Shown piece after piece: positions 1 through 64,000 of a DNA stretch of 64,000 nucleotides; the first letter of the stretch is position 1; each line of letters opens with the position of its first letter. Origin of the DNA: a virus. Made by a program: the position numbers and the translations under genes. The notes beneath the pieces were generated by a model. That model had not been told where the DNA came from. It ran no database searches and saw nothing but the letters and a program-made list of their open reading frames with translations. The stretch is from the IMG/VR virus record IMGVR_UViG_3300012943_000002, positions 36,718 through 100,717 of that record. One strand, 5' to 3'.

Positions 1-2
1 TC

Positions 3-563
3 AATACTAAAAATAATGCCAGAGCTACTCCTCCTAATATTAATAGATTTAGAGGATATGGACATAATGCTTTAGATGATAATACTGCTGCTCAGGATTA
101 TTTAGCTACTAGTGAAGGAAATGAATTAACTGATATTGATACTGGAGCTAATAGTGCTTACTCTAGAAATAATAATAGTGCATCTAGTATCAATACTTCT
201 AGAGCTTTAAATACTATTACTACTATGAATGCAGATAAAGCTAGAGCTAATGTTAGGTCTAACTATGCTAAAAATATGGTAGGAGTGTTAGGTCAAAGGT
301 CTCAATTAGATAATATAGCAGATTATAGACAGATGGCTGGAGATGCTCAAGTAGATGCTGAAAATAAAATGGATGTGGATAACTATTTTAGTAACTTGGA
401 AGCTAATTATTCTAATCTGGCTACAGGAGTACAGGAGATAGGTAGAGACCTTAACATTCATCAAACTGGTAATGATGATGCAGATTTACTAGGATTATTA
501 ACTAAGAATGGTATTAGAATAGGCAGGGGAAGTAATGGTAGATACAAATTAATGAATAACTAA
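3..563 (+). CDS. C-terminal part of a virion-associated protein (5' end outside window)
   Basis: Frame of ORF 225..563 stays open back to nt 3; lies directly upstream of the giant ejected-protein cluster. Confidence 0.6.
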   Translation, partial: NTKNNARATPPNINRFRGYGHNALDDNTAAQDYLATSEGNELTDIDTGANSAYSRNNNSASSINTSRALNTITTMNADKARANVRSNYAKNMVGVLGQRSQLDNIADYRQMAGDAQVDAENKMDVDNYFSNLEANYSNLATGVQEIGRDLNIHQTGNDDADLLGLLTKNGIRIGRGSNGRYKLMNN

Positions 564-564
564 A

Positions 565-2958
565 ATGGGAAGATTTTATAGAACATCTAATTCTACTCCT
601 GTAGACTATATGTACAGAAATGATACTCCTCTCATGGCACAAGTGTTAGGAGCTAATGACCAATATATAGATCAACAATTAGAACAAGGAAATAAAATAG
701 GAGCATTTACTTTTGATTATGCTCCCGGTGATGAAGCCGGGGCTAATGAGCTTATGAATAACTATCATACTCAGGCAAATAATATTACAGATGCTATAAG
801 TAAAGACCCTGCTAATTGGAGAAAACAACAAGGAGCAATTAGAGATTTAACTCAAAAACTACAAACTGACTATACAAGTGGAGCTATAAATAAATATGTA
901 ACTAACTATGGACTTAGGAAAAAAGCTTTTGATACTTTAGATCAACAACAAGAATTATATTATAAAACAGGTGGAGTAGATAAGGATGGCAATCCTATAG
1001 GATTAAGTCCAGAAGAAGTACAGAAAGCTAAAGCTTATATGGACAATAATTTTAATGGTAGCTTTAATAATGGACAATACAATCCTTATAAAACATTATC
1101 TTTATCTAATTCTGTAAATGTTAATAAACTTGTAGGAGATGCTGTAAAAAATATAACCAAAGATAAGAACACTAAAGAATTTACTAATATAGATGGGGCA
1201 TATTTTGATGATGAAAAACACTCTTGGGAAGGTATTCCTCCTGAAAAGATATTAAGTGTAGCTACGAATGCAGTAATGACTGATCCTAGGGTACAAAATT
1301 ATATACGAGATAGGTCTCAAATAGGTTATATAAATAATGCTTATTACCCAAAAGGAACTGTTATAGATGGTAAAGATGTATCTGGTCAATTTAGAACACC
1401 ATATACTGTATCTCCTAATGGAGAATTAACTGATGAAGAAAAAGTTAAAAGAGATACAGAACAGCATAGGATTAATTTATTACAAAGAACTCATCCAAAG
1501 GAAGCAGCTATAGCTCAACAAAATCTAAATAATCAACTTAAAACCATAAGTGGGAGAACTAAATTAGATTGGGATAGTGGAAGTTTTCTAGCCCCATATT
1601 TACAAAATGCTATTACTCAATATGGAGGAACTTCTGTAGAGGACTCTCAGAAATATAGAAACAATAGTTATGCTAACTCCTTAATGGTGCAAGGTAGAGA
1701 AGATGCTAGACAACAGAGAGGATTTGGTCATGATGTAAGTATGGAAGGTATAAAACATCTTAATAGACTAAGTGAAATGCAGGAAAAAGCTGCATTGAAG
1801 AGTAAAGGAGAAAAGAAAGATGGTAAAGGAGTTACAGAAGCTACTATCCTAGCACAGCCTACTAATACTCCTTATGGTTACTTAGGTACTAGTAAAGAAG
1901 ATGTAGAAAGCAATCTACAGAGTAGACTAAAAAATAATAATAGTAGTCTTATTTCTATGTATAAAAGTAAGCATGATGCCATAAATAATGGAGATCAAGA
2001 CCTAGCAAATTATATAAGTAATCAGATACAGGACAAACTGGCAGATCAAATGACTTTAGGACAGAGGATGGACAGAGCTAAAACTGATGCTGTTAAGGAA
2101 GTAGTTCCAGAGAGCGATATGGACTTATATAATAATCAGAGAAAAATACAAGAGGACTTCTATAAATTTAAAACTAACTTAGGAGTACCAGATGCACAGT
2201 TGTATAGAACTAAAGAGGGACAAAAGTATTTAGTAGATAATGCAAAGATTAATAGATATAATAAAGCAGTAGATGATAAATATAAGAATAATCTATTAGA
2301 TGCTACTAAAGAGAAAACTAAAGGAGAATTTTTAGTACAAACTACTGATAATGATGATAAGTTTTTAAGATCAGCTATAAACGCTGATCCAGCTACATTT
2401 AAAATAATTGATCCAAATACAGGACAAGAAACACTTAGCTTTAGAGATGGTAAGTTAACAGGAGATGACAAAGATTTACAGATAACTGGGGCTGGTCCTA
2501 CTTCTAGTAATAGTGGTACTATGAATATATATGCTAAGTACAAAGGTAAAAATATAATTATAACACCTACAGGTAAATCAGCAGATATAGTAAGAAATAA
2601 ATTAGTAGGAGATTGGGCAACTAGTGGAGATAAAGGAGTAAAACAATTAGTAAGTACTTGGAGTAGTCCTTATTTTAGTGTTGTAAATCAAGCTACTAAT
2701 GAAATTATACAGGGAGATGGAGATGATCCTTCTAAATTAAGTAGTACTATATATAAAACTATAGATTTACCTAGCGGTAGTGCTAAAATAGGTATAACTA
2801 AAGTGGGAACTGCTGGATGGAAACTAGAGATAGAAAGTAAGGATGGCTGGAGAACTGTACCCAATATAGATGAGAAAGGTAATATAATAGGTAACTATTT
2901 TGCATCTAAAGCTGATATAGTAGATGTTTTAAACAGAGGTAGTAAAAAACAAAAATAA
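565..2958 (+). CDS. Virion-ejected protein, first gene of the crAss-like RNAP cluster (797 aa)
   Basis: Long ORF directly upstream of the virion RNAP; matches the three-large-gene layout of crAss-like phages. Confidence 0.65.
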   Translation: MGRFYRTSNSTPVDYMYRNDTPLMAQVLGANDQYIDQQLEQGNKIGAFTFDYAPGDEAGANELMNNYHTQANNITDAISKDPANWRKQQGAIRDLTQKLQTDYTSGAINKYVTNYGLRKKAFDTLDQQQELYYKTGGVDKDGNPIGLSPEEVQKAKAYMDNNFNGSFNNGQYNPYKTLSLSNSVNVNKLVGDAVKNITKDKNTKEFTNIDGAYFDDEKHSWEGIPPEKILSVATNAVMTDPRVQNYIRDRSQIGYINNAYYPKGTVIDGKDVSGQFRTPYTVSPNGELTDEEKVKRDTEQHRINLLQRTHPKEAAIAQQNLNNQLKTISGRTKLDWDSGSFLAPYLQNAITQYGGTSVEDSQKYRNNSYANSLMVQGREDARQQRGFGHDVSMEGIKHLNRLSEMQEKAALKSKGEKKDGKGVTEATILAQPTNTPYGYLGTSKEDVESNLQSRLKNNNSSLISMYKSKHDAINNGDQDLANYISNQIQDKLADQMTLGQRMDRAKTDAVKEVVPESDMDLYNNQRKIQEDFYKFKTNLGVPDAQLYRTKEGQKYLVDNAKINRYNKAVDDKYKNNLLDATKEKTKGEFLVQTTDNDDKFLRSAINADPATFKIIDPNTGQETLSFRDGKLTGDDKDLQITGAGPTSSNSGTMNIYAKYKGKNIIITPTGKSADIVRNKLVGDWATSGDKGVKQLVSTWSSPYFSVVNQATNEIIQGDGDDPSKLSSTIYKTIDLPSGSAKIGITKVGTAGWKLEIESKDGWRTVPNIDEKGNIIGNYFASKADIVDVLNRGSKKQK

Positions 2959-2961
2959 GTA

Positions 2962-5900
2962 ATGGGAAAGAGTAAAAGAGAAACTTTACAACCTGTAGAT
3001 TTACTAGGAGATATATTTAATAATGTTAAATCTTCACCAATGTCTTCATTAGAGAAATCAAATAATCCTGATTTTTCTTCTGATTATAATTTTGATCCAT
3101 CTAATAAATATTATGAATATCTGGATAATCCTAGTCCATTTGATACTAATATAGATAAAATATCTTCTGAGAAACAAAGTACTTTAACTAAATTAGGTAG
3201 AGGTACAGAACAGTTTGGAGCTAATGTTCTATCTTCTTTTGGTCAGGGATTAGCTAATACATTTGATTTAGTTTCCAATTTTGATACAGCAAAAAGTTTA
3301 TTAAATGGAGAAGATACAAATTTTGAATCATCTTTTTTGGGTATTACTAATAGAGATATGCAGAATTGGGCTAATGGTGTAGCTGAGAGAAATTAAATAT
3401 TTGAAAAAGACCCAAATTCAGTTAATCTAAGTGATCCTGCATGGTGGTCAAAGCAATGGGCTAGCTTAGGTACTAGTTTAGGTATGGGAGTAGAAGCTCT
3501 AGCAGAAACAGCAGCTATAGAATATGCTACTGGAGGTATGGGAACAGCAGCAGCTATTACTAGATTAGGTAAAGTAATTAAAAGTATAGGCACAGGAGCA
3601 GAAGGAGCAGCTAAACTTAATGAAGCTTTTGAAGCAGCTAAAGGATTAAAAAGCGCAGCTACTATATTTGGTGTAATGAATAGACTTAATGAGTCTAAAA
3701 TGGAAGGAATGCAGAATTATGACCAAATATACCAATCATTAAGTGATCCTAATCAAACTGGAGGTAAAGTATTTACAGAAGAAGAAAAGAAACATTTAGC
3801 CAGTGAAGGAGCTAAGTTAGATTATAAATGGAATCTAGCTCTGTTACCACTTGATATATTGTCCTATAGAACTATGGTGTTTAATCCTATAAGTGGTTCT
3901 GCTACTAATTGGGTAGAAAGAGGATTAGAGGGTATAGCAGGAGTATTTGGTAAAAGTAAATTAGGTAGAGCTGCTGGATGGACAGTAGATAAACTAATAG
4001 GAGCTAATATAGAAGGATTAGAAGAAGGTGTACAACAAGTAGCTCAAGATGAAGGACAGCATTATGCTAATGTACTAGGAGGAATGGATGATGGTAATAA
4101 TTTCATGCAGAGACTAGGTAAATCAACTAAGTCAGATGATTTTTGGAATAGTTATATAGGAGGTGTACTTGCTGCTCCAGTATTAGGAGTTGGTATGAAC
4201 ATGATTAATAGAATTACTACTGGTAATAGAGTAGGGAAGATGAATGCTATTAATAAGAATTATGTGAAGGAAGCAGGTATGATGAATGCAGGTATGCAAG
4301 ACAAAATATCTGAGTTAGATAAAGCTGGAAAAGTACAAGAAGCAGCACAGTCAAGAAGAGTATACAATGCTTTAGATACCCTTTCTAGAATACATTCAGA
4401 TGAAGAATTAGACAAAAATACAGCTTATACTAGTAGATTGAATTTTCTAGAAGCTACTCTAGGAGAACTTAATGAGGGTAAGACTACTTCTTTACAAGAT
4501 ACAGGATTTTTTAATATTACTAAAGAAGATAATCCAGATACAGTAGAGATTAACAAGGAGTCCTTTAAAAATTATATTGATGATACTAAACTAATGAAGT
4601 CAATATATGATAATGTAAAAGGAAAATATAATAAAAATTTCGTTCCTGCTATAACTTATGACCATTTCATGCTTAATAGAATGCAAAATGAGTTAGCAGA
4701 TTCTAATGTAGAAGTATTAGCCAATAAAAATAAACTAGCAGAATACAATCAATTATCTCCAAGTGGTAAACAAATACATGATATTGATTATGAATTACAA
4801 GCTTCTAAATTAGAACAAGATAGATTAAGTAGATTATATAAAGCAACTGTTGATGATAGAGAAAAAGAAAATATAAGCAAACTAATTGATAATAATGAAA
4901 ATAAAAGGTCTGAATTATCTACTAGATTAGCAGAGGTACAAGCAGATGAGAATTATAATGCAAAAGATAAAGAAACAGATAATGATATACTAAGAGCTAG
5001 AATAGGTGGTAATACTGATTCTGAACTTAATACAGAGTATCTTCAATCTTTATACAATAAAGAGAATCTAGAAAATTCCATAGCCTTAAAGAGAAAAAAT
5101 ATTGGTCTGTGGAGTAATCCTGAATATATAAAGGATAAGACTAAACAGGCTATAAAACATGCTAAAACTGTAGATCAAGTAAAAAATAATGTTGAAGCTC
5201 CTATTAAGAATAAAAAAGGTAAAGTAGCAAAACCTACTGCTGATATAGTAGAAGCAGCTAAACAAAAGGAAGTAGAGATAAGTGCTAGTGCAGATAGAAG
5301 TAATGAAGTAGCACAGAAATTAGGAGATGCCAGAGTAGATGATGAAGAAAGTAATTTTCTTGCAGATACTATAATACAAAATGCTAATAATAATGTAATA
5401 GATGGTAACTCTAGTTTAGGAGATGATGATACTGATTACCAAACTCCTATACAGACTGATAGTGCTTCTATACCTGATGTATTTGGAGAAAAAGTATTTC
5501 AATTAGCTCCTGTAGTTTACGATTTTAATAGTTCTAGTCAGGAAGCTAAAGATAAAATAAAAGCTGGTGTAGCTGGATTATTAAATAAACTAGGAGGTAA
5601 AAATTCATTTGAAGACCTAGTAAGAGAGTTTGCTAAACTAAAAGGTCTAGAAAATACAGAGAATATATATGAGGCATTGAAATATGGATATAGAGGGAAT
5701 GGTAAAAGTTTATCAGATGAAGAAGCCAATCTTATACAAGATAAGATATTTGGTAATGTATATGCCGATGATATAATGACTGCTGCTAGTGATTTAATAG
5801 TAAACGATCCTAATAAATTGACTACAGCTACTAATGGAGTAACTGATGATATAGTAGAGAAACAAGGACAACCAGAAGGATTTGATAATAATAATCAACC

Positions 5901-8900
5901 AATATATGAATATAATAGTAGAGTATTAGATGAAACTGCTCCTACTGGTGCTTATGTAAGTAGACCTAGCCAAAGAACTTATACAGATCAAGAGGATGGT
6001 ACTAGAAAAATAAATTTTGAGTACACTGGGCAAATGGGAGAAGGTAATAACGAGTGGATTAATAGTGATATTATCCTAGACCCTGACTCAACTAATAAAG
6101 GTACTAGAACAGATATTAAGATTCCTATAGGAGTTGATAGAATACCTGTATCTATATTTAATGGAATTGGAGAGTATGTAAAATCTATGCCATTTGGACA
6201 ATGGGTAGCAGAAAAAGTTGCTGAACATGGGCAAGATTTTGTAAATTCTCAGGAGTATAAAGATAAAATACCAATGATCCATTATCCTAGAGATTTTAGT
6301 AATGGAGGTAAAGGTATTATGTTTGTACATGATGTACAATGGATTTCTCCTAATAATTTTCTTCAAAGTAAGCCTGATGGTATGAAACAGGCTATAGCTA
6401 ATCTTAGAGCTATAAGAGAAGAAGTTATAAGTAGTTCTACACATTCCACTCCTAGTATTATTACTGGTAAGAGACAAACTACTTTTGAAGGTTTAATAGA
6501 CAGAAATAAAGATAATCCACCTATTACATTAAGAGAAGCTAATCCTCAAACTCAATTAATGGTAGCCATGACTAATGGCTCTACTCTTAATAGTAGCAGA
6601 AATACTATAGAATTTCCTAATGACAGTACAGCCTTAGTAAATGATCCTAATAAGCCTTTTACTAAAGGACAAATATTGGATGTGAGAAGGTATGGATTAA
6701 AAGATGGAGTAAAAACATTCATAGCTTCACCAATATTTAAAGGTAAGATAGATAAAACTACTCAACAGAATATATTTAATGCTATATACATATATATAGA
6801 TAGTAAAAATCCTAGTTATAAAACTATTATAGATAATATAAAAAGTGGTATGGGACTAGATATTACCACTAGAGACGGACTAAGAACTTACTTATCTCAT
6901 TTTATAAGAGTACAGACTTTTAGTGGAGCTAATTCAAATGCTGATGTAGATAGGATGGCTAAAAGTTCTTTAGCTCACAGTACTCCATTTATTACCTTTA
7001 TAGGAGGAAATAATATAGTATTTGGACAAGCTGGTGTAGCTATGTATATAGATCAGAAAATAAGAGAAAAATCTTTTAGACAGTATATTAGTGAAGGTAT
7101 AAATGTGGAGAAAGCTGGTCAACTAGCTGATGAGGATGCTAAGGTATATTCTAAATTTATAAATAGAGCTTCCGAAGCTACTGCTAAGAAAACAGTTTTA
7201 GATTTAATTAAACCTATCACAGTATCAGAAAAAATAGATAATAAGATAGTTAATACTACATACCCTAATAGATTAGCTTGGTTTGAAAATAATCTAGATA
7301 TAGATAGCTATCCTACTAATTTAGCTGAACCTAAACCCATAATAAATATTGTTAGAGACCCCAAAACAGGAGTTCCTAGTACAGAGGTAGCTGCTAAAAG
7401 TTATCGTGATTACTTATTAGATAAATTTACCACTAATTTAAAGAGTTATAATATTGGTACAGAGGAAAAGCCTAACTATGTTACTAATATGCAGCCAGTT
7501 ATAACCTTTGACACTGAGAAAAGGCTTAATGCACAAATAAATGGGCAGATAAAAGAAGAAACTAAAATTGAAAAAACTGAACCTGTAAAAGTAAATCAGC
7601 CAGTTAATCCTATAGAAATAAATGTAATAGGATTAAGTGATGAAGCTAAAGCTAAAATAGATGAGATTAAGAAAAGACTAGGCACAGATTTAGGTAGGAG
7701 TACTATCTATACTTTATCTCCTACTGTATTAGATGATGCTCAGAAGAATGATTTATCTAAGGAGCTAGATAATATAGCTGGATTAGACCCTATAGAACAA
7801 AATACTATAGTGACTGATATTTATACTAGTATAATTAGTAAAGTAAATTTTGATAGTGGTAAAGTAAATAAAGCAGATTTACAAGCAGAAATTAAAAGGT
7901 CTTTTACTGATAATATACTATCAGTTAAAAAAGGAGACCAGGAAGCCATAGATTATTTAAATAGTATAGCAAATACTATGACTACCGAGGAACTACAGAA
8001 TAATGGTATACAAGGACTTATTAATGATGCAAAACTTAGAATAGAAAAGGTAGATTCTATAAATAGTAACTATAAGACCTTAGAGAATATGGCATTTACT
8101 TTTGTAGATAAGTATACAGGAATAAAGCAGAGTAGAGAAAAGCTGGAAGTAAATGAAAGTGAAGATAATTACTATGAGTATGCTGATAAGGATACTGAAA
8201 ATCCTACTGATTTCTATACTGATGTACTTGCAGAATCCCCAAACAATAAGGTAACTTATGCAATGAGAAGATTTTTTGGTGATATAAGAAAATATGATAA
8301 GGAAGATAATTTAGCTGTAGGTTTTTTAGGTCGTCCTCTGTATACTCCTTCTGCTCAGATAGTTACTAGCTTACAAAATAGTTTAGTAGATACTCCTTCT
8401 GACTTTAAAACAATGTTAGATAAGTTAAGGACACTTACTGATAAGTACAATTGGATGCAAGCTGTTATTAATAAATTGGAAGATACTAGTTTAAGTGAAC
8501 AGAAAAAAAATCAGTTTGTTTCTGCTATGTCTTTTACTAGGCTTAGAATGATACATACTACACTAGCTTTTGATAGAAAGACTAGTTCTTGGAATGTAAG
8601 AGTAGAAAATACTAATACTAATGGAATAGCTGATAAAGTACAGGAAAACTGGAAAAATAATCTTACTAGTAACTCTAATTATAATCTCTTTATAAGAGAT
8701 AGTAATGGTAATGATATTCTAAATGTAGATAAGGCTAATAGTTTAATAGCTACTTATGAGGACTGGATTGGTCTTAATATCCCTGTTGTTCAAACAGATT
8801 TAAGTGGAATAAGGGAAGCTGTTAAAGCTGTTACTCTTGCTACTTCTATTACCCTTACACCTATTGGAAGCTTATTGAATGAATTAAAGAGTAATATAAT

Positions 8901-11900
8901 TAAGAAATCTGACAGAATGCAGTTCTCTATGTTTAATAGAGACTTTCAGATTACATCTCTAGGTAACGGTAAATATAAAATTAGTAGTCTAGATAGACAA
9001 ATACTACCTACTAATAGTCAAATAGAGAAATGGCTAAATGCATTTGGTATAACTCTTACACCTAAAACACTGGAAGTACTACAAAGAGATGGTTTAATAC
9101 ATAATAAACAGAGAGTAAAGCCTAAGCAACTAATGGAAGTAGGTAATACTAATGGTTTATATGGTATCCTATATAACTCACTTAAAAACCTAGTTAATAC
9201 TAATGGGCTAATTGACTTTACAGTATATGGTGGTAACCCTCTAGATAATAGTGTTATAGAATCTCTAGCTAATTTAGAAGCTAGGTATAATACAGAAGAA
9301 GTATCTAGTGGATTCAGAGCTAATAATAAAACATATTGGGGGTTAACTGCACCTAAATTTGCTACTGATAGGGCATTAGATTTGGTAGATATAAATAGTC
9401 CTATAAGAGAACAATTAGGTAAAGTATCCTTCTCAAAGGATTCATTATGGCTATTTTTATTAGATGATAATAAGTTTAAAGAACAGTTTGGAGTAAAGAC
9501 AGATGGAGCAGAAACTCTAAGGGAAGAAGGTAAGAAGTCTTATAGAAATAGGGCTAGTATAATGGATCTTTCTCCAATGGATCATGAATTGGCTAAGTGG
9601 GAAAAGTTTGCATTTATGAATGATAAGGTTATCAGATATGGTAAAGCTGATAACAGTAACTATCCCGGTACTACTATACCTCTTAGAATGTCTACAATGG
9701 CTGGATTAACTTCTTCTGATAAATCTATAATGCTAGACTTTGAAACTGCTGTATTGAATCTAAATACTACGGATTTACAAGATGGTATGTCAGATCAATT
9801 AATTAAAACTATATATGAGCAAACTGTAAAACCTGAACTAGAAAGAATGTCTAAGTTTGCTTTGAGAATGAAAGAAAAAGAAGTTAATAATATTACAGAT
9901 TATGAGAAGGGAGCTAAGATGTTCTTTATTATACCTGAGATGAATAATGTTATGGCTAAAGGAGGTCTTAAACTTACAGATGCTATAATGTCAAATCCTT
10001 ATTATTATAATACACAACTAGTAGAAAGTAGTGAAATTAAAGATGCTGTATATGATACTATAAGGAAATCTATAGATGGATTAGTAAGTAAGAAATTACA
10101 AGTATGGAATGAAATAGGTATAAAAGAAGTGCAGGATAGACAAGGAAATAAATATATAGACTTTATGGATAAGAAGTATGCCAATAAATTTGGAGATGCT
10201 TCTAATGCAGATAAATTAAAATATGCTGCTATGGATTATGAGATAAACTCTCTCATAGCCAATGCAAATAATATGATGCTATTTGCAGGTGATCCAGCTC
10301 TATATTTTAAATCAAAGTCAATAGATTCTATACAAAAAATAAAAGATAGTTTTAATAACGTAACTAAAAGACTAGCTAATCAAGTAGCTCCTGCACATAA
10401 ACTTGCAAACTCTAAAGGAGATAGGTATAAACAATTATTTATAAAAGATAAAGTATCTTCTGCCAGTAACATAGACTACTTAGAGAAACTATATGGTAAA
10501 GATAAAGTAGATGCATTTAGAGAAATTAAAAGTGCAGATGCTCAGGAATATACTACATGGAAAGAACACCTAGATAACATTACTAGACTTGGTAAAACTG
10601 CTGATTTTCTAATGGATATAACTCCAGAAGATATAGACATAGCCAGAAAATTAATATCTTCTGGTAAAGATTTTTCTGATAGGGAAATGGAGATAGTAAG
10701 AAAAGTAATGCAGCCATTAAAGCCCAGATATACAGGACAAATATATGATCCTGAACAAGATGTAATGAGAACTGTATATATTAAATCTTCTAGTTTTCCT
10801 CTAATACCACAGCTTACTAAAGGTTTTGAAATAGATAAGTTAAGGAAGAAAATGGAACAAATTGAGAAGAAAGGTCTTAATGTAAGAGCTTCTTATCAAA
10901 CTGCTAATAAAGTAGGTAGTATGAATAATGCTGCTGATATATGGAATAAAGATGGTACTATTAATCAAGAAGCTTTAGATAAAATAGAAGATAGTTCTTT
11001 AGTTCTAGATAGAGAAGGCTATGGTATTCAGCAAGATGTTCCTTATAAATCTTATAAGAATAAAGTAGATACTGTTACTTTAGGTACTCAGTTAATGAAA
11101 ATACTATTTGGTGATGGAGTAATGGATATAGACGGATTTAATCTAGATGGTAAAGAGTATACTGGAAAAGAGTTATATGAGCAATATACCAATGCTTTCA
11201 TGGATTTAATTGATCTAAAACAAGGAGAAATATTTGATGAACTAGGATTAAAAGAGAATGGCGTTCCTATTGATGAAGCAGAGACTACTAATAAATTACA
11301 GAATTTATTAAATAATGAAGCTTTAAAAAGGAATTATCCACTACAAGATATTAAAGCTTTAAAATTAGATACTAAGACTGGAACATTTACTTTACCTCTT
11401 TGGGCTAGTGCAAATAGTAATAGATTTGAAGCTATGCTTAATTCTATTATTGGTAATAGAATGGTGGCTATGAAATTACCGGGAACTAGTCTAGTTACAG
11501 GTTCAGAAGAAGGATTTATACAAAGGAAAGGATTAGGAGATTTAACTCAAAAAGAAAAATCAAATATTGTATTTACCTCTGCATGGGATGGACAGAGATT
11601 GAAAGCTACTAATACTATAGATGGTAAATTACAAATGGCTCAGGTATTTTTACCTTCAAAGTTTAGAGATAATAATGGAGAACTGATAGATTTGTTAGAT
11701 AGTAAATATACTAACAATGATAATGGGCATCTTACTCTTAAAGAAGAGATGTTTGATAAGGAATTATTATCTAGTTTATCCTTTAGAATACCAACTTCAG
11801 GACATCAATCAGGTACTAGAATAGAAATAGCTGGTTTTCTACCACATACTATGGGAGATTTAATTATAGTACCTAATACATTTGTTACTCAAAAAGGACT

Positions 11901-14900
11901 GGACATTGATATTGATAAAGAGAATCTCTATAATCTATGGACTAGAGTTAATAAAGATGGTAAGTTTGAAGTATTAAATGAAAAACATAAAACAGAGATA
12001 TTAGATGAAGCTATTAATACTAAAGAAGGACTAATTACAGATTTAGCTAACGAATTAACTCCAGAGTATAATGAAGAAGAGATCAATGAAGATAATAAAT
12101 TAAAGAAAGCTAATTCTTCTTTTAATGAGAAACTATTACACAATAAAATTATTAAGATTACTAGAGCTGTGTATGAAAATCCTAGTAATAAAATGCAATC
12201 TAAGATTAATAAGAGCTTGGGTACTCAATATGCAGAAGATCAAGCTAATTTTATTAATAGTCTTATTAGTGATAAAGATAAGAATGAAATATGGTCTCCT
12301 TTATCTACTGAATATCAGAAGGAAGCTATGCTTATGGGAGCTAGTGGTAAAATAGGCAAAGGTATATATTCATTAGACGTAGTAGGTCACTCTCTATTTC
12401 AACAGGCTAAATCTAATGGTAGACCATTAATCCTAAGAGAAGCAATAATAGAAGATGAAAATACTAAATATATAGATAAGGTATTTAAGTTTGGTAATGT
12501 ACAATCTACTGGTATTATGGGTAGCTCTATGACTATAGATGGAGATAGAAGTAATTCAGAAGTAATCTCAGAAAGACAGAACATTGCAGTAGATAATGCA
12601 TCTTTAAATGTAATGGGTAAGGTAAATCTTAATAACCTTACTATGAATGTAGATAAAGTATTTATACATCAAGGTATAGATAAAGGAGATAAAGTAGATA
12701 TAGGAGATGGAAAAATCGTAGATTCAATTCCCTTTTTATTCCTAAGCCAGCCCATAATTAGAGAATATGTAAGAAATATGCAGAATGGTGGTTCTATTAT
12801 GGCTAAATATGATAAGAATAAAGAAGCTAAAATAATTGATAGTCTTATTAGAAAATATGATCCTAGAGAAGTAGAAGAACTTGAAGATAACTATGATGAA
12901 CTTATGTCAAGTCAAATGACTAACAGTAATTTTATAGAAGCTATTAAATCAGAAGCTCCTAATGGTAAATTGCAAGCAGCAGTACTTAGAAGATTCCTAG
13001 AAATGAAAACTTATGGTGAAAAGATAGGTAAAATAGAATCTGCTATTAACTTTAAGAATAATAGTTTAGGTAAATCATTCTTTGATGTTATAGAGAAAAA
13101 AAATACTATAAATGGATTAGGCTATCCATCAGGTATAATTATTAATGCAGATACTTTAATAGGAGATTATATAGATAAAGCCAATGTAGAAGAAGCTCCA
13201 GAAGGATATACTCTTATGGGAAATTTCTATGTAAAACCTAATACAGTTATGGGGGCTTTTAATGTAAAAGCTACTATGACAGCTTATAATCTATGGAGAA
13301 GGTATTTTCCTTATGATACTGATATAATGCAGAATATATTTAAACAAGTAATAGACAATGTAGGTTCAGAAGATATGTCATCTACTAGAGTTGTAGAAAC
13401 TAAACAAGAAGTATTTAGACATATTAAAAAATACCTATCTAGTTCTAATAAAAATGGTATAGTTTCTAATACAGATAATGTAAATAGAGAAAGAGAGAGA
13501 TTATATATAGATAGTGATACTAATACATCATTAGCTAAGTATATGCAACAACTAATGCAGACTAGTGGAAATGATGTAATAGATAGGTATATAAAAACTA
13601 ATATGCTATTAAATAGTTTTGAATATAAAATTAATAAGGATGGACAACCTTCTTTAATTAAATATAATAATGCTTCTGGAGAACAATTTGATGAACAATA
13701 TTTATATGAAGGTCTTACACAGTTATTAATAAAGAATGGTAGAAATGGAACTTTAGAGCTACCACAGATAGGTAATAAGAAGTATACATTAGATACTTTA
13801 GCTCAAGATTTAATAGCTTATACTTACTTAGGAAATTCCACACAGGAAGCTATACAATTTGCAAAGTATATTCCTGTATCATATCTTAATATAGTAGGAT
13901 ACTCTAATTGGGTTAGTAATAATCTTGAAAGGTCTTTAGGTTTATCTATTAATGTAGCAAATCCAGAGAATCAGGAACATTTATTAAATGAATTTCCAAT
14001 GCAGTATGTACAACATACTGCCAATAAAGTTAAGACTAAATATGATAATGATAATTGGGATAAAAAAACTAAAGAACAAACTTACACTGGAAAACATTCA
14101 TTAGATAATCTTCAAACATTTAAGCTAGTAGATTATGAGAGTCCAGCTTTTGTTTCCATATACAATCAGTTTGGCAAAACTAAAAAAGATAAACAACAGC
14201 TATACTGGTTTGATGGTAATAAATATACTAGAGTAGCTACTTTGGGTACTTTTGGTATGGATGAGTATCAACTAGGTCAAGGTATAGGTACTAGTATTAT
14301 AAATGGTAATGTTAAACTACAGATACAGCCTCAACAATCTTCTGGAACTATAGTAGAACAGCAGAGAGATGTTGATCCTTTTAAAGTAGCATCTAAGAAT
14401 ATAGAGACTGTACTACAGAGTATTGTAGATAGTAATATAGCAGGATATTCAGAGTTAGCTACTCATCTAGCTCCATTTGTAGGAGAAACTAAAATAGACA
14501 CTGCTACAGGTTTAGCAGGTAAAACTAACTTTTATGGAGTATATTTAGGTGATGAGGATACAATATATATTAATAATAAGAACTTACAGAATAAGAACTT
14601 AGAAGAAAGAGCTAGAGTAATTCTAGAAGAGGTTACTCATAGCCTGACTGTAAATCAGATTAATAAATATATTACTCAAAATCCAAATGGTTCAGTAGAT
14701 GTACAGCTAAATGCTCCTGCTTATGTGAGTGATATAGTTAGACTATATAATAATGTAAGGTCTAAAGTAGATACACAAGAGCTACAAGATGTACTTAGGA
14801 AAGTTAATTCTAATAGTAATATCACTAAAGATGAATTAATGACTAAATATGGACTAATAAATATATATGAGTTCATGGCTCACACTTTTACCAACAAAGA

Positions 14901-15225
14901 TTTTCAAAAATACCTCGCCAGAGACGAATTTAAGCAGTCAGGGAAAACTTTTCTCGAAAGATTCAAGGCTATCGTCCTTGATTTATTGAATAAAATGGGA
15001 ATTAATTTCTCAAATGATACTGCTACAGTTCAGGCTTTTAATAGTATCTTCGAGTTTGTAGAAAATGAGAATGATAAGTCAAATATCAGTAAAGAGAATC
15101 AGAAGATGAAGGATGATGTAGACAATTTTGAGGAGGATACTTTCTTTAATGATGAAGAACCTAATTTTAGCCCTACCACTTTCCCCAATAAGACACTTAA
15201 TATCATAGAAGAAAAATGTATATAA
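2962..15225 (+). CDS. Giant virion RNA polymerase (crAss-like, two-barrel) with C-terminal zincin-like domain; one in-frame TAA at 3394-3396
   Basis: GLDIDIDK (DxDxD, 11902-11916) preceded by FRIPTSGHQS; ORFs 2962..3396 and 3484..15225 share a frame and only one TAA separates them. Confidence 0.9.
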
Positions 15226-15226
15226 T

Positions 15227-18200
15227 ATGCCATGCTCTAGAGATGTAGAAAAAGCTATACTGGATAAGGTTTTCGATGAATTAACTGATAGAAGATATAC
15301 TTTTACCAGAGTAATGGATGATACTGTACAGATAAATGGTGTAGTAGATAATCCTAGGACTAAAGCTACTAGAAGAGATATATCTAAAGCTATAGCTAAG
15401 GAATTAGTAGAAAGAACTAAACAATCTTTTCAAGGACAAGTAAGAGGTACTATTAATGACAGATCAGTATATGATCCTATTACAGTTACATTTAGTGTAA
15501 ACCCTGCTTACACTCAATATGAATTTAATAAATTAATTAATCCTACAATAGGTGATAATACCTTATTATCTGCTAGTTTAAATGATGAGGAAGAAAGAGA
15601 TGATGTAAACAATAATACTGGGCCTAATAATAGAGATAATAATAATGATAATATATTTGCAGGTATAACTGAAAAATATATACAACATAAAACTATTCAG
15701 TTAGGAAATTATAAAGAGCAGTTAGGAATTATAAAAGGGCAGAAGAAAGTAGTAGGTATTAGTAAAGAGAGATTAGAAGCTTTAAATAAGAAAGAGAGAG
15801 AATTAAAGTTACTTATAAGTGGTAATGAGGAAATAGGAGTAAAAGGACTTGAGGATGAATTAGAGGAGATGAGGACTAAAGCCAAACCTGTTAGCTACTA
15901 TATGGAAAAGGATTTAGATAGATTAAATGAATTATCTAAATCTAACAAGATTGAAGATATTACAGAGGCTAATAGAATAATACAGTTTATAGAAAATTCA
16001 GGTAAATTTGATAGTAGTAATACTAATCCATTTTTTGATAGAGATGATATTTTTGAAACTAATGAAGATGGAGAGTATACTAGTACATATAAGATAGATG
16101 AAGATACCAGAAATGCTTTTGGAAAATGGGCAACTAAAGCAGTAGGATTTAAAAATATAGTTGAAGAAAGAGAAAAAGAATTATCTGAAATAAATATAAA
16201 TGATAATCCCCTAATTAAACAAACCTACGGAGACAAAAAACAAAAGTATAAAGATGTATTTCATACAGAAGAAGGTTTAAGGGATACAGACTGGTTTTCT
16301 ATGTGGTTCTTAGACCCTACTCATGGATTAGCTTCACATAATGGTTTAATTCCACAAGTTGCTATGTCTAATCTAATAGAAGCTACAGAAGCTAAGGAAA
16401 GATGGAGTAGAGAGATGAGTGATTATATAGATAATAATGAAGCAGCTATAAAGAAAGAATTAATTAGACTAGGGCATGATGTAAATAAATTAGGTATAAC
16501 AGGTGTAAAGTCTGCCAGTTTTAATCTATTTAAAAGAGTAAGTAAAGAAGGAAATGAAAGCCATGATTTAGTTCAAAGAGAAACAAAGGAATATGCTGAT
16601 GAAAGAAGTAGAAAGCTATACATATTTGATAAGGCTTTCAAGAGAGCTATGTCATATACTGATTATGAACAGAGAAATAAAGGCATAAGTAAAGCTTTTG
16701 AAGAGCTTAAAAAGTGGAGAAGAGAATCTAGTATTATGGTTGATCCTAGTAGATTAACAGATGAAGACTATAAGAAAAAGTTAATTAATCTACTTGGAGA
16801 AAAAGGGTATAATGAAGTGGTTGTAGAACAGGAAAAAGCTATCACTAATTATAATTCTTATAGACAAAGTAGTATAGAGACCTTATTAGCTAGAGAGAAT
16901 GTAAATAGTTACGATGAGCTATCAGATAAAGCTAAGAATAGTATAAAAGAATGGGAAGTTTCCTATAGTCCAGAAAATGGATACAAAGATTATAATTCAG
17001 TAGGTGGATTATATTTTGGAGATAAGAAAAGAGGTCACTTTAATACCTACAATATTTTTATACCTAGAAAATTTAAAGCAGAAATAGCAGCTAATATTGA
17101 TGAAGATAGGTATAGTATAACAGATACCAAGCAAGAAACAGGAAATTGGGATAAGAATTTTGAAGAAATACAATCTAGCCCTATACTAGCTGATTTTTAT
17201 AGTAAACTTAAAGAGTTCTGTGAAGTAATATATGAAAATTTACCTTATGATCTACAGGAAAGAACTAGTATGTATACACTTCCGGGTATAATGAAAACTA
17301 CTGCTGAAATAGTTAATAGTAATACAGAGACTACAGGTATGTTAAGTAGGGTATCTAAGGCTTATCAAACTATAATGGATAGATTTAGAACTAGTTTTGG
17401 AGTAGTGAAACAAGGAAATATAAGTTATTTAACGGAAGACCCTGTGACAGGAAAGAAAAACTATAAAGTTAATGATAGTTTTTTAAGAAACAATTCTAGA
17501 GCTATAGATGATAGAAAATTAATAGAGAATACTAAATTCTTACAGGCTTTTAATTCTGATAAACTAGTTCCTCTAGATAAAATAAAGAAGTCTACTTCTT
17601 TATTGTTATCTCAATTTAATACTTCTTGTTTAATACAATTAGCTCAATATCTTCATGTTGATGTAGCAGGACAATTACAGATGAGTAATGTAGACGCTAT
17701 TAGGGCTAAATTAGATAAGACCTCTGATGGTAATGACTATATAGTAGATATAGGAAGACTAATACATGATTTTTCTGTACATTCTGTAGTACAATCTCAA
17801 TCATTTGATTTACCTAAGTTAATGAAATATTTCTCTGAAATGACAATGGCTTATGCAGCTAGGAGAGAAGCACTCCCTATAAATGAAATACTAAAGAAAC
17901 ATTATAATAGAATACAATCTCCAGATACTAATAATGTAGGAGAGACATTATGGAATAGAATTACTGGTAAAAAAGGACAAGAAGTAGCTAAGGTAGGTGT
18001 CAGAACTGGAGCTATGAGACAGTTTGATAACTGGTTTGAAAGAGTATTACTAGATAACTATGGAAGTAAGCATGTGGGAGTATATGGTAAAGAAAATGGA
18101 CCAAATGGTAAAATACCATTTTTAGGTAAGACTATATATACTACAGAAGAGAGACAAAAGTATAATGAATTACAAGAATTAATTAGGGAAGAAGAGAATG

Positions 18201-19945
18201 ACAAAACTAGGAAGGAACTTATAAATACTAGAGATAGTCTAGGTAAAACCAGAACAGCTACAGCAGCTATAGATAACTTTTTAAACTGGATTAGGACTTT
18301 AAGGTTAGGTTATAACCTATCTTCTATGGCTACTAACTTCTTACAGGGAGTTACTTCTAATATGATTCTAGGAGCTTCTGATGAATATTTTGATCCCAAA
18401 GAATTATTTTATGGCTACAGAGTTATGAAATGGTCTTTTGCTAAGAATATTACATTTGGCTACCTTGAACATCCATTGGCTAAAAAGAATAGATCATTAG
18501 TAGAGAAGTTTAATATTATTATTGATAATAGAAACGAGTTACAAAAGAGCTACTCTAATAAAATACTAAATGCAGCTAATCCTTATGCAGGTAATCAAAG
18601 AGTTGAATATATGAATCAAAGTCCTCTTATGATAGCTGTTCTTAGGACTTTGAAAATAAAGGATAAGGCTGGAAATGAGAGTAGTGTATGGGATGCTTAT
18701 AATAGTGATGGACATCTTAAAGATGAGTTTCAAACACCTGAAAACACTAAGAATTGGGAAGCTTTAGATGGAGATCAATATAAAGCTTTCAAACAGAAAG
18801 TCAATGGTTTAATTACTCTAGGACATGGTAACTATGATAAACTAAGAGGTATGATGGTTAAATCTAATTCTATGGGTAAAGCAGGTATGATGTTTAAGAC
18901 ATGGCTACCAGAAGCAGTTTATTGGAGATTTGGAAATCCTCAAGATAATATATTTTTAGGTAAACAAGGAACTAAAGGTATATATAGAAGTCATAATCCT
19001 GGAAGTGGACTAGTACATGGAGCTGTAGTAGGAGCTGCTATGTTTGGTCCAGTAGGCTCTCTTATAGGTGGTGCTTTAGGACTAGGAGCAGCAGCAGGAT
19101 TTGGTACTTCTTCTGGAGTAGGTTTACTTAAAGAGACTCTTGAAGCTACTAGACTACTAGTTAAGAAAGCTATAGGTATGCCAGTAAATCTTATAACTGG
19201 AAAACAAATAATAAATCTTCATCAAAAACAATTCTTTGGTAAAGGAGAATATTTTGATTATGTAGGTAAAGGTCAGAAATTTACTATACAAGATAGCAAG
19301 AATTTACAAGCTAATATGGCTGATATTGGATTACAGTTGATGTGGTTAGGATTAATATTAGCCGTTAAACATTTCTTTTGGGATGACGATGATGACCCAC
19401 AGGACAATGAAAGAATAGCACATAATATTTTAATGAATAACTTAATGAATTTAGGTTCACAGGCTTCCATGTATACAAATCCTGTAGCTTTTAAAGCTAA
19501 TACTATAGAGAGTATAGCAGTGATAGACTATTTAAAACAGGTTGGTAAGGAAGCAGATAAAGTACAGAATTGGTTTAATGGACAGGATATTATACAATCT
19601 GGTAGTGATGCTGGTCACTCTGCATTGGCTATACAAAGTAAAAAAATATTACTTCCGGGTATATTTAAAGATACTAGATTAGGATTTAAAGCAGCAGGAG
19701 AAAGAGTATATCCTCAAGAAAGTCCCTATCATAAATACTTTCATAACGAAGAACATGATGAAAAGGATAGTAATAAGAGAGCTAGAGCTGAAAGGAGAGC
19801 TGAGTTATTAGAAAGTGATGAATATAAAGATATGAATAAACTAAGTGATGATGAACAAAAAGAGAAGAAAAAAGCCATACAGAAGATCATAGATGAAGAA
19901 TTACCTACACCTAGTATGATTAAAAAACAGAAAGAAAAAGAGTAA
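15227..19945 (+). CDS. Large virion-ejected protein (1572 aa) with C-terminal glycine-zipper and hydrophobic segments
   Basis: Follows RNAP with a 1-nt gap; GLVHGAVVGAAMFGPVGSLIGGALGLGAAAGFG and LQLMWLGLILAVKHFF segments. Confidence 0.7.
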   Translation: MPCSRDVEKAILDKVFDELTDRRYTFTRVMDDTVQINGVVDNPRTKATRRDISKAIAKELVERTKQSFQGQVRGTINDRSVYDPITVTFSVNPAYTQYEFNKLINPTIGDNTLLSASLNDEEERDDVNNNTGPNNRDNNNDNIFAGITEKYIQHKTIQLGNYKEQLGIIKGQKKVVGISKERLEALNKKERELKLLISGNEEIGVKGLEDELEEMRTKAKPVSYYMEKDLDRLNELSKSNKIEDITEANRIIQFIENSGKFDSSNTNPFFDRDDIFETNEDGEYTSTYKIDEDTRNAFGKWATKAVGFKNIVEEREKELSEININDNPLIKQTYGDKKQKYKDVFHTEEGLRDTDWFSMWFLDPTHGLASHNGLIPQVAMSNLIEATEAKERWSREMSDYIDNNEAAIKKELIRLGHDVNKLGITGVKSASFNLFKRVSKEGNESHDLVQRETKEYADERSRKLYIFDKAFKRAMSYTDYEQRNKGISKAFEELKKWRRESSIMVDPSRLTDEDYKKKLINLLGEKGYNEVVVEQEKAITNYNSYRQSSIETLLARENVNSYDELSDKAKNSIKEWEVSYSPENGYKDYNSVGGLYFGDKKRGHFNTYNIFIPRKFKAEIAANIDEDRYSITDTKQETGNWDKNFEEIQSSPILADFYSKLKEFCEVIYENLPYDLQERTSMYTLPGIMKTTAEIVNSNTETTGMLSRVSKAYQTIMDRFRTSFGVVKQGNISYLTEDPVTGKKNYKVNDSFLRNNSRAIDDRKLIENTKFLQAFNSDKLVPLDKIKKSTSLLLSQFNTSCLIQLAQYLHVDVAGQLQMSNVDAIRAKLDKTSDGNDYIVDIGRLIHDFSVHSVVQSQSFDLPKLMKYFSEMTMAYAARREALPINEILKKHYNRIQSPDTNNVGETLWNRITGKKGQEVAKVGVRTGAMRQFDNWFERVLLDNYGSKHVGVYGKENGPNGKIPFLGKTIYTTEERQKYNELQELIREEENDKTRKELINTRDSLGKTRTATAAIDNFLNWIRTLRLGYNLSSMATNFLQGVTSNMILGASDEYFDPKELFYGYRVMKWSFAKNITFGYLEHPLAKKNRSLVEKFNIIIDNRNELQKSYSNKILNAANPYAGNQRVEYMNQSPLMIAVLRTLKIKDKAGNESSVWDAYNSDGHLKDEFQTPENTKNWEALDGDQYKAFKQKVNGLITLGHGNYDKLRGMMVKSNSMGKAGMMFKTWLPEAVYWRFGNPQDNIFLGKQGTKGIYRSHNPGSGLVHGAVVGAAMFGPVGSLIGGALGLGAAAGFGTSSGVGLLKETLEATRLLVKKAIGMPVNLITGKQIINLHQKQFFGKGEYFDYVGKGQKFTIQDSKNLQANMADIGLQLMWLGLILAVKHFFWDDDDDPQDNERIAHNILMNNLMNLGSQASMYTNPVAFKANTIESIAVIDYLKQVGKEADKVQNWFNGQDIIQSGSDAGHSALAIQSKKILLPGIFKDTRLGFKAAGERVYPQESPYHKYFHNEEHDEKDSNKRARAERRAELLESDEYKDMNKLSDDEQKEKKKAIQKIIDEELPTPSMIKKQKEKE

Positions 19946-19963
19946 TGGTAATGTAAATTTTTT

Positions 19964-19995
19964 AAAAACCCACTAAACTTAATTAGTGGGTTTTT
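19964..19995. terminator. Bidirectional intrinsic terminator between convergent gene blocks
   Basis: aaaaacccactaa...ttagtgggttttt perfect 13-bp inverted repeat with A/T tails at the +/- convergence. Confidence 0.85.
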
Positions 19996-20227
19996 CTTTA
20001 TCTATAGTTAATAAAGCTCCGGGATTTATTATAGTAGGTACTTTCTTCTCATTTACAAACTTAGCTATCTTATCGTATATAGGTTTTAATTCCTGTCTAT
20101 CCATTAAATCTGCGTAAGTATAAAGAGTACGAATTGAAAAAGCAAAGTCTTCTAGTTCCCATATAGTCCACAACCCCGGAGGTTTAGATTTAACATCTTT
20201 TATAAACCTCTCTATTATAATATTCAT
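19979..20227 (-). CDS. Hypothetical protein
   Basis: ORF in tightly packed operon. Confidence 0.6.
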   Translation of the reverse strand: MNIIIERFIKDVKSKPPGLWTIWELEDFAFSIRTLYTYADLMDRQELKPIYDKIAKFVNEKKVPTIINPGALLTIDKEKPTN

Positions 20228-20538
20228 TCTGCTTCTGTTTTACTATTATAGACTTCTCTTAATGAACTAAACTCTTCTCCTGTATCTATATTGAAATAAT
20301 GACCACATCTCATATTAGGGCATTTACCTAGCTTTAGATTATCCTCTGTAGTTAATACTTCTAAAGCAGTAAAATTACTTCTATTAAACTCAGTCCATCC
20401 ATATAGAGCAGCTATTTTATCTAGTTCATAGTCTGATTTGCCTGAAAAAGTCTCTATTTTTCTTAATACATTTCTTATATCCCCCATATTCCAATCTGTA
20501 TCACAATTAGGACATTTTCCATATTTGTCTAATGGCAT
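20224..20538 (-). CDS. Putative zinc-binding protein
   Basis: CPNC and CPNMRC cysteine pairs. Confidence 0.6.
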   Translation of the reverse strand: MPLDKYGKCPNCDTDWNMGDIRNVLRKIETFSGKSDYELDKIAALYGWTEFNRSNFTALEVLTTEDNLKLGKCPNMRCGHYFNIDTGEEFSSLREVYNSKTEAE

Positions 20539-20542
20539 TATT

Positions 20543-20764
20543 TTAAGATTTAATTTTCTTTAAAGTACTTTTCTCTATATAATGTAGTCCTTGCATAGGA
20601 TAATCACTTTCTCCCAATATGTGAAATCTAAGTTTACTACCATCATTCATTCTAGTTTCTGCCAATAGTATCTCTTCTAACACTTCATGTTCAAGTAATA
20701 AGTGATTATTTATTACTTTTACCACAATATGTACTACTCCTATACCTTCTTCTATGCTACCCAT
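20543..20764 (-). CDS. Hypothetical protein
   Basis: ORF coupled to neighbours. Confidence 0.55.
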   Translation of the reverse strand: MGSIEEGIGVVHIVVKVINNHLLLEHEVLEEILLAETRMNDGSKLRFHILGESDYPMQGLHYIEKSTLKKIKS

Positions 20765-21033
20765 TATTTCTTATGTTTAGTAGTATCAGATTTAGGTTTT
20801 GCTGGAGTAGGAGGAGGAGCTAGCTGTGTATTGGCTTGTACTTGTATATCGTTTATAAGCTGTGCTGATTCTTCATAAGGAAGTTTAGACAAAGCTTTTA
20901 AAACTACATTTACCTGTGGTACAGTCATTTTAATACTAACAGTTTGATCTTGATTATTAGTAGGTGGTATAAATGCAAAAATAGTTATACTTGCTATTAC
21001 CAATATAGCAAAACCATAGATTAAATTTCTCAT
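20764..21033 (-). CDS. Small exported or membrane-anchored protein
   Basis: N-terminal hydrophobic segment, Pro-rich C-terminus. Confidence 0.6.
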   Translation of the reverse strand: MRNLIYGFAILVIASITIFAFIPPTNNQDQTVSIKMTVPQVNVVLKALSKLPYEESAQLINDIQVQANTQLAPPPTPAKPKSDTTKHKK

Positions 21034-21053
21034 GTTTTATTGTTTTTAATTAT

Positions 21054-21836
21054 TTAAAATTTGATAATATTATAATTAACCCCTACACCTATATATGGTC
21101 TAGGTCTTAAATCATAGCTTAATCCTATACCTGTACTAAATCCTATACCCCAACTTTTCTGTTTAGGTACACTTACTTGAAATGTTCTTAATACAGTAAC
21201 TTTAGAATAAGGATTATAATTAATTACATCAGCAAAAGGTACTTTCTTGTTATAGCCTAATACAATTGCATATTTATTAATTATACTAAGTTTAAAATTA
21301 GTACTGTCTACATAAGTTTTTATATCATAATCTATCCACTTATCAGAATATCTACTTTCAAAATATGGAATTATATTATTACCATGTATTACTAAATTAT
21401 TTCTATTATAGTGATTACTATCAATACTAAATATAATACCACTACTTCTTATTGTATCATTAGGAGTAGTTTTATTGATCTCAGTTTTAACAGTAGTATT
21501 AGTAACTGAACTACCAGCTTTAAGTTTATTTTTATACTCTGAAACCATTTTCTGTAGATCAACTATTTGACTATCCTTAATTTTTAAATCTATAAACTGC
21601 TTGGCAGTCTCCATTTGTAAGGCAGCCATTTCCACAGTAGTTGAAGCAGCTATATTTTTTCTTAAAGTAACAAGAGTATCATATAAAGCATTAATAAGAT
21701 TCTGTTGACTCTTCACTTCTCCTACTTTTCTATTACAACCATCTATATCTGCTATGATAGCAAGTATAGCTACTATTGAAGCAATTATCATTATAAGTAG
21801 AGAATTATCACGTTTGTCTTTTGTAACTGTTTCCAT
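21054..21836 (-). CDS. Putative spanin-like lysis protein
   Basis: N-terminal TM helix, coiled coil, C-terminal amphipathic beta-hairpin WGIGFSTGIG...YIGVGVNYNIIKF ending in F. Confidence 0.5.
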   Translation of the reverse strand: METVTKDKRDNSLLIMIIASIVAILAIIADIDGCNRKVGEVKSQQNLINALYDTLVTLRKNIAASTTVEMAALQMETAKQFIDLKIKDSQIVDLQKMVSEYKNKLKAGSSVTNTTVKTEINKTTPNDTIRSSGIIFSIDSNHYNRNNLVIHGNNIIPYFESRYSDKWIDYDIKTYVDSTNFKLSIINKYAIVLGYNKKVPFADVINYNPYSKVTVLRTFQVSVPKQKSWGIGFSTGIGLSYDLRPRPYIGVGVNYNIIKF

Positions 21837-21846
21837 ATATTTGTTT

Positions 21847-22308
21847 TTAATCTATTACTGCATGTATACCAGCGGTTACTTGTACTTGTCCCATTACATA
21901 TTTACCTATTATATAAGGTCCACTACCATTTTCTTTAATTATAGTAATTGGTAGTATTATTTTAATAGAATAACCTAATCCTTGTGAGTTTTTATCTTTA
22001 TCATCAGTACTTTTAACATTCCAATAGTATCCCATTTGAGGTACTATTAAATTATATATAGAGTAACCAACTTTTAAAGATATATAACTATTATAGTTAC
22101 CACTATTACTATTATGTACTATAGGTAAATCAAAACAACCATCCATAACTATATTATTATAATTGTATCCCCAACCAAATAAAGAAGCTACATAGGTATT
22201 ATTAGTAATATCATAACCAATTCCATTCTCGAAATATACTTTGTTTTTTTGACTTACAGCTACTATTGATATAGTAGTAGCTATAAGAATTAATATTATT
22301 TTTTTCAT
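21847..22308 (-). CDS. Small outer-membrane beta-barrel-like protein
   Basis: Signal peptide MKKIILILIATTISIVAVSQ; alternating Gly/aromatic beta-strands. Confidence 0.55.
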   Translation of the reverse strand: MKKIILILIATTISIVAVSQKNKVYFENGIGYDITNNTYVASLFGWGYNYNNIVMDGCFDLPIVHNSNSGNYNSYISLKVGYSIYNLIVPQMGYYWNVKSTDDKDKNSQGLGYSIKIILPITIIKENGSGPYIIGKYVMGQVQVTAGIHAVID

Positions 22309-22312
22309 TTGT

Positions 22313-22807
22313 TTATGTTTTTATATCTGTACTTCCAAATCCACCCTCTCCTCTTTCAGTTTCATCTAGTTCTTCTACTTCTGTAAATACAATATCTTTA
22401 TATTCAGATAATACAGCTTGTGCTACTTTATCACCTATATTTACTCTTACTGCTAATCCTCCTTTATTAATAAGAATAACTCCAATTTCTCCTCTATAGT
22501 CACTATCTATAGTACCGGGACTATTGAGTACTATTAAACCTTGTTTAATAGCATTACCACTTCTACTTCTTATTTGTAATTCGTATCCTGTTGGTATAGC
22601 TAATGAAAAACCACAGCCTACTAATAGCCTATCATTAGGCATTAAATCAATAAAACTACCTCCATCTACTAATCCTACAGGTCCATTACTTCTATATAAT
22701 ATATAACTTTTAAAATTACTAACTATTAAATCTACTCCTGCACTATATTTAGTGGCATATTTAGGTACTACTGCATTCTTATTTAATTTTTTAATCTTTA
22801 CTTTCAT
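22313..22807 (-). CDS. dut: Trimeric dUTPase
   Basis: AGVDL, RSG, GTIDSDYRGEI, AQ, RGEGGFGST motifs; likely start MKVKIKK at 22807. Confidence 0.97.
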   Translation of the reverse strand: MKVKIKKLNKNAVVPKYATKYSAGVDLIVSNFKSYILYRSNGPVGLVDGGSFIDLMPNDRLLVGCGFSLAIPTGYELQIRSRSGNAIKQGLIVLNSPGTIDSDYRGEIGVILINKGGLAVRVNIGDKVAQAVLSEYKDIVFTEVEELDETERGEGGFGSTDIKT

Positions 22808-23081
22808 TAGTCTGTTGTTTAGTATAACAAAATTTATTTGCAAATTCTTTTAGTGAGAGTTCTACTTGCATTTTAATATCTTCAAGAGTTTTACCATTCC
22901 CTTCTGGTGCACCAGCTTCTATAAAATCATAAAAAGAATGAAAATGATATAAATCTATCTCTTCTTTTATAGGTTCTGCTACTCCACAATATAACTGTCC
23001 TACATATATTCTAATAGAACCAGTTACATTATCTTCTCTATGTTCACCACTCCATTCCTTAGTCTTCTTTAACTGTATCAT
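22791..23081 (-). CDS. Hypothetical protein
   Basis: ORF in operon. Confidence 0.6.
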   Translation of the reverse strand: MIQLKKTKEWSGEHREDNVTGSIRIYVGQLYCGVAEPIKEEIDLYHFHSFYDFIEAGAPEGNGKTLEDIKMQVELSLKEFANKFCYTKQQTNESKD

Positions 23082-23478
23082 CTGTAATATTTTTATTAAA
23101 ATCTAGAAATATAATTTTAGAGCTTTCTATTTCAGAAACAAACTCATCACTAGGTTTATCAAATAACGGATTATATACCATATCTATTTTAATTTCATAT
23201 TCTTCTCCGTACTTACCTTTTTTATATAATGAGTCAATATATTGTTCATTTCTTATAGCTATTTCCTTAGAGTATTTATTGATAGCTTCTTGATCTATAG
23301 GACTTATACCTTTATTTCTAAATTCAGAATTATAACTCCACCATCCATCAGAAGTATATACAGATATATCATTAGTACTTGAACCTCCTCCACCATCATT
23401 AAAATAAAAGGCATATATAGACTCTAAATCATCTATACCCCTTTTACACTTAACAGTATATTCATTAGTTTCCATCAT
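23059..23478 (-). CDS. Hypothetical protein
   Basis: ORF in operon. Confidence 0.55.
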   Translation of the reverse strand: MMETNEYTVKCKRGIDDLESIYAFYFNDGGGGSSTNDISVYTSDGWWSYNSEFRNKGISPIDQEAINKYSKEIAIRNEQYIDSLYKKGKYGEEYEIKIDMVYNPLFDKPSDEFVSEIESSKIIFLDFNKNITDDTVKED

Positions 23479-23791
23479 CTATTAATTTATGTATCTCCTT
23501 TTGTGTTGTATTATATTCATATTCATACCAAGGGCTATTCTTAAAAAACTCCATTATTAATTCTATAGGTAAATCTTCTGCATTTTGAACATTGGATATA
23601 CCAGTCATGTGCAGTTGTAATCCATCAGGAATACCTAGTATAGTAGCTCCTGTTCCTGCTAGCTGTTGTATAGTACAAAATAGGCTAGTCTGTTCAATCC
23701 ACTCTTTGAAACCGGGTATAGATTGAAAAACCCTATCTTTTACAACAGGGTCTTTCTGATCTTGAATACCTCCTTTTATTAAATCGTGCAT
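23465..23791 (-). CDS. Hypothetical protein
   Basis: ORF in operon. Confidence 0.6.
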   Translation of the reverse strand: MHDLIKGGIQDQKDPVVKDRVFQSIPGFKEWIEQTSLFCTIQQLAGTGATILGIPDGLQLHMTGISNVQNAEDLPIELIMEFFKNSPWYEYEYNTTQKEIHKLIDDGN

Positions 23792-23801
23792 GGTTCTTCA
23801 T

Positions 23802-26438
23802 TTAACATTTTGAGTATCCGCAACTACTACACTTCTTACATCCCTCTTCATATATCATAGTAGTATTTCCACAATTGCTACATTTCTCTTTGGTTTCTTC
23901 GTCAGGAATATATTTCTTTAAAATACGAGATATAATTTTAGGAAATGAAACTATATTTAACTGACATTTATTTACTTGCTCTACTACATATCTTGGATGA
24001 ACTCCATGTCTTAATAGTTGAGAAGCCATTCTGGTAAGCAAAATTTCATCTTTATGATCTGAACTTAGTTCTAGATGCTCTATAGTATAAGAGTTAGATA
24101 TGAAGCTATATTGACCCTGTTTATTCTTAATAATCTTCCCTTTGAGTTCACAGGTCATTAAGGGATTAGCAAACGCAAAAATTTCATAAGGCTTTCCATT
24201 TAGTAATCCTACTATGATAGCATATTCATGTCCATTCTTTCCCCAATAATAATGAGCTTCTAATTCTTTAGGTCTCTTAGGTGCATTAGTATAATCAAAT
24301 TCATCTCTAATAACCTTATTAGTTTCATTAACTAATACTCCTGTTCTACTTCCATCTCTATAAACTGTTACTCCTTTAAGACCTGATTTCCAAGCAGTCA
24401 TATAAATATTAGCTACTACAGATTTATCAACATCTTTAGGAAGATTAATAGTACTACTAATAGCATTACTAGTATACTTCTGTATAATAGACTGCATTAA
24501 TACTCTCTTTTCCCAACTAATATCATCTGCTTCACTACCATACCAAGGTGACTGTTTAAAACATTGTTCTACAGCTTCTTTACTCCATTCATCACTACTT
24601 ATAGTTTGAAAACCATCTAATTTTGTTTCAACTATCCACTCTTTAAACTTAGGATGTAGTACTGCATATTCCATCCATGTATCTCCATTTTGATCTACAA
24701 AATCTACTCTACTACCAGATTCACTAGGATTAATTTTCTTCCTTCTAATATAATAAGCTTTAAATAGAGGTTCTAATCCACTAGTAGTCTGAGTCATTAA
24801 ACTAACTGTACCTGTAGGAGCTACTGTTGACCATGATACATTCCTTCTGCCATATTTTTGCATTCTTACTGCCTGTTCTGTAAAATCTTGAATCAACATT
24901 GTATAGAATGAATTTACACCATTCATACAGAAATTTCCGTTTCCTTTATCTATCCATTCAAATTCTTTATCTCTATTCCATCCAGTAAATGTACCTCTTA
25001 ATATAGCCATATCAATAGTAGCATCTAATTCAGCTTCCATTTTAGTTTTCATTACTATTTCAGTAATCTGTAAAGCTTCATCACTATCATACTTTAAATC
25101 TAATGCAGCTAACATATCCCCTAATCCTGTAAATCCTCCACCTGTTCTTCTACCTTCTTGAGCTTTAAATTTAATTCTACTCCACAGTTTTAATTCTACC
25201 TCCTTAATTTCCATAGGTTCAGGATCACTCATTATTTTTTCTAATATCCTATCTATATATTCTACCTCCAAATCAACTAAATCATCACCTAATCTTTGCT
25301 GCATATATGATTGTTCATATAATCTTTCTAAGTTCACTTTAGCATCAGGAGTAAATGGATCATCTACTATAGTAAAAAAGTTCTGAGCTATTAATCTACA
25401 GGTCTCATCTGCACTAAACCATTGTTCTCCACATGGGTTACATACAGTTGGAGCATATATTTCGTAAACTCCATCGGGACAATAATCTTTAACTCTATCT
25501 ATAAATGCTACTCCGGGTTCTGCATTCTTATGAGCCATATCTACTACTAAATCAAATAACTCTTTGGTATGAATTTTCATAAAAGATATACTTGTACTAT
25601 TATTAGACTCTGTATATATTTTATTATATTCGTAGATGTTATAATTAGCTTTTAAGTTTATGTTAGCATCCACAGGAAAAGTGCAAATAAAATCTCCATC
25701 TTTTTCTACAGCTTTCATAAACCCATCTGTAAACATTACACTTACATTAGCCCCTGTTACTTTAGTCCTATCATCTTTCATTGTGACGAACTTAAATATA
25801 TCAGGGTGTTTACATGACAAAAGGAGCATTAACGCTCCTCTTCTACCTCCTTGGGCTACTTCTCTTGTGCTGTTTGAAAATCTTTCTGCAAATGAAGGTA
25901 CTCCTGTTGAACTTTTAGCTGCATTGCTTGTAGATGTTCCTGATGGTCTTAATGTATCTAAAGTCATTCCAACTCCTCCTCTACGCTTCATTAGTTGTAC
26001 CAACTCTTGGTCTGTTTTTAATATTCCACCATAACTATCATAAGGACTTCCTATTCCAAAACAATTAGATACTGAACCAAATACATAAGGATTACCTAAA
26101 TTAGACATTATGGAACCTTGAGGAACAATCCTACTAAACTTATCAAAATAAGAGAATATCTCATCTTCTATATCTTGTTCTGATTGTATATTTCTTTTAT
26201 AAAGCAAATCTTCCCCAAATTCGGATAAGTCTCTTACTTTATCCATAGTAGCAAGATTCTCTGGCTTTACATAGCTCCATTCAATTCTAGCAAACTCTTT
26301 TGCCATTCTCCTATGCATTTGTTTTGGCAACTGTTCTACTTGTATTCCTTCTTTGTTTTTCATGGCATATTTATCAGCCCAGACATCTGCGGCCATAGTA
26401 TCGCCTTTAAAGCAGTCAATTGCTTTTATTGTGGTCAT
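23802..26438 (-). CDS. nrdJ: Class II (adenosylcobalamin-dependent) ribonucleotide reductase
   Basis: SNCF, RRGGVG, QGGRRGA, NPCGEQ, TVAPTGT, KGVTVYRDGSR; C-terminal CxxC-CxxC; no beta-subunit gene nearby. Confidence 0.92.
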   Translation of the reverse strand: MTTIKAIDCFKGDTMAADVWADKYAMKNKEGIQVEQLPKQMHRRMAKEFARIEWSYVKPENLATMDKVRDLSEFGEDLLYKRNIQSEQDIEDEIFSYFDKFSRIVPQGSIMSNLGNPYVFGSVSNCFGIGSPYDSYGGILKTDQELVQLMKRRGGVGMTLDTLRPSGTSTSNAAKSSTGVPSFAERFSNSTREVAQGGRRGALMLLLSCKHPDIFKFVTMKDDRTKVTGANVSVMFTDGFMKAVEKDGDFICTFPVDANINLKANYNIYEYNKIYTESNNSTSISFMKIHTKELFDLVVDMAHKNAEPGVAFIDRVKDYCPDGVYEIYAPTVCNPCGEQWFSADETCRLIAQNFFTIVDDPFTPDAKVNLERLYEQSYMQQRLGDDLVDLEVEYIDRILEKIMSDPEPMEIKEVELKLWSRIKFKAQEGRRTGGGFTGLGDMLAALDLKYDSDEALQITEIVMKTKMEAELDATIDMAILRGTFTGWNRDKEFEWIDKGNGNFCMNGVNSFYTMLIQDFTEQAVRMQKYGRRNVSWSTVAPTGTVSLMTQTTSGLEPLFKAYYIRRKKINPSESGSRVDFVDQNGDTWMEYAVLHPKFKEWIVETKLDGFQTISSDEWSKEAVEQCFKQSPWYGSEADDISWEKRVLMQSIIQKYTSNAISSTINLPKDVDKSVVANIYMTAWKSGLKGVTVYRDGSRTGVLVNETNKVIRDEFDYTNAPKRPKELEAHYYWGKNGHEYAIIVGLLNGKPYEIFAFANPLMTCELKGKIIKNKQGQYSFISNSYTIEHLELSSDHKDEILLTRMASQLLRHGVHPRYVVEQVNKCQLNIVSFPKIISRILKKYIPDEETKEKCSNCGNTTMIYEEGCKKCSSCGYSKC

Positions 26439-26591
26439 ATTTTCAAGATTTTAAGGTTATTTGGTAATTAAGAAAGGGACTATGAAGATACTAAAAAAAG
26501 CCCATAAATTGTAGAAAAATAGCCACTAAATTGAAAAAATTTTCAACTTAAATGGCTATAAATCAATCTGTAATAATCAAAATTAAAAGTA

Positions 26592-27656
26592 CTATATCTG
26601 TGTATTATCTTCTACAAAATGACGGTATTGAATAAATCCACGATAGTTTTTGCACCAACCTTCTGCCTTATCATCCATATATGCATCAGCTTGAAATTGA
26701 CTCATTGAACTTTCAGAAGGATGAAATATACCTTTAACATTAGTTTCATATTCTTCATCGCTCATAACTCTTGCACAATGTTCAAAAGGACTAGCATGAA
26801 ATGGTCTTTGTGCAATCATTCTATCATGTATTCCTATTAATCTTTCATAGCTAATTTCTTTCTCATCACCTACTACAGTATATGAAGTTCTTGCAGCCAT
26901 AGCTGTAGCTACTTTAACCTTATCTTTTTTCCATTCTTCTCCTACGCTATGACAATTACTACCAACTGTAGCTAATAGTTCTACTATTTTATCTTCAAAA
27001 GGTATATGCCATTCACCGGCTTTTAACTGTTTAGGTTTACTTTCATTCTGTGCATCCCATATAGCTTCTGCTAATGCCATCATGTGTATTTCTGCCTGAC
27101 CTGTATTATGAGATAAGGGAAATAATATAGGGTCTTCTATAGTTTCTCTTTCAAAATCATAATTCTTTAATACATCTTTCCAACTTTTATAAGTTACTCC
27201 TTCAAAAGTATACTGTGGGCATCTCAACTCAAAGAAGTTCTCCCACTCTGTACCTGATATAAGTACTGTGTGCCACATAAAAGGTTCCAGTAAGCGGTTA
27301 CAGAGTTGTTTTGTAGAACCATTTGCTGCCAACTCCTCGGCACTTGCTACAGCTACTTTGCTTGCCCAACGCCAGCTTTCAGTTAACCTCTCAGCAGCTT
27401 TATCAGTCCAGTATCCTGTACCCTGCATCCCCGAATGAGGTTTCTGCCACGCAATGGGTATAAATGGATTTGTTTTTACAGCTCGTGCCATCTTTTCAAA
27501 TGGTATCGCTCTGCTGGATGCCGAATTCTTACTGAGCATCCTGTGCGTATTCAATTCAGCTAATATAAATCGTGGAAACATTATCAATAAAGTTGTTAAT
27601 CTGTTTCCTTGTGGTGATAACGAGTCACCTACTACTGTTGCACTAATTTTTGTCAC
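26592..27656 (-). CDS. thyX: Flavin-dependent thymidylate synthase
   Basis: ELNTHRMLSKNSASSRAIP, KQLCNRLLEPF, NFFELRC, HASPFEH motifs of phage ThyX. Confidence 0.9.
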   Translation of the reverse strand: MTKISATVVGDSLSPQGNRLTTLLIMFPRFILAELNTHRMLSKNSASSRAIPFEKMARAVKTNPFIPIAWQKPHSGMQGTGYWTDKAAERLTESWRWASKVAVASAEELAANGSTKQLCNRLLEPFMWHTVLISGTEWENFFELRCPQYTFEGVTYKSWKDVLKNYDFERETIEDPILFPLSHNTGQAEIHMMALAEAIWDAQNESKPKQLKAGEWHIPFEDKIVELLATVGSNCHSVGEEWKKDKVKVATAMAARTSYTVVGDEKEISYERLIGIHDRMIAQRPFHASPFEHCARVMSDEEYETNVKGIFHPSESSMSQFQADAYMDDKAEGWCKNYRGFIQYRHFVEDNTQI

Positions 27657-27666
27657 TTATATTATT

Positions 27667-28128
27667 TTATGATACTACTGTACCTGTTTTAAATCTATCT
27701 TCTGAAAGCCTTTCTATCATATTTGGAGCAAATTCTATATTCAAGTGCATATTTTTTACCATTTTCTTATACATATTATAAGCCTCTAATCTTATATGAG
27801 AATCAGAATGTCTATATGCTATTACCTCCAATGCATGCATAGCATGACTATACCAATGCTGAGGTAGATGTCCAAACTCACTGGGTTTAAAAGGGTCAGG
27901 TGGACTACTCATCATAAATGCTCCTTCTTCACTATCCACTTCCCTTTCATCAGCAGGAACCATAAAACACCATCTTATAAATGATGTTAATCTTCTACCC
28001 GGACTATAAGCTACTCCTGTTTTAGTCCATGTTTTAGGTTCATTATCACAACCTCTTACAGCAGTCATAAGTGTACCTTGTTCTCTTAATGGTAATTCCA
28101 TCACCCAATCTTGAAGTACTGATTTCAT
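27667..28128 (-). CDS. Conserved phage hypothetical protein
   Basis: SVLQDWV..LPLREQG..RGCD and PQHWYSH..HA.E..AYRH pattern; His-rich, possibly metal-binding. Confidence 0.6.
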   Translation of the reverse strand: MKSVLQDWVMELPLREQGTLMTAVRGCDNEPKTWTKTGVAYSPGRRLTSFIRWCFMVPADEREVDSEEGAFMMSSPPDPFKPSEFGHLPQHWYSHAMHALEVIAYRHSDSHIRLEAYNMYKKMVKNMHLNIEFAPNMIERLSEDRFKTGTVVS

Positions 28129-28418
28129 TTTTTATAAGTTTCTTTAACATTTTTAATAAATTTTTCTTTTTGTTCTTTAATATATAATTCATTATTTACA
28201 ATTATATTAATATTCTCTTCATTAACCATACTTAAAAAATTAATAAATCCTCCTATACCGGTTATTATTTTAGGCTTTCCTTCTATCTCTACATAAAATA
28301 TACTATTAGACATAGTAATTCTTACAGTAAATGGTAATAACATCTTTTCTTCCCTTTTATTAAAGAAATTATTAAAATGTTCTGTTATCATATCTAAAGT
28401 AAGATTATTATACTTCAT
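28125..28418 (-). CDS. Hypothetical protein
   Basis: ORF coupled to neighbours. Confidence 0.55.
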   Translation of the reverse strand: MKYNNLTLDMITEHFNNFFNKREEKMLLPFTVRITMSNSIFYVEIEGKPKIITGIGGFINFLSMVNEENINIIVNNELYIKEQKEKFIKNVKETYKK

Positions 28419-29323
28419 TATATTATTTTTAATGTTTTTAATATTACTCTAACTTGATCTATTAATCCTTCTATATCTCTATCATTATTAATTACAAAGT
28501 CAAAATCTTTATAATTATCTAGTGCAGTTTCAGATTCATGCGAGTCTTGACTTTTTCTGAATAACAATAAAGCTTCTTCTTTTGTATATCTGTCAGGATT
28601 ATATGAAAAAACCCAACCAGTCTCATCTTCTCTATCACACCATACATGCATACCTGTATTATGTACTTTATGTATCTCTCTATTAACTCTAATAATTACT
28701 CCCTCTCTATCTCTAATAGCTTTAACTTCATTCTCAAAACGTACATCAGTTACTATCCAATCAGGAAAACCTAAACTCTTTCTATAATTAATAGGATCGT
28801 GAAAATTCCCTATACCACTAGGACTAAATTTTTCTTTATATTCACTCATTAAAGCATTAACCCAAATATTAGGATGAATAATTTGTCTCCCACATTCTGT
28901 TCCTATTAACTGAAGTAATTTACGTGAAGTTAATTTAATTAAATGATAATAGTGTTTAGCTTTAGTAATTATATTATTATATTCTTCTATAGTTATTAAT
29001 TTAGGAAGTTTTAATACCATACCATCTAAATTAGCTTCTTGCTTATATAGCCACCATTCCTCTCCTAATTCTTTTTCTTTAAAATCATTATCTTCTAATT
29101 GCTTTCTTGTACAGCCAACTAATATACATACTATATCTTTAAGTGGTTCTGCAAACCATTTTATTTGCCATTTTGGTTGTCTGCCACCTTCCATATCACT
29201 GTAAGAATCTAGAAATCCTTTTATACCATCTACAAATTCGTTTTCTCCTATAGTTAATCCTTGTATTATCTTACCTATAGTATCTTTACCATGTTGCTTT
29301 TTACCACTAATGCCAATTATCAT
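28418..29323 (-). CDS. Deoxynucleoside monophosphate kinase
   Basis: IIGISGKKQHGKDT P-loop, FAEPLK, RKLLQLIGTE, DVRFENE, HESE. Confidence 0.92.
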   Translation of the reverse strand: MIIGISGKKQHGKDTIGKIIQGLTIGENEFVDGIKGFLDSYSDMEGGRQPKWQIKWFAEPLKDIVCILVGCTRKQLEDNDFKEKELGEEWWLYKQEANLDGMVLKLPKLITIEEYNNIITKAKHYYHLIKLTSRKLLQLIGTECGRQIIHPNIWVNALMSEYKEKFSPSGIGNFHDPINYRKSLGFPDWIVTDVRFENEVKAIRDREGVIIRVNREIHKVHNTGMHVWCDREDETGWVFSYNPDRYTKEEALLLFRKSQDSHESETALDNYKDFDFVINNDRDIEGLIDQVRVILKTLKII

Positions 29324-29559
29324 TTCTTTTTATTTATAAGTTCTTTAATTCTAGTTGCAGGAAACCATGTATTTGATTTAGTCCAAAGACTATCTTTCTT
29401 CTCTTTAATAGATACAAGTACTTCAAATTCACTTATCTTATCTTTTACATACTGTATAAATCTTATATCTCTTATTCTATACATAAAAGGAGTGTCTTTA
29501 AATTCTACTATATCACCTATTTCATAAGGTAAAAATCCTGTACCAAATTGAGTTTCCAT
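29320..29559 (-). CDS. Hypothetical protein
   Basis: ORF in operon; YEIGDIV start resembles small SH3-like phage proteins. Confidence 0.55.
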   Translation of the reverse strand: METQFGTGFLPYEIGDIVEFKDTPFMYRIRDIRFIQYVKDKISEFEVLVSIKEKKDSLWTKSNTWFPATRIKELINKKK

Positions 29560-29560
29560 A

Positions 29561-29800
29561 TTAATTAAGTTTTACTTTACTTGCTCTATTAACAATTTCA
29601 TCTATCTCTTCTTTAGTTATATTTGGTTTCCTTAACTCCTTGTTATAGAAAGTAAGTATATAAAGAGTTTGTGCCAAAGTTACTAGTCCTACTCCTATAA
29701 TATTATTAACGTCTACTATAGCATTTACCATTTTTTCTATAGTTAGCCCCCTATTCTTCATAAGACTAATAATCTCTTCTTGAGTTATTTCACTTTCCAT
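29561..29800 (-). CDS. Hypothetical protein
   Basis: ORF in operon. Confidence 0.55.
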   Translation of the reverse strand: MESEITQEEIISLMKNRGLTIEKMVNAIVDVNNIIGVGLVTLAQTLYILTFYNKELRKPNITKEEIDEIVNRASKVKLN

Positions 29801-29816
29801 ATTATTTTATTTTAAG

Positions 29817-30140
29817 TTAATATAATCTGTTTAATCTATCTTCTTCACTTTCTAGACTATTATCTTTTTCATTTACAGGATTTCCCTCTATATCTTTCAC
29901 TTTCTCTGAAATTCTATATAGTTTTTGTACTTTATATAGTTCTACTTGGAATACTTGTATTGCTTCAGTAATACCTTCTCCTCCTACAACTTGTAGACAT
30001 ATATCTATAAAGTAATATCGAGAGCTATGTTTCTTCTTTAACCTAAGACGAGTTCCTATGCTTGCAACTGATATACCATTTTGTTCATGTTGATGTATTT
30101 CTATTTTTGGATATACAGTATCTCTACTTACTTTAAACAT
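29817..30140 (-). CDS. Hypothetical protein
   Basis: ORF in operon. Confidence 0.55.
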   Translation of the reverse strand: MFKVSRDTVYPKIEIHQHEQNGISVASIGTRLRLKKKHSSRYYFIDICLQVVGGEGITEAIQVFQVELYKVQKLYRISEKVKDIEGNPVNEKDNSLESEEDRLNRLY

Positions 30141-30151
30141 ATCATATTAAT

Positions 30152-30691
30152 TTAATCATTTCTTGGAAAGTATATCTCTGTTGCTTCTGGTAGAGTATAG
30201 ATAATATGTTTACCCTCTATCTTTTTCTTAGCAGTTTCCTCTAGGAATGCTCTAAGATGTCTATCCCTATCTGTTGTTAATCTAAGAACTTCTCTTTTAG
30301 GCTCTCTTGCTTTCCAAAAAGCATCCCATAACATAGTTCTTACAGCTCTACCTTCTATTTTAGAAACAGCATCATCAAAAGATACTAATATTCCTTTCTT
30401 TCTATTGAAAGTATCTTTAGGATGAACTATACCTAATCCTGTAGAATTAGTAACCCATATATTAGACTCTTCATGTAATCTTTCAATGATACATTTAGAA
30501 TGAGATTTAATAAGTGGTTTATTTTTCTCCTTTTCAATTAGGTCTATTATAGCCTTTTGAGTAGAGAATTTATCTACATCTTCAACCATGATCTCTACTA
30601 TTTTGGTTTCTATTTGTTCTAGAGTTAGTGGTAAGTTCATATCTCTATTATAATGTACCCAACTTACCCTGAAAATTTTGTTTATTATCAT
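30152..30691 (-). CDS. Hypothetical protein
   Basis: Contains HPKDTFNRKKG, similar to a motif of small phage proteins. Confidence 0.6.
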   Translation of the reverse strand: MIINKIFRVSWVHYNRDMNLPLTLEQIETKIVEIMVEDVDKFSTQKAIIDLIEKEKNKPLIKSHSKCIIERLHEESNIWVTNSTGLGIVHPKDTFNRKKGILVSFDDAVSKIEGRAVRTMLWDAFWKAREPKREVLRLTTDRDRHLRAFLEETAKKKIEGKHIIYTLPEATEIYFPRND

Positions 30692-30869
30692 ATTAAATGG
30701 TTTTTTAAATAATTAAAACTGTTCTGGTACAGTTAAACCCCCCTGCTAATCTTATAAGTACGGGTAGGGTACAAATTCAAAAGAAAAACCCTAGTATCTC
30801 TTAATGTCAGAAAAGCTATGTCTAACCCAACCATGAGGCAATGGTACAAGGGATATATAGATACTATTC

Positions 30870-31685
30870 TTAGTACAGTTTATGCAATCTTGTCTTTACT
30901 TGTTGTTTAACATCTTCTTGTGCTATAATATCTTCAATTTCTTCTGATTGCATACTTTGTTTTAATTTCTGTATCTTAAACTCGTAGTCAGTAGGCTTAA
31001 TATGTATTACTTTTTGATACTCTATTTGATCCTTATAGTTTATAGGGTTATAAATAATAGAGTCATCAAAACCAACAATCTTATTTTTCCACCTTCTAAC
31101 TATATTATTAGCATGTATAATCTGTTTAACCAATACTCCATAATCAAAAGACATATTACCTATTCTAAATTCAAGAGTATGATGTTCACCATTATATCTT
31201 ATCCAATTATAGCCGGTAAATATACCAATAGATATTTTCCTTTTATTATAAGTACCTCTATAATCCCAACTATCTAATTCTGTTAGTATCTCTTCTCCAA
31301 AATTATTATCTCTTTGTAATGCATCACTTAATTCTGTATATTTCACATCTGTACAATCTATATGATAGTGGATACCACTTTCCATATTTAATAAAGAATT
31401 ATTACCTAGATGATAGCATATATTATATAAGCAAATTAAACCATTTACTCCATTAGGTATTCTATATCTCTGTTCATAATTGCTTTGAGTACTATCCCAT
31501 ATTATATTTGGAATGTTTTTAAATACTAACTCATCATAAGTTTCTTTCTTATCACATTCTATTTCAAATCCAGTAGAGTATGGTAGGTATTCATTAGCTG
31601 TATTTATAATACTTTTATCTTTAATACCAAGTAAAACTAGAGGAGAAGTATATACTATCTCCTCTAGTTCTTTTTTACTTATCAT
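30870..31685 (-). CDS. Putative amidoligase (COOH-NH2 ligase / glutamine-synthetase-like fold)
   Basis: GFEIE ... E ... SGIHYHID ... TLEFR motif order. Confidence 0.7.
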   Translation of the reverse strand: MISKKELEEIVYTSPLVLLGIKDKSIINTANEYLPYSTGFEIECDKKETYDELVFKNIPNIIWDSTQSNYEQRYRIPNGVNGLICLYNICYHLGNNSLLNMESGIHYHIDCTDVKYTELSDALQRDNNFGEEILTELDSWDYRGTYNKRKISIGIFTGYNWIRYNGEHHTLEFRIGNMSFDYGVLVKQIIHANNIVRRWKNKIVGFDDSIIYNPINYKDQIEYQKVIHIKPTDYEFKIQKLKQSMQSEEIEDIIAQEDVKQQVKTRLHKLY

Positions 31686-31697
31686 AATAAGAATTTT

Positions 31698-32186
31698 TTA
31701 ATATTCACCTCTTCTAGGAATACTAGAAGTTTCTTTAACTGGTATTTCTACCTTCTTGAATTTAGCTAAAATTGCTTCTACTTTACCTATATTATCTTTG
31801 TTAGTCTCCAACATTTCTTCTAACTCTTCCATTACGTCTTTTCTAACTGTCTCAATAACTCTACCCTTTTTACTTTCTTTCTTTTGTAACTTCTTATAGC
31901 CTTTAATTTTAGTCTCTGTATCTTCTTTCTGCTTAACTTTTTTAGTAGTTTCTGGAGATAGTAGTTTTAATATGGTATTTTTAGCTGTTTCAGAAGGTTT
32001 TTTATTATAGAGAGTTACTTTCCTTACTATAATCTCATAGTCTTCCTGACTAATTTTTCTAGAGCCTGCTTTTTTACCATCTAAGGTAGCTATTACATTA
32101 GCTCCTATTTTTTTGAGAGAAAACTGATTAGTCTTCTTCACTTCCTTCTGTTTCTTCTGTGTTGTTACTGCTGTTTTCGTTGCCAT
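31698..32186 (-). CDS. Lys-rich hypothetical protein in the rIIB position
   Basis: Overlaps the 3' end of the RIIA-like gene by 59 nt. Confidence 0.6.
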   Translation of the reverse strand: MATKTAVTTQKKQKEVKKTNQFSLKKIGANVIATLDGKKAGSRKISQEDYEIIVRKVTLYNKKPSETAKNTILKLLSPETTKKVKQKEDTETKIKGYKKLQKKESKKGRVIETVRKDVMEELEEMLETNKDNIGKVEAILAKFKKVEIPVKETSSIPRRGEY

Positions 32187-34587
32187 CTTGATTTTGATTT
32201 ATTGTTAATAATAATTGCAATTTGGTTTTACCTTTAAATATGTCAAGCATCTTTATTAGGTTAGCTTCATACTCTAATTGTCTTTTATCCTTTAGATAAA
32301 ATTTATTAGGTAATCTTAATTTTTTATACTTTAAGTAGCTTATATATTCCTTTCTATCTTCTTTATTACCAGGAAGTCCACTTATTGTATTCTCAAATGG
32401 TATTTTAATATTTGAATACTTTTTATCCATATACTCAAACATCTCTTTCATTTCAGGATGAACCTTAATCTCTACACCTTTAATAAGCTCTGATATATAT
32501 ACATATCCATTCCTATATTTATTTATAAGTTTGTCTAACTTATTCATATCTTCCTCATAGTTAGGAACTAGACTACATTTCAAATACTTATTCTCTCCTA
32601 TATCCGATTCACGCATTTTATCAAATAACCATGATGCTGAATATATCCTACTAAAATATTTTGTTTTTATAAAATCTTCCCAATATATAGTTTTTCTAGC
32701 TCCTATTACAGAACTCTCAATATTTCTAGCTATCTGAATAACCATGAAAGCTTTTTCCATATTTATATAGCTATTTTTCCATCTAATAGTAGCTACATTT
32801 TCAAATACAAGTCTGGCTATATCTTCTAGCTTTCTTTTATCTTCTCTAAAACCATATACTAATATACCTGTCCTATGAGTAATATCCCATTCTTTTATAT
32901 TCGCACTTTCTGAAAAATTTACACCTCTTATTTTCCTAACAAATACTTGCTTATTTTTCTTTCTTTTAAAAGCTAGAGATTGCTCAAGCATTCTTCTTTT
33001 ATAGTCTGCTAACCATTCATTACTAGGTCTAAAGTCTTTATAACTTCCTATAGAATTTTCCTTAACTATACCTTCTATTATCTTATTGTAATTATAGATA
33101 AGTCTAGCTTTACCATTTTCTCTTTTAGTATTACCTATACCTAATTCTATACCAATATCGTGAAAGTTAAAATCTCTCTTTCTAAATAAGGTTATAGTAC
33201 CACGATTTCCAAAAGTCATATATGTTTCTGATATGAAAGCATTAGTATATTTAGAAAGCTTGTCATTTTTATCTAGAATAATATACCCCTGATTGATAAT
33301 ATCTTCATTTTTTATACTAGTACCAAAAACAATTGGACTATAATTCTCTCCTGTAACACTTCCAGCCTTCTCCCACCCAAAAAATAGTTGCAAAGGAGTT
33401 CTTTTTAATCCTAGTTCGCTTAGAGGTTTAAACTTATAACTTTTAGATAGACTACTATATTTCCATAACTGAAGTTTATGTCCTTTTTCATTATTAAAAA
33501 CTAGAGAGGTAGTACTTCTTATAACCTCATTATACTTCTTTAAGGTCTCTATCTCTGGATTTTGTTTATTAAATAGATCAGTAATTTCCTCTACAGCTAA
33601 TTCCAGTTTATCTTGGATTAACTTCTTTGCTTCATCAGTATATCTTATACTTTCTCTATTAGGAGTAATTTGTAAATCTCCTATTTCAAATTTTAACCCT
33701 ATTGGAATTGACATAATATCCCTTCCTATATTTATATGCTTAGTATCAATAGCATACCTAACTTTTCCTATACAAATATGTATGTTAGTGTTGCTCTGAT
33801 TTATATCTGATCTAAATATAAAATTCTTTCCTTCATATATTTCATAGTTATTACTATTACTAAACCCCTTAAAATATACATTATCAAAATAAGTAAGTTG
33901 ATCTGCAAGCTCTTTTGTAAACTTTGACAGGTCACCATCTTTTATTATTATTTTAATAATAGTTCCATTTCTATCTTCTGTAGATGTACCTACTGGAATT
34001 TTCTTATTCCTAGTTCTAAGAATAGGTTCTTCTAATTCCACTTCTTCCCCATCTTCTATAATAGTAGTCTGATAATATTCTTCCTCTACAGTTTCATATC
34101 CACTAAGACTTTCTATAGTAGGTTTACTTTCTCCTTTATGATAGATATATTCATATTTTAAACCATCATATACAGTAGTAATATAGAAAAAGTCTGTATA
34201 GGAAAGTGGAGTTTTACTACCTAGTCCAAATCCGCCTATCATATCATTAGTCTCTCTCTTAGTAGATGAGAAATAGTTCATATAAACATTGTAAATCCTG
34301 TCTACAGATAAACCTACACCAAAATCTTGAAATTCTATATAATGACCTTCTTCTGGATCATATCCTTGACTAATAATAACAGGCTCATCTACTCCTGCTT
34401 CTTGATGAGAATCAAAACAATTAGAAGTTATCTCCCTAATTATACTACCAATAGGATTAGAATAAAACTGAGTAGATAGAATTTCAAACATAAAAGGTAA
34501 ACTTTCATTTGATATTCCAGCTTGTACTCCCTCATCAGTATCTCCTAATCTCTCTATATCTAATACTTTAAGTTTCTTTAATATCAT
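32128..34587 (-). CDS. RIIA-like protein with N-terminal GHKL/HATPase domain
   Basis: YSNPIGSIIREITSNCFDSH, DFGVGLS, YFSSTK, GGFGLGSK, NGT boxes. Confidence 0.85.
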   Translation of the reverse strand: MILKKLKVLDIERLGDTDEGVQAGISNESLPFMFEILSTQFYSNPIGSIIREITSNCFDSHQEAGVDEPVIISQGYDPEEGHYIEFQDFGVGLSVDRIYNVYMNYFSSTKRETNDMIGGFGLGSKTPLSYTDFFYITTVYDGLKYEYIYHKGESKPTIESLSGYETVEEEYYQTTIIEDGEEVELEEPILRTRNKKIPVGTSTEDRNGTIIKIIIKDGDLSKFTKELADQLTYFDNVYFKGFSNSNNYEIYEGKNFIFRSDINQSNTNIHICIGKVRYAIDTKHINIGRDIMSIPIGLKFEIGDLQITPNRESIRYTDEAKKLIQDKLELAVEEITDLFNKQNPEIETLKKYNEVIRSTTSLVFNNEKGHKLQLWKYSSLSKSYKFKPLSELGLKRTPLQLFFGWEKAGSVTGENYSPIVFGTSIKNEDIINQGYIILDKNDKLSKYTNAFISETYMTFGNRGTITLFRKRDFNFHDIGIELGIGNTKRENGKARLIYNYNKIIEGIVKENSIGSYKDFRPSNEWLADYKRRMLEQSLAFKRKKNKQVFVRKIRGVNFSESANIKEWDITHRTGILVYGFREDKRKLEDIARLVFENVATIRWKNSYINMEKAFMVIQIARNIESSVIGARKTIYWEDFIKTKYFSRIYSASWLFDKMRESDIGENKYLKCSLVPNYEEDMNKLDKLINKYRNGYVYISELIKGVEIKVHPEMKEMFEYMDKKYSNIKIPFENTISGLPGNKEDRKEYISYLKYKKLRLPNKFYLKDKRQLEYEANLIKMLDIFKGKTKLQLLLTINQNQDGNENSSNNTEETEGSEED

Positions 34588-34590
34588 GCT

Positions 34591-34830
34591 TTAATTTTTA
34601 ACTCTTTTTATTAAATGCTTTTTATTAGTAGTAACATCATATTCCCATACACTACCTCTCCACAAGTTAATCATCCTAGCAGTGCTTTCATCTTTATACA
34701 TTAACTTAAATCTCTTCTTACTGTTATATAAGAATCCAGTAACTATGTAAAACTTATCTTCCAGAACAGCATCCATCTTATGATTCTGAATGGACTGTAC
34801 TATACTTGATATTTGATCTATCCTATTCAT
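34591..34830 (-). CDS. Hypothetical protein
   Basis: ORF in operon (INLWRGSVW motif). Confidence 0.6.
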   Translation of the reverse strand: MNRIDQISSIVQSIQNHKMDAVLEDKFYIVTGFLYNSKKRFKLMYKDESTARMINLWRGSVWEYDVTTNKKHLIKRVKN

Positions 34831-35158
34831 CTAATACATTTTTAATTACATTACAAAAATTTTGAAATACTGACTTAATCCAGTCTATAACTTCACTAAG
34901 TTCACTTTCTATACTAAATCTTTTCTCATAAACTGAATTTTGATAATAAGAAGTTCTACACATGAAACAATTAAACATATTGTCTTTATTGAAATCATAT
35001 AGATTTAAACAAAAGGATAGTAGACCTTCACTATCTGGTTTTACTAAAGTTATATTTATACTTTCCAGAACTTTATTATCTCTAAAAGTGTGTTTTAGTT
35101 TAAAACCTTTAAATTCAGGTAATATGTTATATCCTTCTTTTATTTCACTTATTTTCAT
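34823..35158 (-). CDS. Hypothetical protein
   Basis: ORF in operon. Confidence 0.55.
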   Translation of the reverse strand: MKISEIKEGYNILPEFKGFKLKHTFRDNKVLESINITLVKPDSEGLLSFCLNLYDFNKDNMFNCFMCRTSYYQNSVYEKRFSIESELSEVIDWIKSVFQNFCNVIKNVLDE

Positions 35159-35769
35159 GTGGTCTTCTTTATATGGTTATTGAATATTTCTTCTTTATCT
35201 GGTGGAAAATCTAGCTCTCCTTCATACTCCTCTGGAACTAAGCTAGTACCAAATTGTTCATTAAGTATTTCTACAAATCTTACTTTGTAATTATGATCTT
35301 TTATAATTACTTTTTTATACTGTAACTTTCCTTTAAATAATATATCTACATCTTCCTTATCATACATCTCACTATAACTACCTAATTTGAAAGTTTCAAA
35401 TGAACTATAATATTTTACGGGTAGTTTTATAATTACCATGTGCAAGATAGAGGTTAGTATATTACCAAATATATAATCATCTTCATACATATCTTGCTCT
35501 CTGATCCAGTCCAAAAAGTTTAGAAAAAATTCAGTAGCAATAGTACTATTTATCAATATAAATATATGTTTCTCATGCTTTATTCCTCTATTAGATACTA
35601 TAATATCTCCTATTCCTACAGCTACTTTATACACACTATCTAATCTACTAGTAAAATCTGTACCATATTCTTTCAAACATGGTAACAGATATTTTCTAGT
35701 TTTATTAGCTAAGATGGGTCTTTTATCAGTTGTATTCATAGTTACCTCTCCAATCTGTATCTTTGTCAT
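35155..35769 (-). CDS. Conserved crAss-like hypothetical protein
   Basis: NKTRKYLLP...F..GSYSEMY pattern, next to the nuclease gene. Confidence 0.6.
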   Translation of the reverse strand: MTKIQIGEVTMNTTDKRPILANKTRKYLLPCLKEYGTDFTSRLDSVYKVAVGIGDIIVSNRGIKHEKHIFILINSTIATEFFLNFLDWIREQDMYEDDYIFGNILTSILHMVIIKLPVKYYSSFETFKLGSYSEMYDKEDVDILFKGKLQYKKVIIKDHNYKVRFVEILNEQFGTSLVPEEYEGELDFPPDKEEIFNNHIKKTT

Positions 35770-35772
35770 AGC

Positions 35773-36927
35773 TTAAAATATTTCGTTATATTCAAATTGT
35801 CCATCTACCCATACTATTCCATTAGTATCCTTAAATCTCTCCTCTATAGAATAATCAATAATCTTCCATCTCTTATATATCTCCACTCCCTGAAAATATC
35901 CACCAATATAACTCCTATTTTTATCTCCCACGATACCTGTTTCAATTAAATCAGAAGTCATTACATATATCATAGGAGTACCGGGTTTAAGTGTAGATTC
36001 CACTACAAAAGCTGGATTAGCAAAAGTATAATCACTAATATCTTTTCCTATAAGTTTACTAATAGTAGCTAGATTTTCTTTAACTCCTTTTTGATAGAAG
36101 CTACCTTGTATATCGTACCTTCTTAATCTAAAACTTTGATTAAACCTCAGCACATAATCTCCCATAGTTTTAATATCTATGTCATATATCTTCTTTTGAC
36201 CATGATTTATTCTTAGTAAATCTGGTAATACTTTACACATAACTCCATTAAATTCAAAAAATAATGGCATCTGATATATAAGATCAACATCTTTACCATC
36301 TACAAACAGATTTTTAGTATGTTTATGATTTAGTATATTATAAGATACTTCTACTATCTTATTCTTTTCAGACTCAGATAATAGTTGTTTTCCTTGACTT
36401 GATATTAATTCTTCCCAATATTTAGCTACTGTACCATCTCCTAGAAATCCTTCTACCCTTTTATCATCTTTCCAAGTTCTTTCATCAATCTTACCTTTAA
36501 CTAGTTTATCACTAGGAATTTTTCTGTTCATATAATAACTATGCTCATTACAGCTACGATAAAGCTGTTCAGAATAGTCTTTTATGTTATTAGAAATAGG
36601 TCTTGATAATAAGTGATTTGTTTGAAGCTCTTCATCAAATACTTTTCTAACTATAGACATCACTGTATCAGGTGGCTTATTAATTAAAGTACTATAAGCA
36701 TATTTACTATTAAATGACTCTAATCCCTGTGTAATAATATGATCTACTGCATTACCTATTGTGAAATGTTCTTTCTCTTCATAATATCTTTCAGTACTCA
36801 GTAGTTCATCCTCCATATCTGCAAACTTCTGTATACCATCTTTAAGTATAACTTTAATACCTGATTGATTTAAAGCTGGTGCTGCAAAATAGTATTGTAT
36901 TTCTTCTTCTGTGTGTCTATATATCAT
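35773..36927 (-). CDS. PD-(D/E)xK exonuclease (RecE/ExoVIII-like)
   Basis: YFAAPALNQSGIK start, GNAVD, KVLPD...DIDIKT, YDIQGSFY. Confidence 0.8.
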   Translation of the reverse strand: MIYRHTEEEIQYYFAAPALNQSGIKVILKDGIQKFADMEDELLSTERYYEEKEHFTIGNAVDHIITQGLESFNSKYAYSTLINKPPDTVMSIVRKVFDEELQTNHLLSRPISNNIKDYSEQLYRSCNEHSYYMNRKIPSDKLVKGKIDERTWKDDKRVEGFLGDGTVAKYWEELISSQGKQLLSESEKNKIVEVSYNILNHKHTKNLFVDGKDVDLIYQMPLFFEFNGVMCKVLPDLLRINHGQKKIYDIDIKTMGDYVLRFNQSFRLRRYDIQGSFYQKGVKENLATISKLIGKDISDYTFANPAFVVESTLKPGTPMIYVMTSDLIETGIVGDKNRSYIGGYFQGVEIYKRWKIIDYSIEERFKDTNGIVWVDGQFEYNEIF

Positions 36928-37204
36928 TTATATTATTTTTAAGATTGTTTATAAATACATGATAAACTTCTCCATTAGCTAATTGAAATGTACCTATATT
37001 CTCTTCATTTTCATCTATGGCTTCTCCTGTAGCATATATACCAATAATTCTTTTTATACTTTTATTTTTAGAACTATTTTTGTGTTTTATCCATAATTTA
37101 GGTCTTTCTAACTGTAATCCTAAATATACTATTTCACTATCTTCTGGTATATGTATTTCTTGATAATCTCTCATTTCTAAAGAGTATTTGTATATTATAT
37201 TCAT
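36917..37204 (-). CDS. Small conserved phage protein (IYKY...TG...IGT.Q...VYHVF family)
   Basis: Motif pattern of a widespread phage family of unknown function. Confidence 0.65.
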   Translation of the reverse strand: MNIIYKYSLEMRDYQEIHIPEDSEIVYLGLQLERPKLWIKHKNSSKNKSIKRIIGIYATGEAIDENEENIGTFQLANGEVYHVFINNLKNNINDI

Positions 37205-37590
37205 ATAAATTCATATTTAGGCTGTTTAACTACTCTTATTATAACTCCAGGATTATCTTTATCTACTTTAAATCTACCAAATATGGGAACTACTTGGTAA
37301 GCATTATCATCATTAATCCATTGATAGTGTACCATCTCATCCATTATAGTTTCAGTTGGTCCAATATAATCAAATAAAGCTCCTCCTTTTCTAATATAAG
37401 TAAGATGAACAAATAGGGGCATAGGATTATTTTTAACAATGGATTGAAACAACTCTGCATATCTAACCCAATAATCTTTAGTATTTTTCTTCCAAAGTCT
37501 AGTTGCTTTACTATCAACTATACCCCACTTTGTTTTAATCTTACCATTTTTAGAGCTTGGTACATTATATGGTATAAAAATTTCTACCAT
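37201..37590 (-). CDS. RusA-like Holliday junction resolvase
   Basis: VPSSKN, FDY....TIMD.....WINDDN, DKDNPGV. Confidence 0.75.
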   Translation of the reverse strand: MVEIFIPYNVPSSKNGKIKTKWGIVDSKATRLWKKNTKDYWVRYAELFQSIVKNNPMPLFVHLTYIRKGGALFDYIGPTETIMDEMVHYQWINDDNAYQVVPIFGRFKVDKDNPGVIIRVVKQPKYEFI

Positions 37591-38312
37591 ACTATAGCAC
37601 CTTTATCTTGATGTTTTAATATTTGATTGCACATACTAAAATGATTACAACCACTAAACCTAGGAGTTCTAGAAGGATCATAAGCCTCTGCTACAGGATG
37701 TGGAGCTTGTAATACTCCATTATTAGGTATAACTACATCAATATTATCTTGATTTATAATTACATGGTGATCTATATAACTTAGGTAATTCTGTGCTTTA
37801 GTCCCCCAAAGCATCCATATAGAAGGTTGTTTAGTAGAAATAATATGTACTATCTGTCTAGTGAACCATTGCCATATTAGAGTATGAGAATTAGGTTTCT
37901 TATCTTCTACTGTAAGAGCAGAATTTAATAGGAATACTCCCTGTTTCCACCAATGTTCTAAAGTTTTCCAATTTACAATATCTGGATAATTGACTTGAGA
38001 GAACATCTCTTTCTCAGGATATATAGTTCTCTCTATCTCTTTTTTAATTATAATAAGAGATTGTGGAGTATTTTTATCTGTTCTAACTCCAAATGCTAAA
38101 CCTGTAGCTTCTCCATTAGGATAAGGGTCTTGTCCAAGTATTACTACTTTAATTCTATCCATAGGCATTCTAAATACCTTGAACACATCTTCTTTTTTAG
38201 GATAATAGTATCCTTTAGATACAGTATCTAGTACCATACTCATCTTTATATCATCAAATAGTGGCTGTAAATCTTCATGCCATGATTCATGTATTGTCTT
38301 TGGTATTATCAT
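37584..38312 (-). CDS. ung: Uracil-DNA glycosylase, family 1
   Basis: KVVILGQDPYP, ATGLAF, QGVFLLNSALTV, LWG, APHP. Confidence 0.96.
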   Translation of the reverse strand: MIIPKTIHESWHEDLQPLFDDIKMSMVLDTVSKGYYYPKKEDVFKVFRMPMDRIKVVILGQDPYPNGEATGLAFGVRTDKNTPQSLIIIKKEIERTIYPEKEMFSQVNYPDIVNWKTLEHWWKQGVFLLNSALTVEDKKPNSHTLIWQWFTRQIVHIISTKQPSIWMLWGTKAQNYLSYIDHHVIINQDNIDVVIPNNGVLQAPHPVAEAYDPSRTPRFSGCNHFSMCNQILKHQDKGAIVW

Positions 38313-38315
38313 TCT

Positions 38316-38501
38316 CTAGTGTTTAATTTTATTATCTGGATATAATTCATTATATTTCTCTATCATATTATATAACTCAACTCCTTCTCTAGCCTTTTGA
38401 TAGTCTCCTGCTCGTTTTAAACCTTTATACCACCTATATAAAAATGGTATTTTTATAATCCATCCTATAAAAACTCCAAAAAGAAAGTATATCCAAGTCA
38501 T
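38316..38501 (-). CDS. Small membrane protein
   Basis: N-terminal hydrophobic helix. Confidence 0.55.
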   Translation of the reverse strand: MTWIYFLFGVFIGWIIKIPFLYRWYKGLKRAGDYQKAREGVELYNMIEKYNELYPDNKIKH

Positions 38502-39508
38502 GTCTTTAAAATTTTAGTTAACAATCTAAGAGTATCTTGTCTTCCTTCCTTTGCTACAAACTCTCCTGCATCTTTTATAGGCTTATATTGAATGGGTATG
38601 TATCTAATGAATATCTTATGACTTGGAGAAAAAGAGATCAGAGTCTTGTATAATTTGTAGGCGGCTCTAAATCCCGGATAATCATTGTCAAAAAAAATTA
38701 TGACCTCCTTGAACCTTGAAAGCAGGTTTTTTAAGATGTATTCGTCAGGCTCACAGCCTTCATTCATTAACCAAATTACATTATGGAAACCTAATACATT
38801 TCTAATTACTCTATGATCTTTATATGACTTGGTTATTATAAGTCTATCTCCCCAATGTGGTAAGTTATCTATATTACCTATATCATTTTCATTACAATTA
38901 GTAACAAATTTCATACTATCTTTGGGCATGTATATCTTTACTCTGGATATGAAATCTATAGCATAGCATATATTAGAAGGATGTCTTGAGAATACACCTT
39001 TATTATTACTTTTGGTAAATTTACTTACTGCTAGTACATTATCTTCTTTTAGATTATCTATAGAGATTAGAAACGTATTCCAATACTTCCTATCTTTAGA
39101 TTCATAATCTCTAGCTATATATTCTATTACGGTTTCATAGCTCTTTCCTTTAATCTTAGCATATTCTATAGGTTTATAGTCTGTACTATCTCTAGATAAT
39201 TCAAATTTATTGCAGATAAGGTTTAATGCTTGAGTTAAATTTAGTCTTGGATTGTAATTATCCATTACCATTTTGAAACAACTTCTATGAGTAGAACCTG
39301 TTCTATCTCCAAAATCTACAAACAGTATAATTCCATCTTCTCTTTGAGTAAAGAAGCATTTAGGTCTATGATCTTCTCTAAATGGAGATTTATAAAGATT
39401 ACCAATTACTACTGGCTCACCTATTACCCATTCAAATATCTTAGTTTGGTCTACTACTTGTAATAAGTGTTCTGGTGTAATATCACTGTGTTCATAATAT
39501 CCATACAT
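38498..39508 (-). CDS. DNA primase (crAss-like DnaG/Toprim)
   Basis: SPFREDHRPKC, LIITKSYKD, NEG, FFDNDYPG, KDAGEF; likely start MYGYY at 39508. Confidence 0.88.
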   Translation of the reverse strand: MYGYYEHSDITPEHLLQVVDQTKIFEWVIGEPVVIGNLYKSPFREDHRPKCFFTQREDGIILFVDFGDRTGSTHRSCFKMVMDNYNPRLNLTQALNLICNKFELSRDSTDYKPIEYAKIKGKSYETVIEYIARDYESKDRKYWNTFLISIDNLKEDNVLAVSKFTKSNNKGVFSRHPSNICYAIDFISRVKIYMPKDSMKFVTNCNENDIGNIDNLPHWGDRLIITKSYKDHRVIRNVLGFHNVIWLMNEGCEPDEYILKNLLSRFKEVIIFFDNDYPGFRAAYKLYKTLISFSPSHKIFIRYIPIQYKPIKDAGEFVAKEGRQDTLRLLTKILKT

Positions 39509-39738
39509 AATTTTGAGAATTAAAAATAGAAATAGGGGGAGTTTACTTCGATGCACTCTACAATAAACCCCCTATTTATCAAATATTGCAATCTCCTGCA
39601 AAGGAGTATTGATAGCCATTGCCTTTCATGGTTATACAGGTTGGTCTTTGTCTCTTTAATAAAATAATAAAGGCAGTAAAGAAATAAATCTCTACTGCCC
39701 TCTACCTTTGAATCTTGAAAACCTATCTCACAAAATTA

Positions 39739-40524
39739 TTACCATGTTTCAGTAGTGACAGGAGCAGCATTTTGTTGACTATCAGAATTTGCAGTGCCAG
39801 TGGCATCACCTCCTGTATTAGTATCATTTACCGCTGTACTATCACTCTGTTGTTTAGCAAAATTATTATTCATAAACCAGCCTGTCCTTACAAATGGATG
39901 TTTTTCTCCCTTTTCATTAACATAAGTAAGTGCTTCTTTTTCACTATCATCAGCTCCTTCTATTACTTTCTTATTCCAAGTACCAGCTTGTGCAGGTACT
40001 AACCATTTACCATGCTTTTGTTTAGTGGGAATTTCCAAATAAGTCCTACTTTTGTTATCTGGAATATTATACTGAAACTGCATAAATATATCCAGTGGTC
40101 TAGTAGAGAAATCTTTAGGTAACAATGCTGCTACTATAGTGCAATAGTCCTTAAAACTCTCTATTTTCTTAGCTACAGCTACTTCAAAAGTCTCCCTGCT
40201 TACAAAGCAATGTAAGATATGAAATATCTTAGCTTTAAAGTTAGCAAGTTCCTCTTTAAATTCAGCACTATTTCTATCTGTAGTCTCTCCACCACCTTTA
40301 ATAAATGCTTTAGTTACAGGAAATACCCTATAACTTTTTTCAGTAGCATTAATTTCAAATACAATATCTAATGCTTCTTGTTCAGTATTATCTTTACCTC
40401 CTGTTGGTGTCCATTCAAATTTCTTTAAGAATGTCTTACCTGCATTGAGTCCGAAATTAAAAGGACTTACTTTTACCTCATCACTTTCAAAACCACCATA
40501 ACCATTTTCTATGTCTTCTGCCAT
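39739..40524 (-). CDS. Putative single-stranded DNA-binding protein
   Basis: Position beside primase and AAA ATPase; low-complexity acidic tail ending in W. Confidence 0.55.
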   Translation of the reverse strand: MAEDIENGYGGFESDEVKVSPFNFGLNAGKTFLKKFEWTPTGGKDNTEQEALDIVFEINATEKSYRVFPVTKAFIKGGGETTDRNSAEFKEELANFKAKIFHILHCFVSRETFEVAVAKKIESFKDYCTIVAALLPKDFSTRPLDIFMQFQYNIPDNKSRTYLEIPTKQKHGKWLVPAQAGTWNKKVIEGADDSEKEALTYVNEKGEKHPFVRTGWFMNNNFAKQQSDSTAVNDTNTGGDATGTANSDSQQNAAPVTTETW

Positions 40525-40568
40525 TTTCTGTGTTTTTATTTACTTTGAATAATTGATTTAAAATAATA

Positions 40569-40596
40569 TAGAGGAGCAAATTGACTTACTCCTCTA
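40569..40596 (-). terminator. Hairpin, possible terminator
   Basis: tagaggag...ctcctcta inverted repeat followed on the minus strand by a T-rich run. Confidence 0.5.
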
Positions 40597-40616
40597 CATT
40601 TGAATAACTTTCTTAA

Positions 40617-41009
40617 TTACCAGTTTGATTCTGCCCCACTGTTATCTGCTTCCTGTAATGCAGGAGCTTCTGCTGTGTTAGCACTAGCATCTACTGTGGT
40701 ACTAGCAGCAGGTGTAGCTGATTTTGGAACGGGTGTAATATCATTACCATTTTCATCTTGTAATATGAATCCAATAGTAGCCCTGCTCTTACCACTAGAA
40801 GTTTTCCTAGAAGTATGTGTTTTAAGACCTTTAAGTCCTTCTGTTTTAAACAGAGTAACTACGTCTACTCTACGAAGACCATATTTTTCCTGAATATTAG
40901 CCTTTCCGGGATTTTCCTTATCAGGAAATCTTGCTAAACCATTCTTCAAATCTTCTTTGATCTGAGGAATTGTAAATACTGGTTTTTCTTTTACTGTTTC
41001 GTCTGCCAT
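40617..41009 (-). CDS. Hypothetical protein with acidic Ala/Thr-rich tail
   Basis: ORF downstream of a host-type promoter. Confidence 0.65.
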   Translation of the reverse strand: MADETVKEKPVFTIPQIKEDLKNGLARFPDKENPGKANIQEKYGLRRVDVVTLFKTEGLKGLKTHTSRKTSSGKSRATIGFILQDENGNDITPVPKSATPAASTTVDASANTAEAPALQEADNSGAESNW

Positions 41010-41058
41010 TTTTCTGTTGTTTTAATTGTTTGTAAATTATTGTGATAGTTTGTTAGTA

Positions 41059-41092
41059 CAAAGATAGTACATTTTTGATTACATACATCAAA
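41059..41092 (-). promoter_or_regulatory. Bacteroidota sigmaA-type promoter
   Basis: TATCTTTG (-7 TAnnTTTG, 41059-41066) with TTTG (41089-41092) 22 nt upstream on the minus strand. Confidence 0.65.
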
Positions 41093-41108
41093 CTTATACT
41101 TTTATTTC

Positions 41109-41771
41109 TTAAAATTCTGAAAGTTTTTCTATTATCATACCATAGTCATTGGGTATTTTTCCTTCAAACATATTCTGATGGCTTCTAGCTGTATTAAAAC
41201 CATTGTTTTGGGTCTCTAAAATAAAAGAAGGTTTCCCCCCATCCATTTCCACTCTGCTATACATAACAGTCTCCATTTTGCCCTCTAATTGCATTTTAGT
41301 GGCTATTTTTCCCAAAGTTTTTAATCTTTCCTTGGTATCATTACCAACCTTATAAGTTTCTGTATGTCCCAAAATGAAAGCATATCTGTCATCAGTAAAT
41401 CCTTTAGCGCCTAAAACCAGATCAATGTGATTAATAATATCTTTATAGCTTTTTGGAAGCCTATGGAACTTTGTAGGATTATTTTTCTTTCCATACTCCA
41501 ATCTACCACCTTCCCATACAGGATTCTTTTCATCTGCATTATACCATATATTAGTTTCATGCTCTAAGGTTCTCATACCACTACTTTTGCCAGTACCCGG
41601 TTCTCCAAGTATCATAATTGCTTCAAAACCTCTTTCTTGTATGTCATGTACAAGTTCATATATCTTCTTACCATAATCCATCCATTGGTCATGTCCCGGC
41701 TTTTTTGAATCTTCCATCCATTGATTAGTTTGAATGGCAGTTAATGTGTCTATTACTATTGATTTTATCAT
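41109..41771 (-). CDS. AAA_24/Sak4-like P-loop ATPase with permuted segment order
   Basis: ILGEPGTGKSS Walker A, IVIDT Walker B at N-terminus, FILGH, KTLGK, LEG, ETQNNGFNTARS, IPND. Confidence 0.85.
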   Translation of the reverse strand: MIKSIVIDTLTAIQTNQWMEDSKKPGHDQWMDYGKKIYELVHDIQERGFEAIMILGEPGTGKSSGMRTLEHETNIWYNADEKNPVWEGGRLEYGKKNNPTKFHRLPKSYKDIINHIDLVLGAKGFTDDRYAFILGHTETYKVGNDTKERLKTLGKIATKMQLEGKMETVMYSRVEMDGGKPSFILETQNNGFNTARSHQNMFEGKIPNDYGMIIEKLSEF

Positions 41772-41786
41772 ATTTTGTTTTTATTT

Positions 41787-42011
41787 TTATTTTCCATGTA
41801 CTATATAGTCATAAGCTGCTCTAACCAGTAGATATATAAAAAGTCCTACTATAGCAGTAGCTACCATTACTACTAATCCCATTCCCCACATTGCAAATAT
41901 TGGCATATCATTACCTATTGGAGCTATTCTATCAGCTATAATAAATGCACGATATGGAATTATTGCAACAAGTAACAAACAACCTATTAATTTTAATGTT
42001 CTTCTTATCAT
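41787..42011 (-). CDS. Small two-TM membrane protein
   Basis: Two hydrophobic segments. Confidence 0.6.
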   Translation of the reverse strand: MIRRTLKLIGCLLLVAIIPYRAFIIADRIAPIGNDMPIFAMWGMGLVVMVATAIVGLFIYLLVRAAYDYIVHGK

Positions 42012-42238
42012 ACTATTTTATTTAAGTTTTGCTTAACTTTTTCATCCCAATCCTTATTCAATTCATCTAGTTTTTCTGCTATACACCTCAATGCATAAGC
42101 TGACCAATTACCATTAACATTAGTATTAAAATAATAGTAGCCATCTATATCCAATGTAGTACACCCTAAATATGCTCCATTATCCCAATAAAACTTTTTT
42201 GAAATGGCATTACCTGTTACTTTTATTTTATTGTCCAT
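42008..42238 (-). CDS. Hypothetical protein
   Basis: DIDGYYYF...G.WS...LR.IA.KLDELN pattern. Confidence 0.6.
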   Translation of the reverse strand: MDNKIKVTGNAISKKFYWDNGAYLGCTTLDIDGYYYFNTNVNGNWSAYALRCIAEKLDELNKDWDEKVKQNLNKIV

Positions 42239-42239
42239 A

Positions 42240-44510
42240 TTAAAAATCTTCTAAAGGTAAAAACATATTTACTCCTCCTAGCATCCTTGTCTGTATATGC
42301 TGAGGACATTCTACATATCTAGCATCTGCTATATGTATACTTCTATACTTAGGATAATTCTTTACTTCCACTCCAAAATGCTTCAAGAGATTATACTTTT
42401 CATCATTAGGATTAAACATAGTTATTAATAAGGTACTTTCTTCTCCTAAGTTACCTGTATCTTTCACATCATCACTAGTAGGATATATAAATTCTCCTGC
42501 AAACTTTAGTCTTTCTACATTAACAATACCCCTATTACTGTGGCATATATTAATCATAGTAAATAAACATAGATTTCTCAGAATAGTAGAATATTCTAAC
42601 CACTTATCTATTTTCTGCTTCATAGTAAAGTTCCTTTCTTCTCCTACTTTACGAATATGATCTACAATTACGATAGTAAATAGCCTAGGATTATTTTCTT
42701 TATATCCTATTACTCTACTCTTCTTTGCTATCTTACCTGAATCATCTACAGCATCATAAGTTTCATGTACAAATTCTCCATTCTTTCTTGCATAAGCCAT
42801 TAAATGTTTATACATAACAGTAGGATTTTCTATCTGCTCTATATACTCTATCTTACCACTACTTATCTTTCTATTATTACTATCAAATTCTCCAAACATA
42901 GGTATTATTCTAGTAGTATAGATAATTTTAAGCATTTCTTCATGTTCTTTTGTTACCTGAATTATCTCAAAACTATCTACATCTATTCTATGTAGTAATT
43001 TTCCTTCTAAGTAATCCTGACACATTTCATATACCTTATCTTTATATGTAATAGTATAAACTCCAAAATCATGTGCCATAAAGAAAGCAGCTACTTTATA
43101 TTCCTTACTTACTCTATCTATCTCAAAAGAATAACATATCCAGTTAATATCATCTAACCTGTTTTCTTTTAACATTTGTAAATATGGAGATATAATATAA
43201 CAGAAATCTGCCATCGTAGTATTATGAGTAACTGTAAAATCTTCTAAATAAAACCTTCTATCTTCGTTCTCCAATGTAAATCCATAATAAATATCCACTT
43301 TGTCTTTAACTATAGTTAACTTACTATTATAATTCTTAATTAGGGACTTTGCTTTCTTTCTTTGAATCTTTACTGGAATCCTAGCTACATTCCCTTTAAT
43401 TCTTATCCTATAGACTTTGCATTTATAGTAACTACCGTCTTTCCTTTTCATACTAGCTATTTTGTCACTTATAATAGTATTAAATCCTAGACTATTAGCT
43501 AGTAATATAATATCAGTAGCTAGTTGTTTACTTTTTTGTGTAATTTCGTAAGAAGTAAGGTTGTGAATTAAATTACCATCACTATCTATAAGACCTGCTA
43601 ACAAACTTAACCTAATATCCTCACTATTATTAATATAATCTTTAGGTATATGTTTATTATACAATACTCCTACCTTTGATAATATACTAATAATAGGTAA
43701 ACTAGCTTGGAACCTCTCTACTCTATTTCCGTCTTTTTCATAAAAACCTTGCTTTACTATTGCTCTAGATAAATATTCTGGTAATACACCTATAACTTTT
43801 GCTATTTTACTTAAACTTTCATATTTAGTAGTAATGTTATTTACAGTTAGAGTACATTCTTTTCTAGATTTCAAGCTATATTCAATACTACCAGTACTTC
43901 TTAGTTTAAATATATATCCATTCTGAATACTATATTCATTTAACCATCTAATTACTTCCTCATCTGTAGTAGTTATACTGCCATCTGCTGAAGCTCCATC
44001 TCCTAACCATATACCTAAAAAATAAGGGTCTAATGGTACAGATACTTTCTGTTTAATAATAGCAGACTTATATCCGTAACTTTGTCTCGTTCTTTCCCTC
44101 CAAGGGAGGTTTAAAAAGTCTAATAGAGATATATTATGTACTTTATCTGTATTGCTTTTAATACTAAGTATATGAGATTCATTGACTCTATATGACATAG
44201 CTTTAGTTTGATTTACCCAATACATCATTTCCTCTCCTGTAGTAGTAGATATAACTTTATTTGGCTTTCCATCTAATCCTAGTAAAATATCTCCTACAAC
44301 TAACTCTTCGACTTTTTTTAGAGTCAGGTCATACATTACTACTTTAGTACCTAAACCTAAACATTTACCTACTTTCTGAGCAGCAACTAAACCTATACTA
44401 GTCTTCTTTTGGATTCCTCTGGTAGCCATATCTAAAGCTGTTATACCAGTAGTTAAACCAGCATTTCTACCTGCTTTACCTTCCTTAAATACTGTTATAA
44501 AATTACTCAT
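42240..44510 (-). CDS. dnaB: DnaB-like replicative helicase containing an intein
   Basis: AAQKVGK|intein|TT Walker A, YSFEI, IVIVDHI, HSNR, DVKDTG. Confidence 0.88.
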   Translation of the reverse strand: MSNFITVFKEGKAGRNAGLTTGITALDMATRGIQKKTSIGLVAAQKVGKCLGLGTKVVMYDLTLKKVEELVVGDILLGLDGKPNKVISTTTGEEMMYWVNQTKAMSYRVNESHILSIKSNTDKVHNISLLDFLNLPWRERTRQSYGYKSAIIKQKVSVPLDPYFLGIWLGDGASADGSITTTDEEVIRWLNEYSIQNGYIFKLRSTGSIEYSLKSRKECTLTVNNITTKYESLSKIAKVIGVLPEYLSRAIVKQGFYEKDGNRVERFQASLPIISILSKVGVLYNKHIPKDYINNSEDIRLSLLAGLIDSDGNLIHNLTSYEITQKSKQLATDIILLANSLGFNTIISDKIASMKRKDGSYYKCKVYRIRIKGNVARIPVKIQRKKAKSLIKNYNSKLTIVKDKVDIYYGFTLENEDRRFYLEDFTVTHNTTMADFCYIISPYLQMLKENRLDDINWICYSFEIDRVSKEYKVAAFFMAHDFGVYTITYKDKVYEMCQDYLEGKLLHRIDVDSFEIIQVTKEHEEMLKIIYTTRIIPMFGEFDSNNRKISSGKIEYIEQIENPTVMYKHLMAYARKNGEFVHETYDAVDDSGKIAKKSRVIGYKENNPRLFTIVIVDHIRKVGEERNFTMKQKIDKWLEYSTILRNLCLFTMINICHSNRGIVNVERLKFAGEFIYPTSDDVKDTGNLGEESTLLITMFNPNDEKYNLLKHFGVEVKNYPKYRSIHIADARYVECPQHIQTRMLGGVNMFLPLEDF
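43221..44363 (-). mobile_element. Intein (381 aa) with LAGLIDADG homing endonuclease
   Basis: Starts CLGLGTKV, ends YYGFTL...VTHN/T; LGIWLGDG and LAGLIDSDG motifs; inserted in Walker A after GK. Confidence 0.95.
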
Positions 44511-44514
44511 AGTT

Positions 44515-45045
44515 TTATTTTACAATTTTACCTACTTGATAATGATCTCTATCGTTCTTAGTTACTTTCTCACACCAAGTTAATAACATAGATTTTTGCA
44601 TTGCTCCTATACCTTCAAATATAAATTTAGCAGAAGATTTTAGATATTGAGGATTATTTACTGACCTATGATAAGCTACAGTAGCATTTCTTACATCTTC
44701 TTTTCTATATTGAGGATACATAGAGAAGAACTTCTGCATTCTCTTTAATACATCTCTATCATTATCTTTTCTATCTGGAGTCTTTTTCCACATATCATTA
44801 TACTTAGTTAGTACCCAATCCCATTCTAACTCCTGTCCAGCAAACAAAGCTACATTCCATTTCAATGCTCCAGTCCTATAGTCTTTCTCTACTATCTTAG
44901 TAATATTAATTGCTTTAATTATCTCTTCTGGACAGACCTCATCTACATTTAGTCCATAGTATATACCAAGCAATACTAAAGTACCACTTTGTATATTTAT
45001 ATTACTCTCTTTAAGTATTCTTTGTATTGCTCTGTTTATCTCCAT
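44515..45045 (-). CDS. Conserved crAss-like protein next to DnaB (possible replication accessory)
   Basis: KRMQKFF..YPQY...V..AT..Y.......YL....FI pattern. Confidence 0.6.
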   Translation of the reverse strand: MEINRAIQRILKESNINIQSGTLVLLGIYYGLNVDEVCPEEIIKAINITKIVEKDYRTGALKWNVALFAGQELEWDWVLTKYNDMWKKTPDRKDNDRDVLKRMQKFFSMYPQYRKEDVRNATVAYHRSVNNPQYLKSSAKFIFEGIGAMQKSMLLTWCEKVTKNDRDHYQVGKIVK

Positions 45046-45328
45046 CTTTTATTATTTTAACTGGACAATAATCTAAATCATAAGCTAACTTCATAAAACT
45101 AGTGTGTGATAATACAGCAACAGTATATTCTTCTAAATTATCACATATACTAGCTATATAACTAAATGTCTCAGAAGAAAAAATAGATTCACCTTTACTA
45201 CCCCTTTCTATAAAATCTTTTACCATTTCATCCATTTTGTAAGATATTATAGACATTTTTTCTTCTGATACACCTAGAGCCTTTTCTAAACCTCCATGAC
45301 ATTTTGCATCTACTACTTTCAGTTTCAT
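45011..45328 (-). CDS. Hypothetical protein, paralog of 57000..57392
   Basis: Shared CDNLEEYT motif. Confidence 0.6.
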   Translation of the reverse strand: MKLKVVDAKCHGGLEKALGVSEEKMSIISYKMDEMVKDFIERGSKGESIFSSETFSYIASICDNLEEYTVAVLSHTSFMKLAYDLDYCPVKIIKDGDKQSNTKNT

Positions 45329-45329
45329 A

Positions 45330-45566
45330 TTAACTAATTTTTCTTGCTGCGTGATTAGGTTTAATTTTGGTATTTACAAACTTACCTATAGATTCTGCTT
45401 CTAGAGATTCTTTCCATACTTCTAATGATACAGCACTATAAGCCCAAATAGCTGTTTTAAATTGTACAATCATCTCTCTCTCTGTTCTGTTATAAGTAGT
45501 CCTTAATATTTGACTACTCTTCATTGACCAATCTTTAGACAATGGTATTTTCTCTATGTTTTCCAT
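45330..45566 (-). CDS. KTSC-domain protein
   Basis: SSQI....Y......M.VQFK....Y..V........AESIGKFVN..IK. Confidence 0.85.
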   Translation of the reverse strand: MENIEKIPLSKDWSMKSSQILRTTYNRTEREMIVQFKTAIWAYSAVSLEVWKESLEAESIGKFVNTKIKPNHAARKIS

Positions 45567-45576
45567 ATTTTTAATT

Positions 45577-45765
45577 TTAAGTTATTACATCTTGTAGTTC
45601 TTCAAATATTATATTATCTCCTATTACTATACCGTCTTGACAATCATCAGCTTCTATTTGGGCTTCTTCTATAGTATTAAATATTTTATTATTACCATTC
45701 TCATCAATAACTATAGATGCATATTCCCAAGTACCTGTTGTACCTTTTTCTATTACTATATACAT
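45577..45765 (-). CDS. Hypothetical protein
   Basis: ORF in operon. Confidence 0.55.
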   Translation of the reverse strand: MYIVIEKGTTGTWEYASIVIDENGNNKIFNTIEEAQIEADDCQDGIVIGDNIIFEELQDVIT

Positions 45766-45775
45766 AATTTAGTAT

Positions 45776-47101
45776 TTAAAATGTGATTACTTCTTTTCCT
45801 TCTGTTAAATCTTTAAGGTCTATTTCCTTAATATCCATAGTAAGATTAGCTGTAGCTTTTCTCACCCACTGTTTATCTACAGTTTCATTAGAGCATACTA
45901 TAATAATAGTCCCTGTATGACCCACTCTATATCTAATACACCTACCTATCCTCTGTACTAAATCTAATTCATCAGAAGTTATTTGCTGTGCCAATCCACA
46001 ATCTACATTAGGTATATTTTCTCCCTCATTTAGAGCTTCTACACAGGCTAGTCTATTTATTTTTTCTTCTAAAAATAGATTCAGGCTGTTTTTACCTTGA
46101 TAAGCTGCTAACTTCTTTTCATATTGTACTGTAGTTTTACCTTTCTTAGTAGGCTTAGAATAATATGTATAGAAACATAAACCATCTGCTTGATCCTTAC
46201 TACCAGCAAATATTAAAGTTCTAATATCATTAGGTATTATATTATCAAGTAACCATCTAGTAGCTAGCATTTTACTCCTAAGATTATATATAAATCTCAT
46301 TCTTTTTAAATAGGAAAATTTACTAGGTCTATTTTCACATACAGTATTTAGATAACTATAGTTACCATATTCTGTAGTAAAGAAAGGTTTATCCTTACTA
46401 CCAGCTTTCACATATTTATTTACTCTATCTAATGGTATATTAACTATAATTAACCTATATGGAGAAACTATTCCTAATTTAACTGCTGTATCAGTATCTA
46501 TTCTGTATTTAACTTCACCTAAATATTTATGAATCAATTTAGCCCTTATCATATTACTAGGATAAGTAGCTGTTAGAGACATGGTTCTAGCTACATTGTT
46601 ATCTGTTAAAAACTGTATAGAACTTTCTGTAAAGTTATGACATTCATCAAATATAGCAGCATCTATCTTCTCATTTTTAATTGTATGTAAAGAATCATAA
46701 CATATAGGTTTAATCTTACTCCATAATTCTTCACCAGCCCATTTTAATACTTCTTCCTTCCATCCTATATCTCTCAGTTTCTGTGTAGGAACAACTACTA
46801 CAAATTTTGGATCAGGATTAGCTTTTAATATACTATTCATCTTATCAACAGCTATCTTAGTTTTACCTACTCCAGTTGCCCCTACTACTATTCCTCTTTT
46901 GCAACCTGCAAATGAGATATTAGCTTCATACTGTATTCTATTTTTAATATTAGAAGTTAATTCATAGTTTTCTTCTGATGTTAATATATCATTAAGTATT
47001 TCTCTCTGTATAACTATGTCATTAGCATATACTTGTACACTAGAAGTATTACCAACACTGATAATCTTATATATGTTGTCCAAATATATTTTTTTGCTCA
47101 T
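45776..47101 (-). CDS. Superfamily 2 helicase
   Basis: ATGVGKT, DECH, SLTAT, LNEGEN, QRIGRCIR. Confidence 0.92.
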   Translation of the reverse strand: MSKKIYLDNIYKIISVGNTSSVQVYANDIVIQREILNDILTSEENYELTSNIKNRIQYEANISFAGCKRGIVVGATGVGKTKIAVDKMNSILKANPDPKFVVVVPTQKLRDIGWKEEVLKWAGEELWSKIKPICYDSLHTIKNEKIDAAIFDECHNFTESSIQFLTDNNVARTMSLTATYPSNMIRAKLIHKYLGEVKYRIDTDTAVKLGIVSPYRLIIVNIPLDRVNKYVKAGSKDKPFFTTEYGNYSYLNTVCENRPSKFSYLKRMRFIYNLRSKMLATRWLLDNIIPNDIRTLIFAGSKDQADGLCFYTYYSKPTKKGKTTVQYEKKLAAYQGKNSLNLFLEEKINRLACVEALNEGENIPNVDCGLAQQITSDELDLVQRIGRCIRYRVGHTGTIIIVCSNETVDKQWVRKATANLTMDIKEIDLKDLTEGKEVITF

Positions 47102-47313
47102 TCCTTATATAAATTTTTATATCCAATACACAATATTATACTTTGAAGTTTTTTACCTCTAGGTATTGATAGTTTTATCTCTTCAAATAACTCTCCTTCC
47201 TTTATTTCTAGTATGGGATGAAAACCATTTCTATCTATCTCTTTGAAGTGAAAATTTCTATCCTCTTTAGTATATACAATACATATTGGACCAGTTAATA
47301 GGTTTTCAAACAT
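47098..47313 (-). CDS. Hypothetical protein
   Basis: ORF coupled to neighbours. Confidence 0.5.
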   Translation of the reverse strand: MFENLLTGPICIVYTKEDRNFHFKEIDRNGFHPILEIKEGELFEEIKLSIPRGKKLQSIILCIGYKNLYKE

Positions 47314-47315
47314 AT

Positions 47316-49328
47316 TTAATGTATTGCAGCATAGTTATTTCCAAACTCTGTACTTATGCCTAGTTTAATATTTAATTTTAATACTTCATTTACCTTATTA
47401 ATGGCATTAGTAAGTATCTGTTTAGTTTTCTCTTGTTCTGTCTTTAATATATCTCCTACATGCTCATCATGATATTGCATACATATTTTATATCCTTGTT
47501 CCCTACAATATTTAGTCCACATATCAAAACAGTATACTCCTGTACCCTGATTAAGAGTTGAAAATATATCTTTAAAATATCTTAGACTATAATAAAACTG
47601 GGAAACTGGATTATAAAGCCATATACTTTGTACCTTACCCATGAATTTCATTAGTGTATCTCCTTTTAATTTTAGTACATCTTCTCCTAAAAACTCTTTT
47701 ATCACTCCATTTCTAAATATGATCCTAACTATACTATTATTAGCTACTTCTTTTACAGCTTTATTTCTATCCCAATATGTTTTATGAAATAGATTACCCT
47801 CTTCAAGTGGAACATTAGCAGTAATAGCTATTTTTGGTCCACCTGCACCATATACAGCAGCAAAATTCGTCTTCTTAGCTTTAAGTCTAACACCTTTAAT
47901 CTTCTTATATTTTTCCCAATTTTCTGGACTAGTTGTTTCCTTATTAAGTTCTTTATAAAAAGTTACCTCTTCCTTAGTAAGTAGACCTGCTCTAACTGCT
48001 ATATCTAAATGAGGATCAAATCCTTCCTGCATCATTTCCTTTACATAAATAGGATCGTAGAAATACATATAATGTCTCTTAGTACTATCCTCTAAACCTG
48101 ACATATCTGAACCACATAATATATGGTCTTCATCTCTGGTTATTAGACACTCTCTAACCATCTCCCAATACTTCTTAGGTATACCAGCTAAATTAGCTAT
48201 AGGTTTCCTATGTTGCATTCTGAGAGTATTAGTCAGTCCATTAATCTCTGCTTTAAGAAAGTTATCACTATCTATAGACTCTAGAAATCCTTTTAGTGTA
48301 CTTATCCTACTTCTAATCAGGAATAGACTATCTAATTCTTCTAATCTAGGTTCTTTCTCAAACAAAGCTTTTACACTATCACATAATCCCTCATCATTAT
48401 CATCACTCTGTAGTTGTGGTACTTTTCTAGGTGGAGTATCTTTACTATAAGGAGTATTTTTATCTTTTACATACTTAAATGTAGTAGGTATCCATCCCAA
48501 TGAAAATAACCATTCTTTCAATTGAGGATGAGAGCCGGGATTACCCGGTTCTATTTTATCCACTAATTTTAAAGTACCATTATGATATTCTGGCAATCCC
48601 ATCTCTTTAAGCAACTTGAACCAATCCTCTCCCAACTTAGAGACAGAGCCGTCCTTCTTTAGCATAACTTTTGGTCTATCCTTTTTCTTATAAGTTATGT
48701 GCTTAGGCATTATAGCTGATAGCTTGACTATTTTCTCATCATATAAACCTGATAAAATTTTTAAGTTACTTTCACATTTATCCTTATCTAATTTCCACTT
48801 AACTTCTTCCTGCTCTCTTGCACAATCAAGTTTAAATGAAATATATCTAAGAAATCTATCTAAAGCATTGTTATCATTATATATTTTCTTTAAGTAGATA
48901 AGCTCTTCATCCCATAGTTTTACGTTTATTCTTACATCCTCACTACATCTAAATACATAATCTTCTACTGGTAAATTATGCCAATCATTAATAGGTGGTT
49001 TTTGTATACCAAATTCATATCCCCATTCATCTAAACCATGTACAAGTCTCTCAGGATATAGATACCAAGATACTCCTAAAGTATCTATTAGCCTAGCAGT
49101 TACTTTAATATTTAATATCTTTTCTATTACTGGAATATCATAAGTAACTATTTTATGCCCTATTAGTATATGTTCACCTAATAGGAAATCAATCATATCC
49201 TTATAGTTTATTAGCTTACCTTCCTTTATTAATACACCATTATCAAATTTTCTATAACATAAACAGTGTATTTTAGTAACTCCTTCTATTAAACCATCAG
49301 CTTCCAAATCAAATACACTATATATCAT
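47316..49328 (-). CDS. polA: Family A DNA polymerase with 3'-5' exonuclease (T7-like)
   Basis: FDLEAD, GH...YD; motif A GSDMSGLE, motif B RLKAKKTNFAAVYGAG, motif C YHDE. Confidence 0.95.
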   Translation of the reverse strand: MIYSVFDLEADGLIEGVTKIHCLCYRKFDNGVLIKEGKLINYKDMIDFLLGEHILIGHKIVTYDIPVIEKILNIKVTARLIDTLGVSWYLYPERLVHGLDEWGYEFGIQKPPINDWHNLPVEDYVFRCSEDVRINVKLWDEELIYLKKIYNDNNALDRFLRYISFKLDCAREQEEVKWKLDKDKCESNLKILSGLYDEKIVKLSAIMPKHITYKKKDRPKVMLKKDGSVSKLGEDWFKLLKEMGLPEYHNGTLKLVDKIEPGNPGSHPQLKEWLFSLGWIPTTFKYVKDKNTPYSKDTPPRKVPQLQSDDNDEGLCDSVKALFEKEPRLEELDSLFLIRSRISTLKGFLESIDSDNFLKAEINGLTNTLRMQHRKPIANLAGIPKKYWEMVRECLITRDEDHILCGSDMSGLEDSTKRHYMYFYDPIYVKEMMQEGFDPHLDIAVRAGLLTKEEVTFYKELNKETTSPENWEKYKKIKGVRLKAKKTNFAAVYGAGGPKIAITANVPLEEGNLFHKTYWDRNKAVKEVANNSIVRIIFRNGVIKEFLGEDVLKLKGDTLMKFMGKVQSIWLYNPVSQFYYSLRYFKDIFSTLNQGTGVYCFDMWTKYCREQGYKICMQYHDEHVGDILKTEQEKTKQILTNAINKVNEVLKLNIKLGISTEFGNNYAAIH

Positions 49329-49334
49329 ATCTTA

Positions 49335-49607
49335 TTATTTTAATCTAATTAATTTTCTATAAGTAGTTCTTTCTATAACTATCTTATCTTTGCTTACTAG
49401 ACTATTTAAAGCATATCCTATATGAGTTCTTACTTTTTTTACATTCTCTGGCTTTACAGCATATTTTTCTGTAAGAAAATCTTTCAGGGCTGCTGGAGTT
49501 ATATTCTTCTTGGTTTTAAGTATCTCTAATACTCTATCACTCCATGCTTCTTTTCTATTACCCTTATTAACTCTTGGTCCTCTACCTCTATTTAGTCCGT
49601 TTCTCAT
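49335..49607 (-). CDS. Small basic protein, winged-helix-like
   Basis: Lys/Arg-rich; helix pattern followed by a beta-hairpin. Confidence 0.5.
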   Translation of the reverse strand: MRNGLNRGRGPRVNKGNRKEAWSDRVLEILKTKKNITPAALKDFLTEKYAVKPENVKKVRTHIGYALNSLVSKDKIVIERTTYRKLIRLK

Positions 49608-50029
49608 ACTAATTCTACAGATTTAATAGGTTGCTGTTCTAATCTCCTAGTAATCTCTTCTATAGATATAGAATCTATTACTTCATCTGGTACATCTATC
49701 TCAAAAGATATAGGCTTTAGATTACTTCTAAGTCCAATAGTTGATCTATCAAACTTTGTTATAAAATCAGTAGCTTCAATAGGTATAGGGGTTATATACT
49801 CTCTACAATTTGGTGTACGAAATGTTATGTTATTTCTACCTATCCACACATTAGGTATTACATCCCATATAGCCATAGCTACAGCACAGTTAGACCCAAC
49901 TTCTTTATCTACTATATTCGTTGATATTTTAATTCTACTAAATCTGTTTTTGATCCCTTTAGGTGTTCCACAATATTTTGATCTTTCTATAATCTCCTTA
50001 GTTACATTAATTCTGATTTTTGTTTACAT
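49604..50029 (-). CDS. Hypothetical protein with TAA at codon 2 (possible pseudogene or base error)
   Basis: ATG TAA ACA AAA ATC AGA... continues in frame (TKIRINVTKEIIERSKYCG...NCAVAMAIWDV) into ORF 49604..49876. Confidence 0.65.
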
Positions 50030-50139
50030 AATTTTTAGTTTTAATTATTATTAAATATGGTACATCTACACTAAACCACAATACTTATAGAAATAAGTAT
50101 TATTACGAGAAAGCTATTAACAGTTACTGTAGATGTTTG

Positions 50140-50279
50140 TAGGGGGAAGTAGACTCGAACTACTGACCCTTTTATACTCAAATCTTTGCGATGTATGCTA
50201 CTTTTCTAGTCTTTTCACATGCCAAATTACCGGATTCATATTGTATAATAGTTGCTCTAGCCAACTGAGCTATCCCCCT
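50140..50279 (-). ncRNA. tRNA-like RNA (140 nt) with anticodon arm replaced by a long irregular hairpin
   Basis: Acceptor AGGGGGA/TCCCCCT, TA, D-arm GCTC-AGTTGGCTA-GAGC, T-arm AGTAG-TTCGAGT-CTACT. Confidence 0.8.
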
Positions 50280-50348
50280 ATAGAGTTCCCCTGTAGAGAA
50301 CAGGAGAACTTCCCTCAAAACTAACTGCTTAAAGAACAGAGTTTATAA

Positions 50349-50615
50349 TTATTTAAACATACTTCTTTCACATATTACTACCTTACCTACTATATCCTCA
50401 TAAGGTTTATACATAGAACTAGCTAATTTATTAATAGCTTTACCTTTTAACTTACCCTCTTCATCCATAATCATATATTTACCAGACTGTAAAGTAACTA
50501 CCTCTACCAGTTCACATTCTATTAACTTATATAATTCTGATAAACTAAAATCTGTACCATTCTTTGGTTCTATGATAGTATCTTTACCATCAACATCTAC
50601 TAATCTTGCTTTCAT
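50349..50615 (-). CDS. DUF3846-like protein
   Basis: LSELYKLIECELVEVV...MDEEGKLK...N..AS...DIVG.VV. Confidence 0.75.
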   Translation of the reverse strand: MKARLVDVDGKDTIIEPKNGTDFSLSELYKLIECELVEVVTLQSGKYMIMDEEGKLKGKAINKLASSMYKPYEDIVGKVVICERSMFK

Positions 50616-50980
50616 TACCTAAATTTAATTTTGATTTTAATTCTTATAGTAGTAAATTTCTTCTTTTTAACTTTCTTTTCTGTAGTTTTCTCCTCTTTAT
50701 ATTCATCTATTAAATCTGTCCAACAATCACAAATACCATTTGCAGTTTCTATTTTAAACATTACACTTTTACCCTTTTCTTTTTTAAAATCTATAGCTTC
50801 TATTACTTCTTTTAGTGCTAAGAGTATTCTATTACCTAATACAGGGCTATTTTTAATAATAGCTTCAAGACTATCTTCATATTCAAGAGGTAAGTGTATA
50901 TAATCATCACTTTGTACAACTATAGGTATATTAAATATATCATTCTCTTTTATAGCAAATGATTTTATCTTTACTTTCAT
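50615..50980 (-). CDS. Hypothetical protein
   Basis: ORF in operon. Confidence 0.55.
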   Translation of the reverse strand: MKVKIKSFAIKENDIFNIPIVVQSDDYIHLPLEYEDSLEAIIKNSPVLGNRILLALKEVIEAIDFKKEKGKSVMFKIETANGICDCWTDLIDEYKEEKTTEKKVKKKKFTTIRIKIKIKFR

Positions 50981-50982
50981 GA

Positions 50983-51294
50983 TTAGTTTAATTTATAAAT
51001 TGGTATTATTTGTATTGCTTGCTGTGGTGGTTCTCCCTCTTTGGCTGGTATTTCTACTATAGCATCTAAGATAGTAATAAATGTACTATTCTCTGGAACA
51101 GATTCATCTTTAGTGATAAATACATAAGTATGTCTTTGTGTAGAATTAAGAGTTAATTCAGGTACTTCAAAGAATGCATATATACCATCATGAAATATTT
51201 TCATATCTCTGTATATTGATCCTGTAGGTACATCTACTGGACATTTATTAGTATCTTCTGAGAAGTCTTTAACTTTAAATGATTTTATCTTCAT
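50983..51294 (-). CDS. Hypothetical protein, possibly a distant relative of 36917..37204
   Basis: Similar length and strand pattern. Confidence 0.55.
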   Translation of the reverse strand: MKIKSFKVKDFSEDTNKCPVDVPTGSIYRDMKIFHDGIYAFFEVPELTLNSTQRHTYVFITKDESVPENSTFITILDAIVEIPAKEGEPPQQAIQIIPIYKLN

Positions 51295-51303
51295 ATTTTA
51301 TTT

Positions 51304-52593
51304 CTATTTTACATTATTTAATATTACTAAATCAGAAGCTCGTGTAACTGCTGTATATAACATCTTCTGTCTTTCTACTAGGTCTTTATTAAATCCTATG
51401 TTTCCAATATTAATTATTGCTTCTTTATAAGTAGAACCTTGAGACTTATGAATAGTTATAGCATGATTGTATTTGATGTCAGCAAATTGGTCAATTAGTA
51501 AATCTCTACCTCTATAATCCCATCCATATTTTTTACAGTTTTCATTAATAGAAGATAGTACAATCTTATATACCTGTTCAGAACTTTCATGTACTATATT
51601 AATAGCATCATTTATTCTATAATATTTCATCTTGATTGTATCTACTCTACCCATTGGTCCATCATCAGTAAATCTAGTTTTCTCTGTTGGAATAGTAATA
51701 TCTGATGCTATAGTATCTAATTGCTCTACTTTTACTTCTTTGTTAGTATAAAATGATCCATAGGGAGAATTAAATACTATGGTTTCATCCTTTTCTATTT
51801 TCTTAGGATTACCGTATCTTTTTTGCCTCACTAATTGGTTAATAGAATCTACTACCATATTTGTATAAGCTAGATATTTTAAATCATCTGTGCCATTAAC
51901 CTCTGCTAAATCATTTATCATAGCTTCTCTATTGTCGCTATATATATAACCTTTACCATCTATAATACTTGGAGTCTTGAAATATATCATATCTAAATCT
52001 CTAGATAAATCTATAATAGGATTTCCTGCTCCTTGCCTTACTATTTGTGTAAGCCTTACTTCTGGATAGTCTTGTATAAATACTGGACTATTAGCTTCTC
52101 CTACTGGTGGTAATTGTTTATCATCACCTATATATATAATAGGAAATGGATAGTCATCTAAATATGCTTTAGGTACATTTTCATTACCTCCTACAAAGTC
52201 ACTATTAAGCATAGAGCATTCATCTATTACACATGCTTTAGCAAAACTGAAATCATTATTGGCTTTTTTTCCTTTTACAAAATATTTTTGTCCTGACTTA
52301 CCATTAGTTACTTTATACATTTTAAGGGCAGAATGGATCGTTTTAAAGTCAACAGGAGCATTTATTTTATTCTGTAAAATAGATAGAGCTTTATTAGTTG
52401 GAGCAGTTACATACACTTTACCATTATTAAAGTTGGGATTAATGGTCTTATCTCTACAAATATAACTTACTAATTCAGAGGCTAGCACAGTTTTTCCTAC
52501 ACCTGCACTACCTATTAGTCTTATTCTTCTGTGTCCAGCTTTGATTAATGCTATTATTTCATCAAATGCTCTTTGTTGATCTTCTAATAACAT
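51304..52593 (-). CDS. Dda/RecD-like SF1B helicase
   Basis: GSAGVGKT, APTNKA, TIHS, IDECSM, GDDKQLPPV, LTQIVRQ, TIHKSQGSTY, YTAVTRA. Confidence 0.93.
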   Translation of the reverse strand: MLLEDQQRAFDEIIALIKAGHRRIRLIGSAGVGKTVLASELVSYICRDKTINPNFNNGKVYVTAPTNKALSILQNKINAPVDFKTIHSALKMYKVTNGKSGQKYFVKGKKANNDFSFAKACVIDECSMLNSDFVGGNENVPKAYLDDYPFPIIYIGDDKQLPPVGEANSPVFIQDYPEVRLTQIVRQGAGNPIIDLSRDLDMIYFKTPSIIDGKGYIYSDNREAMINDLAEVNGTDDLKYLAYTNMVVDSINQLVRQKRYGNPKKIEKDETIVFNSPYGSFYTNKEVKVEQLDTIASDITIPTEKTRFTDDGPMGRVDTIKMKYYRINDAINIVHESSEQVYKIVLSSINENCKKYGWDYRGRDLLIDQFADIKYNHAITIHKSQGSTYKEAIINIGNIGFNKDLVERQKMLYTAVTRASDLVILNNVK

Positions 52594-52829
52594 TATAACT
52601 TGTTTAATATCTCACTAATATTTTTATTTGACTCATTTACTGAATCTAAACTACCTCTTAGATTATCACCTATTATAAAAATATACCTGTCTACTTCCCA
52701 CTTCAAGTCTTCTATTTTTCTTATCGTATCCTTTTCCAACCTTTTGATTCTCTTATTGTAGCTAAAAATATAAATTAAACAAATTATATTTATAACCAAA
52801 GATACTACAATTCCAATTGTAATTAACAT
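52593..52829 (-). CDS. Small membrane-anchored coiled-coil protein
   Basis: N-terminal TM helix. Confidence 0.55.
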   Translation of the reverse strand: MLITIGIVVSLVINIICLIYIFSYNKRIKRLEKDTIRKIEDLKWEVDRYIFIIGDNLRGSLDSVNESNKNISEILNKL

Positions 52830-52936
52830 TTTTTTCTTATTTTTATAGTTAAAAATAGTAATGTAAAGAAAAAAGTAAGCCCCATATAAATATGAAACTT
52901 ACTTTTCCTTACCTACTCAACCTTACCAATTCTACC

Positions 52937-53584
52937 TTATCCAATAGTTTGTCCCAATAATGCAGAAGCACCTTGCAATTCTAATGCAATCTCAGGTGAC
53001 AAATATACATCATTAACATCTCTTGCATCTACATCTGCATGTGGAGTTTTCCAATAGAAAGTTCTACGATATTGAGGATTACCATTAGCATCCTTAATTA
53101 TCTTATTTGCAGTACCCTCAGCGACAGTTTTGTTGTTTTCAGGAAAACGAACTACCTGTGCATTTGCATAATGGTCTTTATCTCTAAGTCCTTGGTTAAT
53201 TGCATACTGTTGATTTTCATCAATAATAGGAGAACTCTTTAGAACTCTGTAGATTGTACTACCATTTGTACTGTCAGCAGCTATACGAGCTACAATCTCA
53301 GCTTCTGACATGGTTTCTTTTACATCAACCCAAGCTACCCGGTTTTCTTCGCTTGTAAATTCACTTGCTTCAATTCCTGATTCTTCCGGTGTGAATAAAC
53401 TATTCTGCATATTGGATTCCAACTTAATAGTTGGATAAAATGACTTGGTTGTTACCTTCTGACGAAGTTCAACCCTCTTTGTACCTTTCTTCTGAAACTC
53501 TACTGTGGATATACCACTAAATGTTACAGCAGACTTAGATACTTCTTTTCTTACACCTGTTGGTGTAACAACGTTTGTGTCCAT
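52937..53584 (-). CDS. Hypothetical protein
   Basis: 215-aa ORF followed by a hairpin at ~52871-52906. Confidence 0.7.
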   Translation of the reverse strand: MDTNVVTPTGVRKEVSKSAVTFSGISTVEFQKKGTKRVELRQKVTTKSFYPTIKLESNMQNSLFTPEESGIEASEFTSEENRVAWVDVKETMSEAEIVARIAADSTNGSTIYRVLKSSPIIDENQQYAINQGLRDKDHYANAQVVRFPENNKTVAEGTANKIIKDANGNPQYRRTFYWKTPHADVDARDVNDVYLSPEIALELQGASALLGQTIG

Positions 53585-53636
53585 AATAATTGTTCTTTTT
53601 TAACTGTTTGAAATAAATGTTTAAATTATAATTTAG

Positions 53637-53720
53637 AATAGCATAGTGGACTCGAACCACTTCCTTTAGAGTACTAGCGCTATTGTTGACTCTAATGCTC
53701 TACTAATGAGCTAATGCTAT
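53637..53720 (-). ncRNA. tRNA-like RNA (84 nt) with enlarged, non-canonical anticodon arm
   Basis: Acceptor ATAGCAT/ATGCTAT, TA, D-arm GCTC-ATTAGTA-GAGC, 7-bp stem TTAGAGT/ACTCTAA closing 16 nt, T-arm AGTGG-TTCGAGT-CCACT. Confidence 0.8.
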
Positions 53721-53793
53721 ATAAAAACAGCCAATTTCGTAGCACATTCAAAAACTACTAGTTGGCTGTTGTTGTTATTAATCACTACTATTT

Positions 53794-54027
53794 TTAATAA
53801 AGGATACTACCGTCTATATCCTCTTCTTGCTTCACTTCTACTTGTGTTCCTCCTTTTATATCAGCTAATGCATTCAAATCATACATTGCTATAAATACTG
53901 CATCTGGAGTGGTATCTGTTAACCATTTACCATAAGCAGCTACTATATCTTTAGCAGTATAATTCTTACCTTTACTCATGTGATCTTTTTCATGCTCTTT
54001 AAAGACTATGTGATAAACTCTTTTCAT
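53794..54027 (-). CDS. Hypothetical protein
   Basis: ORF. Confidence 0.6.
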   Translation of the reverse strand: MKRVYHIVFKEHEKDHMSKGKNYTAKDIVAAYGKWLTDTTPDAVFIAMYDLNALADIKGGTQVEVKQEEDIDGSILY

Positions 54028-54163
54028 GTTTAAGCTGTTTAAAACTCTTAATATTGATAGTAAATGTTGTATTTACTACTTCTTTTTTAAGAGTATGAAG
54101 AATAATTTTTTCATTTGGAGTCTTTACTAATATCCTATTGATATTCTTGTCTGGTTGTGTCAT
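53999..54163 (-). CDS. Small ORF absent from the track (54 aa, MTQPDKNINR...)
   Basis: Fills the gap between two genes; A-rich leader. Confidence 0.45.
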   Translation of the reverse strand: MTQPDKNINRILVKTPNEKIILHTLKKEVVNTTFTINIKSFKQLKHEKSLSHSL

Positions 54164-54184
54164 ATTTTTAATAATTTTTAGTGA

Positions 54185-55270
54185 TTAATCTTTTACTATA
54201 TAATCTGTATTAACAATTATATCATTAACTGACACACTAGCTTTATTTAATTGGCTTAGTATATCTATATTACTCCAATGCGTTAACTTAGCTTTTACAC
54301 TGTCTCTACTTATTTCCAAATAACCTTTAGCTCTCCAAGGTGCTATATGAGTTCTACCATCTGATGCTGGTATAGTTCTATAATATAAAGTAGTATTAAA
54401 TATACTACTTGGTGCTCCCGGAATTGGTGGTACAAATGAAATACCTATGTATTTATCTGCTGGTGCTGCTCTACCTTCCAATACATATCTAGCTTTAGCT
54501 CCTCCTAAATAATCAGCTAACTTAATAACATTACTCTCTATAGTATCATCTGGATACAATCTAGAATATGTATTTAAGTAATGAGTTATTTGTTCAGAAG
54601 GTATATCTCCTTGCCAGTCTATAGATTCTAATTTTCTTTTAGACTCTGTAGATAATGGAGCATTATAATCTAACATTCTTGTGCTTATTACTGGTAATAA
54701 TACATTTGAATATCTTTTAGATAAACTAAAATACTCATTAGTATCCATTAATATACTTTCTCTAATTGGTGTAATAAAGCTATCTCCTCTAAATGTTTCT
54801 ACTAATGTAGCAAAATCAGCAGAGTATTTATTTATACTTTTTATGTTTACTGTAGGACTATTGCCTCTATATAACCAATAAGCTCCTGTGTCCTCTATTC
54901 TAATATGAACAAGAATACCTTTAGGATAATATACTTTAACACAACTATCTAATCTTAATAATTGATGTATTGCTGATAATTCAGCAGTATCAACTAGTTC
55001 AGTTGCAATAGTTTTTCTACCTCCCCATGCTGTTAATATAGGAATAGGAATATTTTTATCAATACTATCACTAATTACTTTCCTTATCTCTACTAGATTT
55101 TCAATCTCTGGAACAGAACCTAATCTTATATTCTTATCACCTACCAGTATAGTAGTGAGAATATTTAATAGGTTCTTGTCACTTGGAGTAATAACCTTAT
55201 TAAATGTAGATGATAAATAATTTTCAATGACACTTTCATAAGGATCATCGTTTAATACTTTGATTTTCAT
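54185..55270 (-). CDS. PvcA/DIT1 (isocyanide-synthase)-like protein
   Basis: PIPILTAWGGRK...VDTAELSAI..L..L...V...YPKGI.VHI..ED and late APW, matching the PvcA/DIT1 motif order. Confidence 0.55.
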   Translation of the reverse strand: MKIKVLNDDPYESVIENYLSSTFNKVITPSDKNLLNILTTILVGDKNIRLGSVPEIENLVEIRKVISDSIDKNIPIPILTAWGGRKTIATELVDTAELSAIHQLLRLDSCVKVYYPKGILVHIRIEDTGAYWLYRGNSPTVNIKSINKYSADFATLVETFRGDSFITPIRESILMDTNEYFSLSKRYSNVLLPVISTRMLDYNAPLSTESKRKLESIDWQGDIPSEQITHYLNTYSRLYPDDTIESNVIKLADYLGGAKARYVLEGRAAPADKYIGISFVPPIPGAPSSIFNTTLYYRTIPASDGRTHIAPWRAKGYLEISRDSVKAKLTHWSNIDILSQLNKASVSVNDIIVNTDYIVKD

Positions 55271-55289
55271 TTTGAATATTTTAATTTAT

Positions 55290-55547
55290 TTAAAATTCTT
55301 TTTCTTCTATTCCAGAGATGAATGGTATTAGTCCTACACCATGTAAGCTAAATCCAAATGCTTCTTGTACTACCTCTATAACTGTTACATCTATAAGATG
55401 TATTTCAGCTATTATAGTACCTATTAGTATTAAGCATACGCCTATAGCTTTTCTGTGTACATTGGTGTGATGGCTACCTACCAAATGATGAGCTAGATAT
55501 TTAGATATATCTAAATCACGTAGAATGATTAATTTTAACCTTTTCAT
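55290..55547 (-). CDS. Small His-rich membrane protein
   Basis: HHLVGSHHTNVHR followed by two hydrophobic segments. Confidence 0.6.
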   Translation of the reverse strand: MKRLKLIILRDLDISKYLAHHLVGSHHTNVHRKAIGVCLILIGTIIAEIHLIDVTVIEVVQEAFGFSLHGVGLIPFISGIEEKEF

Positions 55548-55868
55548 TTTGAATGTTTTTAATGTTGATAATAGTGATTAATCTATGGTTTTTACATCGG
55601 TAGCATACTCATCCTATCTGTAAACGGACTTTGTGTGTAACAATCTACCAATGTCATCAAATCTAACTTAAATCTAACTGTGCTATTAAGCACTGCATGG
55701 TTAAGTTTGTAGTCTTTGAAACTACTAGATTAGAAATTTTTAGAATAATATAGTAGAGTAGTTGCGTTATGCAAAACCTTATCATTATCACTAGTAGATA
55801 ATACCTGTGTCTAATCAAGGCAACTACTCTAACTATATTATCAGAGCCAATTGTCTCTGCTTCTTTAA

Positions 55869-56033
55869 TTATTTTATAGACTGTACATTATAGTAAGTAG
55901 TATCAGTATCAACTACTGTTACTAATCTAACTTGTATAATCTTATTTTCTTGATTTGGTTTTACTTGTTCTTTAGTACAACTGATAGCTATAACTATAAG
56001 AACTAATAGTAGTAAATAAAATATCTTTTTCAT
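55869..56033 (-). CDS. Small lipoprotein
   Basis: MKKIFYLLLLVLIVIAISC lipobox; start overlaps the upstream stop. Confidence 0.65.
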   Translation of the reverse strand: MKKIFYLLLLVLIVIAISCTKEQVKPNQENKIIQVRLVTVVDTDTTYYNVQSIK

Positions 56034-56566
56034 TGTATACTTATTGATTTGATAAAATGTTGTTTCAGTCCTACTACTGTAGGCACATCTAGCTTTATTA
56101 ACTTCCATCCATTATCAGATAAATATTGAAGATAAAAAGAAGTATTATTACCCGGTGTACTATTATATGCATCAAATGATACTTGTAGTTGATCTCCTAT
56201 TTTTTTAAACACAATATCTGATACTATAATTGGTAATGTACCACAATAAGTAACTAAATGTACCCAACAATCACATTTACTACCATTAACTTGAGCTTCT
56301 ATAAATTTAGCATCTGGAAGCATGTGAATAACTTTCTGTTCATGTTTATCTAATGATAAACTAGTCTCTACAGTTCCATGTATTGTTACCGTTACAGAAT
56401 AATTATTAAGATTTTTGATGGTTGTTACATTATGGTCAATCTCCAACTTTATATTATCTGTTGTTGATGAACCTGTCTCAATTGTTGGTTGCATTTGTGC
56501 GTGTACGCTACTACCTATAAGCATTATAAATAGTATAAGTAGAAATATGATAATAAACTGTTTCAT
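56030..56566 (-). CDS. Exported beta-rich protein with a Bacteroidota 'LPV/LPI' Ig-like module
   Basis: Signal peptide ending VHA-Q; GTLPIIVSD...LQVSF...NNTSFYLQY..DNGWK. Confidence 0.6.
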   Translation of the reverse strand: MKQFIIIFLLILFIMLIGSSVHAQMQPTIETGSSTTDNIKLEIDHNVTTIKNLNNYSVTVTIHGTVETSLSLDKHEQKVIHMLPDAKFIEAQVNGSKCDCWVHLVTYCGTLPIIVSDIVFKKIGDQLQVSFDAYNSTPGNNTSFYLQYLSDNGWKLIKLDVPTVVGLKQHFIKSISIQ

Positions 56567-56601
56567 AAATGTTTTGTTTTTAATTTTTAGTGATTATTTT
56601 T

Positions 56602-56847
56602 AATATCCCTCTGCACTCAATTGTAATAGCTGCCTCCCAGACATTTTTAACTGCTGTAGTCATCGCAGTTCACTATTACAACTGCTCACCCTTGGGAGCT
56701 GATTCCATAGTTTTCTCGATGCTTGTTTCCAAGTCCTAATACTTCCTATATCAATCAGGTAGTTTCACATCTTATCGAGGTAAGGCTACTACGCCTACTT
56801 GTACCTTAAAGATGCTTATGCTACGTGAGTTATGGTGCATTGCTATT
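56602..56847 (-). ncRNA. Twister-ribozyme-like RNA (P1-type with P5) interrupted by a 126-nt insert
   Basis: CAA-TGCA-CC-ATAA-CTCAC-[insert]-CTCCC-AA-GG-GTGAG-P5-TGCA-GAGGG reproduces P2, T2, P4 and T1 of twister. Confidence 0.65.
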
Positions 56848-56999
56848 TTTCAATGTGTACTTCCTTTACAGGTTTTCTACATCTGGAAACTCGTCATATA
56901 AATCAACGTTTATAATCTTCAAGTCTATCCAAGTAATTTCTGAGAAAATTACCTTACTGTTTATATGCTCCCTCAGTCATATTTATCAGTATTAGCTAA

Positions 57000-57392
57000 C
57001 TAGTTTAATATTTGTTCTAACATACTATCAGTTACCTTCTTTTCAGCTATGCCTTCTTTCATAACTCTTTCTACCATAGGTAACACTAATGTGTACTCTT
57101 CTAAATTGTCACACATTGCTGCTATCTCTTTGTAAAGATTGAGAGGATTTCTGAAATATTTAGGGTCTTTACCTCCAAATGCTTCTTTCAACTCTTCTTT
57201 TTGTTGTTCAGTTCCTTCTTCTCCTATTGTATCAACTATCATAGATACTAGAGGATGAGCACGAGAAGCAAATGTAGCTGTAGCTTCTGCTGCTTGTTTT
57301 ATTAAGCTAAGTGCTCTTTCACTGGCTATACCTAGTCCTGCTCCCATTTTTCCATTTTCTGGAGTAATGTCTAAATTGATTTTAAGTTCCAT
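57000..57392 (-). CDS. Hypothetical protein, paralog of 45011..45328
   Basis: Likely start MELKINL at 57392; CDNLEEYT motif. Confidence 0.65.
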   Translation of the reverse strand: MELKINLDITPENGKMGAGLGIASERALSLIKQAAEATATFASRAHPLVSMIVDTIGEEGTEQQKEELKEAFGGKDPKYFRNPLNLYKEIAAMCDNLEEYTLVLPMVERVMKEGIAEKKVTDSMLEQILN

Positions 57393-57646
57393 TTTAATTT
57401 GTTTTAAGTGATTAATAATATATTTTAGCACCTACAGCATTACTTGTGCTTGGGAACTTAATCCACTACACTATATGCTAACTAATCTGTTTAGGTCTAG
57501 CTGAGAACTCATTCGTATTAATAGCTTCTGTCAATTAGCTACTGACCCAGTTCTTTCTCAAGGGACTAATACGTATAGGATTTCGCCTATTATCTTTATT
57601 CAGATATTGCTTCTGAAAAGGTATTTAATGTTTAACCTTTAAGTTT

Positions 57647-57862
57647 TTATAATTCAGTATCATTCCAATTTTCTAGTCTACTATCAAATTGAGCTTGAGA
57701 CATTAAATGTCTCTCTTCAAATAGATCATCATCAAATAACTCTACTTTTTCATCAAATAGATCATCTAATGGATCATGAACTTTTGAATGTGTAGGATTA
57801 CCTGTGAATAATGATGTAGATTTTCTGTTCTCTGTGCATGTTGTTAGATTGTACTTTAACAT
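57647..57862 (-). CDS. Small acidic protein
   Basis: Likely start MLKYNL; DDLFDE / DDDLFEE repeats. Confidence 0.5.
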   Translation of the reverse strand: MLKYNLTTCTENRKSTSLFTGNPTHSKVHDPLDDLFDEKVELFDDDLFEERHLMSQAQFDSRLENWNDTEL

Positions 57863-58034
57863 AGTGATTAATTTATGATGAATAATTAGGTTGAATAAGA
57901 AAAACATTTGGTCAGGGGCTTATCATATCTTGAGTAGTAGTTCAAGAGAAGGTTTATCAGCTATAGCCTCTACTACAGTAAGTTTATTTAACTGAATATC
58001 TCCTTATCAGGCTTTACCAAATGTTTAAGTTTAA

Positions 58035-58772
58035 TTACTTTTCAGGATAATGTTTATCAAACCAATCCTTATAATTCTGTATTACTTTACCTTGTTGGTC
58101 TAGTTTTAAACAGTCTAGTGCATAATCAGCAGCAGCTTTCATCATTTCATCTCTTGTATACATCTTTTCTATCTTTACAGATTCAGGAACTGGAGTAATA
58201 ATTACTGAACCATTACTATCATGAATTAGTTCTGTCTTTATAATAATACCTACATTATAATACTTATACCCTTCTGGACTCTCCATTAACCTCCTACTTC
58301 CTGCTGTTTTTGTTTCTCCATATTCAAGCATTACTTCTTTAATAACATTACCTTTATTATAAGATAATGTATAATCATAAGCAAATTTATCTGATATATT
58401 AAGGGCGAACTTCTTATCATCTGCATAGAAATCTTCTATTGTTCCTTTATTTAATAATTCAGGGTTATCAGAAGCTACTATCTTTCTAAAGAACTCAAGA
58501 GTACCATAAGGATAAGCTACTTCTGTTATTAAATTATGAGTCTTATATACAGTATCACAATGGTATTTACCTACTCTTTGAGTTGCTACCTCAAGGATAT
58601 TATCCCCCTCTTTTATTTCATCATATGTAGTAATATACAAATACTGATAAGTGCAATCTTCATATAAATGTCGTTTACTGGCTTTATAAGGATATAATCT
58701 ACCATTTGTATGCTTTACTATATAACTTACTTTATTAGTAGGTAACATATGTACTTGTGCTATCTTTTTCAT
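58035..58772 (-). CDS. Conserved phage hypothetical protein
   Basis: VHMLPT, QYLYIT..DEIKEGD, RKIVAS, KMYTRDEM pattern. Confidence 0.7.
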   Translation of the reverse strand: MKKIAQVHMLPTNKVSYIVKHTNGRLYPYKASKRHLYEDCTYQYLYITTYDEIKEGDNILEVATQRVGKYHCDTVYKTHNLITEVAYPYGTLEFFRKIVASDNPELLNKGTIEDFYADDKKFALNISDKFAYDYTLSYNKGNVIKEVMLEYGETKTAGSRRLMESPEGYKYYNVGIIIKTELIHDSNGSVIITPVPESVKIEKMYTRDEMMKAAADYALDCLKLDQQGKVIQNYKDWFDKHYPEK

Positions 58773-58796
58773 ATTGAATGTTTTTGTAGTGATTTG

Positions 58797-59066
58797 TTAT
58801 TCTATTATCTTTACTATTCTATTTGCTATATCTATCTCCACTTGTGAATAGATTACAGTACTTGAAGTAATAAATTGTCTTACATTATGTGATTTTAATT
58901 CACTCTTTATAGCTTCTAATACTTTATCTCTTAACAAATGTCTTCTTTTTATCTTTCTTTTCTCAAGATATGTTTGTATCATAGATGATATAGTCAAAGC
59001 GAGTATACTTAGTGTTATTCCTATAAGTATTCCCGCTGCTGCTGCATTATTACAATTTGTTAACAT
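58797..59066 (-). CDS. Small membrane-anchored protein
   Basis: N-terminal TM helix followed by a basic stretch. Confidence 0.55.
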   Translation of the reverse strand: MLTNCNNAAAAGILIGITLSILALTISSMIQTYLEKRKIKRRHLLRDKVLEAIKSELKSHNVRQFITSSTVIYSQVEIDIANRIVKIIE

Positions 59067-59076
59067 GGTTTAGGTT

Positions 59077-59241
59077 TTAATGTAGTAAATAAAATAGATA
59101 ACTCCATAATACTATAGCAATTATTAACACTAAATATACAAGATTAGTAGCTTCTGCTTTGTTAATCATAGCATTTACATTAGTTATTATTACTATCCAT
59201 GTAAATAATAATGCTAGTCCAAATACAATTGTTGGTAACAT
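59077..59241 (-). CDS. Two-TM microprotein absent from the track (54 aa)
   Basis: MLPTIVFGLALLFTWIVII...LVYLVLIIAIVLWSYLFYLLH. Confidence 0.6.
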   Translation of the reverse strand: MLPTIVFGLALLFTWIVIITNVNAMINKAEATNLVYLVLIIAIVLWSYLFYLLH

Positions 59242-59565
59242 AATGAATTGATTTAAGTGTAATGATTAATACAATGATATTTATTTCTAAGTCAATAAGG
59301 GCTACTTGTATGACTTAATAATCTTGGCAATAATTAGTTGGGGCTGTGAGGGGAGTAGGGGAATAACAGGTACTAACCTGTAAGGTATCAGTACATCTTG
59401 ATGAATGTTGTCATAATGTTCTGTCATTTTGAATGTTTGAAGTATGAAATTTGTCTCTTATTAAGAGGTAAAAAAATGAACCCTTGCTGGTAGCGGCTTT
59501 CAGCCAATTCTTGTGTTATTAAATAACTATTTTCTCAAATAATAGTTATCTGGTAACTATTTTTG

Positions 59566-59573
59566 TACCTTTG
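59566..59573 (+). promoter_or_regulatory. Bacteroidota -7 promoter element, probable leaderless transcript
   Basis: TACCTTTG ends 4 nt before the ATG at 59578. Confidence 0.6.
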
Positions 59574-59577
59574 AGGT

Positions 59578-60129
59578 ATGAAAAAACGATCTCCAACCTA
59601 TAATGAATTGGTCTTTTCTATCCATAAATTGAGAGAACAAGCTATTGATAATAACATATATAGTAATACAATTACTAGCTCTGGATATGAGAGAATTAAG
59701 ACTGGTAATGTAACTAGTAGAATACCTCAACCTATTGTTATATCAGTGCATGATCTACATAGACAATCTACTTTGTATGAATGGGATTTAATAGGTATTA
59801 TATCTGATGAGTTGAAGGAGTATAACTGTTTATGGTATTGTACTCCTGAACTTAAAAAGAAAAATACATATAGAAGTGCAATAGCTGGTCTTATTGGTAG
59901 AAATATATTAACTAAGACTGAGACTACAAATATATATTTAGTCAATCCTCTTTATATTAGAAGAGGTGATATATTTGGTGTACTATCAACTACTGCTAAC
60001 ATGTTAGAGGATGAAGTAAAAGTAGGTGTAGAACATATAACTAATAAGAGACCAATTAAAAGTTATAGCACTATAAATACTATACCTACTATAGAGTATG
60101 GTTATACACCTGATGATATAATATCATAG
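59578..60129 (+). CDS. RepL-like winged-helix DNA-binding protein
   Basis: TYRSAIAGLIGRNIL.K....IYLVNPLYIRRGD motif typical of plasmid RepL-like proteins. Confidence 0.6.
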   Translation: MKKRSPTYNELVFSIHKLREQAIDNNIYSNTITSSGYERIKTGNVTSRIPQPIVISVHDLHRQSTLYEWDLIGIISDELKEYNCLWYCTPELKKKNTYRSAIAGLIGRNILTKTETTNIYLVNPLYIRRGDIFGVLSTTANMLEDEVKVGVEHITNKRPIKSYSTINTIPTIEYGYTPDDIIS

Positions 60130-60298
60130 GTAAATATAGATATATCTAGTACTGACTATAAGAATATAAGGTTACTTTCACCCTTACTTAGAAATAGTTA
60201 TTTTTCCTAATGCCTTGTGAAACTCGGCTGTACCTATCCATTTAGTCATATTGCATATTCTTAATCAGTACTAGATATATTTATACTTTTGATGGTAA

Positions 60299-60646
60299 TT
60301 AAATGTCTGTTATTTGATTAGTTATTTCTATATCACCATTGTATACTTTATAACCATATCTAATTGCTTCATAAACTGCTTTACCTCTTGTTTCACAACT
60401 ACCAACAAGCCCTTGATTTAAACCAGAGTTATCACTATAAGGACTTTGTATTCTCCTAAAGTTATAAGTCTCTCTATCTTTGCTGTCTGTATCAGATACC
60501 ATTACATAGACAGTGTCTCTTATGGCATGTCTGTTGTTCTCAGCTTTGAGCATTTCTAATGTCTTAATGGCTTTGAAGTCGTTGTCGCGTATTAGGTCTT
60601 CACTTGTATTAATACGAAATAGTTTGTTGTTTCTTAATAGTAACAT
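60299..60646 (-). CDS. Hypothetical early protein
   Basis: ORF with AAACATTCAATC-ATG leader. Confidence 0.6.
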   Translation of the reverse strand: MLLLRNNKLFRINTSEDLIRDNDFKAIKTLEMLKAENNRHAIRDTVYVMVSDTDSKDRETYNFRRIQSPYSDNSGLNQGLVGSCETRGKAVYEAIRYGYKVYNGDIEITNQITDI

Positions 60647-60904
60647 GATTGAATGTTTTATTGGTGTGATTAAATAAAAGGCTATTAATTATTTGTTATG
60701 TAGGGATTTGAGATGCTTTTGAGAGGTGTTGAAAATATGCGTTAAGTCTTAGAACTACACTTACATACCCTTATACATACAAAAATACTATTTACCAAGT
60801 ATAAAATAGCTCTTATAGTAAGAAATATGATGTTTGTGTATGCATAGGATATGAGGAATAAAACAAATGGACACCACACCATTATAGTGTAGTGCCCATT
60901 GCAG

Positions 60905-61195
60905 TTATATTACTGCTACGGTGTTCACTGTAATATTACAGATACAGCCATCATAGAAGTTATCATCATCATAACGGAATGACATTGGTTTAGTAAAGTC
61001 AATATCCAACTGTACCTTGAAATTATGCTCAGGTGTGACAGCAAATAGCTTGCCTGTAGTCGGATTCTTTACAATATCAATGGTATCAATACCAAGTTTA
61101 GCCTTTAAGTCTTTGATAGACATAAATGTAGCTTTTGCAGGTGTAGTAACTACTGATACTGTACCTACTTCAGGAATTTGAGATTCTGTTTGCAT
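60905..61195 (-). CDS. Conserved small early protein
   Basis: FMSIKDLKAKLGIDTIDIVKNPTTGKLF; preceded by the repeat motif and followed by a hairpin. Confidence 0.7.
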   Translation of the reverse strand: MQTESQIPEVGTVSVVTTPAKATFMSIKDLKAKLGIDTIDIVKNPTTGKLFAVTPEHNFKVQLDIDFTKPMSFRYDDDNFYDGCICNITVNTVAVI

Positions 61196-61312
61196 TTGAA
61201 TGTGATTTAGTGATTAATGAATATGACAATATTGTCAAACATTAGTAAGGGCTGTGAGGGTAGTATTGACTATGAGATAAACACAACCATATTAATAGTT
61301 GTGTTTATTGAG

Positions 61313-61387
61313 TTACCAAAACCTCCAGTTGAGATTAGTTGGAGTATCAAATGTGAAGAACTCCTTTAGCCATTTTCTGAATTTCAT
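61313..61387 (-). CDS. 24-aa micro-ORF MKFRKWLKEFFTFDTPTNLNWRFW
   Basis: Between a repeat-motif copy and hairpin ataaacacaac/gttgtgtttat. Confidence 0.4.
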   Translation of the reverse strand: MKFRKWLKEFFTFDTPTNLNWRFW

Positions 61388-61493
61388 AACCTATACTTTA
61401 ATGATATACCAATATTGGCAATCATTAGATAGGGCTGTGAGGTTAGATAACCATGATAGAGGAAAAGGGGTATTATCCCCTTTATTTGTGTAA

Positions 61494-61700
61494 TTATCCT
61501 CTTAGTACTTTATTCCAGTAGGTCATTATTCTATGCAGTTCTTCAGTCGTTGTACCATACTCTCTACCATCAAAGGTAAAGCCAGTTGCTCCCGGTGTAA
61601 GGTACAATACTTCTTCAAGTGCATTTAAACTTAAATCAACATAGTACTTCAGTACATTGTATATATCAATTAACATTGTATTTAGGTTTAGTTCAATCAT
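61494..61700 (-). CDS. Small hypothetical early protein
   Basis: ORF starting at or just after a repeat-motif copy. Confidence 0.55.
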   Translation of the reverse strand: MIELNLNTMLIDIYNVLKYYVDLSLNALEEVLYLTPGATGFTFDGREYGTTTEELHRIMTYWNKVLRG

Positions 61701-61724
61701 TAGATAGGGCTGAGAGGGAAACTA

Positions 61725-61982
61725 CTATCTATTTAATAGTTCTGCTTCTACCATTTCATAATCCCAATTAGGATGTTGAAAGTGTATTAGATCAACTAGA
61801 TAAGCATCTGTCCCTTCTTTACAATGAGTATAGTTAATAATAGCTTGTTTTGCATCATTAAGATGTACACCTTTGTAAGGACATTTATCAAATGGACATT
61901 TGTGAGGTGCATTCTCATTGTTATAATACTTAATTGATAGCAGTGTTACTATCACTACTACTAATACTAATAGATATTTCAT
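61725..61982 (-). CDS. Small exported or membrane-anchored protein with Cys/His cluster
   Basis: Likely start MKYLLVLVVV; HKCPFDKCPY. Confidence 0.6.
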   Translation of the reverse strand: MKYLLVLVVVIVTLLSIKYYNNENAPHKCPFDKCPYKGVHLNDAKQAIINYTHCKEGTDAYLVDLIHFQHPNWDYEMVEAELLNR

Positions 61983-62384
61983 GATGATAAGTTTAGTCAA
62001 TAATTAGTTGGGGTTGTGAGATGAGCTATATGCATAATACAATAGATTAACACTGTGAATCTACATCATTTGTTGATGACCACTTGTGTTAATCATATTG
62101 CATTGTGATAATAATTATAGAGACAGTACAGCAGATGTGTCTCATCTGCCAACACAGTGCTATCACTACTCTAGTTTATGAGTAGCACCATGAACACACT
62201 ATATTATATACTGTCGGAGACTTGAGTTTGCCTACACTTTTGAGGTGGGGGGGACTTTGATCTCGAAAATTAGAGGGGGCTGTGTGATGGGGACACTCAC
62301 GTTCTCACAATCCCTACAAAAAAATTTTTTTAACATCTATCACAAAAATTCCATCCAAAAAAAATAGTTTGGCATAATATTTTG

Positions 62385-62392
62385 TACATTTG
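62385..62392 (+). promoter_or_regulatory. Bacteroidota -7 promoter element
   Basis: TACATTTG 37 nt upstream of the first plus-strand gene after the strand switch. Confidence 0.55.
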
Positions 62393-62429
62393 TAGTATTA
62401 ATTAATTAATCAAATAAAACCCCTTAACA

Positions 62430-62756
62430 ATGTTAAATTTAACAATCACCACAGATGAAAAGGTACACGTAAAGTTGAATCCAGTAACAGCTACAGGTAA
62501 ACCTGCTGTAGTAGATGGAGTTCCAGTATGGTCAGTAGTATCAGGTAATGGTACTATAGAGCCTGATGCTGATGGTCTTGGAGCTTTTTTAATCTCTACA
62601 GATGCAGTAGATGGTATTGATACTATTTATATGGTAGATGCCGATGCTGATCTTGGACCTGGAGTTACTGATATTCAAGATACTATTACTTTAACCACTA
62701 CTAATGCACAAGCTCAGAGCTTAGGACTTACATCTGATGCACCAGTTAGTAAATAA
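62430..62756 (+). CDS. Ig-like beta-sandwich protein
   Basis: PVWSVVSG..TIEPDADGL.A pattern; acidic, Thr/Val-rich. Confidence 0.6.
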   Translation: MLNLTITTDEKVHVKLNPVTATGKPAVVDGVPVWSVVSGNGTIEPDADGLGAFLISTDAVDGIDTIYMVDADADLGPGVTDIQDTITLTTTNAQAQSLGLTSDAPVSK

Positions 62757-62766
62757 TTAAAATACT

Positions 62767-63087
62767 ATGCAGATAGATATTCTATTATCTAATGTCAAAG
62801 TATATGACATTAATAGGTTTGATGTTGTACTAGATGAAAAATTTAGTTTAATATCAGATGATACTACTACAGATTACAGGTGGTTTTCTGACAATGATGA
62901 AGTACTTAATATAGTACTGTCAAGTAAAAGTAGTGCAGATGTTACTGCCACTAAAGAAGGACAGTCTACTATATTAATTATGGATAGTAGCCTTGCTGTT
63001 ATAAAGACTCTTACTGTTTCAGTTAAGAAAAGTCTTGAAGTAGCTACTAGTTTAAATATCAGTGCAGGTACACCAGTAGTGAAATAA
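62767..63087 (+). CDS. Ig-like (Big_2-type) protein
   Basis: WFSDNDEVLNI.......VTATKEGQSTILI. Confidence 0.65.
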   Translation: MQIDILLSNVKVYDINRFDVVLDEKFSLISDDTTTDYRWFSDNDEVLNIVLSSKSSADVTATKEGQSTILIMDSSLAVIKTLTVSVKKSLEVATSLNISAGTPVVK

Positions 63088-63108
63088 GTATATTGGGTTG
63101 AATAAGTT

Positions 63109-63139
63109 AAAGAGGAAGGAGAAATCTTTCCTCTTTTTT
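63109..63139 (+). terminator. Intrinsic terminator
   Basis: aaagaggaagga-gaaa-tctttcctcttt followed by a T-run. Confidence 0.85.
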
Positions 63140-63184
63140 ATTTAGAAAATTTTTTAGTTTTTACATTTTAATCTTAAAAATGAT

Positions 63185-63192
63185 TATATTTG
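63185..63192 (+). promoter_or_regulatory. Bacteroidota -7 promoter element
   Basis: TATATTTG after the terminator, 19 nt upstream of ATG 63212. Confidence 0.6.
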
Positions 63193-63211
63193 TATCTGAA
63201 ATTTTTTTCAA

Positions 63212-63451
63212 ATGGAAAATAAGGAACACTTAATACAGATATGTTTTTATGCAGAATTTCACTTGTATGATATAGTATATTTAATAACAGATAAAGAGCA
63301 GTTACCTAGAATGATTACAGGTTATTTTTATGGTGGTACTAGGAATGAAGTGATGTATGAGTTGACTTGTGGAGCATATATAATGGATAAGTGGTTTAGT
63401 GCATCAGAAATAAGTTATAATAGAGATGTAATATTATCTTCAACGAATTAA
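63212..63451 (+). CDS. Hypothetical protein
   Basis: F.LYDIVYLITDKEQLPRMITG. Confidence 0.65.
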   Translation: MENKEHLIQICFYAEFHLYDIVYLITDKEQLPRMITGYFYGGTRNEVMYELTCGAYIMDKWFSASEISYNRDVILSSTN

Positions 63452-63452
63452 G

Positions 63453-63836
63453 ATGAAGCAGATTAGGAAAGTTTTAAGACTAGGTAAGATAGATTTTTAT
63501 GAGACACATTTGTCCATTATAAACTGTATGTTTCCTGTAGAGGTTAAGATGACACCTATGGAGATTAAAGTATTAGCTGCATTTATGGCTTTAGAAGGTG
63601 ATGTTGCACAGTTTAGATTTGGACCAACTGCTAAGAAGATAGTAATGAATAGTGTAAATCCAGAGAAGCCATTATCTCCAGCAGGATTATCTAATTATAT
63701 TACTTCACTTACTAATAAGAAGTTTATAGATAAGTCTACTGATATGCCTAAAATAATTCCTCTACTCACATTAGAAGGAGATGAGCAAGTATACATGATT
63801 AAACTAATTAAAACAATAGATAATGTACCTAACTAG
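63453..63836 (+). CDS. Putative winged-helix DNA-binding protein
   Basis: MTPMEIKVLAAF...LSPAGLSNYITSLTNKKFI. Confidence 0.6.
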   Translation: MKQIRKVLRLGKIDFYETHLSIINCMFPVEVKMTPMEIKVLAAFMALEGDVAQFRFGPTAKKIVMNSVNPEKPLSPAGLSNYITSLTNKKFIDKSTDMPKIIPLLTLEGDEQVYMIKLIKTIDNVPN

Positions 63837-64000
63837 TAATGTAGAAATAGATGTTAAACAATTTGCTATAAATATAGCAATGCAATTGCATAATAATGGT
63901 AGTATACCTTCAATGATAGATACTGGATCATTATCAGGTGAATTTGATACTAAAAAAGTATTAGAAATAATGCAACAGCAGAATATAGTGTTTGCAGAAC
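63823..64000 (+). CDS. Partial ORF running off the window (MYLTSNVEIDVKQF...)
   Basis: Open frame from ATG 63823 to the window end. Confidence 0.5.
   Translation, partial: MYLTSNVEIDVKQFAINIAMQLHNNGSIPSMIDTGSLSGEFDTKKVLEIMQQQNIVFAE

Follow-up and report, generated by a model that had tools for sequence, protein, structure and literature searches.

The window analyzed here is a stretch of 64,000 nucleotides from a phage whose record is complete, with direct terminal repeats and a genome of 100.7 kb, and whose nearest cultured relatives are Flavobacterium phages. From 20 to 50 kb, ORFs abut almost everywhere, whereas accepted genes cover approximately 77% of positions 50,001 to 60,000 and the remainder consists of gaps. 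A reading made from the sequence alone had called attention to this change in packing, and it was right. Helicase, PolA, and other replication genes adjoin the gapped region, and no iterons or tandem repeats pointing to a replication origin were found in it. Searches of GenBank phages by megablast or blastn returned no close relatives, while protein-guided scans of IMG/VR and JGI metagenomes identified phages whose helicases are, at best, approximately 60% identical. Between these relatives and the window, the gaps show no nucleotide conservation, and only five to six of the approximately 25 genes here are common to relatives with core genes that are 50–60% identical. Stop codons of all three kinds are numerous in every gap and in all six frames, tblastx found no protein similarity to relatives in any gap, and a search of the gaps for overlooked small genes preceded by the stereotyped leader was negative. 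Pseudogenes and recoded ORFs were therefore rejected as explanations, given stops in all frames and codes and the absence of a tblastx signal. Four elements have support beyond folding energy, namely two tRNA scaffolds and two RNAs that we call family A and family B; three other gaps hold unusually stable hairpins that are terminator-like or long and double-stranded, and one gap gave no signal at all. The description of this island as rich in RNA elements is thus supported.

Folding energies were compared with those of coding sequence (mean z −0.45, sd 0.85, minimum −2.8). Whole gaps were clear outliers at 52,830–52,936 (z −4.8), 55,548–55,868 (−5.05), 56,567–56,999 (−3.6), and 60,130–60,298 (−5.7), but not at 57,432–57,646 or 57,908–58,034, and the earlier count of at least five other folds is confirmed in part. 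Folding energy is a poor guide, because the element at 57,421–57,640, the best by covariation, is no outlier. Structured gaps also occur outside the island, for example at 40,525–40,616 (z −5.0). On the minus strand, a 10-bp hairpin (50,285–50,309; fold of 50,279–50,345, z −3.2) lies directly 5′ of the first tRNA-like RNA and a nested hairpin (50,062–50,136) directly 3′ of it; the fold of 50,040–50,140 has z −3.4, with none of 200 shuffles equally stable, and a homolog was found for neither hairpin. Two minus-strand elements resemble terminators. The terminator scan found an 18–22-bp hairpin followed by a U-rich run at 52,869–52,908 (fold z −6.0), and a hairpin with UUUUU at 53,723–53,769 (z −2.9) sits directly 5′ of the second tRNA-like RNA. 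The pattern of an intrinsic terminator, a GC-containing hairpin and then a U run, is present at 52,869–52,908 and at 53,728–53,769, both of them putative terminators. Near-continuous double-stranded RNA of at least approximately 20 bp, as for an RNase III-type substrate, is predicted twice. A 99-nt minus-strand hairpin at 55,744–55,842 has a stem of approximately 21 bp and may be such a substrate (z −4.97, 0 of 200 shuffles equally stable); no homolog of it was found in approximately 2 Mb of phage loci. At 60,130–60,298, between convergent genes, a long imperfect inverted repeat with 27-nt arms would fold into approximately 37 bp, with z −5.7 for one strand and −4.3 for the other, and again no homolog was found. 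In all, five structured gap elements have no homolog in the sequences searched.

The small genes of the region have features of their own. Eight carry a TTAATCAYT box 0–25 nt before the ATG, which we regard as a putative promoter by position and enrichment only. Among 12 matches to TAATCACT in the window, seven are on the minus strand at 54–61.3 kb, each 0–25 nt before a start codon. One minus-strand box is at 57,407–57,415; others are near 54,180–54,188, 55,573–55,581, 56,589–56,596, 57,863–57,871, 59,261–59,269, and 61,209–61,217, and a further one is upstream of the ATG at 60,646. Eight such boxes and two internal hairpin-and-U-run sites argue against the single early transcript that the sequence-only reading had proposed, and that claim is not supported.

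The best-supported RNA of the island is the family A element on the minus strand at 57,421–57,640. It comprises a AGGUUAAACAUUGAAUACCU hairpin, four more helices, a pseudoknot (UGAGAA/UUCUCA), and a 3′ GGUGCUAAA block. An 18-mer of this RNA occurs at 83 IMG/VR loci; the downstream conserved blocks are present in most of 73 distinct stretches, and the 3′ block in 59. In 596 Gb of cellular genomes, one of 11 matches was a true member. Both sides change in 28 of 44 pairs while 93% of cells remain paired, a level of covariation reached by none of 500 shuffles, and this suffices for a structure that can be put to the test. When the window was left out of the covariance model, its copy still scored 113.9 bits (E 4e-29). 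No Rfam 15 family matches 57,421–57,640, and neither the GOLLD nor the ROOL model matched, whether the gathering threshold or E ≤ 10 was applied. In other phages, a tRNA ends 3–8 nt upstream of family A in at least seven of the loci listed, and a tmRNA lies directly downstream in at least eight. The copy in the window has no flanking tRNA or tmRNA. We found no published description of family A or family B, by sequence or by topic.

In relatives, the same early region holds tmRNA genes and anticodon-less tRNA-like RNAs. A tmRNA is present in L022, L030, L034, L044, L104, L116, and L124, and tmRNA genes of relatives adjoin a conserved 215-aa gene; the product of this gene has a confident predicted fold (pLDDT 83.5) with no PDB match by fold or sequence, and relatives 65–68% identical occur in Logan and NCBI. 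The tmRNA model (RF00023) had no match at E ≤ 1 in the whole 100.7-kb genome, and a tmRNA or degenerate tmRNA in the 433-nt gap was rejected.

Both tRNA mimics of the sequence-only reading proved to be tRNA scaffolds, one by Rfam and the other by ARAGORN in intron mode. The first, on the minus strand at 50,139–50,279, has an intact acceptor stem, D arm, and T arm, with approximately 66 nt replacing the 7-nt anticodon loop, so that the anticodon arm as encoded spans approximately 85 nt. Standard ARAGORN missed it and it falls below every Rfam threshold, but with introns allowed it is called as tRNA-Thr(AGU) with a 66-nt insert; weak similarity over its full length links it to a comparable element of another phage (L007). 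The second, on the minus strand at 53,637–53,720, is a full cloverleaf whose 7-bp anticodon stem closes a 16-nt loop in which the palindrome UAGCGCUA occurs. It scores 51.1 bits against the Rfam tRNA model (RF00005, cut-off 29), with 20 nt in the anticodon loop where seven are expected, and in intron mode ARAGORN reads it as Thr(AGU) carrying a 13-nt insert. A search for more T arms of tRNA type gave no convincing candidate. As encoded, neither scaffold has the 5-bp anticodon stem, 7-nt loop, U33, and purine 37 of a decoder, and a canonical anticodon loop arises only when 13 or 66 nt are removed. Since both can be read as tRNA-Thr(AGU) after that removal, they may be true intron-bearing tRNAs rather than mimics.

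Working tRNA-Thr(AGU) genes with short introns, which would supply Thr tRNA after splicing, are a possibility that we hold to be unlikely. The anticodon called is identical in the two scaffolds, an insert between positions 33 and 34 fits both, both inserts open with a CAA-type sequence, and base-pairing joins the anticodon of the first scaffold to the first nucleotides of its insert, an arrangement seen in intron-bearing pre-tRNAs. In L096, a tRNA called as Thr(AGU) contains a 42-nt insert and lies 3 nt ahead of a family A RNA. There is also precedent in the “enigmatic introns” of Lak phage tRNAs, with inserts of approximately 90 nt (PMC6784885). However, group I introns are longer than the 13 and 66 nt of these inserts, and no splicing enzyme was identified among the neighboring genes. 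We know of no protein-dependent tRNA splicing pathway in bacteria. Once spliced, the first scaffold would oppose A to A within its anticodon stem and would carry one surplus base following the D arm. The intron mode of ARAGORN is permissive, its calls having been made without a shuffled control. The tRNA shapes of relatives also count against this explanation. In L021 the anticodon arm closes in a tetraloop, and L003 has shapes without a D arm, between paralogues of which the T stem and the hairpin have changed in a compensatory way; such RNAs are unable to decode. The tRNA-shaped RNAs appear to be selected for shape rather than for decoding.

The family B RNA, on the minus strand at 56,601–56,843, carries twister-like blocks in the order AAUGCAC, CUCAC, two extra helices, CUCCCAAGGGUGAG, a P5 helix, and GUGCAGAGGG. 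A 17-mer scan identified 35 IMG/VR loci, 34 of which share the flanks, and the window copy matched, along its whole length, an HMM built without it (a covariance model having been used for family A) at E 2e-33. The twister-type order of blocks (AA-P2, P4, CCCAAGG beside P4′, P5, and P2′-GAGGG) is kept in all 34, by comparison with a consensus that we take to be represented by the rice twister sequence. The sequence-only reading had called this RNA twister-like. That it is a real and conserved phage RNA family with twister-type blocks is supported, as judged from sequence, but the Rfam twister models gave no hit at E ≤ 10, either in 56,560–57,010 (451 nt) or in a minimal family member (L144:2340-2600).

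These blocks bear on the explanation given by the sequence-only reading, which starts from a single long early transcript. A twister-type ribozyme, with its predicted cut site at 56842/56841, would sever it, RNase P and RNase Z would act where the tRNA shapes lie, and RNase III would cleave the long hairpins; the products would be noncoding RNAs and mRNAs, which that reading conjectured to serve host takeover or anti-defense. The block order fits a ribozyme, as does a compensatory change in P2 (UGCAU/AUGCA) in L162, with one P2 mismatch in L166. Units are sometimes tandem, and in L154 they abut head to tail exactly at the predicted cut site, GAGGGAU being followed directly by AAUGCACC. A review places bacterial twister and hammerhead ribozymes in the vicinity of phage genes and raises the possibility that polycistronic RNAs are processed by them (PMC6765202). 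Stems of approximately 21 and 37 bp that RNase III might cut are predicted, and in other phages families A and B are abutted by tRNA shapes. Nevertheless, in addition to the failure of the Rfam models, P2, P4, and T1 are almost invariant, with no variation in pair counts (A7), and covariation is silent there because of it; P5 and Pb do covary. The extra helices, one or two across the family and two in the window, sit inside loop L4. To our knowledge, no described twister has a stem in that loop. The repeated promoter-like boxes and the two hairpin-plus-U-run sites, for their part, argue for several transcription units. We consider cutting of a single transcript doubtful; the observation that prompted it holds in substance, and the mechanism is only partly supported.

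That most long gaps are inert, as decayed genes or spacer with hairpins serving only as terminators, is the least probable account and improbable in its own right: the few genes common to relatives, the five gap elements without a homolog, and the structured gaps elsewhere in the window would fit it, but no gap contains detectable protein remnants, and for 56,601–56,843 and 57,421–57,640 it is refuted, as these are full-length members of RNA families kept across phages whose proteins are only 33–40% identical.

While the presence, conservation, and base-pairing of the four island RNAs are demonstrated by these analyses, what they do is a matter of interpretation. We think it probable that an approximately 100-kb Bacteroidota phage has here its early, rapidly evolving region, which in this phage group serves in addition as an RNA-gene island. 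In it, small genes, the majority having a promoter-like TTAATCAYT box and a stereotyped leader, would alternate with noncoding RNA genes such as phage tRNA islands contain. These would include two tRNA-shaped RNAs with a longer arm in place of the anticodon loop, the 220-nt pseudoknotted family A RNA, which in other phages immediately follows a tRNA or immediately precedes a tmRNA, and, as a fourth, the approximately 235-nt family B RNA with twister-like conserved blocks. The remaining strong hairpins may be transcript ends or double-stranded processing or stabilizing sites. We infer that the island RNAs are stable transcripts, freed by tRNA-processing enzymes with the help of the tRNA shapes, and that their targets are translation or the tRNA-directed defenses of the host. 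A more specific proposal, which we offer only tentatively, is that there are two undescribed RNA classes here, an expanded twister (family B) and a tRNA/tmRNA-island RNA (family A). Family B would then have helices inserted in L4, would cut at C56842/A56841, and would reduce precursors that are tandem or joined to a tRNA to single units. Family A would be freed by tRNA-processing enzymes and act on translation or tRNA-directed defense, and the anticodon-less tRNA shapes would be processing handles or decoys. If the tRNA shapes are indeed handles or decoys for tRNA-targeting defenses, they would link translation-RNA islands to host takeover. What is new is a pair of compact, widespread RNA families of Bacteroidota-type phages that are absent from Rfam 15, together with a recurring class of tRNA-shaped RNAs unable to decode. 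Family B also provides a way to ask whether the twister fold tolerates large insertions in a catalytic loop.

Phage tRNA islands harbor large RNAs to which no function has been assigned, for example GOLLD and ROOL. ROOL and GOLLD have been described next to tRNA or tmRNA genes (bioRxiv 10.1101/2024.12.08.627333). Families A and B are likewise phage-borne, highly structured, pseudoknotted, and of unassigned function, and family A adjoins tRNA or tmRNA genes at many loci. However, they are much smaller, at approximately 220–480 and 217–395 nt as against about 580 and over 800, and the phages that carry them seem to infect Bacteroidota, not Firmicutes or Actinobacteria. Family B resembles twister in having AA before a 5-bp P2, then P4, CCCAAGG by the 3′ strand of P4, P5, the 3′ strand of P2, GAGGG, and a short AU-rich P1, as well as its occurrence in phages, sometimes in tandem. 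It departs from twister in the two extra helices of L4 (one of them optional), in a minimal P1, and in escaping the Rfam models. In the tRNA-miRNA units of MHV68 and the stable RNAs of the phage T4 tRNA cluster, a tRNA shape serves as a processing handle beside small structured RNAs. The island has the same arrangement, and by analogy its tRNA shapes may have a processing role, although hosts and enzymes differ and there is no sequence relation. The early RNase III sites of T7 and the promoter-early/stem-loop cassettes of T4 have small early genes with stem-loops between them, a stereotyped promoter for each, and a hyperplastic region. The small genes of the island may be organized in a comparable way, parted by stem-loops and each following a stereotyped promoter-like box, but its gaps reach 433 nt, well beyond those of T7 and T4, and in two of them the place of a simple hairpin is taken by a conserved RNA gene. 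Lak megaphages of Prevotella offer phage tRNA genes in Bacteroidota hosts with unexplained anticodon-loop inserts, in genomes with large intergenic regions that are expressed (PMC6784885). Their inserts, of approximately 90 nt, were placed by tRNAscan at the canonical 37/38 position, whereas those in the window are of 13 and 66 nt and lie 5′ of the anticodon, and, unlike the Lak tRNAs, those of the window phage have plainly non-decoding versions in its relatives.

Between 50 and 60 kb, small genes had been proposed to alternate with structured RNAs, and this claim was right: accepted genes cover 77% of this stretch, whereas open reading frames abut nearly throughout from 20 to 50 kb. For two gaps it was understated, as both contain conserved RNA families absent from Rfam. 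The gaps were searched for translated similarity to relatives and for hidden small genes preceded by the leader typical of local start sites, and neither was found. Recoded reading frames can be dismissed, since TAA, TAG, and TGA are all numerous there in all six frames. Measured against dinucleotide shuffles and 24 coding windows (mean z -0.45, sd 0.85, minimum -2.8), folding energy was an outlier in gaps 52830-52936 (z -4.8), 55548-55868 (z -5.05), 56567-56999 (z -3.6), and 60130-60298 (z -5.7), and ordinary in 57432-57646 and 57908-58034. Among the single elements, 55744-55842 forms a 99-nt hairpin whose stem is ~21 bp long (z -5.0), and 52869-52908 forms one of ~20 bp with a U-rich run after it (z -6.0). 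Five elements had no homolog in the ~2 Mb of phage DNA compared; these are 57862-58034, the hairpin at 55.7 kb together with its neighbours, the inverted repeat at 60.2 kb, and the hairpins on either side of the tRNA-shaped RNA at 50139-50279(-).

The virus record is complete (100,717 bp, direct terminal repeats, G+C ~30%), and the window is its last 64 kb. Minus-strand genes from 20 to about 62 kb encode ribonucleotide reductase, thymidylate synthase, primase, an rIIA-like protein, an SNF2-type helicase, a family A DNA polymerase (47316-49328), and a Dda-like helicase (51304-52593). Because it carries Hint and LAGLIDADG homing-endonuclease domains, the 756-aa product of 42240-44510(-) is, on its domain content, an intein within a host protein of unknown family, phrog_15558. 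The closest cultured kin are Flavobacterium psychrophilum phages (88-92 kb, ~40% protein identity), which makes a Bacteroidota host likely. A single plus-strand gene amid the minus-strand ones, 59578-60129, encodes 183 aa without a family match and is bordered on one side by an inverted repeat with 27-nt arms; it may be an inserted cassette. Two ATG-TAA start-stop pairs, at 50024-50029 and 49998-50007(-), precede gene 49604-49876, into which the reading frame is open from the first TAA.

The first conserved RNA, family A, lies at 57421-57640(-). Its gap gave no energy signal, yet weak collinear blastn and nhmmer matches were present in three distant relatives. An exact IMG/VR scan with the 18-mer GGTTAAACATTRAATACC found 83 loci, or 73 distinct stretches, and the 3' block GGUGCUAAA occurs in 59 of these. 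Across 596 Gb of genomes from bacteria and archaea the 18-mer had 11 matches, ten of them by chance; the sole true member is on a Sphingobacteriales MAG contig. The consensus begins with the hairpin AGGU-UAAACAUUGAAU-ACCU, a helix closing a variable insert, and UAAAGAUAC; a short hairpin and a 7-bp helix around UUCC-CUUGAGAAA-GGAA plus a variable hairpin follow, and the 3' part consists of AAUGAGUUCUCAGC, an optional helix, and a terminal helix ending in the 3' block. Across 31 aligned sequences, 93.3% of cells are paired, with both-sided changes in 28 of the 44 pairs; none of 500 shuffles came as high, and in slid controls the paired share is 40-53%. A pseudoknot joins loop UGAGAA to UUCUCA, with one compensatory change (UGAAAA/UUUUCA in L070). 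A covariance model built with the window copy left out found a single copy in the window (113.9 bits, E 4e-29), while an Rfam search of the window copy and a typical member gave no match. A tRNA ends 3-8 nt upstream of family A in several loci (seven in one listing), and a tmRNA lies downstream in at least eight, beginning in L104 at the very next base.

The region can be recognised in 29 further IMG/VR phages by a conserved gene for a 215-aa protein, 52937-53584(-). Its product is conserved in at least 60 phage clusters and often adjoins RNA genes; AlphaFold models it with confidence (pLDDT 83.5), and comparison with the PDB by fold and by sequence gave no match. Near this gene in the 29 phages lie tmRNA genes, canonical tRNAs, or aberrant tRNA shapes, with the tmRNAs of L022 (8812-9199), L030 (2478-2906), L034 (9187-9594), and L044 (7885-8238) confirmed by Rfam at 54-76 bits. 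Together with those of L104 (7054-7375), L116 (6064-6414), and L124 (3330-3735), these seven score 54-82 bits, have tags ending in AA, and adjoin the 215-aa gene or family A RNAs. Because such RNAs recur beside the 215-aa gene across phages, the early region in this phage group is, by sequence comparison, a recurrent home of translation-related RNA genes whose neighbouring protein genes turn over. A related phage locus contains a group I intron (L047:13633-13859, Rfam 76.9 bits).

The sequence-only reading had one early transcript cut up by ribozyme, RNase P/Z, and RNase III-like sites. This processing model is plausible in parts and unproven; several short transcription units are favoured instead, because promoter-like TTAATCAYT boxes are clustered and two terminator-like hairpin-plus-U-run sites are present. 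The boxes span 54180-61217(-) and stand 0-25 nt before eight start codons (54163, 55547, 56566, 57392, 57861, 59241, 60646, and 61195), often followed by a ACATTCAAA-ATG leader. Of the 12 window matches to TAATCACT, seven lie in a single 7-kb stretch of the minus strand. At 57861 the ATG directly follows the box, which suggests a leaderless mRNA. The listed starts 57431 and 57907 are probably incorrect, with 57392 and 57861 the better choices. A CTCACAGCCC-type motif occurs six times (59341, 61249, 61432, 61707, 62011, and 62277; span 59341-62286), three of them within a 49-nt repeat containing TTGCCAAnATT, and nowhere else on the window's minus strand; the six copies are candidate early promoters.

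Rfam recognises one tRNA only, 53637-53720(-) (51 bits), with 20 nt in place of the 7-nt anticodon loop, folding as a 7-bp stem and a 16-nt loop with palindrome UAGCGCUA. In 50139-50279(-), the acceptor stem, D arm, and T arm are perfect, with ~85 nt in between. A strong hairpin lies directly 5' of each, and UUUUU follows that of 53637-53720. Both had been called tRNA mimics; two scaffolds with an oversized anticodon region are indeed present, but they may instead be tRNAs bearing introns. Standard ARAGORN detected no tRNA; with introns allowed, both become tRNA-Thr(AGU), with inserts of 13 nt (53637-53720) and 66 nt (50139-50279), and a site between positions 33 and 34 is compatible with both. 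The coincidence of identity and placement keeps the intron reading alive, and the Lak megaphages of Prevotella provide a precedent with their intron-bearing tRNAs (PMC6784885). Against introns stand three small tRNA shapes in L021 (7068-7133, 7947-8021, and 8409-8472), whose anticodon arms end in a tetraloop or 3-4-nt loop, and two D-armless shapes in L003 (1205-1262 and 1688-1745), which have the same 9-bp acceptor stem and compensatory differences in the T stem and hairpin. Also against them, AGUCAGGUGGCGGAAUUGGUAGACGC...ACAGGUUCGAAUCCUGUCCUGACUAC scaffolds recur in many phages (L050, L059, L072, L078, L096, L113, and others) with variable centres of 30-170 nt. ARAGORN with introns gives these scaffolds differing tRNA identities, and they frequently lie directly beside an RNA of family A or B. 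Within L003 and within L021, paralogues have acceptor-stem sequence in common and compensatory changes in other arms.

Family B, 56601-56843(-), is the RNA previously described as twister-like. It belongs to a conserved family with twister-like blocks, but Rfam matched no family, twister included, in the 451-nt region (E<=10). A viral scan with AGCTCCCAAGGGTGAGC found 35 loci, 34 sharing long conserved flanks. Units measure 217-395 nt (235 nt in the window, 56841-56607) and run U-rich, AAUGCAC, C, AUnA, CUCAC, helix Pa (absent in L144), UGAAAC, helix Pb, CU-CCC-AAGG, GUGAG, helix P5, A, GUGCA, GAGGG, RUAA. An HMM built with the window copy left out matched it at full length (E 2e-33). The same gap holds 156 nt upstream, outside family B (56844-56999). 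Some members (L153, L170) have a T-arm-like GGGTTCAATTCCCA in the variable part of Pb, and L167 (219-511) has an extra hairpin between GAGU and UGCAGAGGG. The cut site predicted earlier, 56842/56841, corresponds exactly to the junction of units in tandem arrays, as in L154 (GAGGGAU|AAUGCACC) and in the partial-plus-full copies of seven loci. P5 and Pb covary, but no variation was seen in P2, P4, or T1 within this sample of closely related sequences. Because of that invariance, because P2 shows one compensatory pair (L162) and one mismatch (L166), and because Rfam left the minimal member L144 unrecognised, we regard kinship with twister as an open, testable lead, possible and somewhat on the doubtful side. 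The rice twister is ordered N^AA, P2, P4, L4 CCCAAG, P4', P5, P2', GAGGG, P1', and the blocks of family B appear to come in the same order.

What the first reader, a model, noticed from the sequence alone, without database searches (positions are those of the whole stretch)
50140..50279. tRNA scaffold carrying an ~85-nt hairpin in place of the anticodon arm
Seen: intact acceptor stem, U8-A9, D-arm, variable-loop-like GGGTC and T-arm with TTCGA, but the anticodon arm is a long nested stem (ttatac/gtataa, aatc/gatt, tttg/caaa, atgtg/tacat, cta/tag) with no 7-nt anticodon loop and no encoded CCA. The insert is far too short for a group I intron, and the D-arm excludes tmRNA. Inference: a tRNA-mimic ncRNA matured by RNase P/Z that displays a cargo hairpin, e.g. 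a decoy for anticodon nucleases or other tRNA-sensing defences, or a tRNA with an unknown intron type.
Basis: partly seen in the sequence, partly recalled or inferred. Interest (0 to 1): 0.8.

Follow-up and report, generated by a model that had tools for sequence, protein, structure and literature searches.

The report
Phage tRNA gene with split anticodon loop
A crAss-like phage carries a well-preserved tRNA-shaped gene whose anticodon loop is interrupted by 66 extra bases, one more case of the still unexplained inserts in phage tRNA genes; it is either a tRNA look-alike that cannot read codons or a tRNA that needs an unknown kind of splicing.

Summary
The tRNA scaffold is real. It lies on the minus strand, 50279 to 50140, and scores 38.6 bits against the Rfam tRNA model (cut-off 29) when searched locally. 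Acceptor stem, D arm, T arm and the tertiary-pair bases are all intact.

The "cargo hairpin" is not supported. The 89-nt arm folds no better than shuffled sequence (z = +0.14), and only its 9-bp basal helix is solid.

With introns allowed, ARAGORN reads a 75-nt tRNA plus a 66-nt insert between U33 and position 34. A second interrupted tRNA (53720-53637, 13-nt insert) has the same junction: U33, then ACAAUA, and AGUA on the far side. These are the only tRNA-like genes in the 100.7-kb genome.

I found no orthologue, no RNA data, and no phage gene for an RNA ligase, splicing endonuclease or Ro60.

The nearest scaffold relatives are unannotated crAss-phage tRNA genes beside Ro60 (TROVE) genes. One of them carries a 69-nt insert at the same 33/34 site.

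- **Best reading (about 0.42):** a permanent, non-decoding tRNA mimic.
- **Main rival (about 0.3):** an intron-bearing tRNA.

This scan has already noted many similar inserts on other DNA, so I class it as a new variant of a known, unexplained kind.

The parts
50140..50279 (-). Whole tRNA-shaped gene (el1), 140 nt, from A1 at 50279 to discriminator A73 at 50140
   Evidence: Rfam RF00005 38.6 bits, E 7e-7, model positions 1-71. ARAGORN with introns allowed gives 75 nt plus a 66-nt insert. Sequence read.
50273..50279 (-). Acceptor stem, 5' strand AGGGGGA. It pairs with 50141-50147 (UCCCCCU); 7 of 7 Watson-Crick pairs.
50254..50272 (-). U8-A9 and the D arm GCUC-AGUUGGCUA-GAGC, with A14, G15, G18, G19 and A21 present
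50243..50253 (-). Two-base linker AA, then the 5' strand of the basal helix, CUAUUAUAC. In ARAGORN's reading this is anticodon stem CUAUU, then A32-U33, then the first two insert bases.
50179..50244 (-). 66-nt AU-rich insert between U33 and position 34. It begins ACAAUAUG and ends GAUUUG. It is single-copy and its fold is no better than chance.
   Evidence: ARAGORN intron. Fold z = +0.14. blastn against the whole genome.
50165..50178 (-). AGUAU (positions 34-38 if the insert is removed), the 3' strand of the stem AAAAG, and a 4-nt variable loop GGUC
50140..50164 (-). T arm AGUAG-UUCGAGU-CUACU, acceptor 3' strand UCCCCCU and discriminator A. No CCA is encoded.
50284..50310 (-). 10-bp hairpin ending 4 nt upstream of the tRNA 5' end. 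A similar hairpin precedes the second element.
   Evidence: Read from the sequence. Not tested further.
53637..53720 (-). Second interrupted tRNA (el2). It has a 20-nt anticodon loop, which is a 7-nt loop plus 13 extra nt. It shows the same junction: U33, then (CA)ACAAUA, and AGUA on the far side.
   Evidence: Rfam tRNA 51.1 bits. ARAGORN with introns allowed. Sequence.

Best explanation
The element is a real tRNA-derived gene. As transcribed it cannot decode, because 66 AU-rich bases sit between U33 and position 34.

I think it most likely works as a permanent, non-decoding tRNA mimic.
- **Inferred from the intact scaffold, not shown:** it is transcribed with the minus-strand replication genes. 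Host RNase P and RNase Z trim it, since it has a 7-bp acceptor stem and discriminator A. The host CCA-adding enzyme extends it.
- **Inferred from there:** it occupies or recruits a protein that recognises the tRNA elbow together with the conserved junction (7-bp helix, then ACAAUA, and AGUA on the far side) that it shares with the phage's only other tRNA-like gene.
- **Candidate partners, none shown:** a host tRNA-cutting defence nuclease, a tRNA-binding enzyme, or a host Ro60/Rsr-type protein.
- **Shown:** the scaffold, the insert position, the shared junction, and the absence of any recognisable splicing or ligation gene in the phage.
For: - The scaffold is fully canonical and scores as tRNA, so it is maintained rather than decayed.
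- As encoded there is no anticodon arm. ARAGORN by default finds no tRNA in the whole 100,717-bp genome.
- If the insert is removed, the product is odd for a decoding bacterial or phage tRNA. It has A34. It has an A.A mismatch in the anticodon stem. It has 2 nt instead of 1 between the D and anticodon stems, and a 4-nt variable loop.
- The tRNA body does not look like tRNA-Thr. Bacterial tRNAs with this acceptor and D arm are Ile(UAU) and Met/Ile2(CAU). Its 40 nearest among 853 ordinary tRNAs are Ala, Met, Ile, Val, His, Gly and Pro, with none Thr.
- Two scaffolds that are not close paralogues (different acceptor stems) share the same junction motif. That fits a grafted module better than two independent anticodons.
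- The phage has no RtcB, RNA ligase or tRNA-intron endonuclease. No bulge-helix-bulge and no ribozyme family match was found.
- The closest scaffold relatives have a 5' half 97% identical over 31 nt and compensatory T-stem changes. They are unannotated insert-bearing tRNA genes just downstream of TROVE/Ro60 genes in crAss-like phages cr112_1 and cr106_1.
- Non-decoding, tRNA-mimicking partner RNAs of Ro60 (YrlA) are established biology (PMC4201824).
Against: - There is no expression, end-mapping or binding data.
- There is no homologue, so no covariation or conservation supports the insert.
- The insert has no significant structure, which is odd for a functional cargo or docking domain.
- The phage has no detectable Ro60/TROVE or DUF2828 gene.
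- The insert lacks the conserved motifs of the common phage insert classes.
- Both window elements, and cr112_1, keep U33 before the insert and a purine at position 37 after it. Removal therefore recreates a proper 7-nt loop, which is what an intron would predict.
Confidence: 0.42

Rival explanations
1. It is an intron-bearing tRNA. The 66 nt (13 nt in the second gene) are cut out at 33/34 by a protein endonuclease not yet recognised. A host ligase such as RtcB then joins the halves. The product is a decoding tRNA that ARAGORN labels Thr(AGU), serving the phage's commonest threonine codon.
For: - Removing the insert gives a 75-nt cloverleaf with loop AU-AGU-AU. Removing 13 nt from el2 gives a perfect 72-nt tRNA with loop (C/G)U-AGU-AC.
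- ACT is the top Thr codon, 1109 of 1977.
- The scaffold relative in cr112_1 becomes a clean tRNA-Phe(GAA) when a 69-nt insert at the same 33/34 site is removed.
- In 26 other viral contigs, removing a 46-69-nt insert at or next to 28/29 restores a perfect anticodon arm.
- Unexplained introns in phage tRNAs are in print for Lak megaphages (PMC6784885).
- An unstructured, unconserved insert fits a spacer that is thrown away.
- Bacteroides thetaiotaomicron, a Bacteroidota control genome, has RtcB.
Against: - No known bacterial or phage mechanism removes such inserts.
- There is no bulge-helix-bulge. The 5' junction lies inside a continuous helix.
- The phage has no ligase or endonuclease gene.
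- A34 is rare outside tRNA-Arg in bacteria (my own knowledge).
- There is a stem mismatch and an off-register anticodon helix.
- The body does not resemble tRNA-Thr.
- Two very different genes for the same anticodon would be redundant.
Confidence: 0.3
2. It is a dead tRNA gene. An ordinary phage tRNA was disabled by a chance insertion in its anticodon loop and has not yet decayed.
For: - There is no orthologue. Relatives at 60% helicase identity have a 112-aa ORF at the syntenic spot.
- The insert has neither structure nor repeats.
- There is an anticodon-stem mismatch.
Against: - No defect appears in about 56 scaffold positions, including all the tertiary-pair bases.
- A second gene is interrupted at the same place with the same junction motif.
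- The genome is tightly packed.
- Insert-bearing tRNA genes recur widely in phages.
Confidence: 0.15
3. It is a miniature tmRNA-like or peptide-coding RNA. The insert holds a 13-codon frame (MNPVIWHVKRLEK, then a stop) inside a tRNA-like frame.
For: The frame exists. The layout, a tRNA-like domain with a coding insert in place of the anticodon arm, recalls tmRNA.
Against: - ARAGORN's tmRNA search is negative.
- There is no Rfam tmRNA hit.
- The element has G3-C70, not the G3.U70 alanine identity pair.
- A full D arm is present.
- The peptide lacks a hydrophobic degradation-tag end.
- A frame this short is expected by chance.
Confidence: 0.03

Closest known systems
'Enigmatic' tRNA introns of Lak megaphages (Devoto et al. 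2019, PMC6784885)
   Same: These are phage tRNA genes interrupted by short inserts that are not group I introns. They have no known removal mechanism. They were found by re-running tRNA finders with introns allowed, exactly as here.
   Different: - The Lak inserts are conserved across genomes.
- Intron-free alleles exist for them.
- One Lak insert is itself tRNA-shaped.

The insert here is an orphan, is not tRNA-shaped, and leaves a non-canonical arm (A.A mismatch, A34).
YrlA-type Y RNAs, the tRNA-mimicking partners of Ro60/Rsr (Chen et al. 2014, PMC4201824; Rfam RF02553)
   Same: These are non-decoding RNAs with canonical D and T arms and a tRNA-like elbow. They occur in bacteria and phages. 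M. smegmatis YrlA is cut by RNase P and receives CCA. The scaffold relatives of el1 lie next to TROVE genes in crAss-like phages.
   Different: - YrlA is circularly permuted: its ends lie in the Ro-binding stem and its acceptor stem is closed by a loop. Here the acceptor is open and the insert is closed.
- No Rfam YrlA hit was found.
- The GNCGAA motif is absent.
- This phage has no TROVE gene.
Insert-bearing phage tRNA genes with 28/29 modules ('helix + CAGCAA' and '...GUUACUUC' classes), seen here in IMG/VR and noted earlier by this scan
   Same: The same general design: an intact tRNA scaffold with a 46-76-nt insert in the anticodon arm, widespread in viral contigs.
   Different: - Those inserts sit at or next to 28/29 in the stem and carry conserved motifs. 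Their removal restores a perfect arm with an ordinary anticodon.
- el1's insert is at 33/34 and has neither motif. Removal at 28/29 restores nothing.
Unannotated tRNA genes of crAss-like phages cr112_1 (MT774388, 71905) and cr106_1
   Same: - Near-identical 5' half, with compensatory T-stem changes.
- The same ACAA trailer.
- A 69-nt insert, which in cr112_1 is at the same 33/34 site.
   Different: - Their inserts carry the GAGUUACUUC motif, repeated in neighbouring small RNAs beside a TROVE gene.
- Their removal gives a clean Phe(GAA) or Thr(UGU).
- el1's insert is unrelated in sequence.
Phage T4 species 1 RNA (rnaC, 139 nt)
   Same: A stable small phage RNA of unknown function in a tRNA cluster. 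It has a canonical T arm and paired ends, and it is of similar length.
   Different: - It has no D arm.
- It is strongly structured (z = -4.6, against -1.2 here).
- I did not test for sequence similarity.

Membership tests
tRNA (Rfam RF00005) | Score at or above the gathering threshold, with acceptor, D and T arms aligned | tested here: met
   38.6 bits against a cut-off of 29, E 7e-7, model 1-71, in a 321-nt search. It was missed in the 64-kb and 8-kb searches, which I attribute to the speed filters.
tRNA (Rfam RF00005) | A contiguous 5-bp anticodon stem with a 7-nt loop | tested here: not met
   ARAGORN by default finds nothing. The Rfam alignment marks non-standard pairs and a 71-nt insertion. 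No 17-nt window in the arm forms a proper stem-loop.
Intron-containing tRNA (generic) | Removing one contiguous insert restores a canonical cloverleaf | tested here: inconclusive
   ARAGORN with introns allowed gives 75 nt with loop AU-AGU-AU. But it has an A.A stem mismatch, a 2-nt linker at position 26, a 4-nt variable loop and A34. Under strict geometry the best score is 1.75, against 6.75 for good cases.
Group I intron in a tRNA | A ribozyme core of about 200 nt or more that matches the intron model | tested here: not met
   The insert is 66 nt. No Rfam match other than tRNA was found at E up to 10.
Archaeal/eukaryal protein-spliced tRNA intron | A bulge-helix-bulge at the splice sites, and a splicing endonuclease plus ligase available | tested here: not met
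   The predicted junction is a continuous helix followed by a 5x2 internal loop. The phage has no PF01974, PF01139 or PF09414. Host enzymes were not testable.
tmRNA | Detection by ARAGORN or Rfam, a G3.U70 pair, and a tag reading frame | tested here: not met
   ARAGORN's tmRNA search is negative. No Rfam hit was found. The element has G3-C70.
YrlA / Y RNA with Ro60 | An Rfam RF02553 match, or the GNCGAA motif on a stem formed by the RNA's ends | tested here: not met
   No hit was found. The motif is absent from the sequence. The topology is not permuted.
YrlA / Y RNA with Ro60 | A Ro60/TROVE gene in the same genome or nearby | tested here: not met
   Searches with PF05731, PF11443 and the cr112_1 TROVE protein found nothing in the 100.7-kb genome. 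A host Ro60 was not testable.
Phage 28/29 insert classes (CAGCAA and GUUACUUC) | An insert at 28/29 that starts with UA and carries helix + C.GCAA or ...UUACUUC, and whose removal restores the arm | tested here: not met
   Removal at 28/29 fails. There is no TTACTTC on the minus strand in 50-57 kb. At the invariant C of C.GCAA (alignment A2), el1 has U (UCGCAA).
Lak-type 'enigmatic' phage tRNA introns | The same insert conserved across related phages, with insert-free alleles | not testable with these tools
   No orthologue was found in viral, metagenome or GenBank phage collections.

The most novel reading that the evidence does not exclude
crAss-like phages split their own tRNAs at the U33/34 bond, which from my own knowledge is the bond that PrrC-type anticodon nucleases cut. 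A cut-and-rejoin route (an unrecognised endonuclease plus host RtcB) then matures them. That would be a protein-dependent tRNA splicing pathway in the bacterial world. Alternatively, the uncut forms act as baits that block such nucleases.
Probability: 0.2. Interest if true: 0.8.

Novelty: new variant of a known kind. Interest (0 to 1): 0.45.

Why it matters
Bacteria and their viruses are not known to remove tRNA inserts other than self-splicing group I introns.

If these insert-bearing genes are spliced, an unknown RNA cut-and-join route exists in phage-infected bacteria. If they are not spliced, phages make a diverse set of tRNA-shaped RNAs that do not decode. Such RNAs would probably engage tRNA-binding host proteins such as defence nucleases or Ro60.

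There is also a practical lesson. Standard annotation reports no tRNA in this complete genome, so such genes are systematically overlooked.

This locus adds one orphan example with a junction shared by two genes. It is a compact test case, but it settles nothing by itself.

Tried and rejected
**Orthologue searches, all empty**
- Helicase-anchored loci at 60%, 36% and 31% identity or less.
- Whole records of two relatives. These hold only an ordinary tRNA-Cys.
- GenBank phages.
- Scaffold patterns in viral contigs and in metagenomes. One search was wasted on a spacing error of mine.
- A pattern for the junction shared by the two elements, which gave one chance hit.
- An 'ACTTACAAT' handle pattern, which returned only what look like 3' tRNA fragments, perhaps attachment sites.

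**RNA evidence and gene context**

**Functional links tested and dropped**
- Phage splicing or Ro60 genes: none.
- A link to the neighbouring PvcA-like protein: homologues in 8 viral loci have no insert-bearing tRNA nearby.
- Repeats of the insert, or antisense targets for it: none.
- The TTACTTC motif: not enriched. ACAAT alone is uninformative.

**Other points**
- A covariance model of the CAGCAA class was not built. MAFFT did not put the variable hairpins in register.
- tmRNA, group I, BHB and YrlA were each considered and rejected (see the membership tests).
- ARAGORN's 'Thr' label is not backed by the tRNA body.

Full report
**What is there**

The feature lies on the minus strand, A1 at 50279 to A73 at 50140. 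Its parts are:
- Acceptor stem AGGGGGA/UCCCCCU, 7 Watson-Crick pairs.
- U8-A9.
- D arm GCUC-AGUUGGCUA-GAGC.
- T arm AGUAG-UUCGAGU-CUACU.
- A GGUC variable loop and discriminator A.
- ACAA in place of CCA.

Every base that builds the tRNA elbow is present: U8, A14, G15/C48, G18, G19, G53, U54, U55, C56, A58 and C61.

ARAGORN with default settings finds no tRNA in the window or in the whole genome. Rfam at first reported only a second, smaller interrupted tRNA at 53720-53637. When 321 nt were searched alone, the Rfam tRNA model hit the element at exactly these coordinates. The score was 38.6 bits against a cut-off of 29, with a 71-nt insertion and a badly aligned anticodon stem. I attribute the earlier miss to the speed filters, since the same model found it in the short search.

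**The hairpin**

Thermodynamically they are ordinary:
- The 89-nt arm gives z = +0.14 (113 of 200 shuffles fold as well).
- The whole element gives z = -1.16.

Only the basal helix is convincing, 9 positions with one A.A mismatch. The insert is single-copy and has no antisense target in the genome.

By contrast, the RNA directly downstream (50136-50062) is significantly structured, at z = -3.1.

**Where the insert sits**

With introns allowed, ARAGORN reads a 75-nt tRNA plus a 66-nt insert (50244-50179) between U33 and position 34. The stem is CUAUU/AAAAG and the loop is AU|AGUAU.

The second element becomes a perfect 72-nt tRNA after removal of 13 nt, with loop (C/G)U|AGUAC. These two are the only tRNA-like genes in the 100,717-bp genome.

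Their acceptor stems are unrelated, yet both show the same layout:
- A 7-bp helix ending in U33.
- Then, after 0 to 2 bases, ACAAUA.
- AGUA immediately before the returning strand.
- A strong hairpin 4 to 5 nt upstream of the 5' end.

I estimate the chance of sharing AGUA at that position at roughly 1 in 100, allowing for register freedom.

**Is it tRNA-Thr(AGU)?**

The label rests only on the shared AGU.

For it:
- ACT is the commonest Thr codon, 1109 of 1977.

Against it:
- A34 is rare in bacterial decoding tRNAs (my own knowledge).
- The stem has a mismatch and the helix is one base out of register.
- Bacterial tRNAs with this acceptor and D arm are Ile(UAU) or Met/Ile2(CAU).
- None of the 40 nearest among 853 ordinary tRNAs is Thr.

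**Genome context**

The genome is a complete virus record with direct terminal repeats. The element lies in a 472-nt gap of the replication module, between a DUF3846 gene and family A DNA polymerase, near a Dda-like helicase.

Relatives at 60% helicase identity have a 112-aa ORF at that spot. They carry only an ordinary tRNA-Cys elsewhere.

No orthologue turned up in viral contigs, metagenomes or GenBank phages. Covariation therefore cannot be tested.

**Comparable genes elsewhere**

A loose scaffold pattern returned more than 120 viral stretches. Of the 122 matches, 66 have a closed acceptor stem. In 26 of those, removing a 46-69-nt insert at or next to position 28/29 restores a perfect anticodon arm with an ordinary anticodon.

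Two motif classes recur in those inserts: helix + C.GCAA, and ...GUUACUUC. The window element has neither motif, and removal at 28/29 restores nothing.

Its nearest scaffold relatives are unannotated tRNA genes of crAss-like phages cr112_1 and cr106_1:
- The 5' half is 97% identical over 31 nt.
- The T stem shows compensatory changes.
- The same ACAA trailer follows.
- They lie just downstream of TROVE (Ro60) genes.
- They sit among small RNAs that repeat the GAGUUACUUC motif.

The cr112_1 gene scores 50.2 bits as tRNA. After removal of a 69-nt insert at the same 33/34 site it reads tRNA-Phe(GAA).

**Mechanism**

The phage encodes none of the following:
- RtcB.
- An RNA ligase.
- A tRNA-intron endonuclease.
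- TROVE or DUF2828.

The junction has no bulge-helix-bulge, and no ribozyme family matches.

The only established biology for non-decoding RNAs with canonical D and T arms is YrlA with Ro60 (PMC4201824). The only printed precedent for such inserts in phage tRNAs is the unexplained Lak introns (PMC6784885).

I therefore favour a permanent tRNA mimic (0.42) over an intron needing unknown enzymes (0.30) and a recently disabled gene (0.15). Processing by RNase P and RNase Z, CCA addition and any protein partner are all inferred, not shown.

The strongest argument for the intron rival is that all three 33/34 inserts keep U33 before the insert and a purine at position 37 after it.

**Earlier notes of this scan**

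Notes on other genomes had already described three things:
- 28/29 mini-inserts.
- Anticodon-less tRNA-shaped phage RNAs.
- 'Handle'-tagged tRNA mimics beside Ro60-like genes.

I re-derived the first from my own scans. I also saw the TROVE neighbourhood myself. I could not show that the window element carries any of those handles.

**Limits**

One scan was wasted on a spacing error. The host is unknown.

Noticed in passing
window 53637-53720 (-): A second interrupted tRNA (Rfam 51.1 bits) with a 20-nt anticodon loop. The loop holds the only exact copy in the window of the 8-nt palindrome UAGCGCUA, which could let two molecules pair loop to loop. Its D loop lacks G19.
   Followed up: partly
window 50062-50136 (-): A structured RNA starting 3 nt after the tRNA-like gene. 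A perfect 9-bp helix (ACAUCUACA/UGUAGAUGU) encloses an 11-bp hairpin and a stretch that resembles an Asn anticodon arm (AGUAA-CUGUUAA-UAGCU). Fold z = -3.1.
   Followed up: partly
window 50284-50310 and 53725-53770 (-): Each of the two tRNA-like genes is preceded, 4-5 nt upstream, by a strong hairpin of 8-10 bp. The one before the second element is followed by a U run.
   Followed up: no
window 54185-55270 (-): A 361-aa protein with no Pfam or PHROG hit folds confidently (pLDDT 91). It matches the isonitrile synthases PIsnA and PvcA (Foldseek E 1e-9) and, more remotely, TyrRS and cyclodipeptide synthases. It has 82 homologues, several of them on roughly 90-115-kb contigs. No conserved link to tRNA-like genes was found.
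   Followed up: yes
L097, L098, L100, L016, L116 and others (IMG/VR loci): At least 26 viral tRNA genes carry 46-69-nt inserts at or next to position 28/29. Removing the insert restores a perfect anticodon arm. Two motif classes recur: helix + C.GCAA, and ...GUUACUUC.
   Followed up: partly
L127 1230-1830 (cr112_1, MT774388 about 71630-72230) and L128 1320-1680 (cr106_1): The unannotated RNA region downstream of the TROVE/Ro60 genes holds insert-bearing tRNA genes and Y-RNA-like stems. The motif (G/C)UUACUUC occurs five times in about 600 nt of cr112_1. No Rfam family other than tRNA matches there.
   Followed up: partly
L159 801-891 (cr112_1): The annotated 91-nt 'tRNA-Ile' has a 24-nt anticodon loop (stem UCACA/UGUGA). 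It is another expanded-loop tRNA in a crAss-like phage.
   Followed up: no
L137 about 1365-1416 and L133 about 600-655: Directly after a tRNA-Ala lies a helix + ACAGCAA motif, followed by only the 3' half of a tRNA-Asn. This may be a split or permuted tRNA.
   Followed up: no
window 50198-50239 (-): A 13-codon frame (MNPVIWHVKRLEK, then a stop) lies inside the insert. No ribosome-binding signal was noted, and it is probably chance.
   Followed up: no

Follow-up and report, generated by a model that had tools for sequence, protein, structure and literature searches.

E2, a gene on the minus strand of a bacteriophage genome, is shaped like a tRNA with a 30-nt arm in the place of its anticodon stem-loop, and to judge from its sequence it is probably a genuine RNA gene, expressed and without a decoding function. 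The entire 100.7-kb genome holds only two tRNA-like genes, E2 (53637–53720) and its sister E1 (50140–50279), and both carry a defect at the same place, the anticodon arm. Similar shapes, often preceded by a hairpin, recur in related phages. On this evidence we put the chance that E2 is non-decoding and maintained for its shape slightly above even, and we tentatively liken it to the t-elements of plant mitochondria, which mark the ends of messenger RNAs.

A tRNA Body with a Replaced Anticodon Arm

The window analyzed is a stretch of 64,000 nt with 30% G+C, corresponding to bases 36718–100717 of a complete virus record (100,717 bp, with direct terminal repeats). E2 reads in RNA sense from 53720 down to 53637; its parts are listed in table 1. 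The earlier note had described a fully paired acceptor stem (ATAGCAT/ATGCTAT), which we found to be formed on the minus strand by seven of seven possible pairs, and a 30-nt arm with a 7-bp stem and a 16-nt loop containing tagcgcta, which was seen again both in the sequence and in the predicted fold. The loop reads CAACAAUAGCGCUAGU and includes the palindrome UAGCGCUA. Acceptor and D arms are joined by U8 and A9, the D arm and the replaced arm by A26, the variable loop has four nucleotides (AGGA), and the 3' end consists of a discriminator U, with CCA not encoded. There is no mismatch in the acceptor (7 bp), D (4 bp), or T (5 bp) stem, all 16 pairs of the body being standard, and the minimum-free-energy fold is a cloverleaf with the 7-bp stem and 16-nt loop in the position of the anticodon arm.

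Table 1. E2, Its Parts, and Its Neighbors (coordinates are those of the window; MFE, minimum free energy).
Feature	Position	Strand	Evidence
E2, entire tRNA-shaped gene, 84 nt including discriminator U (53637)	53637..53720	-	Rfam RF00005, 51.1 bits; ARAGORN intron mode; cloverleaf as MFE fold; structural scanner; model R1 (E2 in training set)
E2 acceptor stem, 5' strand AUAGCAU, pairs with 53638–53644	53714..53720	-	7/7 Watson-Crick pairs
E2 D arm GCUC-AUUAGUA-GAGC, A at G18 position	53697..53711	-	Rfam alignment
E2 30-nt arm replacing anticodon stem-loop: 7-bp stem UUAGAGU/ACUCUAA, 16-nt loop 53673–53688	53666..53695	-	Folding
E2 T arm AGUGG-UUCGAGU-CCACU	53645..53661	-	Rfam, ARAGORN, structural scanner
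E2 acceptor stem, 3' strand AUGCUAU	53638..53644	-	ARAGORN, fold
E1, sister tRNA-shaped gene, weakly folded 83-nt arm in place of anticodon arm	50140..50279	-	ARAGORN intron mode; R1 38.7 bits (outside training set)
Hairpin with 9-bp outer and 5-bp inner stem, then UUUUUAU; ends 5 nt before first base of E2	53726..53770	-	Fold -17.2 kcal/mol, z = -3.3, 0/200 shuffles as good
Hairpin of 13 bp, ends 2 nt before first base of E1, no U-run after	50282..50313	-	Fold -21.6 kcal/mol, z = -3.2
77-aa ORF upstream of E2	53794-54027	-	ORF list
215-aa gene, PHROG 16309, starts 52 nt downstream of E2	52937..53584	-	PHROG

Against the Rfam tRNA model E2 scores 51.1 bits, with a gathering score of 29 and an E value of 5e-8 for the entire window, and its tRNA shape is far beyond chance. 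With a canonical tRNA (RF00005), whose family threshold it exceeds, it has the acceptor, D, variable, and T regions in common; it differs in having no 7-nt anticodon loop and in the A at position 18. The Rfam alignment places 20 nt at the site of the seven anticodon-loop positions and the first 5 bp of the 7-bp arm stem at the position of the normal anticodon stem; in the D loop, AUUAGUA, it aligns an A to the nearly invariant G18, which together with G19 serves the elbow contacts of a decoding tRNA; G19 is present, and the missing G18 had been overlooked in the earlier note. The arrangement that we took as diagnostic of a decoder, a 7-nt loop that is closed by a 5-bp stem and has U33 and a purine in position 37, is not found in E2. 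Its identity features are equally uncommitted: position 3 pairs as A3-U70 rather than G3.U70, and there is neither a long variable arm nor a G-1. Read from the sequence, the discriminator U together with A1-U72 would suit no anticodon-independent synthetase, and the identity elements appear unassignable.

A Second Element in the Same Genome

The genome is that of a phage encoding a family A DNA polymerase, a Dda-like helicase and other helicases, and a terminase with an intein, and two giant open reading frames of the window code for 3913 and 1572 aa. Judged by protein, the cultured phages nearest to this genome are those of the FpV4 group of Flavobacterium psychrophilum (roughly 89 kb). The only sequencing run listed as containing the window is a soil DNA metagenome that is likely the source, and no RNA run was among those listed. 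The 5' half of E1 shares a 25-nt match with tRNA-Ala genes of Chitinophagaceae and Sediminibacterium, which fits a host among the Bacteroidota; no isotype was assigned to E1 from this match, position 3 being paired as G3-C70 and not as G3.U70.

In its default mode ARAGORN found no canonical tRNA in the window or in the entire 100,717-bp genome, so that what the earlier note had reported for the window holds for the whole record. With introns allowed, it returned exactly two matches, E2 and, as 50139–50279, E1; no tmRNA was found in the phage genome by ARAGORN in tmRNA mode or by Rfam. The D-arm and T-arm strings said to be common to the two elements were confirmed in the sequence. A covariance model together with the 50140 element had been suggested as a check. 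The model that we built, R1, describes just the tRNA body: it treats the acceptor, D, and T stems as paired and sets no constraint on the anticodon arm. A MAFFT alignment of all units misplaced the divergent ones, and R1 was built from a cleaner subset that did not include E1. Run over the entire window with filters off, it gave E1 38.7 bits (E about 8e-7) and all else at most 16 bits.

All 16 base pairs of the body are intact in E1, as they are in E2. Five of the seven acceptor pairs and the discriminator differ between the two. The 83-nt arm of E1 folds with only -8.6 kcal/mol; the region of the anticodon stem is weak, an extra base follows position 26, and the AU-rich insert is barely structured. 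The suggestion that the two elements form a family is only partly borne out, since the second copy and similar shapes in related phages speak for it, whereas an orthologue of E2 was not found and a common origin with E1 is not supported.

Hairpins and Flanking Genes

E2 occupies a site such as a t-element would, intergenic and between co-directional genes, with 73 nt and 52 nt to its neighbors; for E1 the corresponding distances are 69 nt and 263 nt. Both elements are immediately preceded by a hairpin (table 1), and the one upstream of E2 could be a terminator or a 3'-end stabilizer of the 77-aa ORF. When the 65 nt upstream of each element were folded, a hairpin ending 2–5 nt before the first base was present in seven of nine elements, including some in related phages; the z values against shuffled sequence were -3.3 for E2, -3.2 for E1, -4.05 for the first unit of contig G003, and -2.1 for the paralogue L145a, both described below. 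Scans with sigma-70 and terminator consensus sequences were uninformative. The Bacteroidota -7 promoter motif TAnnTTTG has one perfect match 36 nt upstream of E1 and was discarded as a signal, its 110 occurrences against 86 expected amounting to a mild enrichment.

An RNA-Gene Hotspot in Related Phages

A scan of viral contigs with the single sequence of the 215-aa protein found no direct relatives, and an alignment of its homologues, 61 in number and many of them on contigs of about 95–102 kb, retrieved 39 viral and 17 metagenome loci. The closest homologues, with 65–68% identity, are known only from Logan assemblies. The slot upstream of the gene is an RNA-gene hotspot in the clade: relatives carry tmRNA, tRNAs, or tRNA-like genes there, tmRNA being present in many members including the cultured FpV4. 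Synteny through the Dda-like helicase was tried as another route and abandoned, as nothing tRNA-like lay close to the three loci retrieved (about 60% identity) and the sole tRNA of their genomes is an unrelated tRNA-Cys(GCA).

The closest relatives are the contigs G003 and G004, in which the neighboring protein is 54% identical; L200, L201 (the same contig as G004), and L213 in metagenome records also belong here. Three consecutive intergenic gaps of G003/G004 each contain a tRNA-shaped unit, starting 7–10 nt past the stop codon and ending 35–36 nt before the next ATG, which in every case lies in a repeated GCATTTYGGCTNATGG motif. The first unit scores 28.5 bits with R1 (E about 0.002), the second is an ARAGORN match with 35.7 bits under R1, and the third scores 46.9 bits with the Rfam tRNA model. 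Read from the sequence, their anticodon arms are CUCUA-GUAA-UAGGG, CUAGCC-UUAC-GGCUAG, and UCUAC-CUAG-GUAGA; for the second, ARAGORN offers an alternative with a 5-bp stem and a 6-nt loop. A 7-nt anticodon loop is absent from all three. Stems capped by four-base loops, as read here, leave no space for an anticodon and contain nothing to splice, so that the tetraloop versions cannot be introns, which favors shape over decoding. The recurrence of CUAG in the arms was considered as a signal and dismissed: CTAG is common in the genome, with 422 copies where a Markov model predicts 539.

Other members of the clade vary the theme. At the loci L145, L146, and L147 a canonical tRNA-Arg(UCU) has next to it a tRNA-shaped paralogue whose acceptor stem is the same and whose loop has 17 nt, and a further tRNA-shaped gene of 118 nt lies about 3.9 kb downstream, a layout that mirrors that of E2 and E1. 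Between L145 and L147 the acceptor and T arms of the paralogue are identical, whereas the anticodon arm differs by indels and is degenerate in L147; in the adjacent tRNA-Arg(UCU), by comparison, the anticodon-stem changes are fully compensated. L208 carries two adjacent units that share an acceptor stem, G025 a unit of 144 nt, and L153 and L166 also have units. As we read them, about 11 of the clade's 17 distinct tRNA-shaped genes have no canonical anticodon loop. The acceptor, D, and T stems of the clade's genes are 98.5% paired, with double-sided changes at 15 of 16 pairs, in a set that was found by tRNA models and aligned by fitting to a model, which partly guarantees intact stems, and whose members need not be homologous. 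Sister-phage variants of 98% identity are identical over the entire region and hence uninformative on constraint.

A pattern search for a homologue of E2, or for an insertion-free or length-variant allele, gave 0 matches in viral contigs and 0 in metagenome contigs. The earlier note's argument that selection acts on tRNA shape rather than on decoding is strengthened by the recurrence of anticodon-less shapes in relatives and by tetraloop arms that cannot be spliced, and it is left incomplete for E2 itself, for which neither orthologue nor allele was found.

Could Splicing Restore an Anticodon?

The case against a non-decoding element that the earlier note had named was a 13-nt intron, and we pursued it through excision, mechanism, and alleles. 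Under this alternative E2 would be a decoding tRNA, for instance tRNA-Thr(AGU) or one with a CAU anticodon, interrupted by a protein-dependent, "enigmatic" intron of about 13 nt that enzymes of the host or of other origin splice. ARAGORN does prefer a solution of this kind, a 72-nt cloverleaf called as Thr(agt) with a 13-nt intron, whose loop CU-AGU-AC has U33 and A37. This solution, however, uses a non-canonical 31/32 junction and needs A34, and A34 is rare in bacteria. The splice site is moreover ambiguous: any contiguous 13-nt excision from the 20-nt loop leaves AGU, CGU, CAU, or CAA, and the canonical 37/38 position gives CAA (Leu) with C37 on a body with a short variable arm, an outcome that is not credible for this sequence. 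In E1 every excision gives A34, as AGU, ACU, or ACA (the last at 37/38), and whether ARAGORN calls Thr(agt) or Ser(tga) depends on the flanking sequence it is given. It speaks for splicing that excision between positions 33 and 34 produces AGU in both E1 and E2, that both insertions begin near a common ACAAUA, and that ACU is the commonest threonine codon of the phage (56%; ATA makes up 62% of the isoleucine codons); the two would then have to be the same isoacceptor despite the divergence of their acceptor stems and discriminators.

With respect to mechanism, no bulge-helix-bulge motif was seen on inspection, the stem of E2 being a continuous 7 bp without 3-nt bulges, and Rfam found no ribozyme or intron family in E2 or E1. 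The inserts of 13 nt (E2) and 66 nt (E1) are shorter than the at least 200 nt, with a catalytic core, of a group I intron. PF01974, PF01139, and PF09414 had no match in the complete phage genome, in which no RtcB, Rnl-type ligase, or splicing endonuclease was found; RtcB is present in Bacteroides thetaiotaomicron, our Bacteroidota control genome, which would allow for splicing by the host.

A precedent exists in the Lak phages of Prevotella (Bacteroidota), for which introns in tRNA genes have been published as "enigmatic", with no mechanism given (Devoto et al. 2019, PMC6784885). Their genes resemble E2 in belonging to phages of Bacteroidota-type hosts, in being too long for bacterial tRNA finders, and in an insertion in the anticodon loop that is found only in intron or eukaryote mode. 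They differ in that their anticodons are assignable and that alleles with and without the insert fix its boundaries, E2 having neither, and the sister phages of the present clade have shortened arms that cannot be introns. From the sequence, then, the intron reading of E2 looks weak and we hold it to be unlikely: a 72-nt tRNA can be drawn, and its splice site, anticodon, and mechanism fail to convince.

Unusual Anticodon Arms in Other Phage Contigs

Scanning IMG/VR with generic D-arm and T-arm strings, we found that non-canonical anticodon arms on good tRNA bodies are common in phages; all counts given here are among the matches listed. Those with a longer-than-canonical gap comprise long variable arms and many structured insertions in the anticodon arm. 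Some of the long-gap matches listed form recurrent families whose inserted hairpins covary, and these families sit in ordinary tRNA arrays beside canonical tRNAs, tmRNA, and GOLLD. Other phage tRNAs among the matches listed have insertions at the canonical 37/38 position and sensible anticodons (Tyr-GUA, His-GUG), and they count in favor of introns in such genes. A shorter-than-canonical gap was seen in at least 103 distinct sequences of the matches listed, at least 60 of them with a perfect acceptor stem; they include arms with too little room for a loop, such as CUC-GCAA-GAG, after which the variable loop is a normal AGGUC, and a CCA-encoding family that occurs on more than 10 contigs. We found no cultured, annotated example of the recurrent short-arm family, and our search of the literature on phage tRNA-like decoys or insertions returned nothing directly on point.

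A Processing Signal, a Relic, or a Decoy?

In a tRNA, RNase P, RNase Z, and the CCA-adding enzyme recognize the stack of acceptor and T arm and the D/T elbow, and they can dispense with the anticodon arm. E2 offers both, and we tentatively propose, at somewhat less than an even chance and by analogy with organelles, that it is a t-element-like processing signal cleaved by RNase P and RNase Z of the host. Given its place between co-directional genes, the hairpin in front of it, and the even spacing of the units in the sister phage, this seems the most economical mechanism. It would be transcribed within the leftward transcript of the replication module, and once folded would present the stack and the elbow to the three enzymes. 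A cut by RNase P just past the upstream hairpin would leave the upstream mRNA with a protective 3' stem-loop, and a cut by RNase Z after the discriminator would create the 5' end of the mRNA of the 215-aa gene; the phage would presumably benefit from both ends. According to this proposal E1, E2, and their relatives differ mainly in the anticodon arm because the processing enzymes ignore it, which would leave it free to vary. On the other side, only two gaps of this genome carry such an element, compared with three in a row in the sister phage, and the spacing is less regular here; the U-run after the hairpin of E2 may also mark a plain terminator that halts transcription before E2. That phages of the Bacteroidota-infecting clade, and probably many others, use hairpin-preceded, anticodon-less tRNA shapes as mRNA punctuation is a wider claim that we regard as possible at best.

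E2 and E1 could instead be young pseudogenes, former tRNA genes that an insertion into the anticodon loop put out of action and that have yet to decay or be deleted. A single indel would suffice for E2, which could stem from one recent insertion, and relatives have no homologue at the same spot, carrying tmRNA, tRNA-Cys, or tRNA-Arg instead. The replacement of G18 by A in E2 and, in E1, the weak anticodon stem, the extra base, and the poorly folding, AU-rich 83-nt insert are features also expected of decay, and the arm of the L147 paralogue is plainly degenerate. Relics are nevertheless hard to reconcile with 16 intact body pairs in both elements (detection bias itself favoring intact bodies), with the striking of both tRNA-like genes of the genome at the same place, and with three sister-phage units that all show this kind of defect and whose neat tetraloop-capped stems are not debris. 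The compactness of phage genomes and the regular placement of the elements, each behind a hairpin, also speak against relics. Taking both sides together, we judge decay an unlikely explanation.

The evidence for a maintained shape would serve equally well for a non-decoding mimic acting in trans, either as a decoy or sponge that draws off host proteins which bind a tRNA, or attack it, at its body or 3' end (for example tRNA-modifying or tRNA-cleaving defense toxins) or as a scaffold for its palindromic loop. Defenses that target tRNAs are established, as are the tRNAs with which phages counter them (reviewed in PMC7824862). In other phage families the anticodon arm contains inserted hairpins that are conserved and covary, and loop-loop pairing would be possible through the palindrome of E2 and the GUGCAC of L145a. 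A hexamer palindrome in a loop of 13–16 nt is, however, not rare by chance (roughly 15% each, by our own estimate), the loop is not conserved, a search of the window for sequence complementary to the 16-nt loop gave no target, and there is no associated protein gene. A role in trans would also leave the regular spacing of stop codon, hairpin, element, and start codon unexplained. Protection against PrrC/RloC-type nucleases in particular, which the earlier note had put forward, found no support: anticodon nucleases are understood to recognize the anticodon loop, and a decoy without that loop would lack the recognized part. All in all we consider a mimic acting in trans quite improbable.

Phage tRNA genes are usually read as helpers in codon usage or as counter-measures to tRNA-cleaving defenses. 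Should a sizeable share of them be unable to decode and act instead in RNA processing or as decoys for proteins, counting tRNAs in phage genomes would mislead, a layer of phage gene regulation would escape gene finders that skip such elements, and RNase P and RNase Z would be host factors on which phage gene expression draws. If the proposal of punctuation by tRNA shapes is true, a t-element system would here be described for the first time beyond organelles, and the frequency of shortened, enlarged, and replaced anticodon arms in phage contigs would be explained. If, on the other hand, the intron reading is true, the phage would point to a tRNA-splicing route new to bacteria. Organellar tRNA-like processing elements are already known, as are insertion-bearing phage tRNA genes; new here is the clade-level picture of tetraloop-capped, oversized, and replaced arms on intact bodies in regular modules of hairpin plus element between genes.

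Likeness to Known RNAs

In plant mitochondria, RNase P and RNase Z cleave at t-elements, and mRNA ends are set there; this cleavage has been mapped, and CCA-type tails were observed on the released elements (Forner et al. 2007, PMC1920247). E2 has the shape of a t-element, and its setting recurs in relatives. Both have a non-canonical cloverleaf and a conserved T arm, GGTTCRANYCC in the plant elements and GGTTCGAGTCC in E2, and both lie next to protein genes in longer transcripts (predicted in the case of E2) with no apparent role in decoding. They differ in that E2 belongs to a bacteriophage rather than an organelle and is read from sequence where the plant ends are mapped, and in that E2 has its canonical D arm complete and all 7 bp of its acceptor stem, and is accompanied by an upstream hairpin.

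tmRNA, which occupies the same slot in relatives, likewise has a tRNA-like domain without an anticodon, whereas E2 has a 4-bp D stem, A3-U70 instead of G3.U70, and neither an mRNA-like region nor pseudoknots. The stable RNAs rnaC and rnaD of T4 (species 1 and 2) have no canonical D arm or cloverleaf and are thus comparable by analogy only; they are small stable RNAs encoded by a phage and located beside tRNA genes, and rnaC, with 139 nt, has a tRNA-type T arm.

tRNA-Shaped Genes with Altered Anticodon Arms

Among the matches listed from scans of IMG/VR with generic D-arm and T-arm strings is a recurrent family of phage tRNAs (L101-type, after one locus) whose anticodon arm holds an insert of about 26 nt (...YU-NNN-GG-YRAA-GGRCC-AAAACGC...). 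The small hairpin of this insert covaries (GGC/GCC vs GGU/ACC), the triplet at the possible anticodon place varies (CAU, CAA, UAU, CAC), and the genes lie within tRNA arrays with tmRNA and GOLLD adjoining. The arm of a second family (L049-type) consists of anticodon stem, AAAC, a 5-bp hairpin with loop CNUCGAAA, UACCUAA, and stem; the hairpin covaries among three contigs (UCCGG/CCGGA, GAGGG/CCCUC, and GCAGG/CCUGC). A third recurrent tRNA-shaped gene (L219-type; GCAGACG...CGTCTGC-ACCA), with CCA encoded in most copies listed, has the anticodon arm CCGCGCCRGGAGG, which leaves no room for a 7-nt loop; a search for a cultured, annotated example of this family found none.

In the three-unit phages, the closest relatives, the units occupy consecutive intergenic gaps, one per gap (locus L130), and their anticodon arms are read from the sequence as stems with four-base loop caps. 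Each unit follows a stop codon by 7–10 nt and precedes an ATG by 35–36 nt, this ATG being embedded in a repeated motif, GCATTTYGGCTNATGG.

tRNAs and tmRNA in Related Phages

Two clade members, retrieved through homologues of the 215-aa gene downstream of the element at 53637–53720 (L145 and L147), encode a canonical tRNA-Arg(UCU) adjoining a paralogue with which it shares its acceptor stem. In one phage, a 17-nt loop containing the palindrome GUGCAC makes up the anticodon arm of the paralogue; in the other phage, this arm is degenerate. The changes in the anticodon stem of tRNA-Arg(UCU) between the two phages are fully compensated. The UCA tRNA of L166, another clade member, may act as an opal suppressor or be a tRNA-Trp of the code-4 type. 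In two tRNAs of contig G036 the anticodon loops are canonical (UAG and GAA), but the variable regions measure about 50 nt. The tmRNA of Flavobacterium phage FpV4 falls inside a 2.3-kb gap of the record that carries no annotated feature, and tmRNAs occupy the same position in at least ten related viral contigs.

Coordinates of RNA and protein genes
Feature	Location	Strand	Remarks
tRNA family, ~26-nt insert	L101, L106, L029, L068, L077, L082, L088, L109, L071		among matches listed
tRNA family, hairpin insert	L049, L051, L089		among matches listed
Short-arm family	L219, L224, L244, L245, L263, L270, L281, L287, L295, L299		at least 10 contigs
Three tRNA-shaped units	L130:2206-2269, 3086-3157, 3548-3615		also in L131, L200, L201, L213
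tRNA pair	L145:5685-5765, 5822-5896
tRNA pair	L147:3680-3752, 3809-3883
tRNA, anticodon UCA (reads UGA)	L166:8600-8676		normal size; ARAGORN label SeC
tRNA	L185:1501-1622 = G036:31082-31203
tRNA	L190:1501-1621 = G036:31454-31574
tmRNA, FpV4 (cultured)	L169:5078-5492 = NC_041872.1 about 81947-82361	minus	unannotated; Rfam RF00023, 58.2 bits
Large terminase with intein	window 42240-44510	minus	Hint and LAGLIDADG homing-endonuclease domains
Family A DNA polymerase ORF, 670 aa	window 47316-49328	minus	PHROG profile match

Protein Genes in the Window

Because the match of the polymerase ORF is limited to positions 674–1231 of the 1445-position PHROG profile, and two 90-aa ORFs and element 1 (50140–50279, minus strand) lie upstream of it, the family A polymerase is possibly a split enzyme or one missing the N-terminal domain.

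Follow-up and report, generated by a model that had tools for sequence, protein, structure and literature searches.

Genomic setting

The window analysed here, a stretch of 64,000 nt, is part of a 100,717-bp virus record in IMG/VR that has direct terminal repeats and a G+C content of ~30%. The genome encodes a helicase (PHROG Dda-like), a DNA polymerase and a terminase-like protein, as well as two giant open reading frames of 3,913 and 1,572 amino acids. Based on its 100.7-kb length, its composition and the giant reading frames, we read the phage as crAss-like. The element under study lies on the minus strand within a 433-nt gap between two genes of the same strand (Table 1). For both flanking proteins, no relatives, no PHROG family and no convincing Pfam match were found, and the synteny route to related loci failed since both are ORFans. 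Three relatives linked through the helicase (L002–L004, ~60% amino-acid identity) show no DNA similarity at the site of the element, and a blastn search of the region against GenBank phages returned only a 41-nt chance match.

One gene upstream, an intergenic RNA (57440–57500, minus strand) contains UAGUGUAGUGGAUUAAGUUCCCAAGC, the first part of which resembles a tRNA D-arm. This segment gave no match with the family profile described below or with fuzzy motifs and is not a second twister of the family.

Table 1. Features of the locus in 5' to 3' order of the minus strand, with positions counted from the first nucleotide of the window.
Feature	Position	Strand	Description
Upstream gene	57000–57431	minus	143-residue ORFan; ends 158 nt 5' of the cleavage-site AA
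P1, 5' strand AAUA	56844–56847	minus	Followed by unpaired G56843; four A-U pairs beside a G.A mismatch; weak
Cleavage site C56842^A56841, A56840	56840–56842	minus	N^AA of junction J1-2; predicted cleavage
P2, 5' strand UGCA	56836–56839	minus	Partner 56615–56612
T2 pseudoknot, 5' strand CC	56834–56835	minus	Complementary to GG 56691–56690
Junction AUAA	56833–56830	minus	Precedes the P4 5' strand
P4, 5' strand CUCAC	56825–56829	minus	Partner 56689–56685
Insert (arm)	56824–56699	minus	126 nt; separates P4 (5' strand) from the U-CCC-AA-GG loop
Arm hairpin A	56759–56824	minus	Outer helix GUAG/CUAC, conserved internal loop, inner helix CAUCUU/AAGAUG, variable tip
Arm hairpin B	56699–56758	minus	Closing helix CUGAUU/AAUCAG; variable interior including a CUUG-GAAA-CAAG hairpin
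Loop L4 core	56690–56698	minus	C, U56697, CCC (T1 5' strand, 56696–56694), AA (56693–56692), GG (T2 3' strand, 56691–56690)
P4, 3' strand GUGAG	56685–56689	minus	Followed by linker C56684
P5	56619–56683	minus	11-bp stem AGUUGUAAUAG/CUAUUACAAUU, 43-nt variable interior; canonical P5 site
GAG linker, P2 3' strand UGCA, G56611, A56610, GGG	56607–56618	minus	P2 3' strand 56615–56612; GGG (56609–56607) is the T1 3' strand
P1, 3' strand UAUU	56602–56605	minus	Preceded by unpaired A56606
Downstream gene	56030–56566	minus	178-residue ORFan with a signal-peptide-like N-terminus; ATG 40 nt 3' of the ribozyme

Architecture of the element

The minus-strand sequence from 56847 to 56602 agrees base for base with the string on which the original prediction was based, and reads AAUA-G-C^AA-UGCA-CC-AUAA-CUCAC, the 126-nt insert, CU-CCC-AA-GG-GUGAG-C, the P5 hairpin and finally GAG-UGCA-GA-GGG-A-UAUU. 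The prediction had described this stretch as a twister ribozyme scaffold interrupted in its catalytic loop. The sequence hallmarks of that fold are all in place, with P1 as a weak stem, and the element belongs to a homologous family with covarying helices (see below). All catalytic and pseudoknot nucleotides are intact, and G56611-A56610 corresponds to the position of the general-base G. The proposed cleavage between 56842 and 56841 gains support from the intact C56842^AA and from the retention of AA in the family, and remains a prediction from comparative data.

Folded alone, the insert reaches −32.3 kcal/mol, with a z score of −3.35 against 200 shuffles, which bears out the earlier view of it as a structured domain; its homologues in 22 viral contigs show that it is also conserved. 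Two of the pairings originally drawn within it had to be revised. The helix given as cctgat/attagg is replaced by CUGAUU/AAUCAG, the conserved closing helix of hairpin B. For the crossing pairing ctcgat/atcgag, comparison with shuffles gave a p of about 0.29, as expected by chance, and the 29 homologues examined do not share it. A further complementarity links UGGGAG in the P5 interior (56631–56646, minus strand) with CUCCCA of L4 and was matched in none of 50 shuffles. Such an off-switch pairing does not recur in 131 relatives, and the complementarity is probably strain-specific or due to chance.

Identification and extent of the family

Homologues were located with sequence patterns. The first, derived from the 3' half (CTCCCAAGGGTGAG and TGCAGAGGG separated by 55–85 nt; 23 fixed bases), recurs exactly in 22 viral contigs, where the chance expectation by our own estimate is well below one; homology among the 22 contigs extends over the complete element with its insert. 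A second pattern, designed for the site where hairpins A and B join, yielded 17 further loci, and a relaxed pattern restricted to the arm matched 72 stretches of viral contigs, from which 48 copies were parsed. An arm-less pattern, allowing 0–30 nt between CUCAC and UCCCAAGG, found at least 120 viral contigs. Among the matches listed, the gap at the arm site is a single U in all 118 arm-less loci examined, and TGCAGAGGG, which lay outside the search pattern, follows exactly in 109 of these 118. The cleavage-site trinucleotide is UAA in 107 and CAA in 3 of the 118 arm-less members listed, so that the C at position N-1 of the element is a rare variant. The family as a whole comprises well over 150 copies in IMG/VR contigs.

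The arm-bearing members share one plan. The 5' half consists of P1, N^AA, UGCA, CC, either AUU or AYAA, and CUCAC. Hairpin A follows as G-N-R-G, a conserved loop, ACUUCUUA, a variable tip, UAAGAUGU-GAAA and C-Y-N-C, and hairpin B as CUGAUUA, a variable tip and UAAUCAG. The 3' half consists of C-U-CCC-AA-GG, GUGAG, C, P5 (AGUUGUAAU, a variable tip and AUUACAACU), GAG, UGCA, GAGGG and the closing strand of P1.

An nhmmer profile built from 55 short arm-less members was run against the whole 100.7-kb genome and matched only the locus at 56847–56602, from which it follows that this genome holds one copy of the family. The match falls into two collinear pieces, 56843–56825 and 56701–56601, that flank the insert. 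When 56700–56824 were removed, the spliced sequence gave one end-to-end match of 69.4 bits (E = 2.4e-21), compared with a best score of −0.6 bits among 200 shuffles. The expectation that the element would score as a twister once its insert was deleted is thus borne out, in profile-HMM form and against the arm-less family.

Among prokaryotic species genomes, one match was obtained in 185,579, on a 3.8-kb contig of a metagenome-assembled genome (MAG). The sole prokaryotic carrier, the ~1-Mb MAG G003, has copies on several short contigs (C89, C91, C96 and C120; L044 to L052), which are probably phage DNA binned into the MAG. The twister family with P5 and without P3 is essentially confined to phages. 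Our search of the literature on twister together with phages or Crassvirales found no paper describing such a family.

Family copies occur in arrays inside RNA-rich islands. An arm-less copy (at 6736) and an arm-bearing copy (at 7392) lie on one contig in L027. L018 holds two arm-bearing copies ~650 nt apart, together with an L4-like motif at 8491 that has no recognizable 5' head.

Covariation and conservation

The proposed secondary structure was tested on an alignment of 30 sequences, using all proposed helices except P1 (44 pairs). Paired combinations fill 93.7% of the cells, compared with 35–46% in controls in which the partners were slid by 1–3 columns, and compensatory changes are found in 25 of the 44 pairs. 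P2 is paired throughout (100%), with compensatory changes in all four pairs (CACA/UGUG, UGUA/UACA and UGCG/CGCA), and P4 is 98.7% paired, with changes in four of five pairs. P5 is 91% paired (8/11 pairs with compensatory changes), and its stem base is conserved in arm-less and arm-bearing members alike. In the arm, the outer helix of hairpin A is 100% paired, with compensatory changes in two of four pairs that include a G-C to A-U swap dividing the sequences 18 versus 11. The closing helix of hairpin B is 96.5% paired, with the variants CUGACUA/UAGUCAG, AAUGAUUA/UAAUCAUU and ACUGAUAA/UUAUCAGU; its covariation count is partly due to a one-column register shift in the alignment. Outside the alignment, at least four contiguous P1 pairs are present in 46 of 108 arm-less members listed, in 24 distinct 4-bp types, and covarying examples include UUUUAC/GUAAAA, UUUUGU/GCAAAA and CGCGUU/AACGCG. 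P1, P2, P4, P5 and both arm hairpins therefore covary. The pseudoknot strands are of a different kind: T1 is 97.8% paired and invariant, without compensatory changes, and T2 is 96.7% paired, without compensatory changes and with one-sided changes only (UC/GG) and some CC/GA mismatches.

The 48 arm-selected copies give a similar picture. P4 is CUCAC/GUGAG in 27, CUCAU/AUGAG in seven, CUACA/UGUAG in three, and CUCUU/AAGAG and CUAUC/GAUAG in one each; alternatives seen in the family also include CCCAU/AUGGG. T2 is CC/GG in 31, UC/GG in six and a mismatched CC/GA in five. The core is kept in most of these copies, with AA in 43, UCCCAA in 46 and GAGGG in 42 of the 48.

Because the arm, and not the core, was the basis for selecting these copies, the retention of core motifs in 85–95% of them points to selection on the active site. 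This bears on an alternative reading, in which the element is a structured RNA derived from a twister and freed from the need to cleave. The arm and P5 would then be the functional parts, for instance of a decoy, a platform for proteins or a stable RNA, with the core as no more than a scaffold. Such an RNA would be in keeping with the copies in which a degenerate core accompanies an intact arm (L017, L028 and L038) and with the arrays in RNA-rich islands. We nevertheless regard it as improbable, given both this retention and the complete set of catalytic and pseudoknot nucleotides in the element itself.

The degenerate copies differ in what they have lost. In L017 (10168–10469) and L028 (2577–2848) the arm is intact and the core has decayed, with AA and CC absent; L028 has GAUGG. 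In L038 (minus strand; arm motif at 11150–11172), P5 and GAGGG are missing, and a 3' stretch is complementary to the copy's own 5' head (UAAUGCACCAU/AUGGUGCAUUA).

The accessory arm

The insert is a conserved accessory arm of two hairpins at a fixed site. The subfamily that bears it is defined by a hairpin A of the form G-N-R-G ... AAGAUGUGAAA-C-Y-N-C and a hairpin B of the form CUGAUUA ... UAAUCAG, placed between the 5' strand of P4 and C-U-CCC. In the element these read GUAG ... AAGAUGUGAAACUAC and CUGAUUG ... GGAAUCAG. The element shares with L009 a sub-variant of the hairpin A loop, CAUAAG-CAUCUU.

Conservation within the arm is very uneven. The 3' strand of hairpin A, AAGAUGUGAAAC, hardly varies, and this holds even for copies located by the 3'-half pattern alone. 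At the base of this hairpin it lies opposite AUAUAAAGACUUCUUA, with a U.U column that is always unpaired, and the conservation of this part is about equal to that of the active site. The hairpin tips, on the other hand, are hypervariable in sequence and span lengths from 1 to about 130 nt; either of the two hairpins can be reduced to a stub, as in L013, L008 and L039. Recurrent kissing among the interiors of hairpin A, hairpin B and P5 was found at chance level only. The conservation at the base of hairpin A is in keeping with a module for docking or folding, and this part could also be a binding site.

In all 72 stretches matched by the arm pattern and all 48 parsed copies, the arm occupies the identical site, within a twister core or a decayed one; none was found outside such a core in the arm-selected samples. 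The original prediction had offered a small mobile RNA or a nested ribozyme as the nature of the insert; on this reading a mobile element, a nested ribozyme or an intron would have entered a twister gene and would require excision. It is true that arm-less and arm-bearing forms have near-identical cores, both being present in contig L027, and that the junction variants AUU and AYAA each occur with and without the arm. The latter observation means that gain, loss or exchange of the arm may have happened repeatedly. A mobile origin is nonetheless very improbable: the site is the same in every arm-bearing copy examined, flanking repeats are absent, the 100.7-kb genome contains no second copy of the insert, and the insert matches no Rfam family, including ribozymes, introns, riboswitches and aptamers. 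The existence of at least 120 relatives without the arm also tells against the meanings first proposed for the insert.

An allosteric ribozyme had also been raised at the outset. In such a twister the arm would act as a sensor of a small molecule or as a docking domain for a phage or host protein; its folding or occupancy would determine if the neighboring CCC strand is free to enter T1, and cleavage would be conditional. The position of the arm is suggestive, as it enters the core immediately before (5' of) the T1 strand, and so are the hairpin A loop and inner helix (AAGAUGUGAAAC with its unpaired U.U), which are conserved beyond the needs of simple pairing, and the few copies that keep the arm while the core has decayed. 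The same core, however, serves at least 120 relatives that have no arm; the distal parts of the hairpins are hypervariable and reducible to minimal hairpins; no alternative pairing between arm and core recurs; and no riboswitch or aptamer of Rfam is matched. We consider a regulated twister unlikely on this evidence, and favor the arm as a structural or folding domain of a self-cleaving ribozyme. Of the original interpretation, the scaffold, the cleavage site and the structured insert are retained, whereas the meanings proposed for the insert are not.

Comparison with twister and other ribozymes

Twister is among the best-studied small ribozymes. Its essential stems are P1, P2 and P4, to which P0, P3 and P5 can be added; P2 always consists of four pairs, T1 and P2 are separated by a sheared A-G pair, and the loop U pairs with the second A (PMC5408937). 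The printed consensus of twister type P1 (RF03160) consists of P1, UAA, a 4-bp P2, GC(C), the P3 hairpin, P4, GUCCCAAGCC, P4, UAAA, P2, GAGGG and P1. Our link between the element and canonical twisters is based on this printed consensus and on the review PMC5408937.

The element has the same order of parts as type P1, with N^AA, a 4-bp P2, an L4 loop of U-CCC-AA-G-N, GA-GGG, the catalytic A at +1 and the G after P2. Its L4 core matches GUCCCAAGCC, the potential for the double pseudoknot (T1 as CCC/GGG, and T2) is present, and P5 is at its canonical site. In place of P3 it has a short junction, as does the twister of O. sativa (PMC5408937, reviewing Roth et al., 2014). An apparent short hairpin at the canonical P3 site, after CC, is seen in one arm-bearing relative (L032, 3920–4277, minus strand), in which the T1 3' strand is GAGGA.

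The differences are equally clear. Of the features set out in the review, the element departs from one: its L4 is not a terminal loop, since 126 nt plus a C lie between C56825 and U56697, at a site where the published twister consensus has no helix and where none of the optional ones (P0, P3 and P5) is located (PMC5408937). T2 is CC/GG instead of the GC/GC of RF03160 (one pair flipped), the closing pair of P4 is C-G instead of a near-invariant G-C, and P5 is long (65 nt), whereas the Rfam twister models carry almost no P5 and no insert in L4. A search for new twister arrangements reported no promising candidates (Eckert & Weinberg, 2023; PMC10085705).

The Rfam twister models RF03160, RF03154 and RF02684 accordingly give no match to the undeleted element, even at E ≤ 10, a silence that we attribute to the arm and the long P5. 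At the gathering score, cmscan of the window, L002–L004 and 17 family loci returned no twister match on any family member. The same result was obtained for L013, the smallest arm-bearing relative, at E ≤ 10, and for family members at 13 arm-less loci at E ≤ 1. RF03160 and RF02684 did not match in the phage's own genome, nor did RF03160 in two related phage genomes or in 151 genomes of the phylum of the ~1-Mb MAG. Our own loose twister descriptor gives about one spurious match per 50 kb, each locus being counted once. With the Rfam models silent and a loose descriptor that matches elsewhere, the sequence of the element by itself could not settle its identity as a twister, and these two facts are what would favor a chance resemblance in AT-rich intergenic DNA. 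That reading is hardly credible and is refuted by the family, which numbers well over 150 copies, conserves its core and shows covariation in its helices.

Among the closest systems are the arm-less members of the family (for example L053 at 2147, L064 at 13695 and L081 at 7111). They have the identical core, UAA-UGCA-CC-AUU/AYAA-CUCAC ... UCCCAAGG-GUGAG-C-P5-GAG-UGCA-GAGGG, and the same P5 stem base, and they lie between phage genes of the same strand. Where the element has hairpins A and B plus a C, they have one U, and the distance from AA to GGG has a median of 124–128 nt, compared with 235 nt in the element.

A small twister of the P3 type is found in L091 (855–923), where RF03160 gives 48.5 bits (E = 9e-8) and does not reach its gathering score, 67.2; it was the only twister match in the cmscan searches described above. 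This small twister resembles the element in its P2 (UGCA/UGCA), its phage context and its position in a ribozyme array, and differs in having a canonical P3 hairpin, a GC/GC T2 and a CCA/UGG T1, with no P5 and no arm. The CCA/UGG of T1 is a compensatory change relative to CCC/GGG. This twister lies ~115 nt upstream of an arm-less copy of the P5 type.

Among ribozymes in which cleavage is conditional, glmS is the one well-established natural self-cleaver that depends on a cofactor (PMC6765202). It shares with an arm-gated twister only the idea of an added domain that makes cleavage conditional; the fold and the mechanism are unrelated.

Proposed function

We conclude, with a probability of about 0.75, that the element at 56847–56602 (minus strand) is a type-P1 twister-fold self-cleaving ribozyme, a member of the arm-bearing subfamily of a phage family, that cuts an early polycistronic transcript. 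Self-cleavage during transcription, punctuating the early transcripts, is the best reading of the comparative evidence. Of 112 members, 99 are flanked by sequence that codes on the sense strand of the ribozyme; no open frame contains the element itself.

In the proposed mechanism, the arm would project outward from a position that is already bulged in the arm-less relatives, so that both pseudoknots (CCC/GGG of T1 and CC/GG of T2) could still form, and with them the active site (A56841 and G56611). The bulged U of the arm-less relatives suggests that this site faces outward and can carry an extension. The RNA would then cut itself between C56842 and A56841 as the early minus-strand operon is transcribed. 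P1 is dispensable for twister cleavage, and the weak P1 of the element, with its four A-U pairs, is thus compatible with activity (PMC5408937). Cleavage would part the upstream from the downstream message, and the latter would start with a 5'-OH and a compact fold of 235 nt, 40 nt before the next start codon. Decay of bacterial messages can depend on the 5' end, and an effect of such a start on message stability would have its basis there. What we infer from these comparisons is the cleavage, its consequences for the messages, and that the arm acts as a structural or folding domain instead of a sensor.

Several family loci show arrangements of their own around the cleavage site and the 3' end. 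In L031 (12881–13133, minus strand), with the same sequence in L042, two copies abut without any P1: GAGGG is followed by a single U and then by AAUGUAUC, the head of the next copy. Cleavage there would release unit-length ribozyme RNAs, as the copies abut directly. A G+C-rich hairpin and a U-run lie directly 5' of the cleavage site in L011, L013, L020, L029, L036 and L043, where the U-run doubles as the 5' strand of P1; these could be an optional P0 stem, a terminator or both. No G+C-rich hairpin adjoins the cleavage site of the element at 56847–56602.

Other structured RNAs occur close to family members. A tRNA gene is present in L015 (8440–8548, minus strand; also L016 and L021), and the one in L015, 109 nt in length with extra bases, lies 3 nt after GAGGG. 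In L028, a tRNA-like sequence is located ~45 nt after the decayed copy, downstream of 2848. A contig with a family twister also has a near-threshold match to Pistol (L068, 1398–1457; RF02679, 33.9 bits compared with a gathering score of 34.5), and different ribozyme classes appear to share the phage islands.

Biological implications

What is new here is a sizeable phage subfamily with a conserved domain inside loop L4 of a twister, which the Rfam models have missed. Annotation would gain from a covariance model of the family, with which ribozymes that now go unseen would be recovered. The subfamily marks a site at which the twister fold accommodates large additions, a point of use in ribozyme engineering, and it raises the question of whether the arm stabilizes, chaperones or regulates the fold. 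To our knowledge, natural self-cleaving ribozymes under the control of a ligand or factor are essentially unknown apart from glmS. If the arm does gate T1, the subfamily would be a natural allosteric twister, and a metabolite, or a factor of the phage or the host, would set the time at which early transcripts are cleaved. Together with the tRNA-like elements and the other ribozymes in the same islands, the family supports the view that crAss-like phages process their early transcripts by means of RNA elements of their own.
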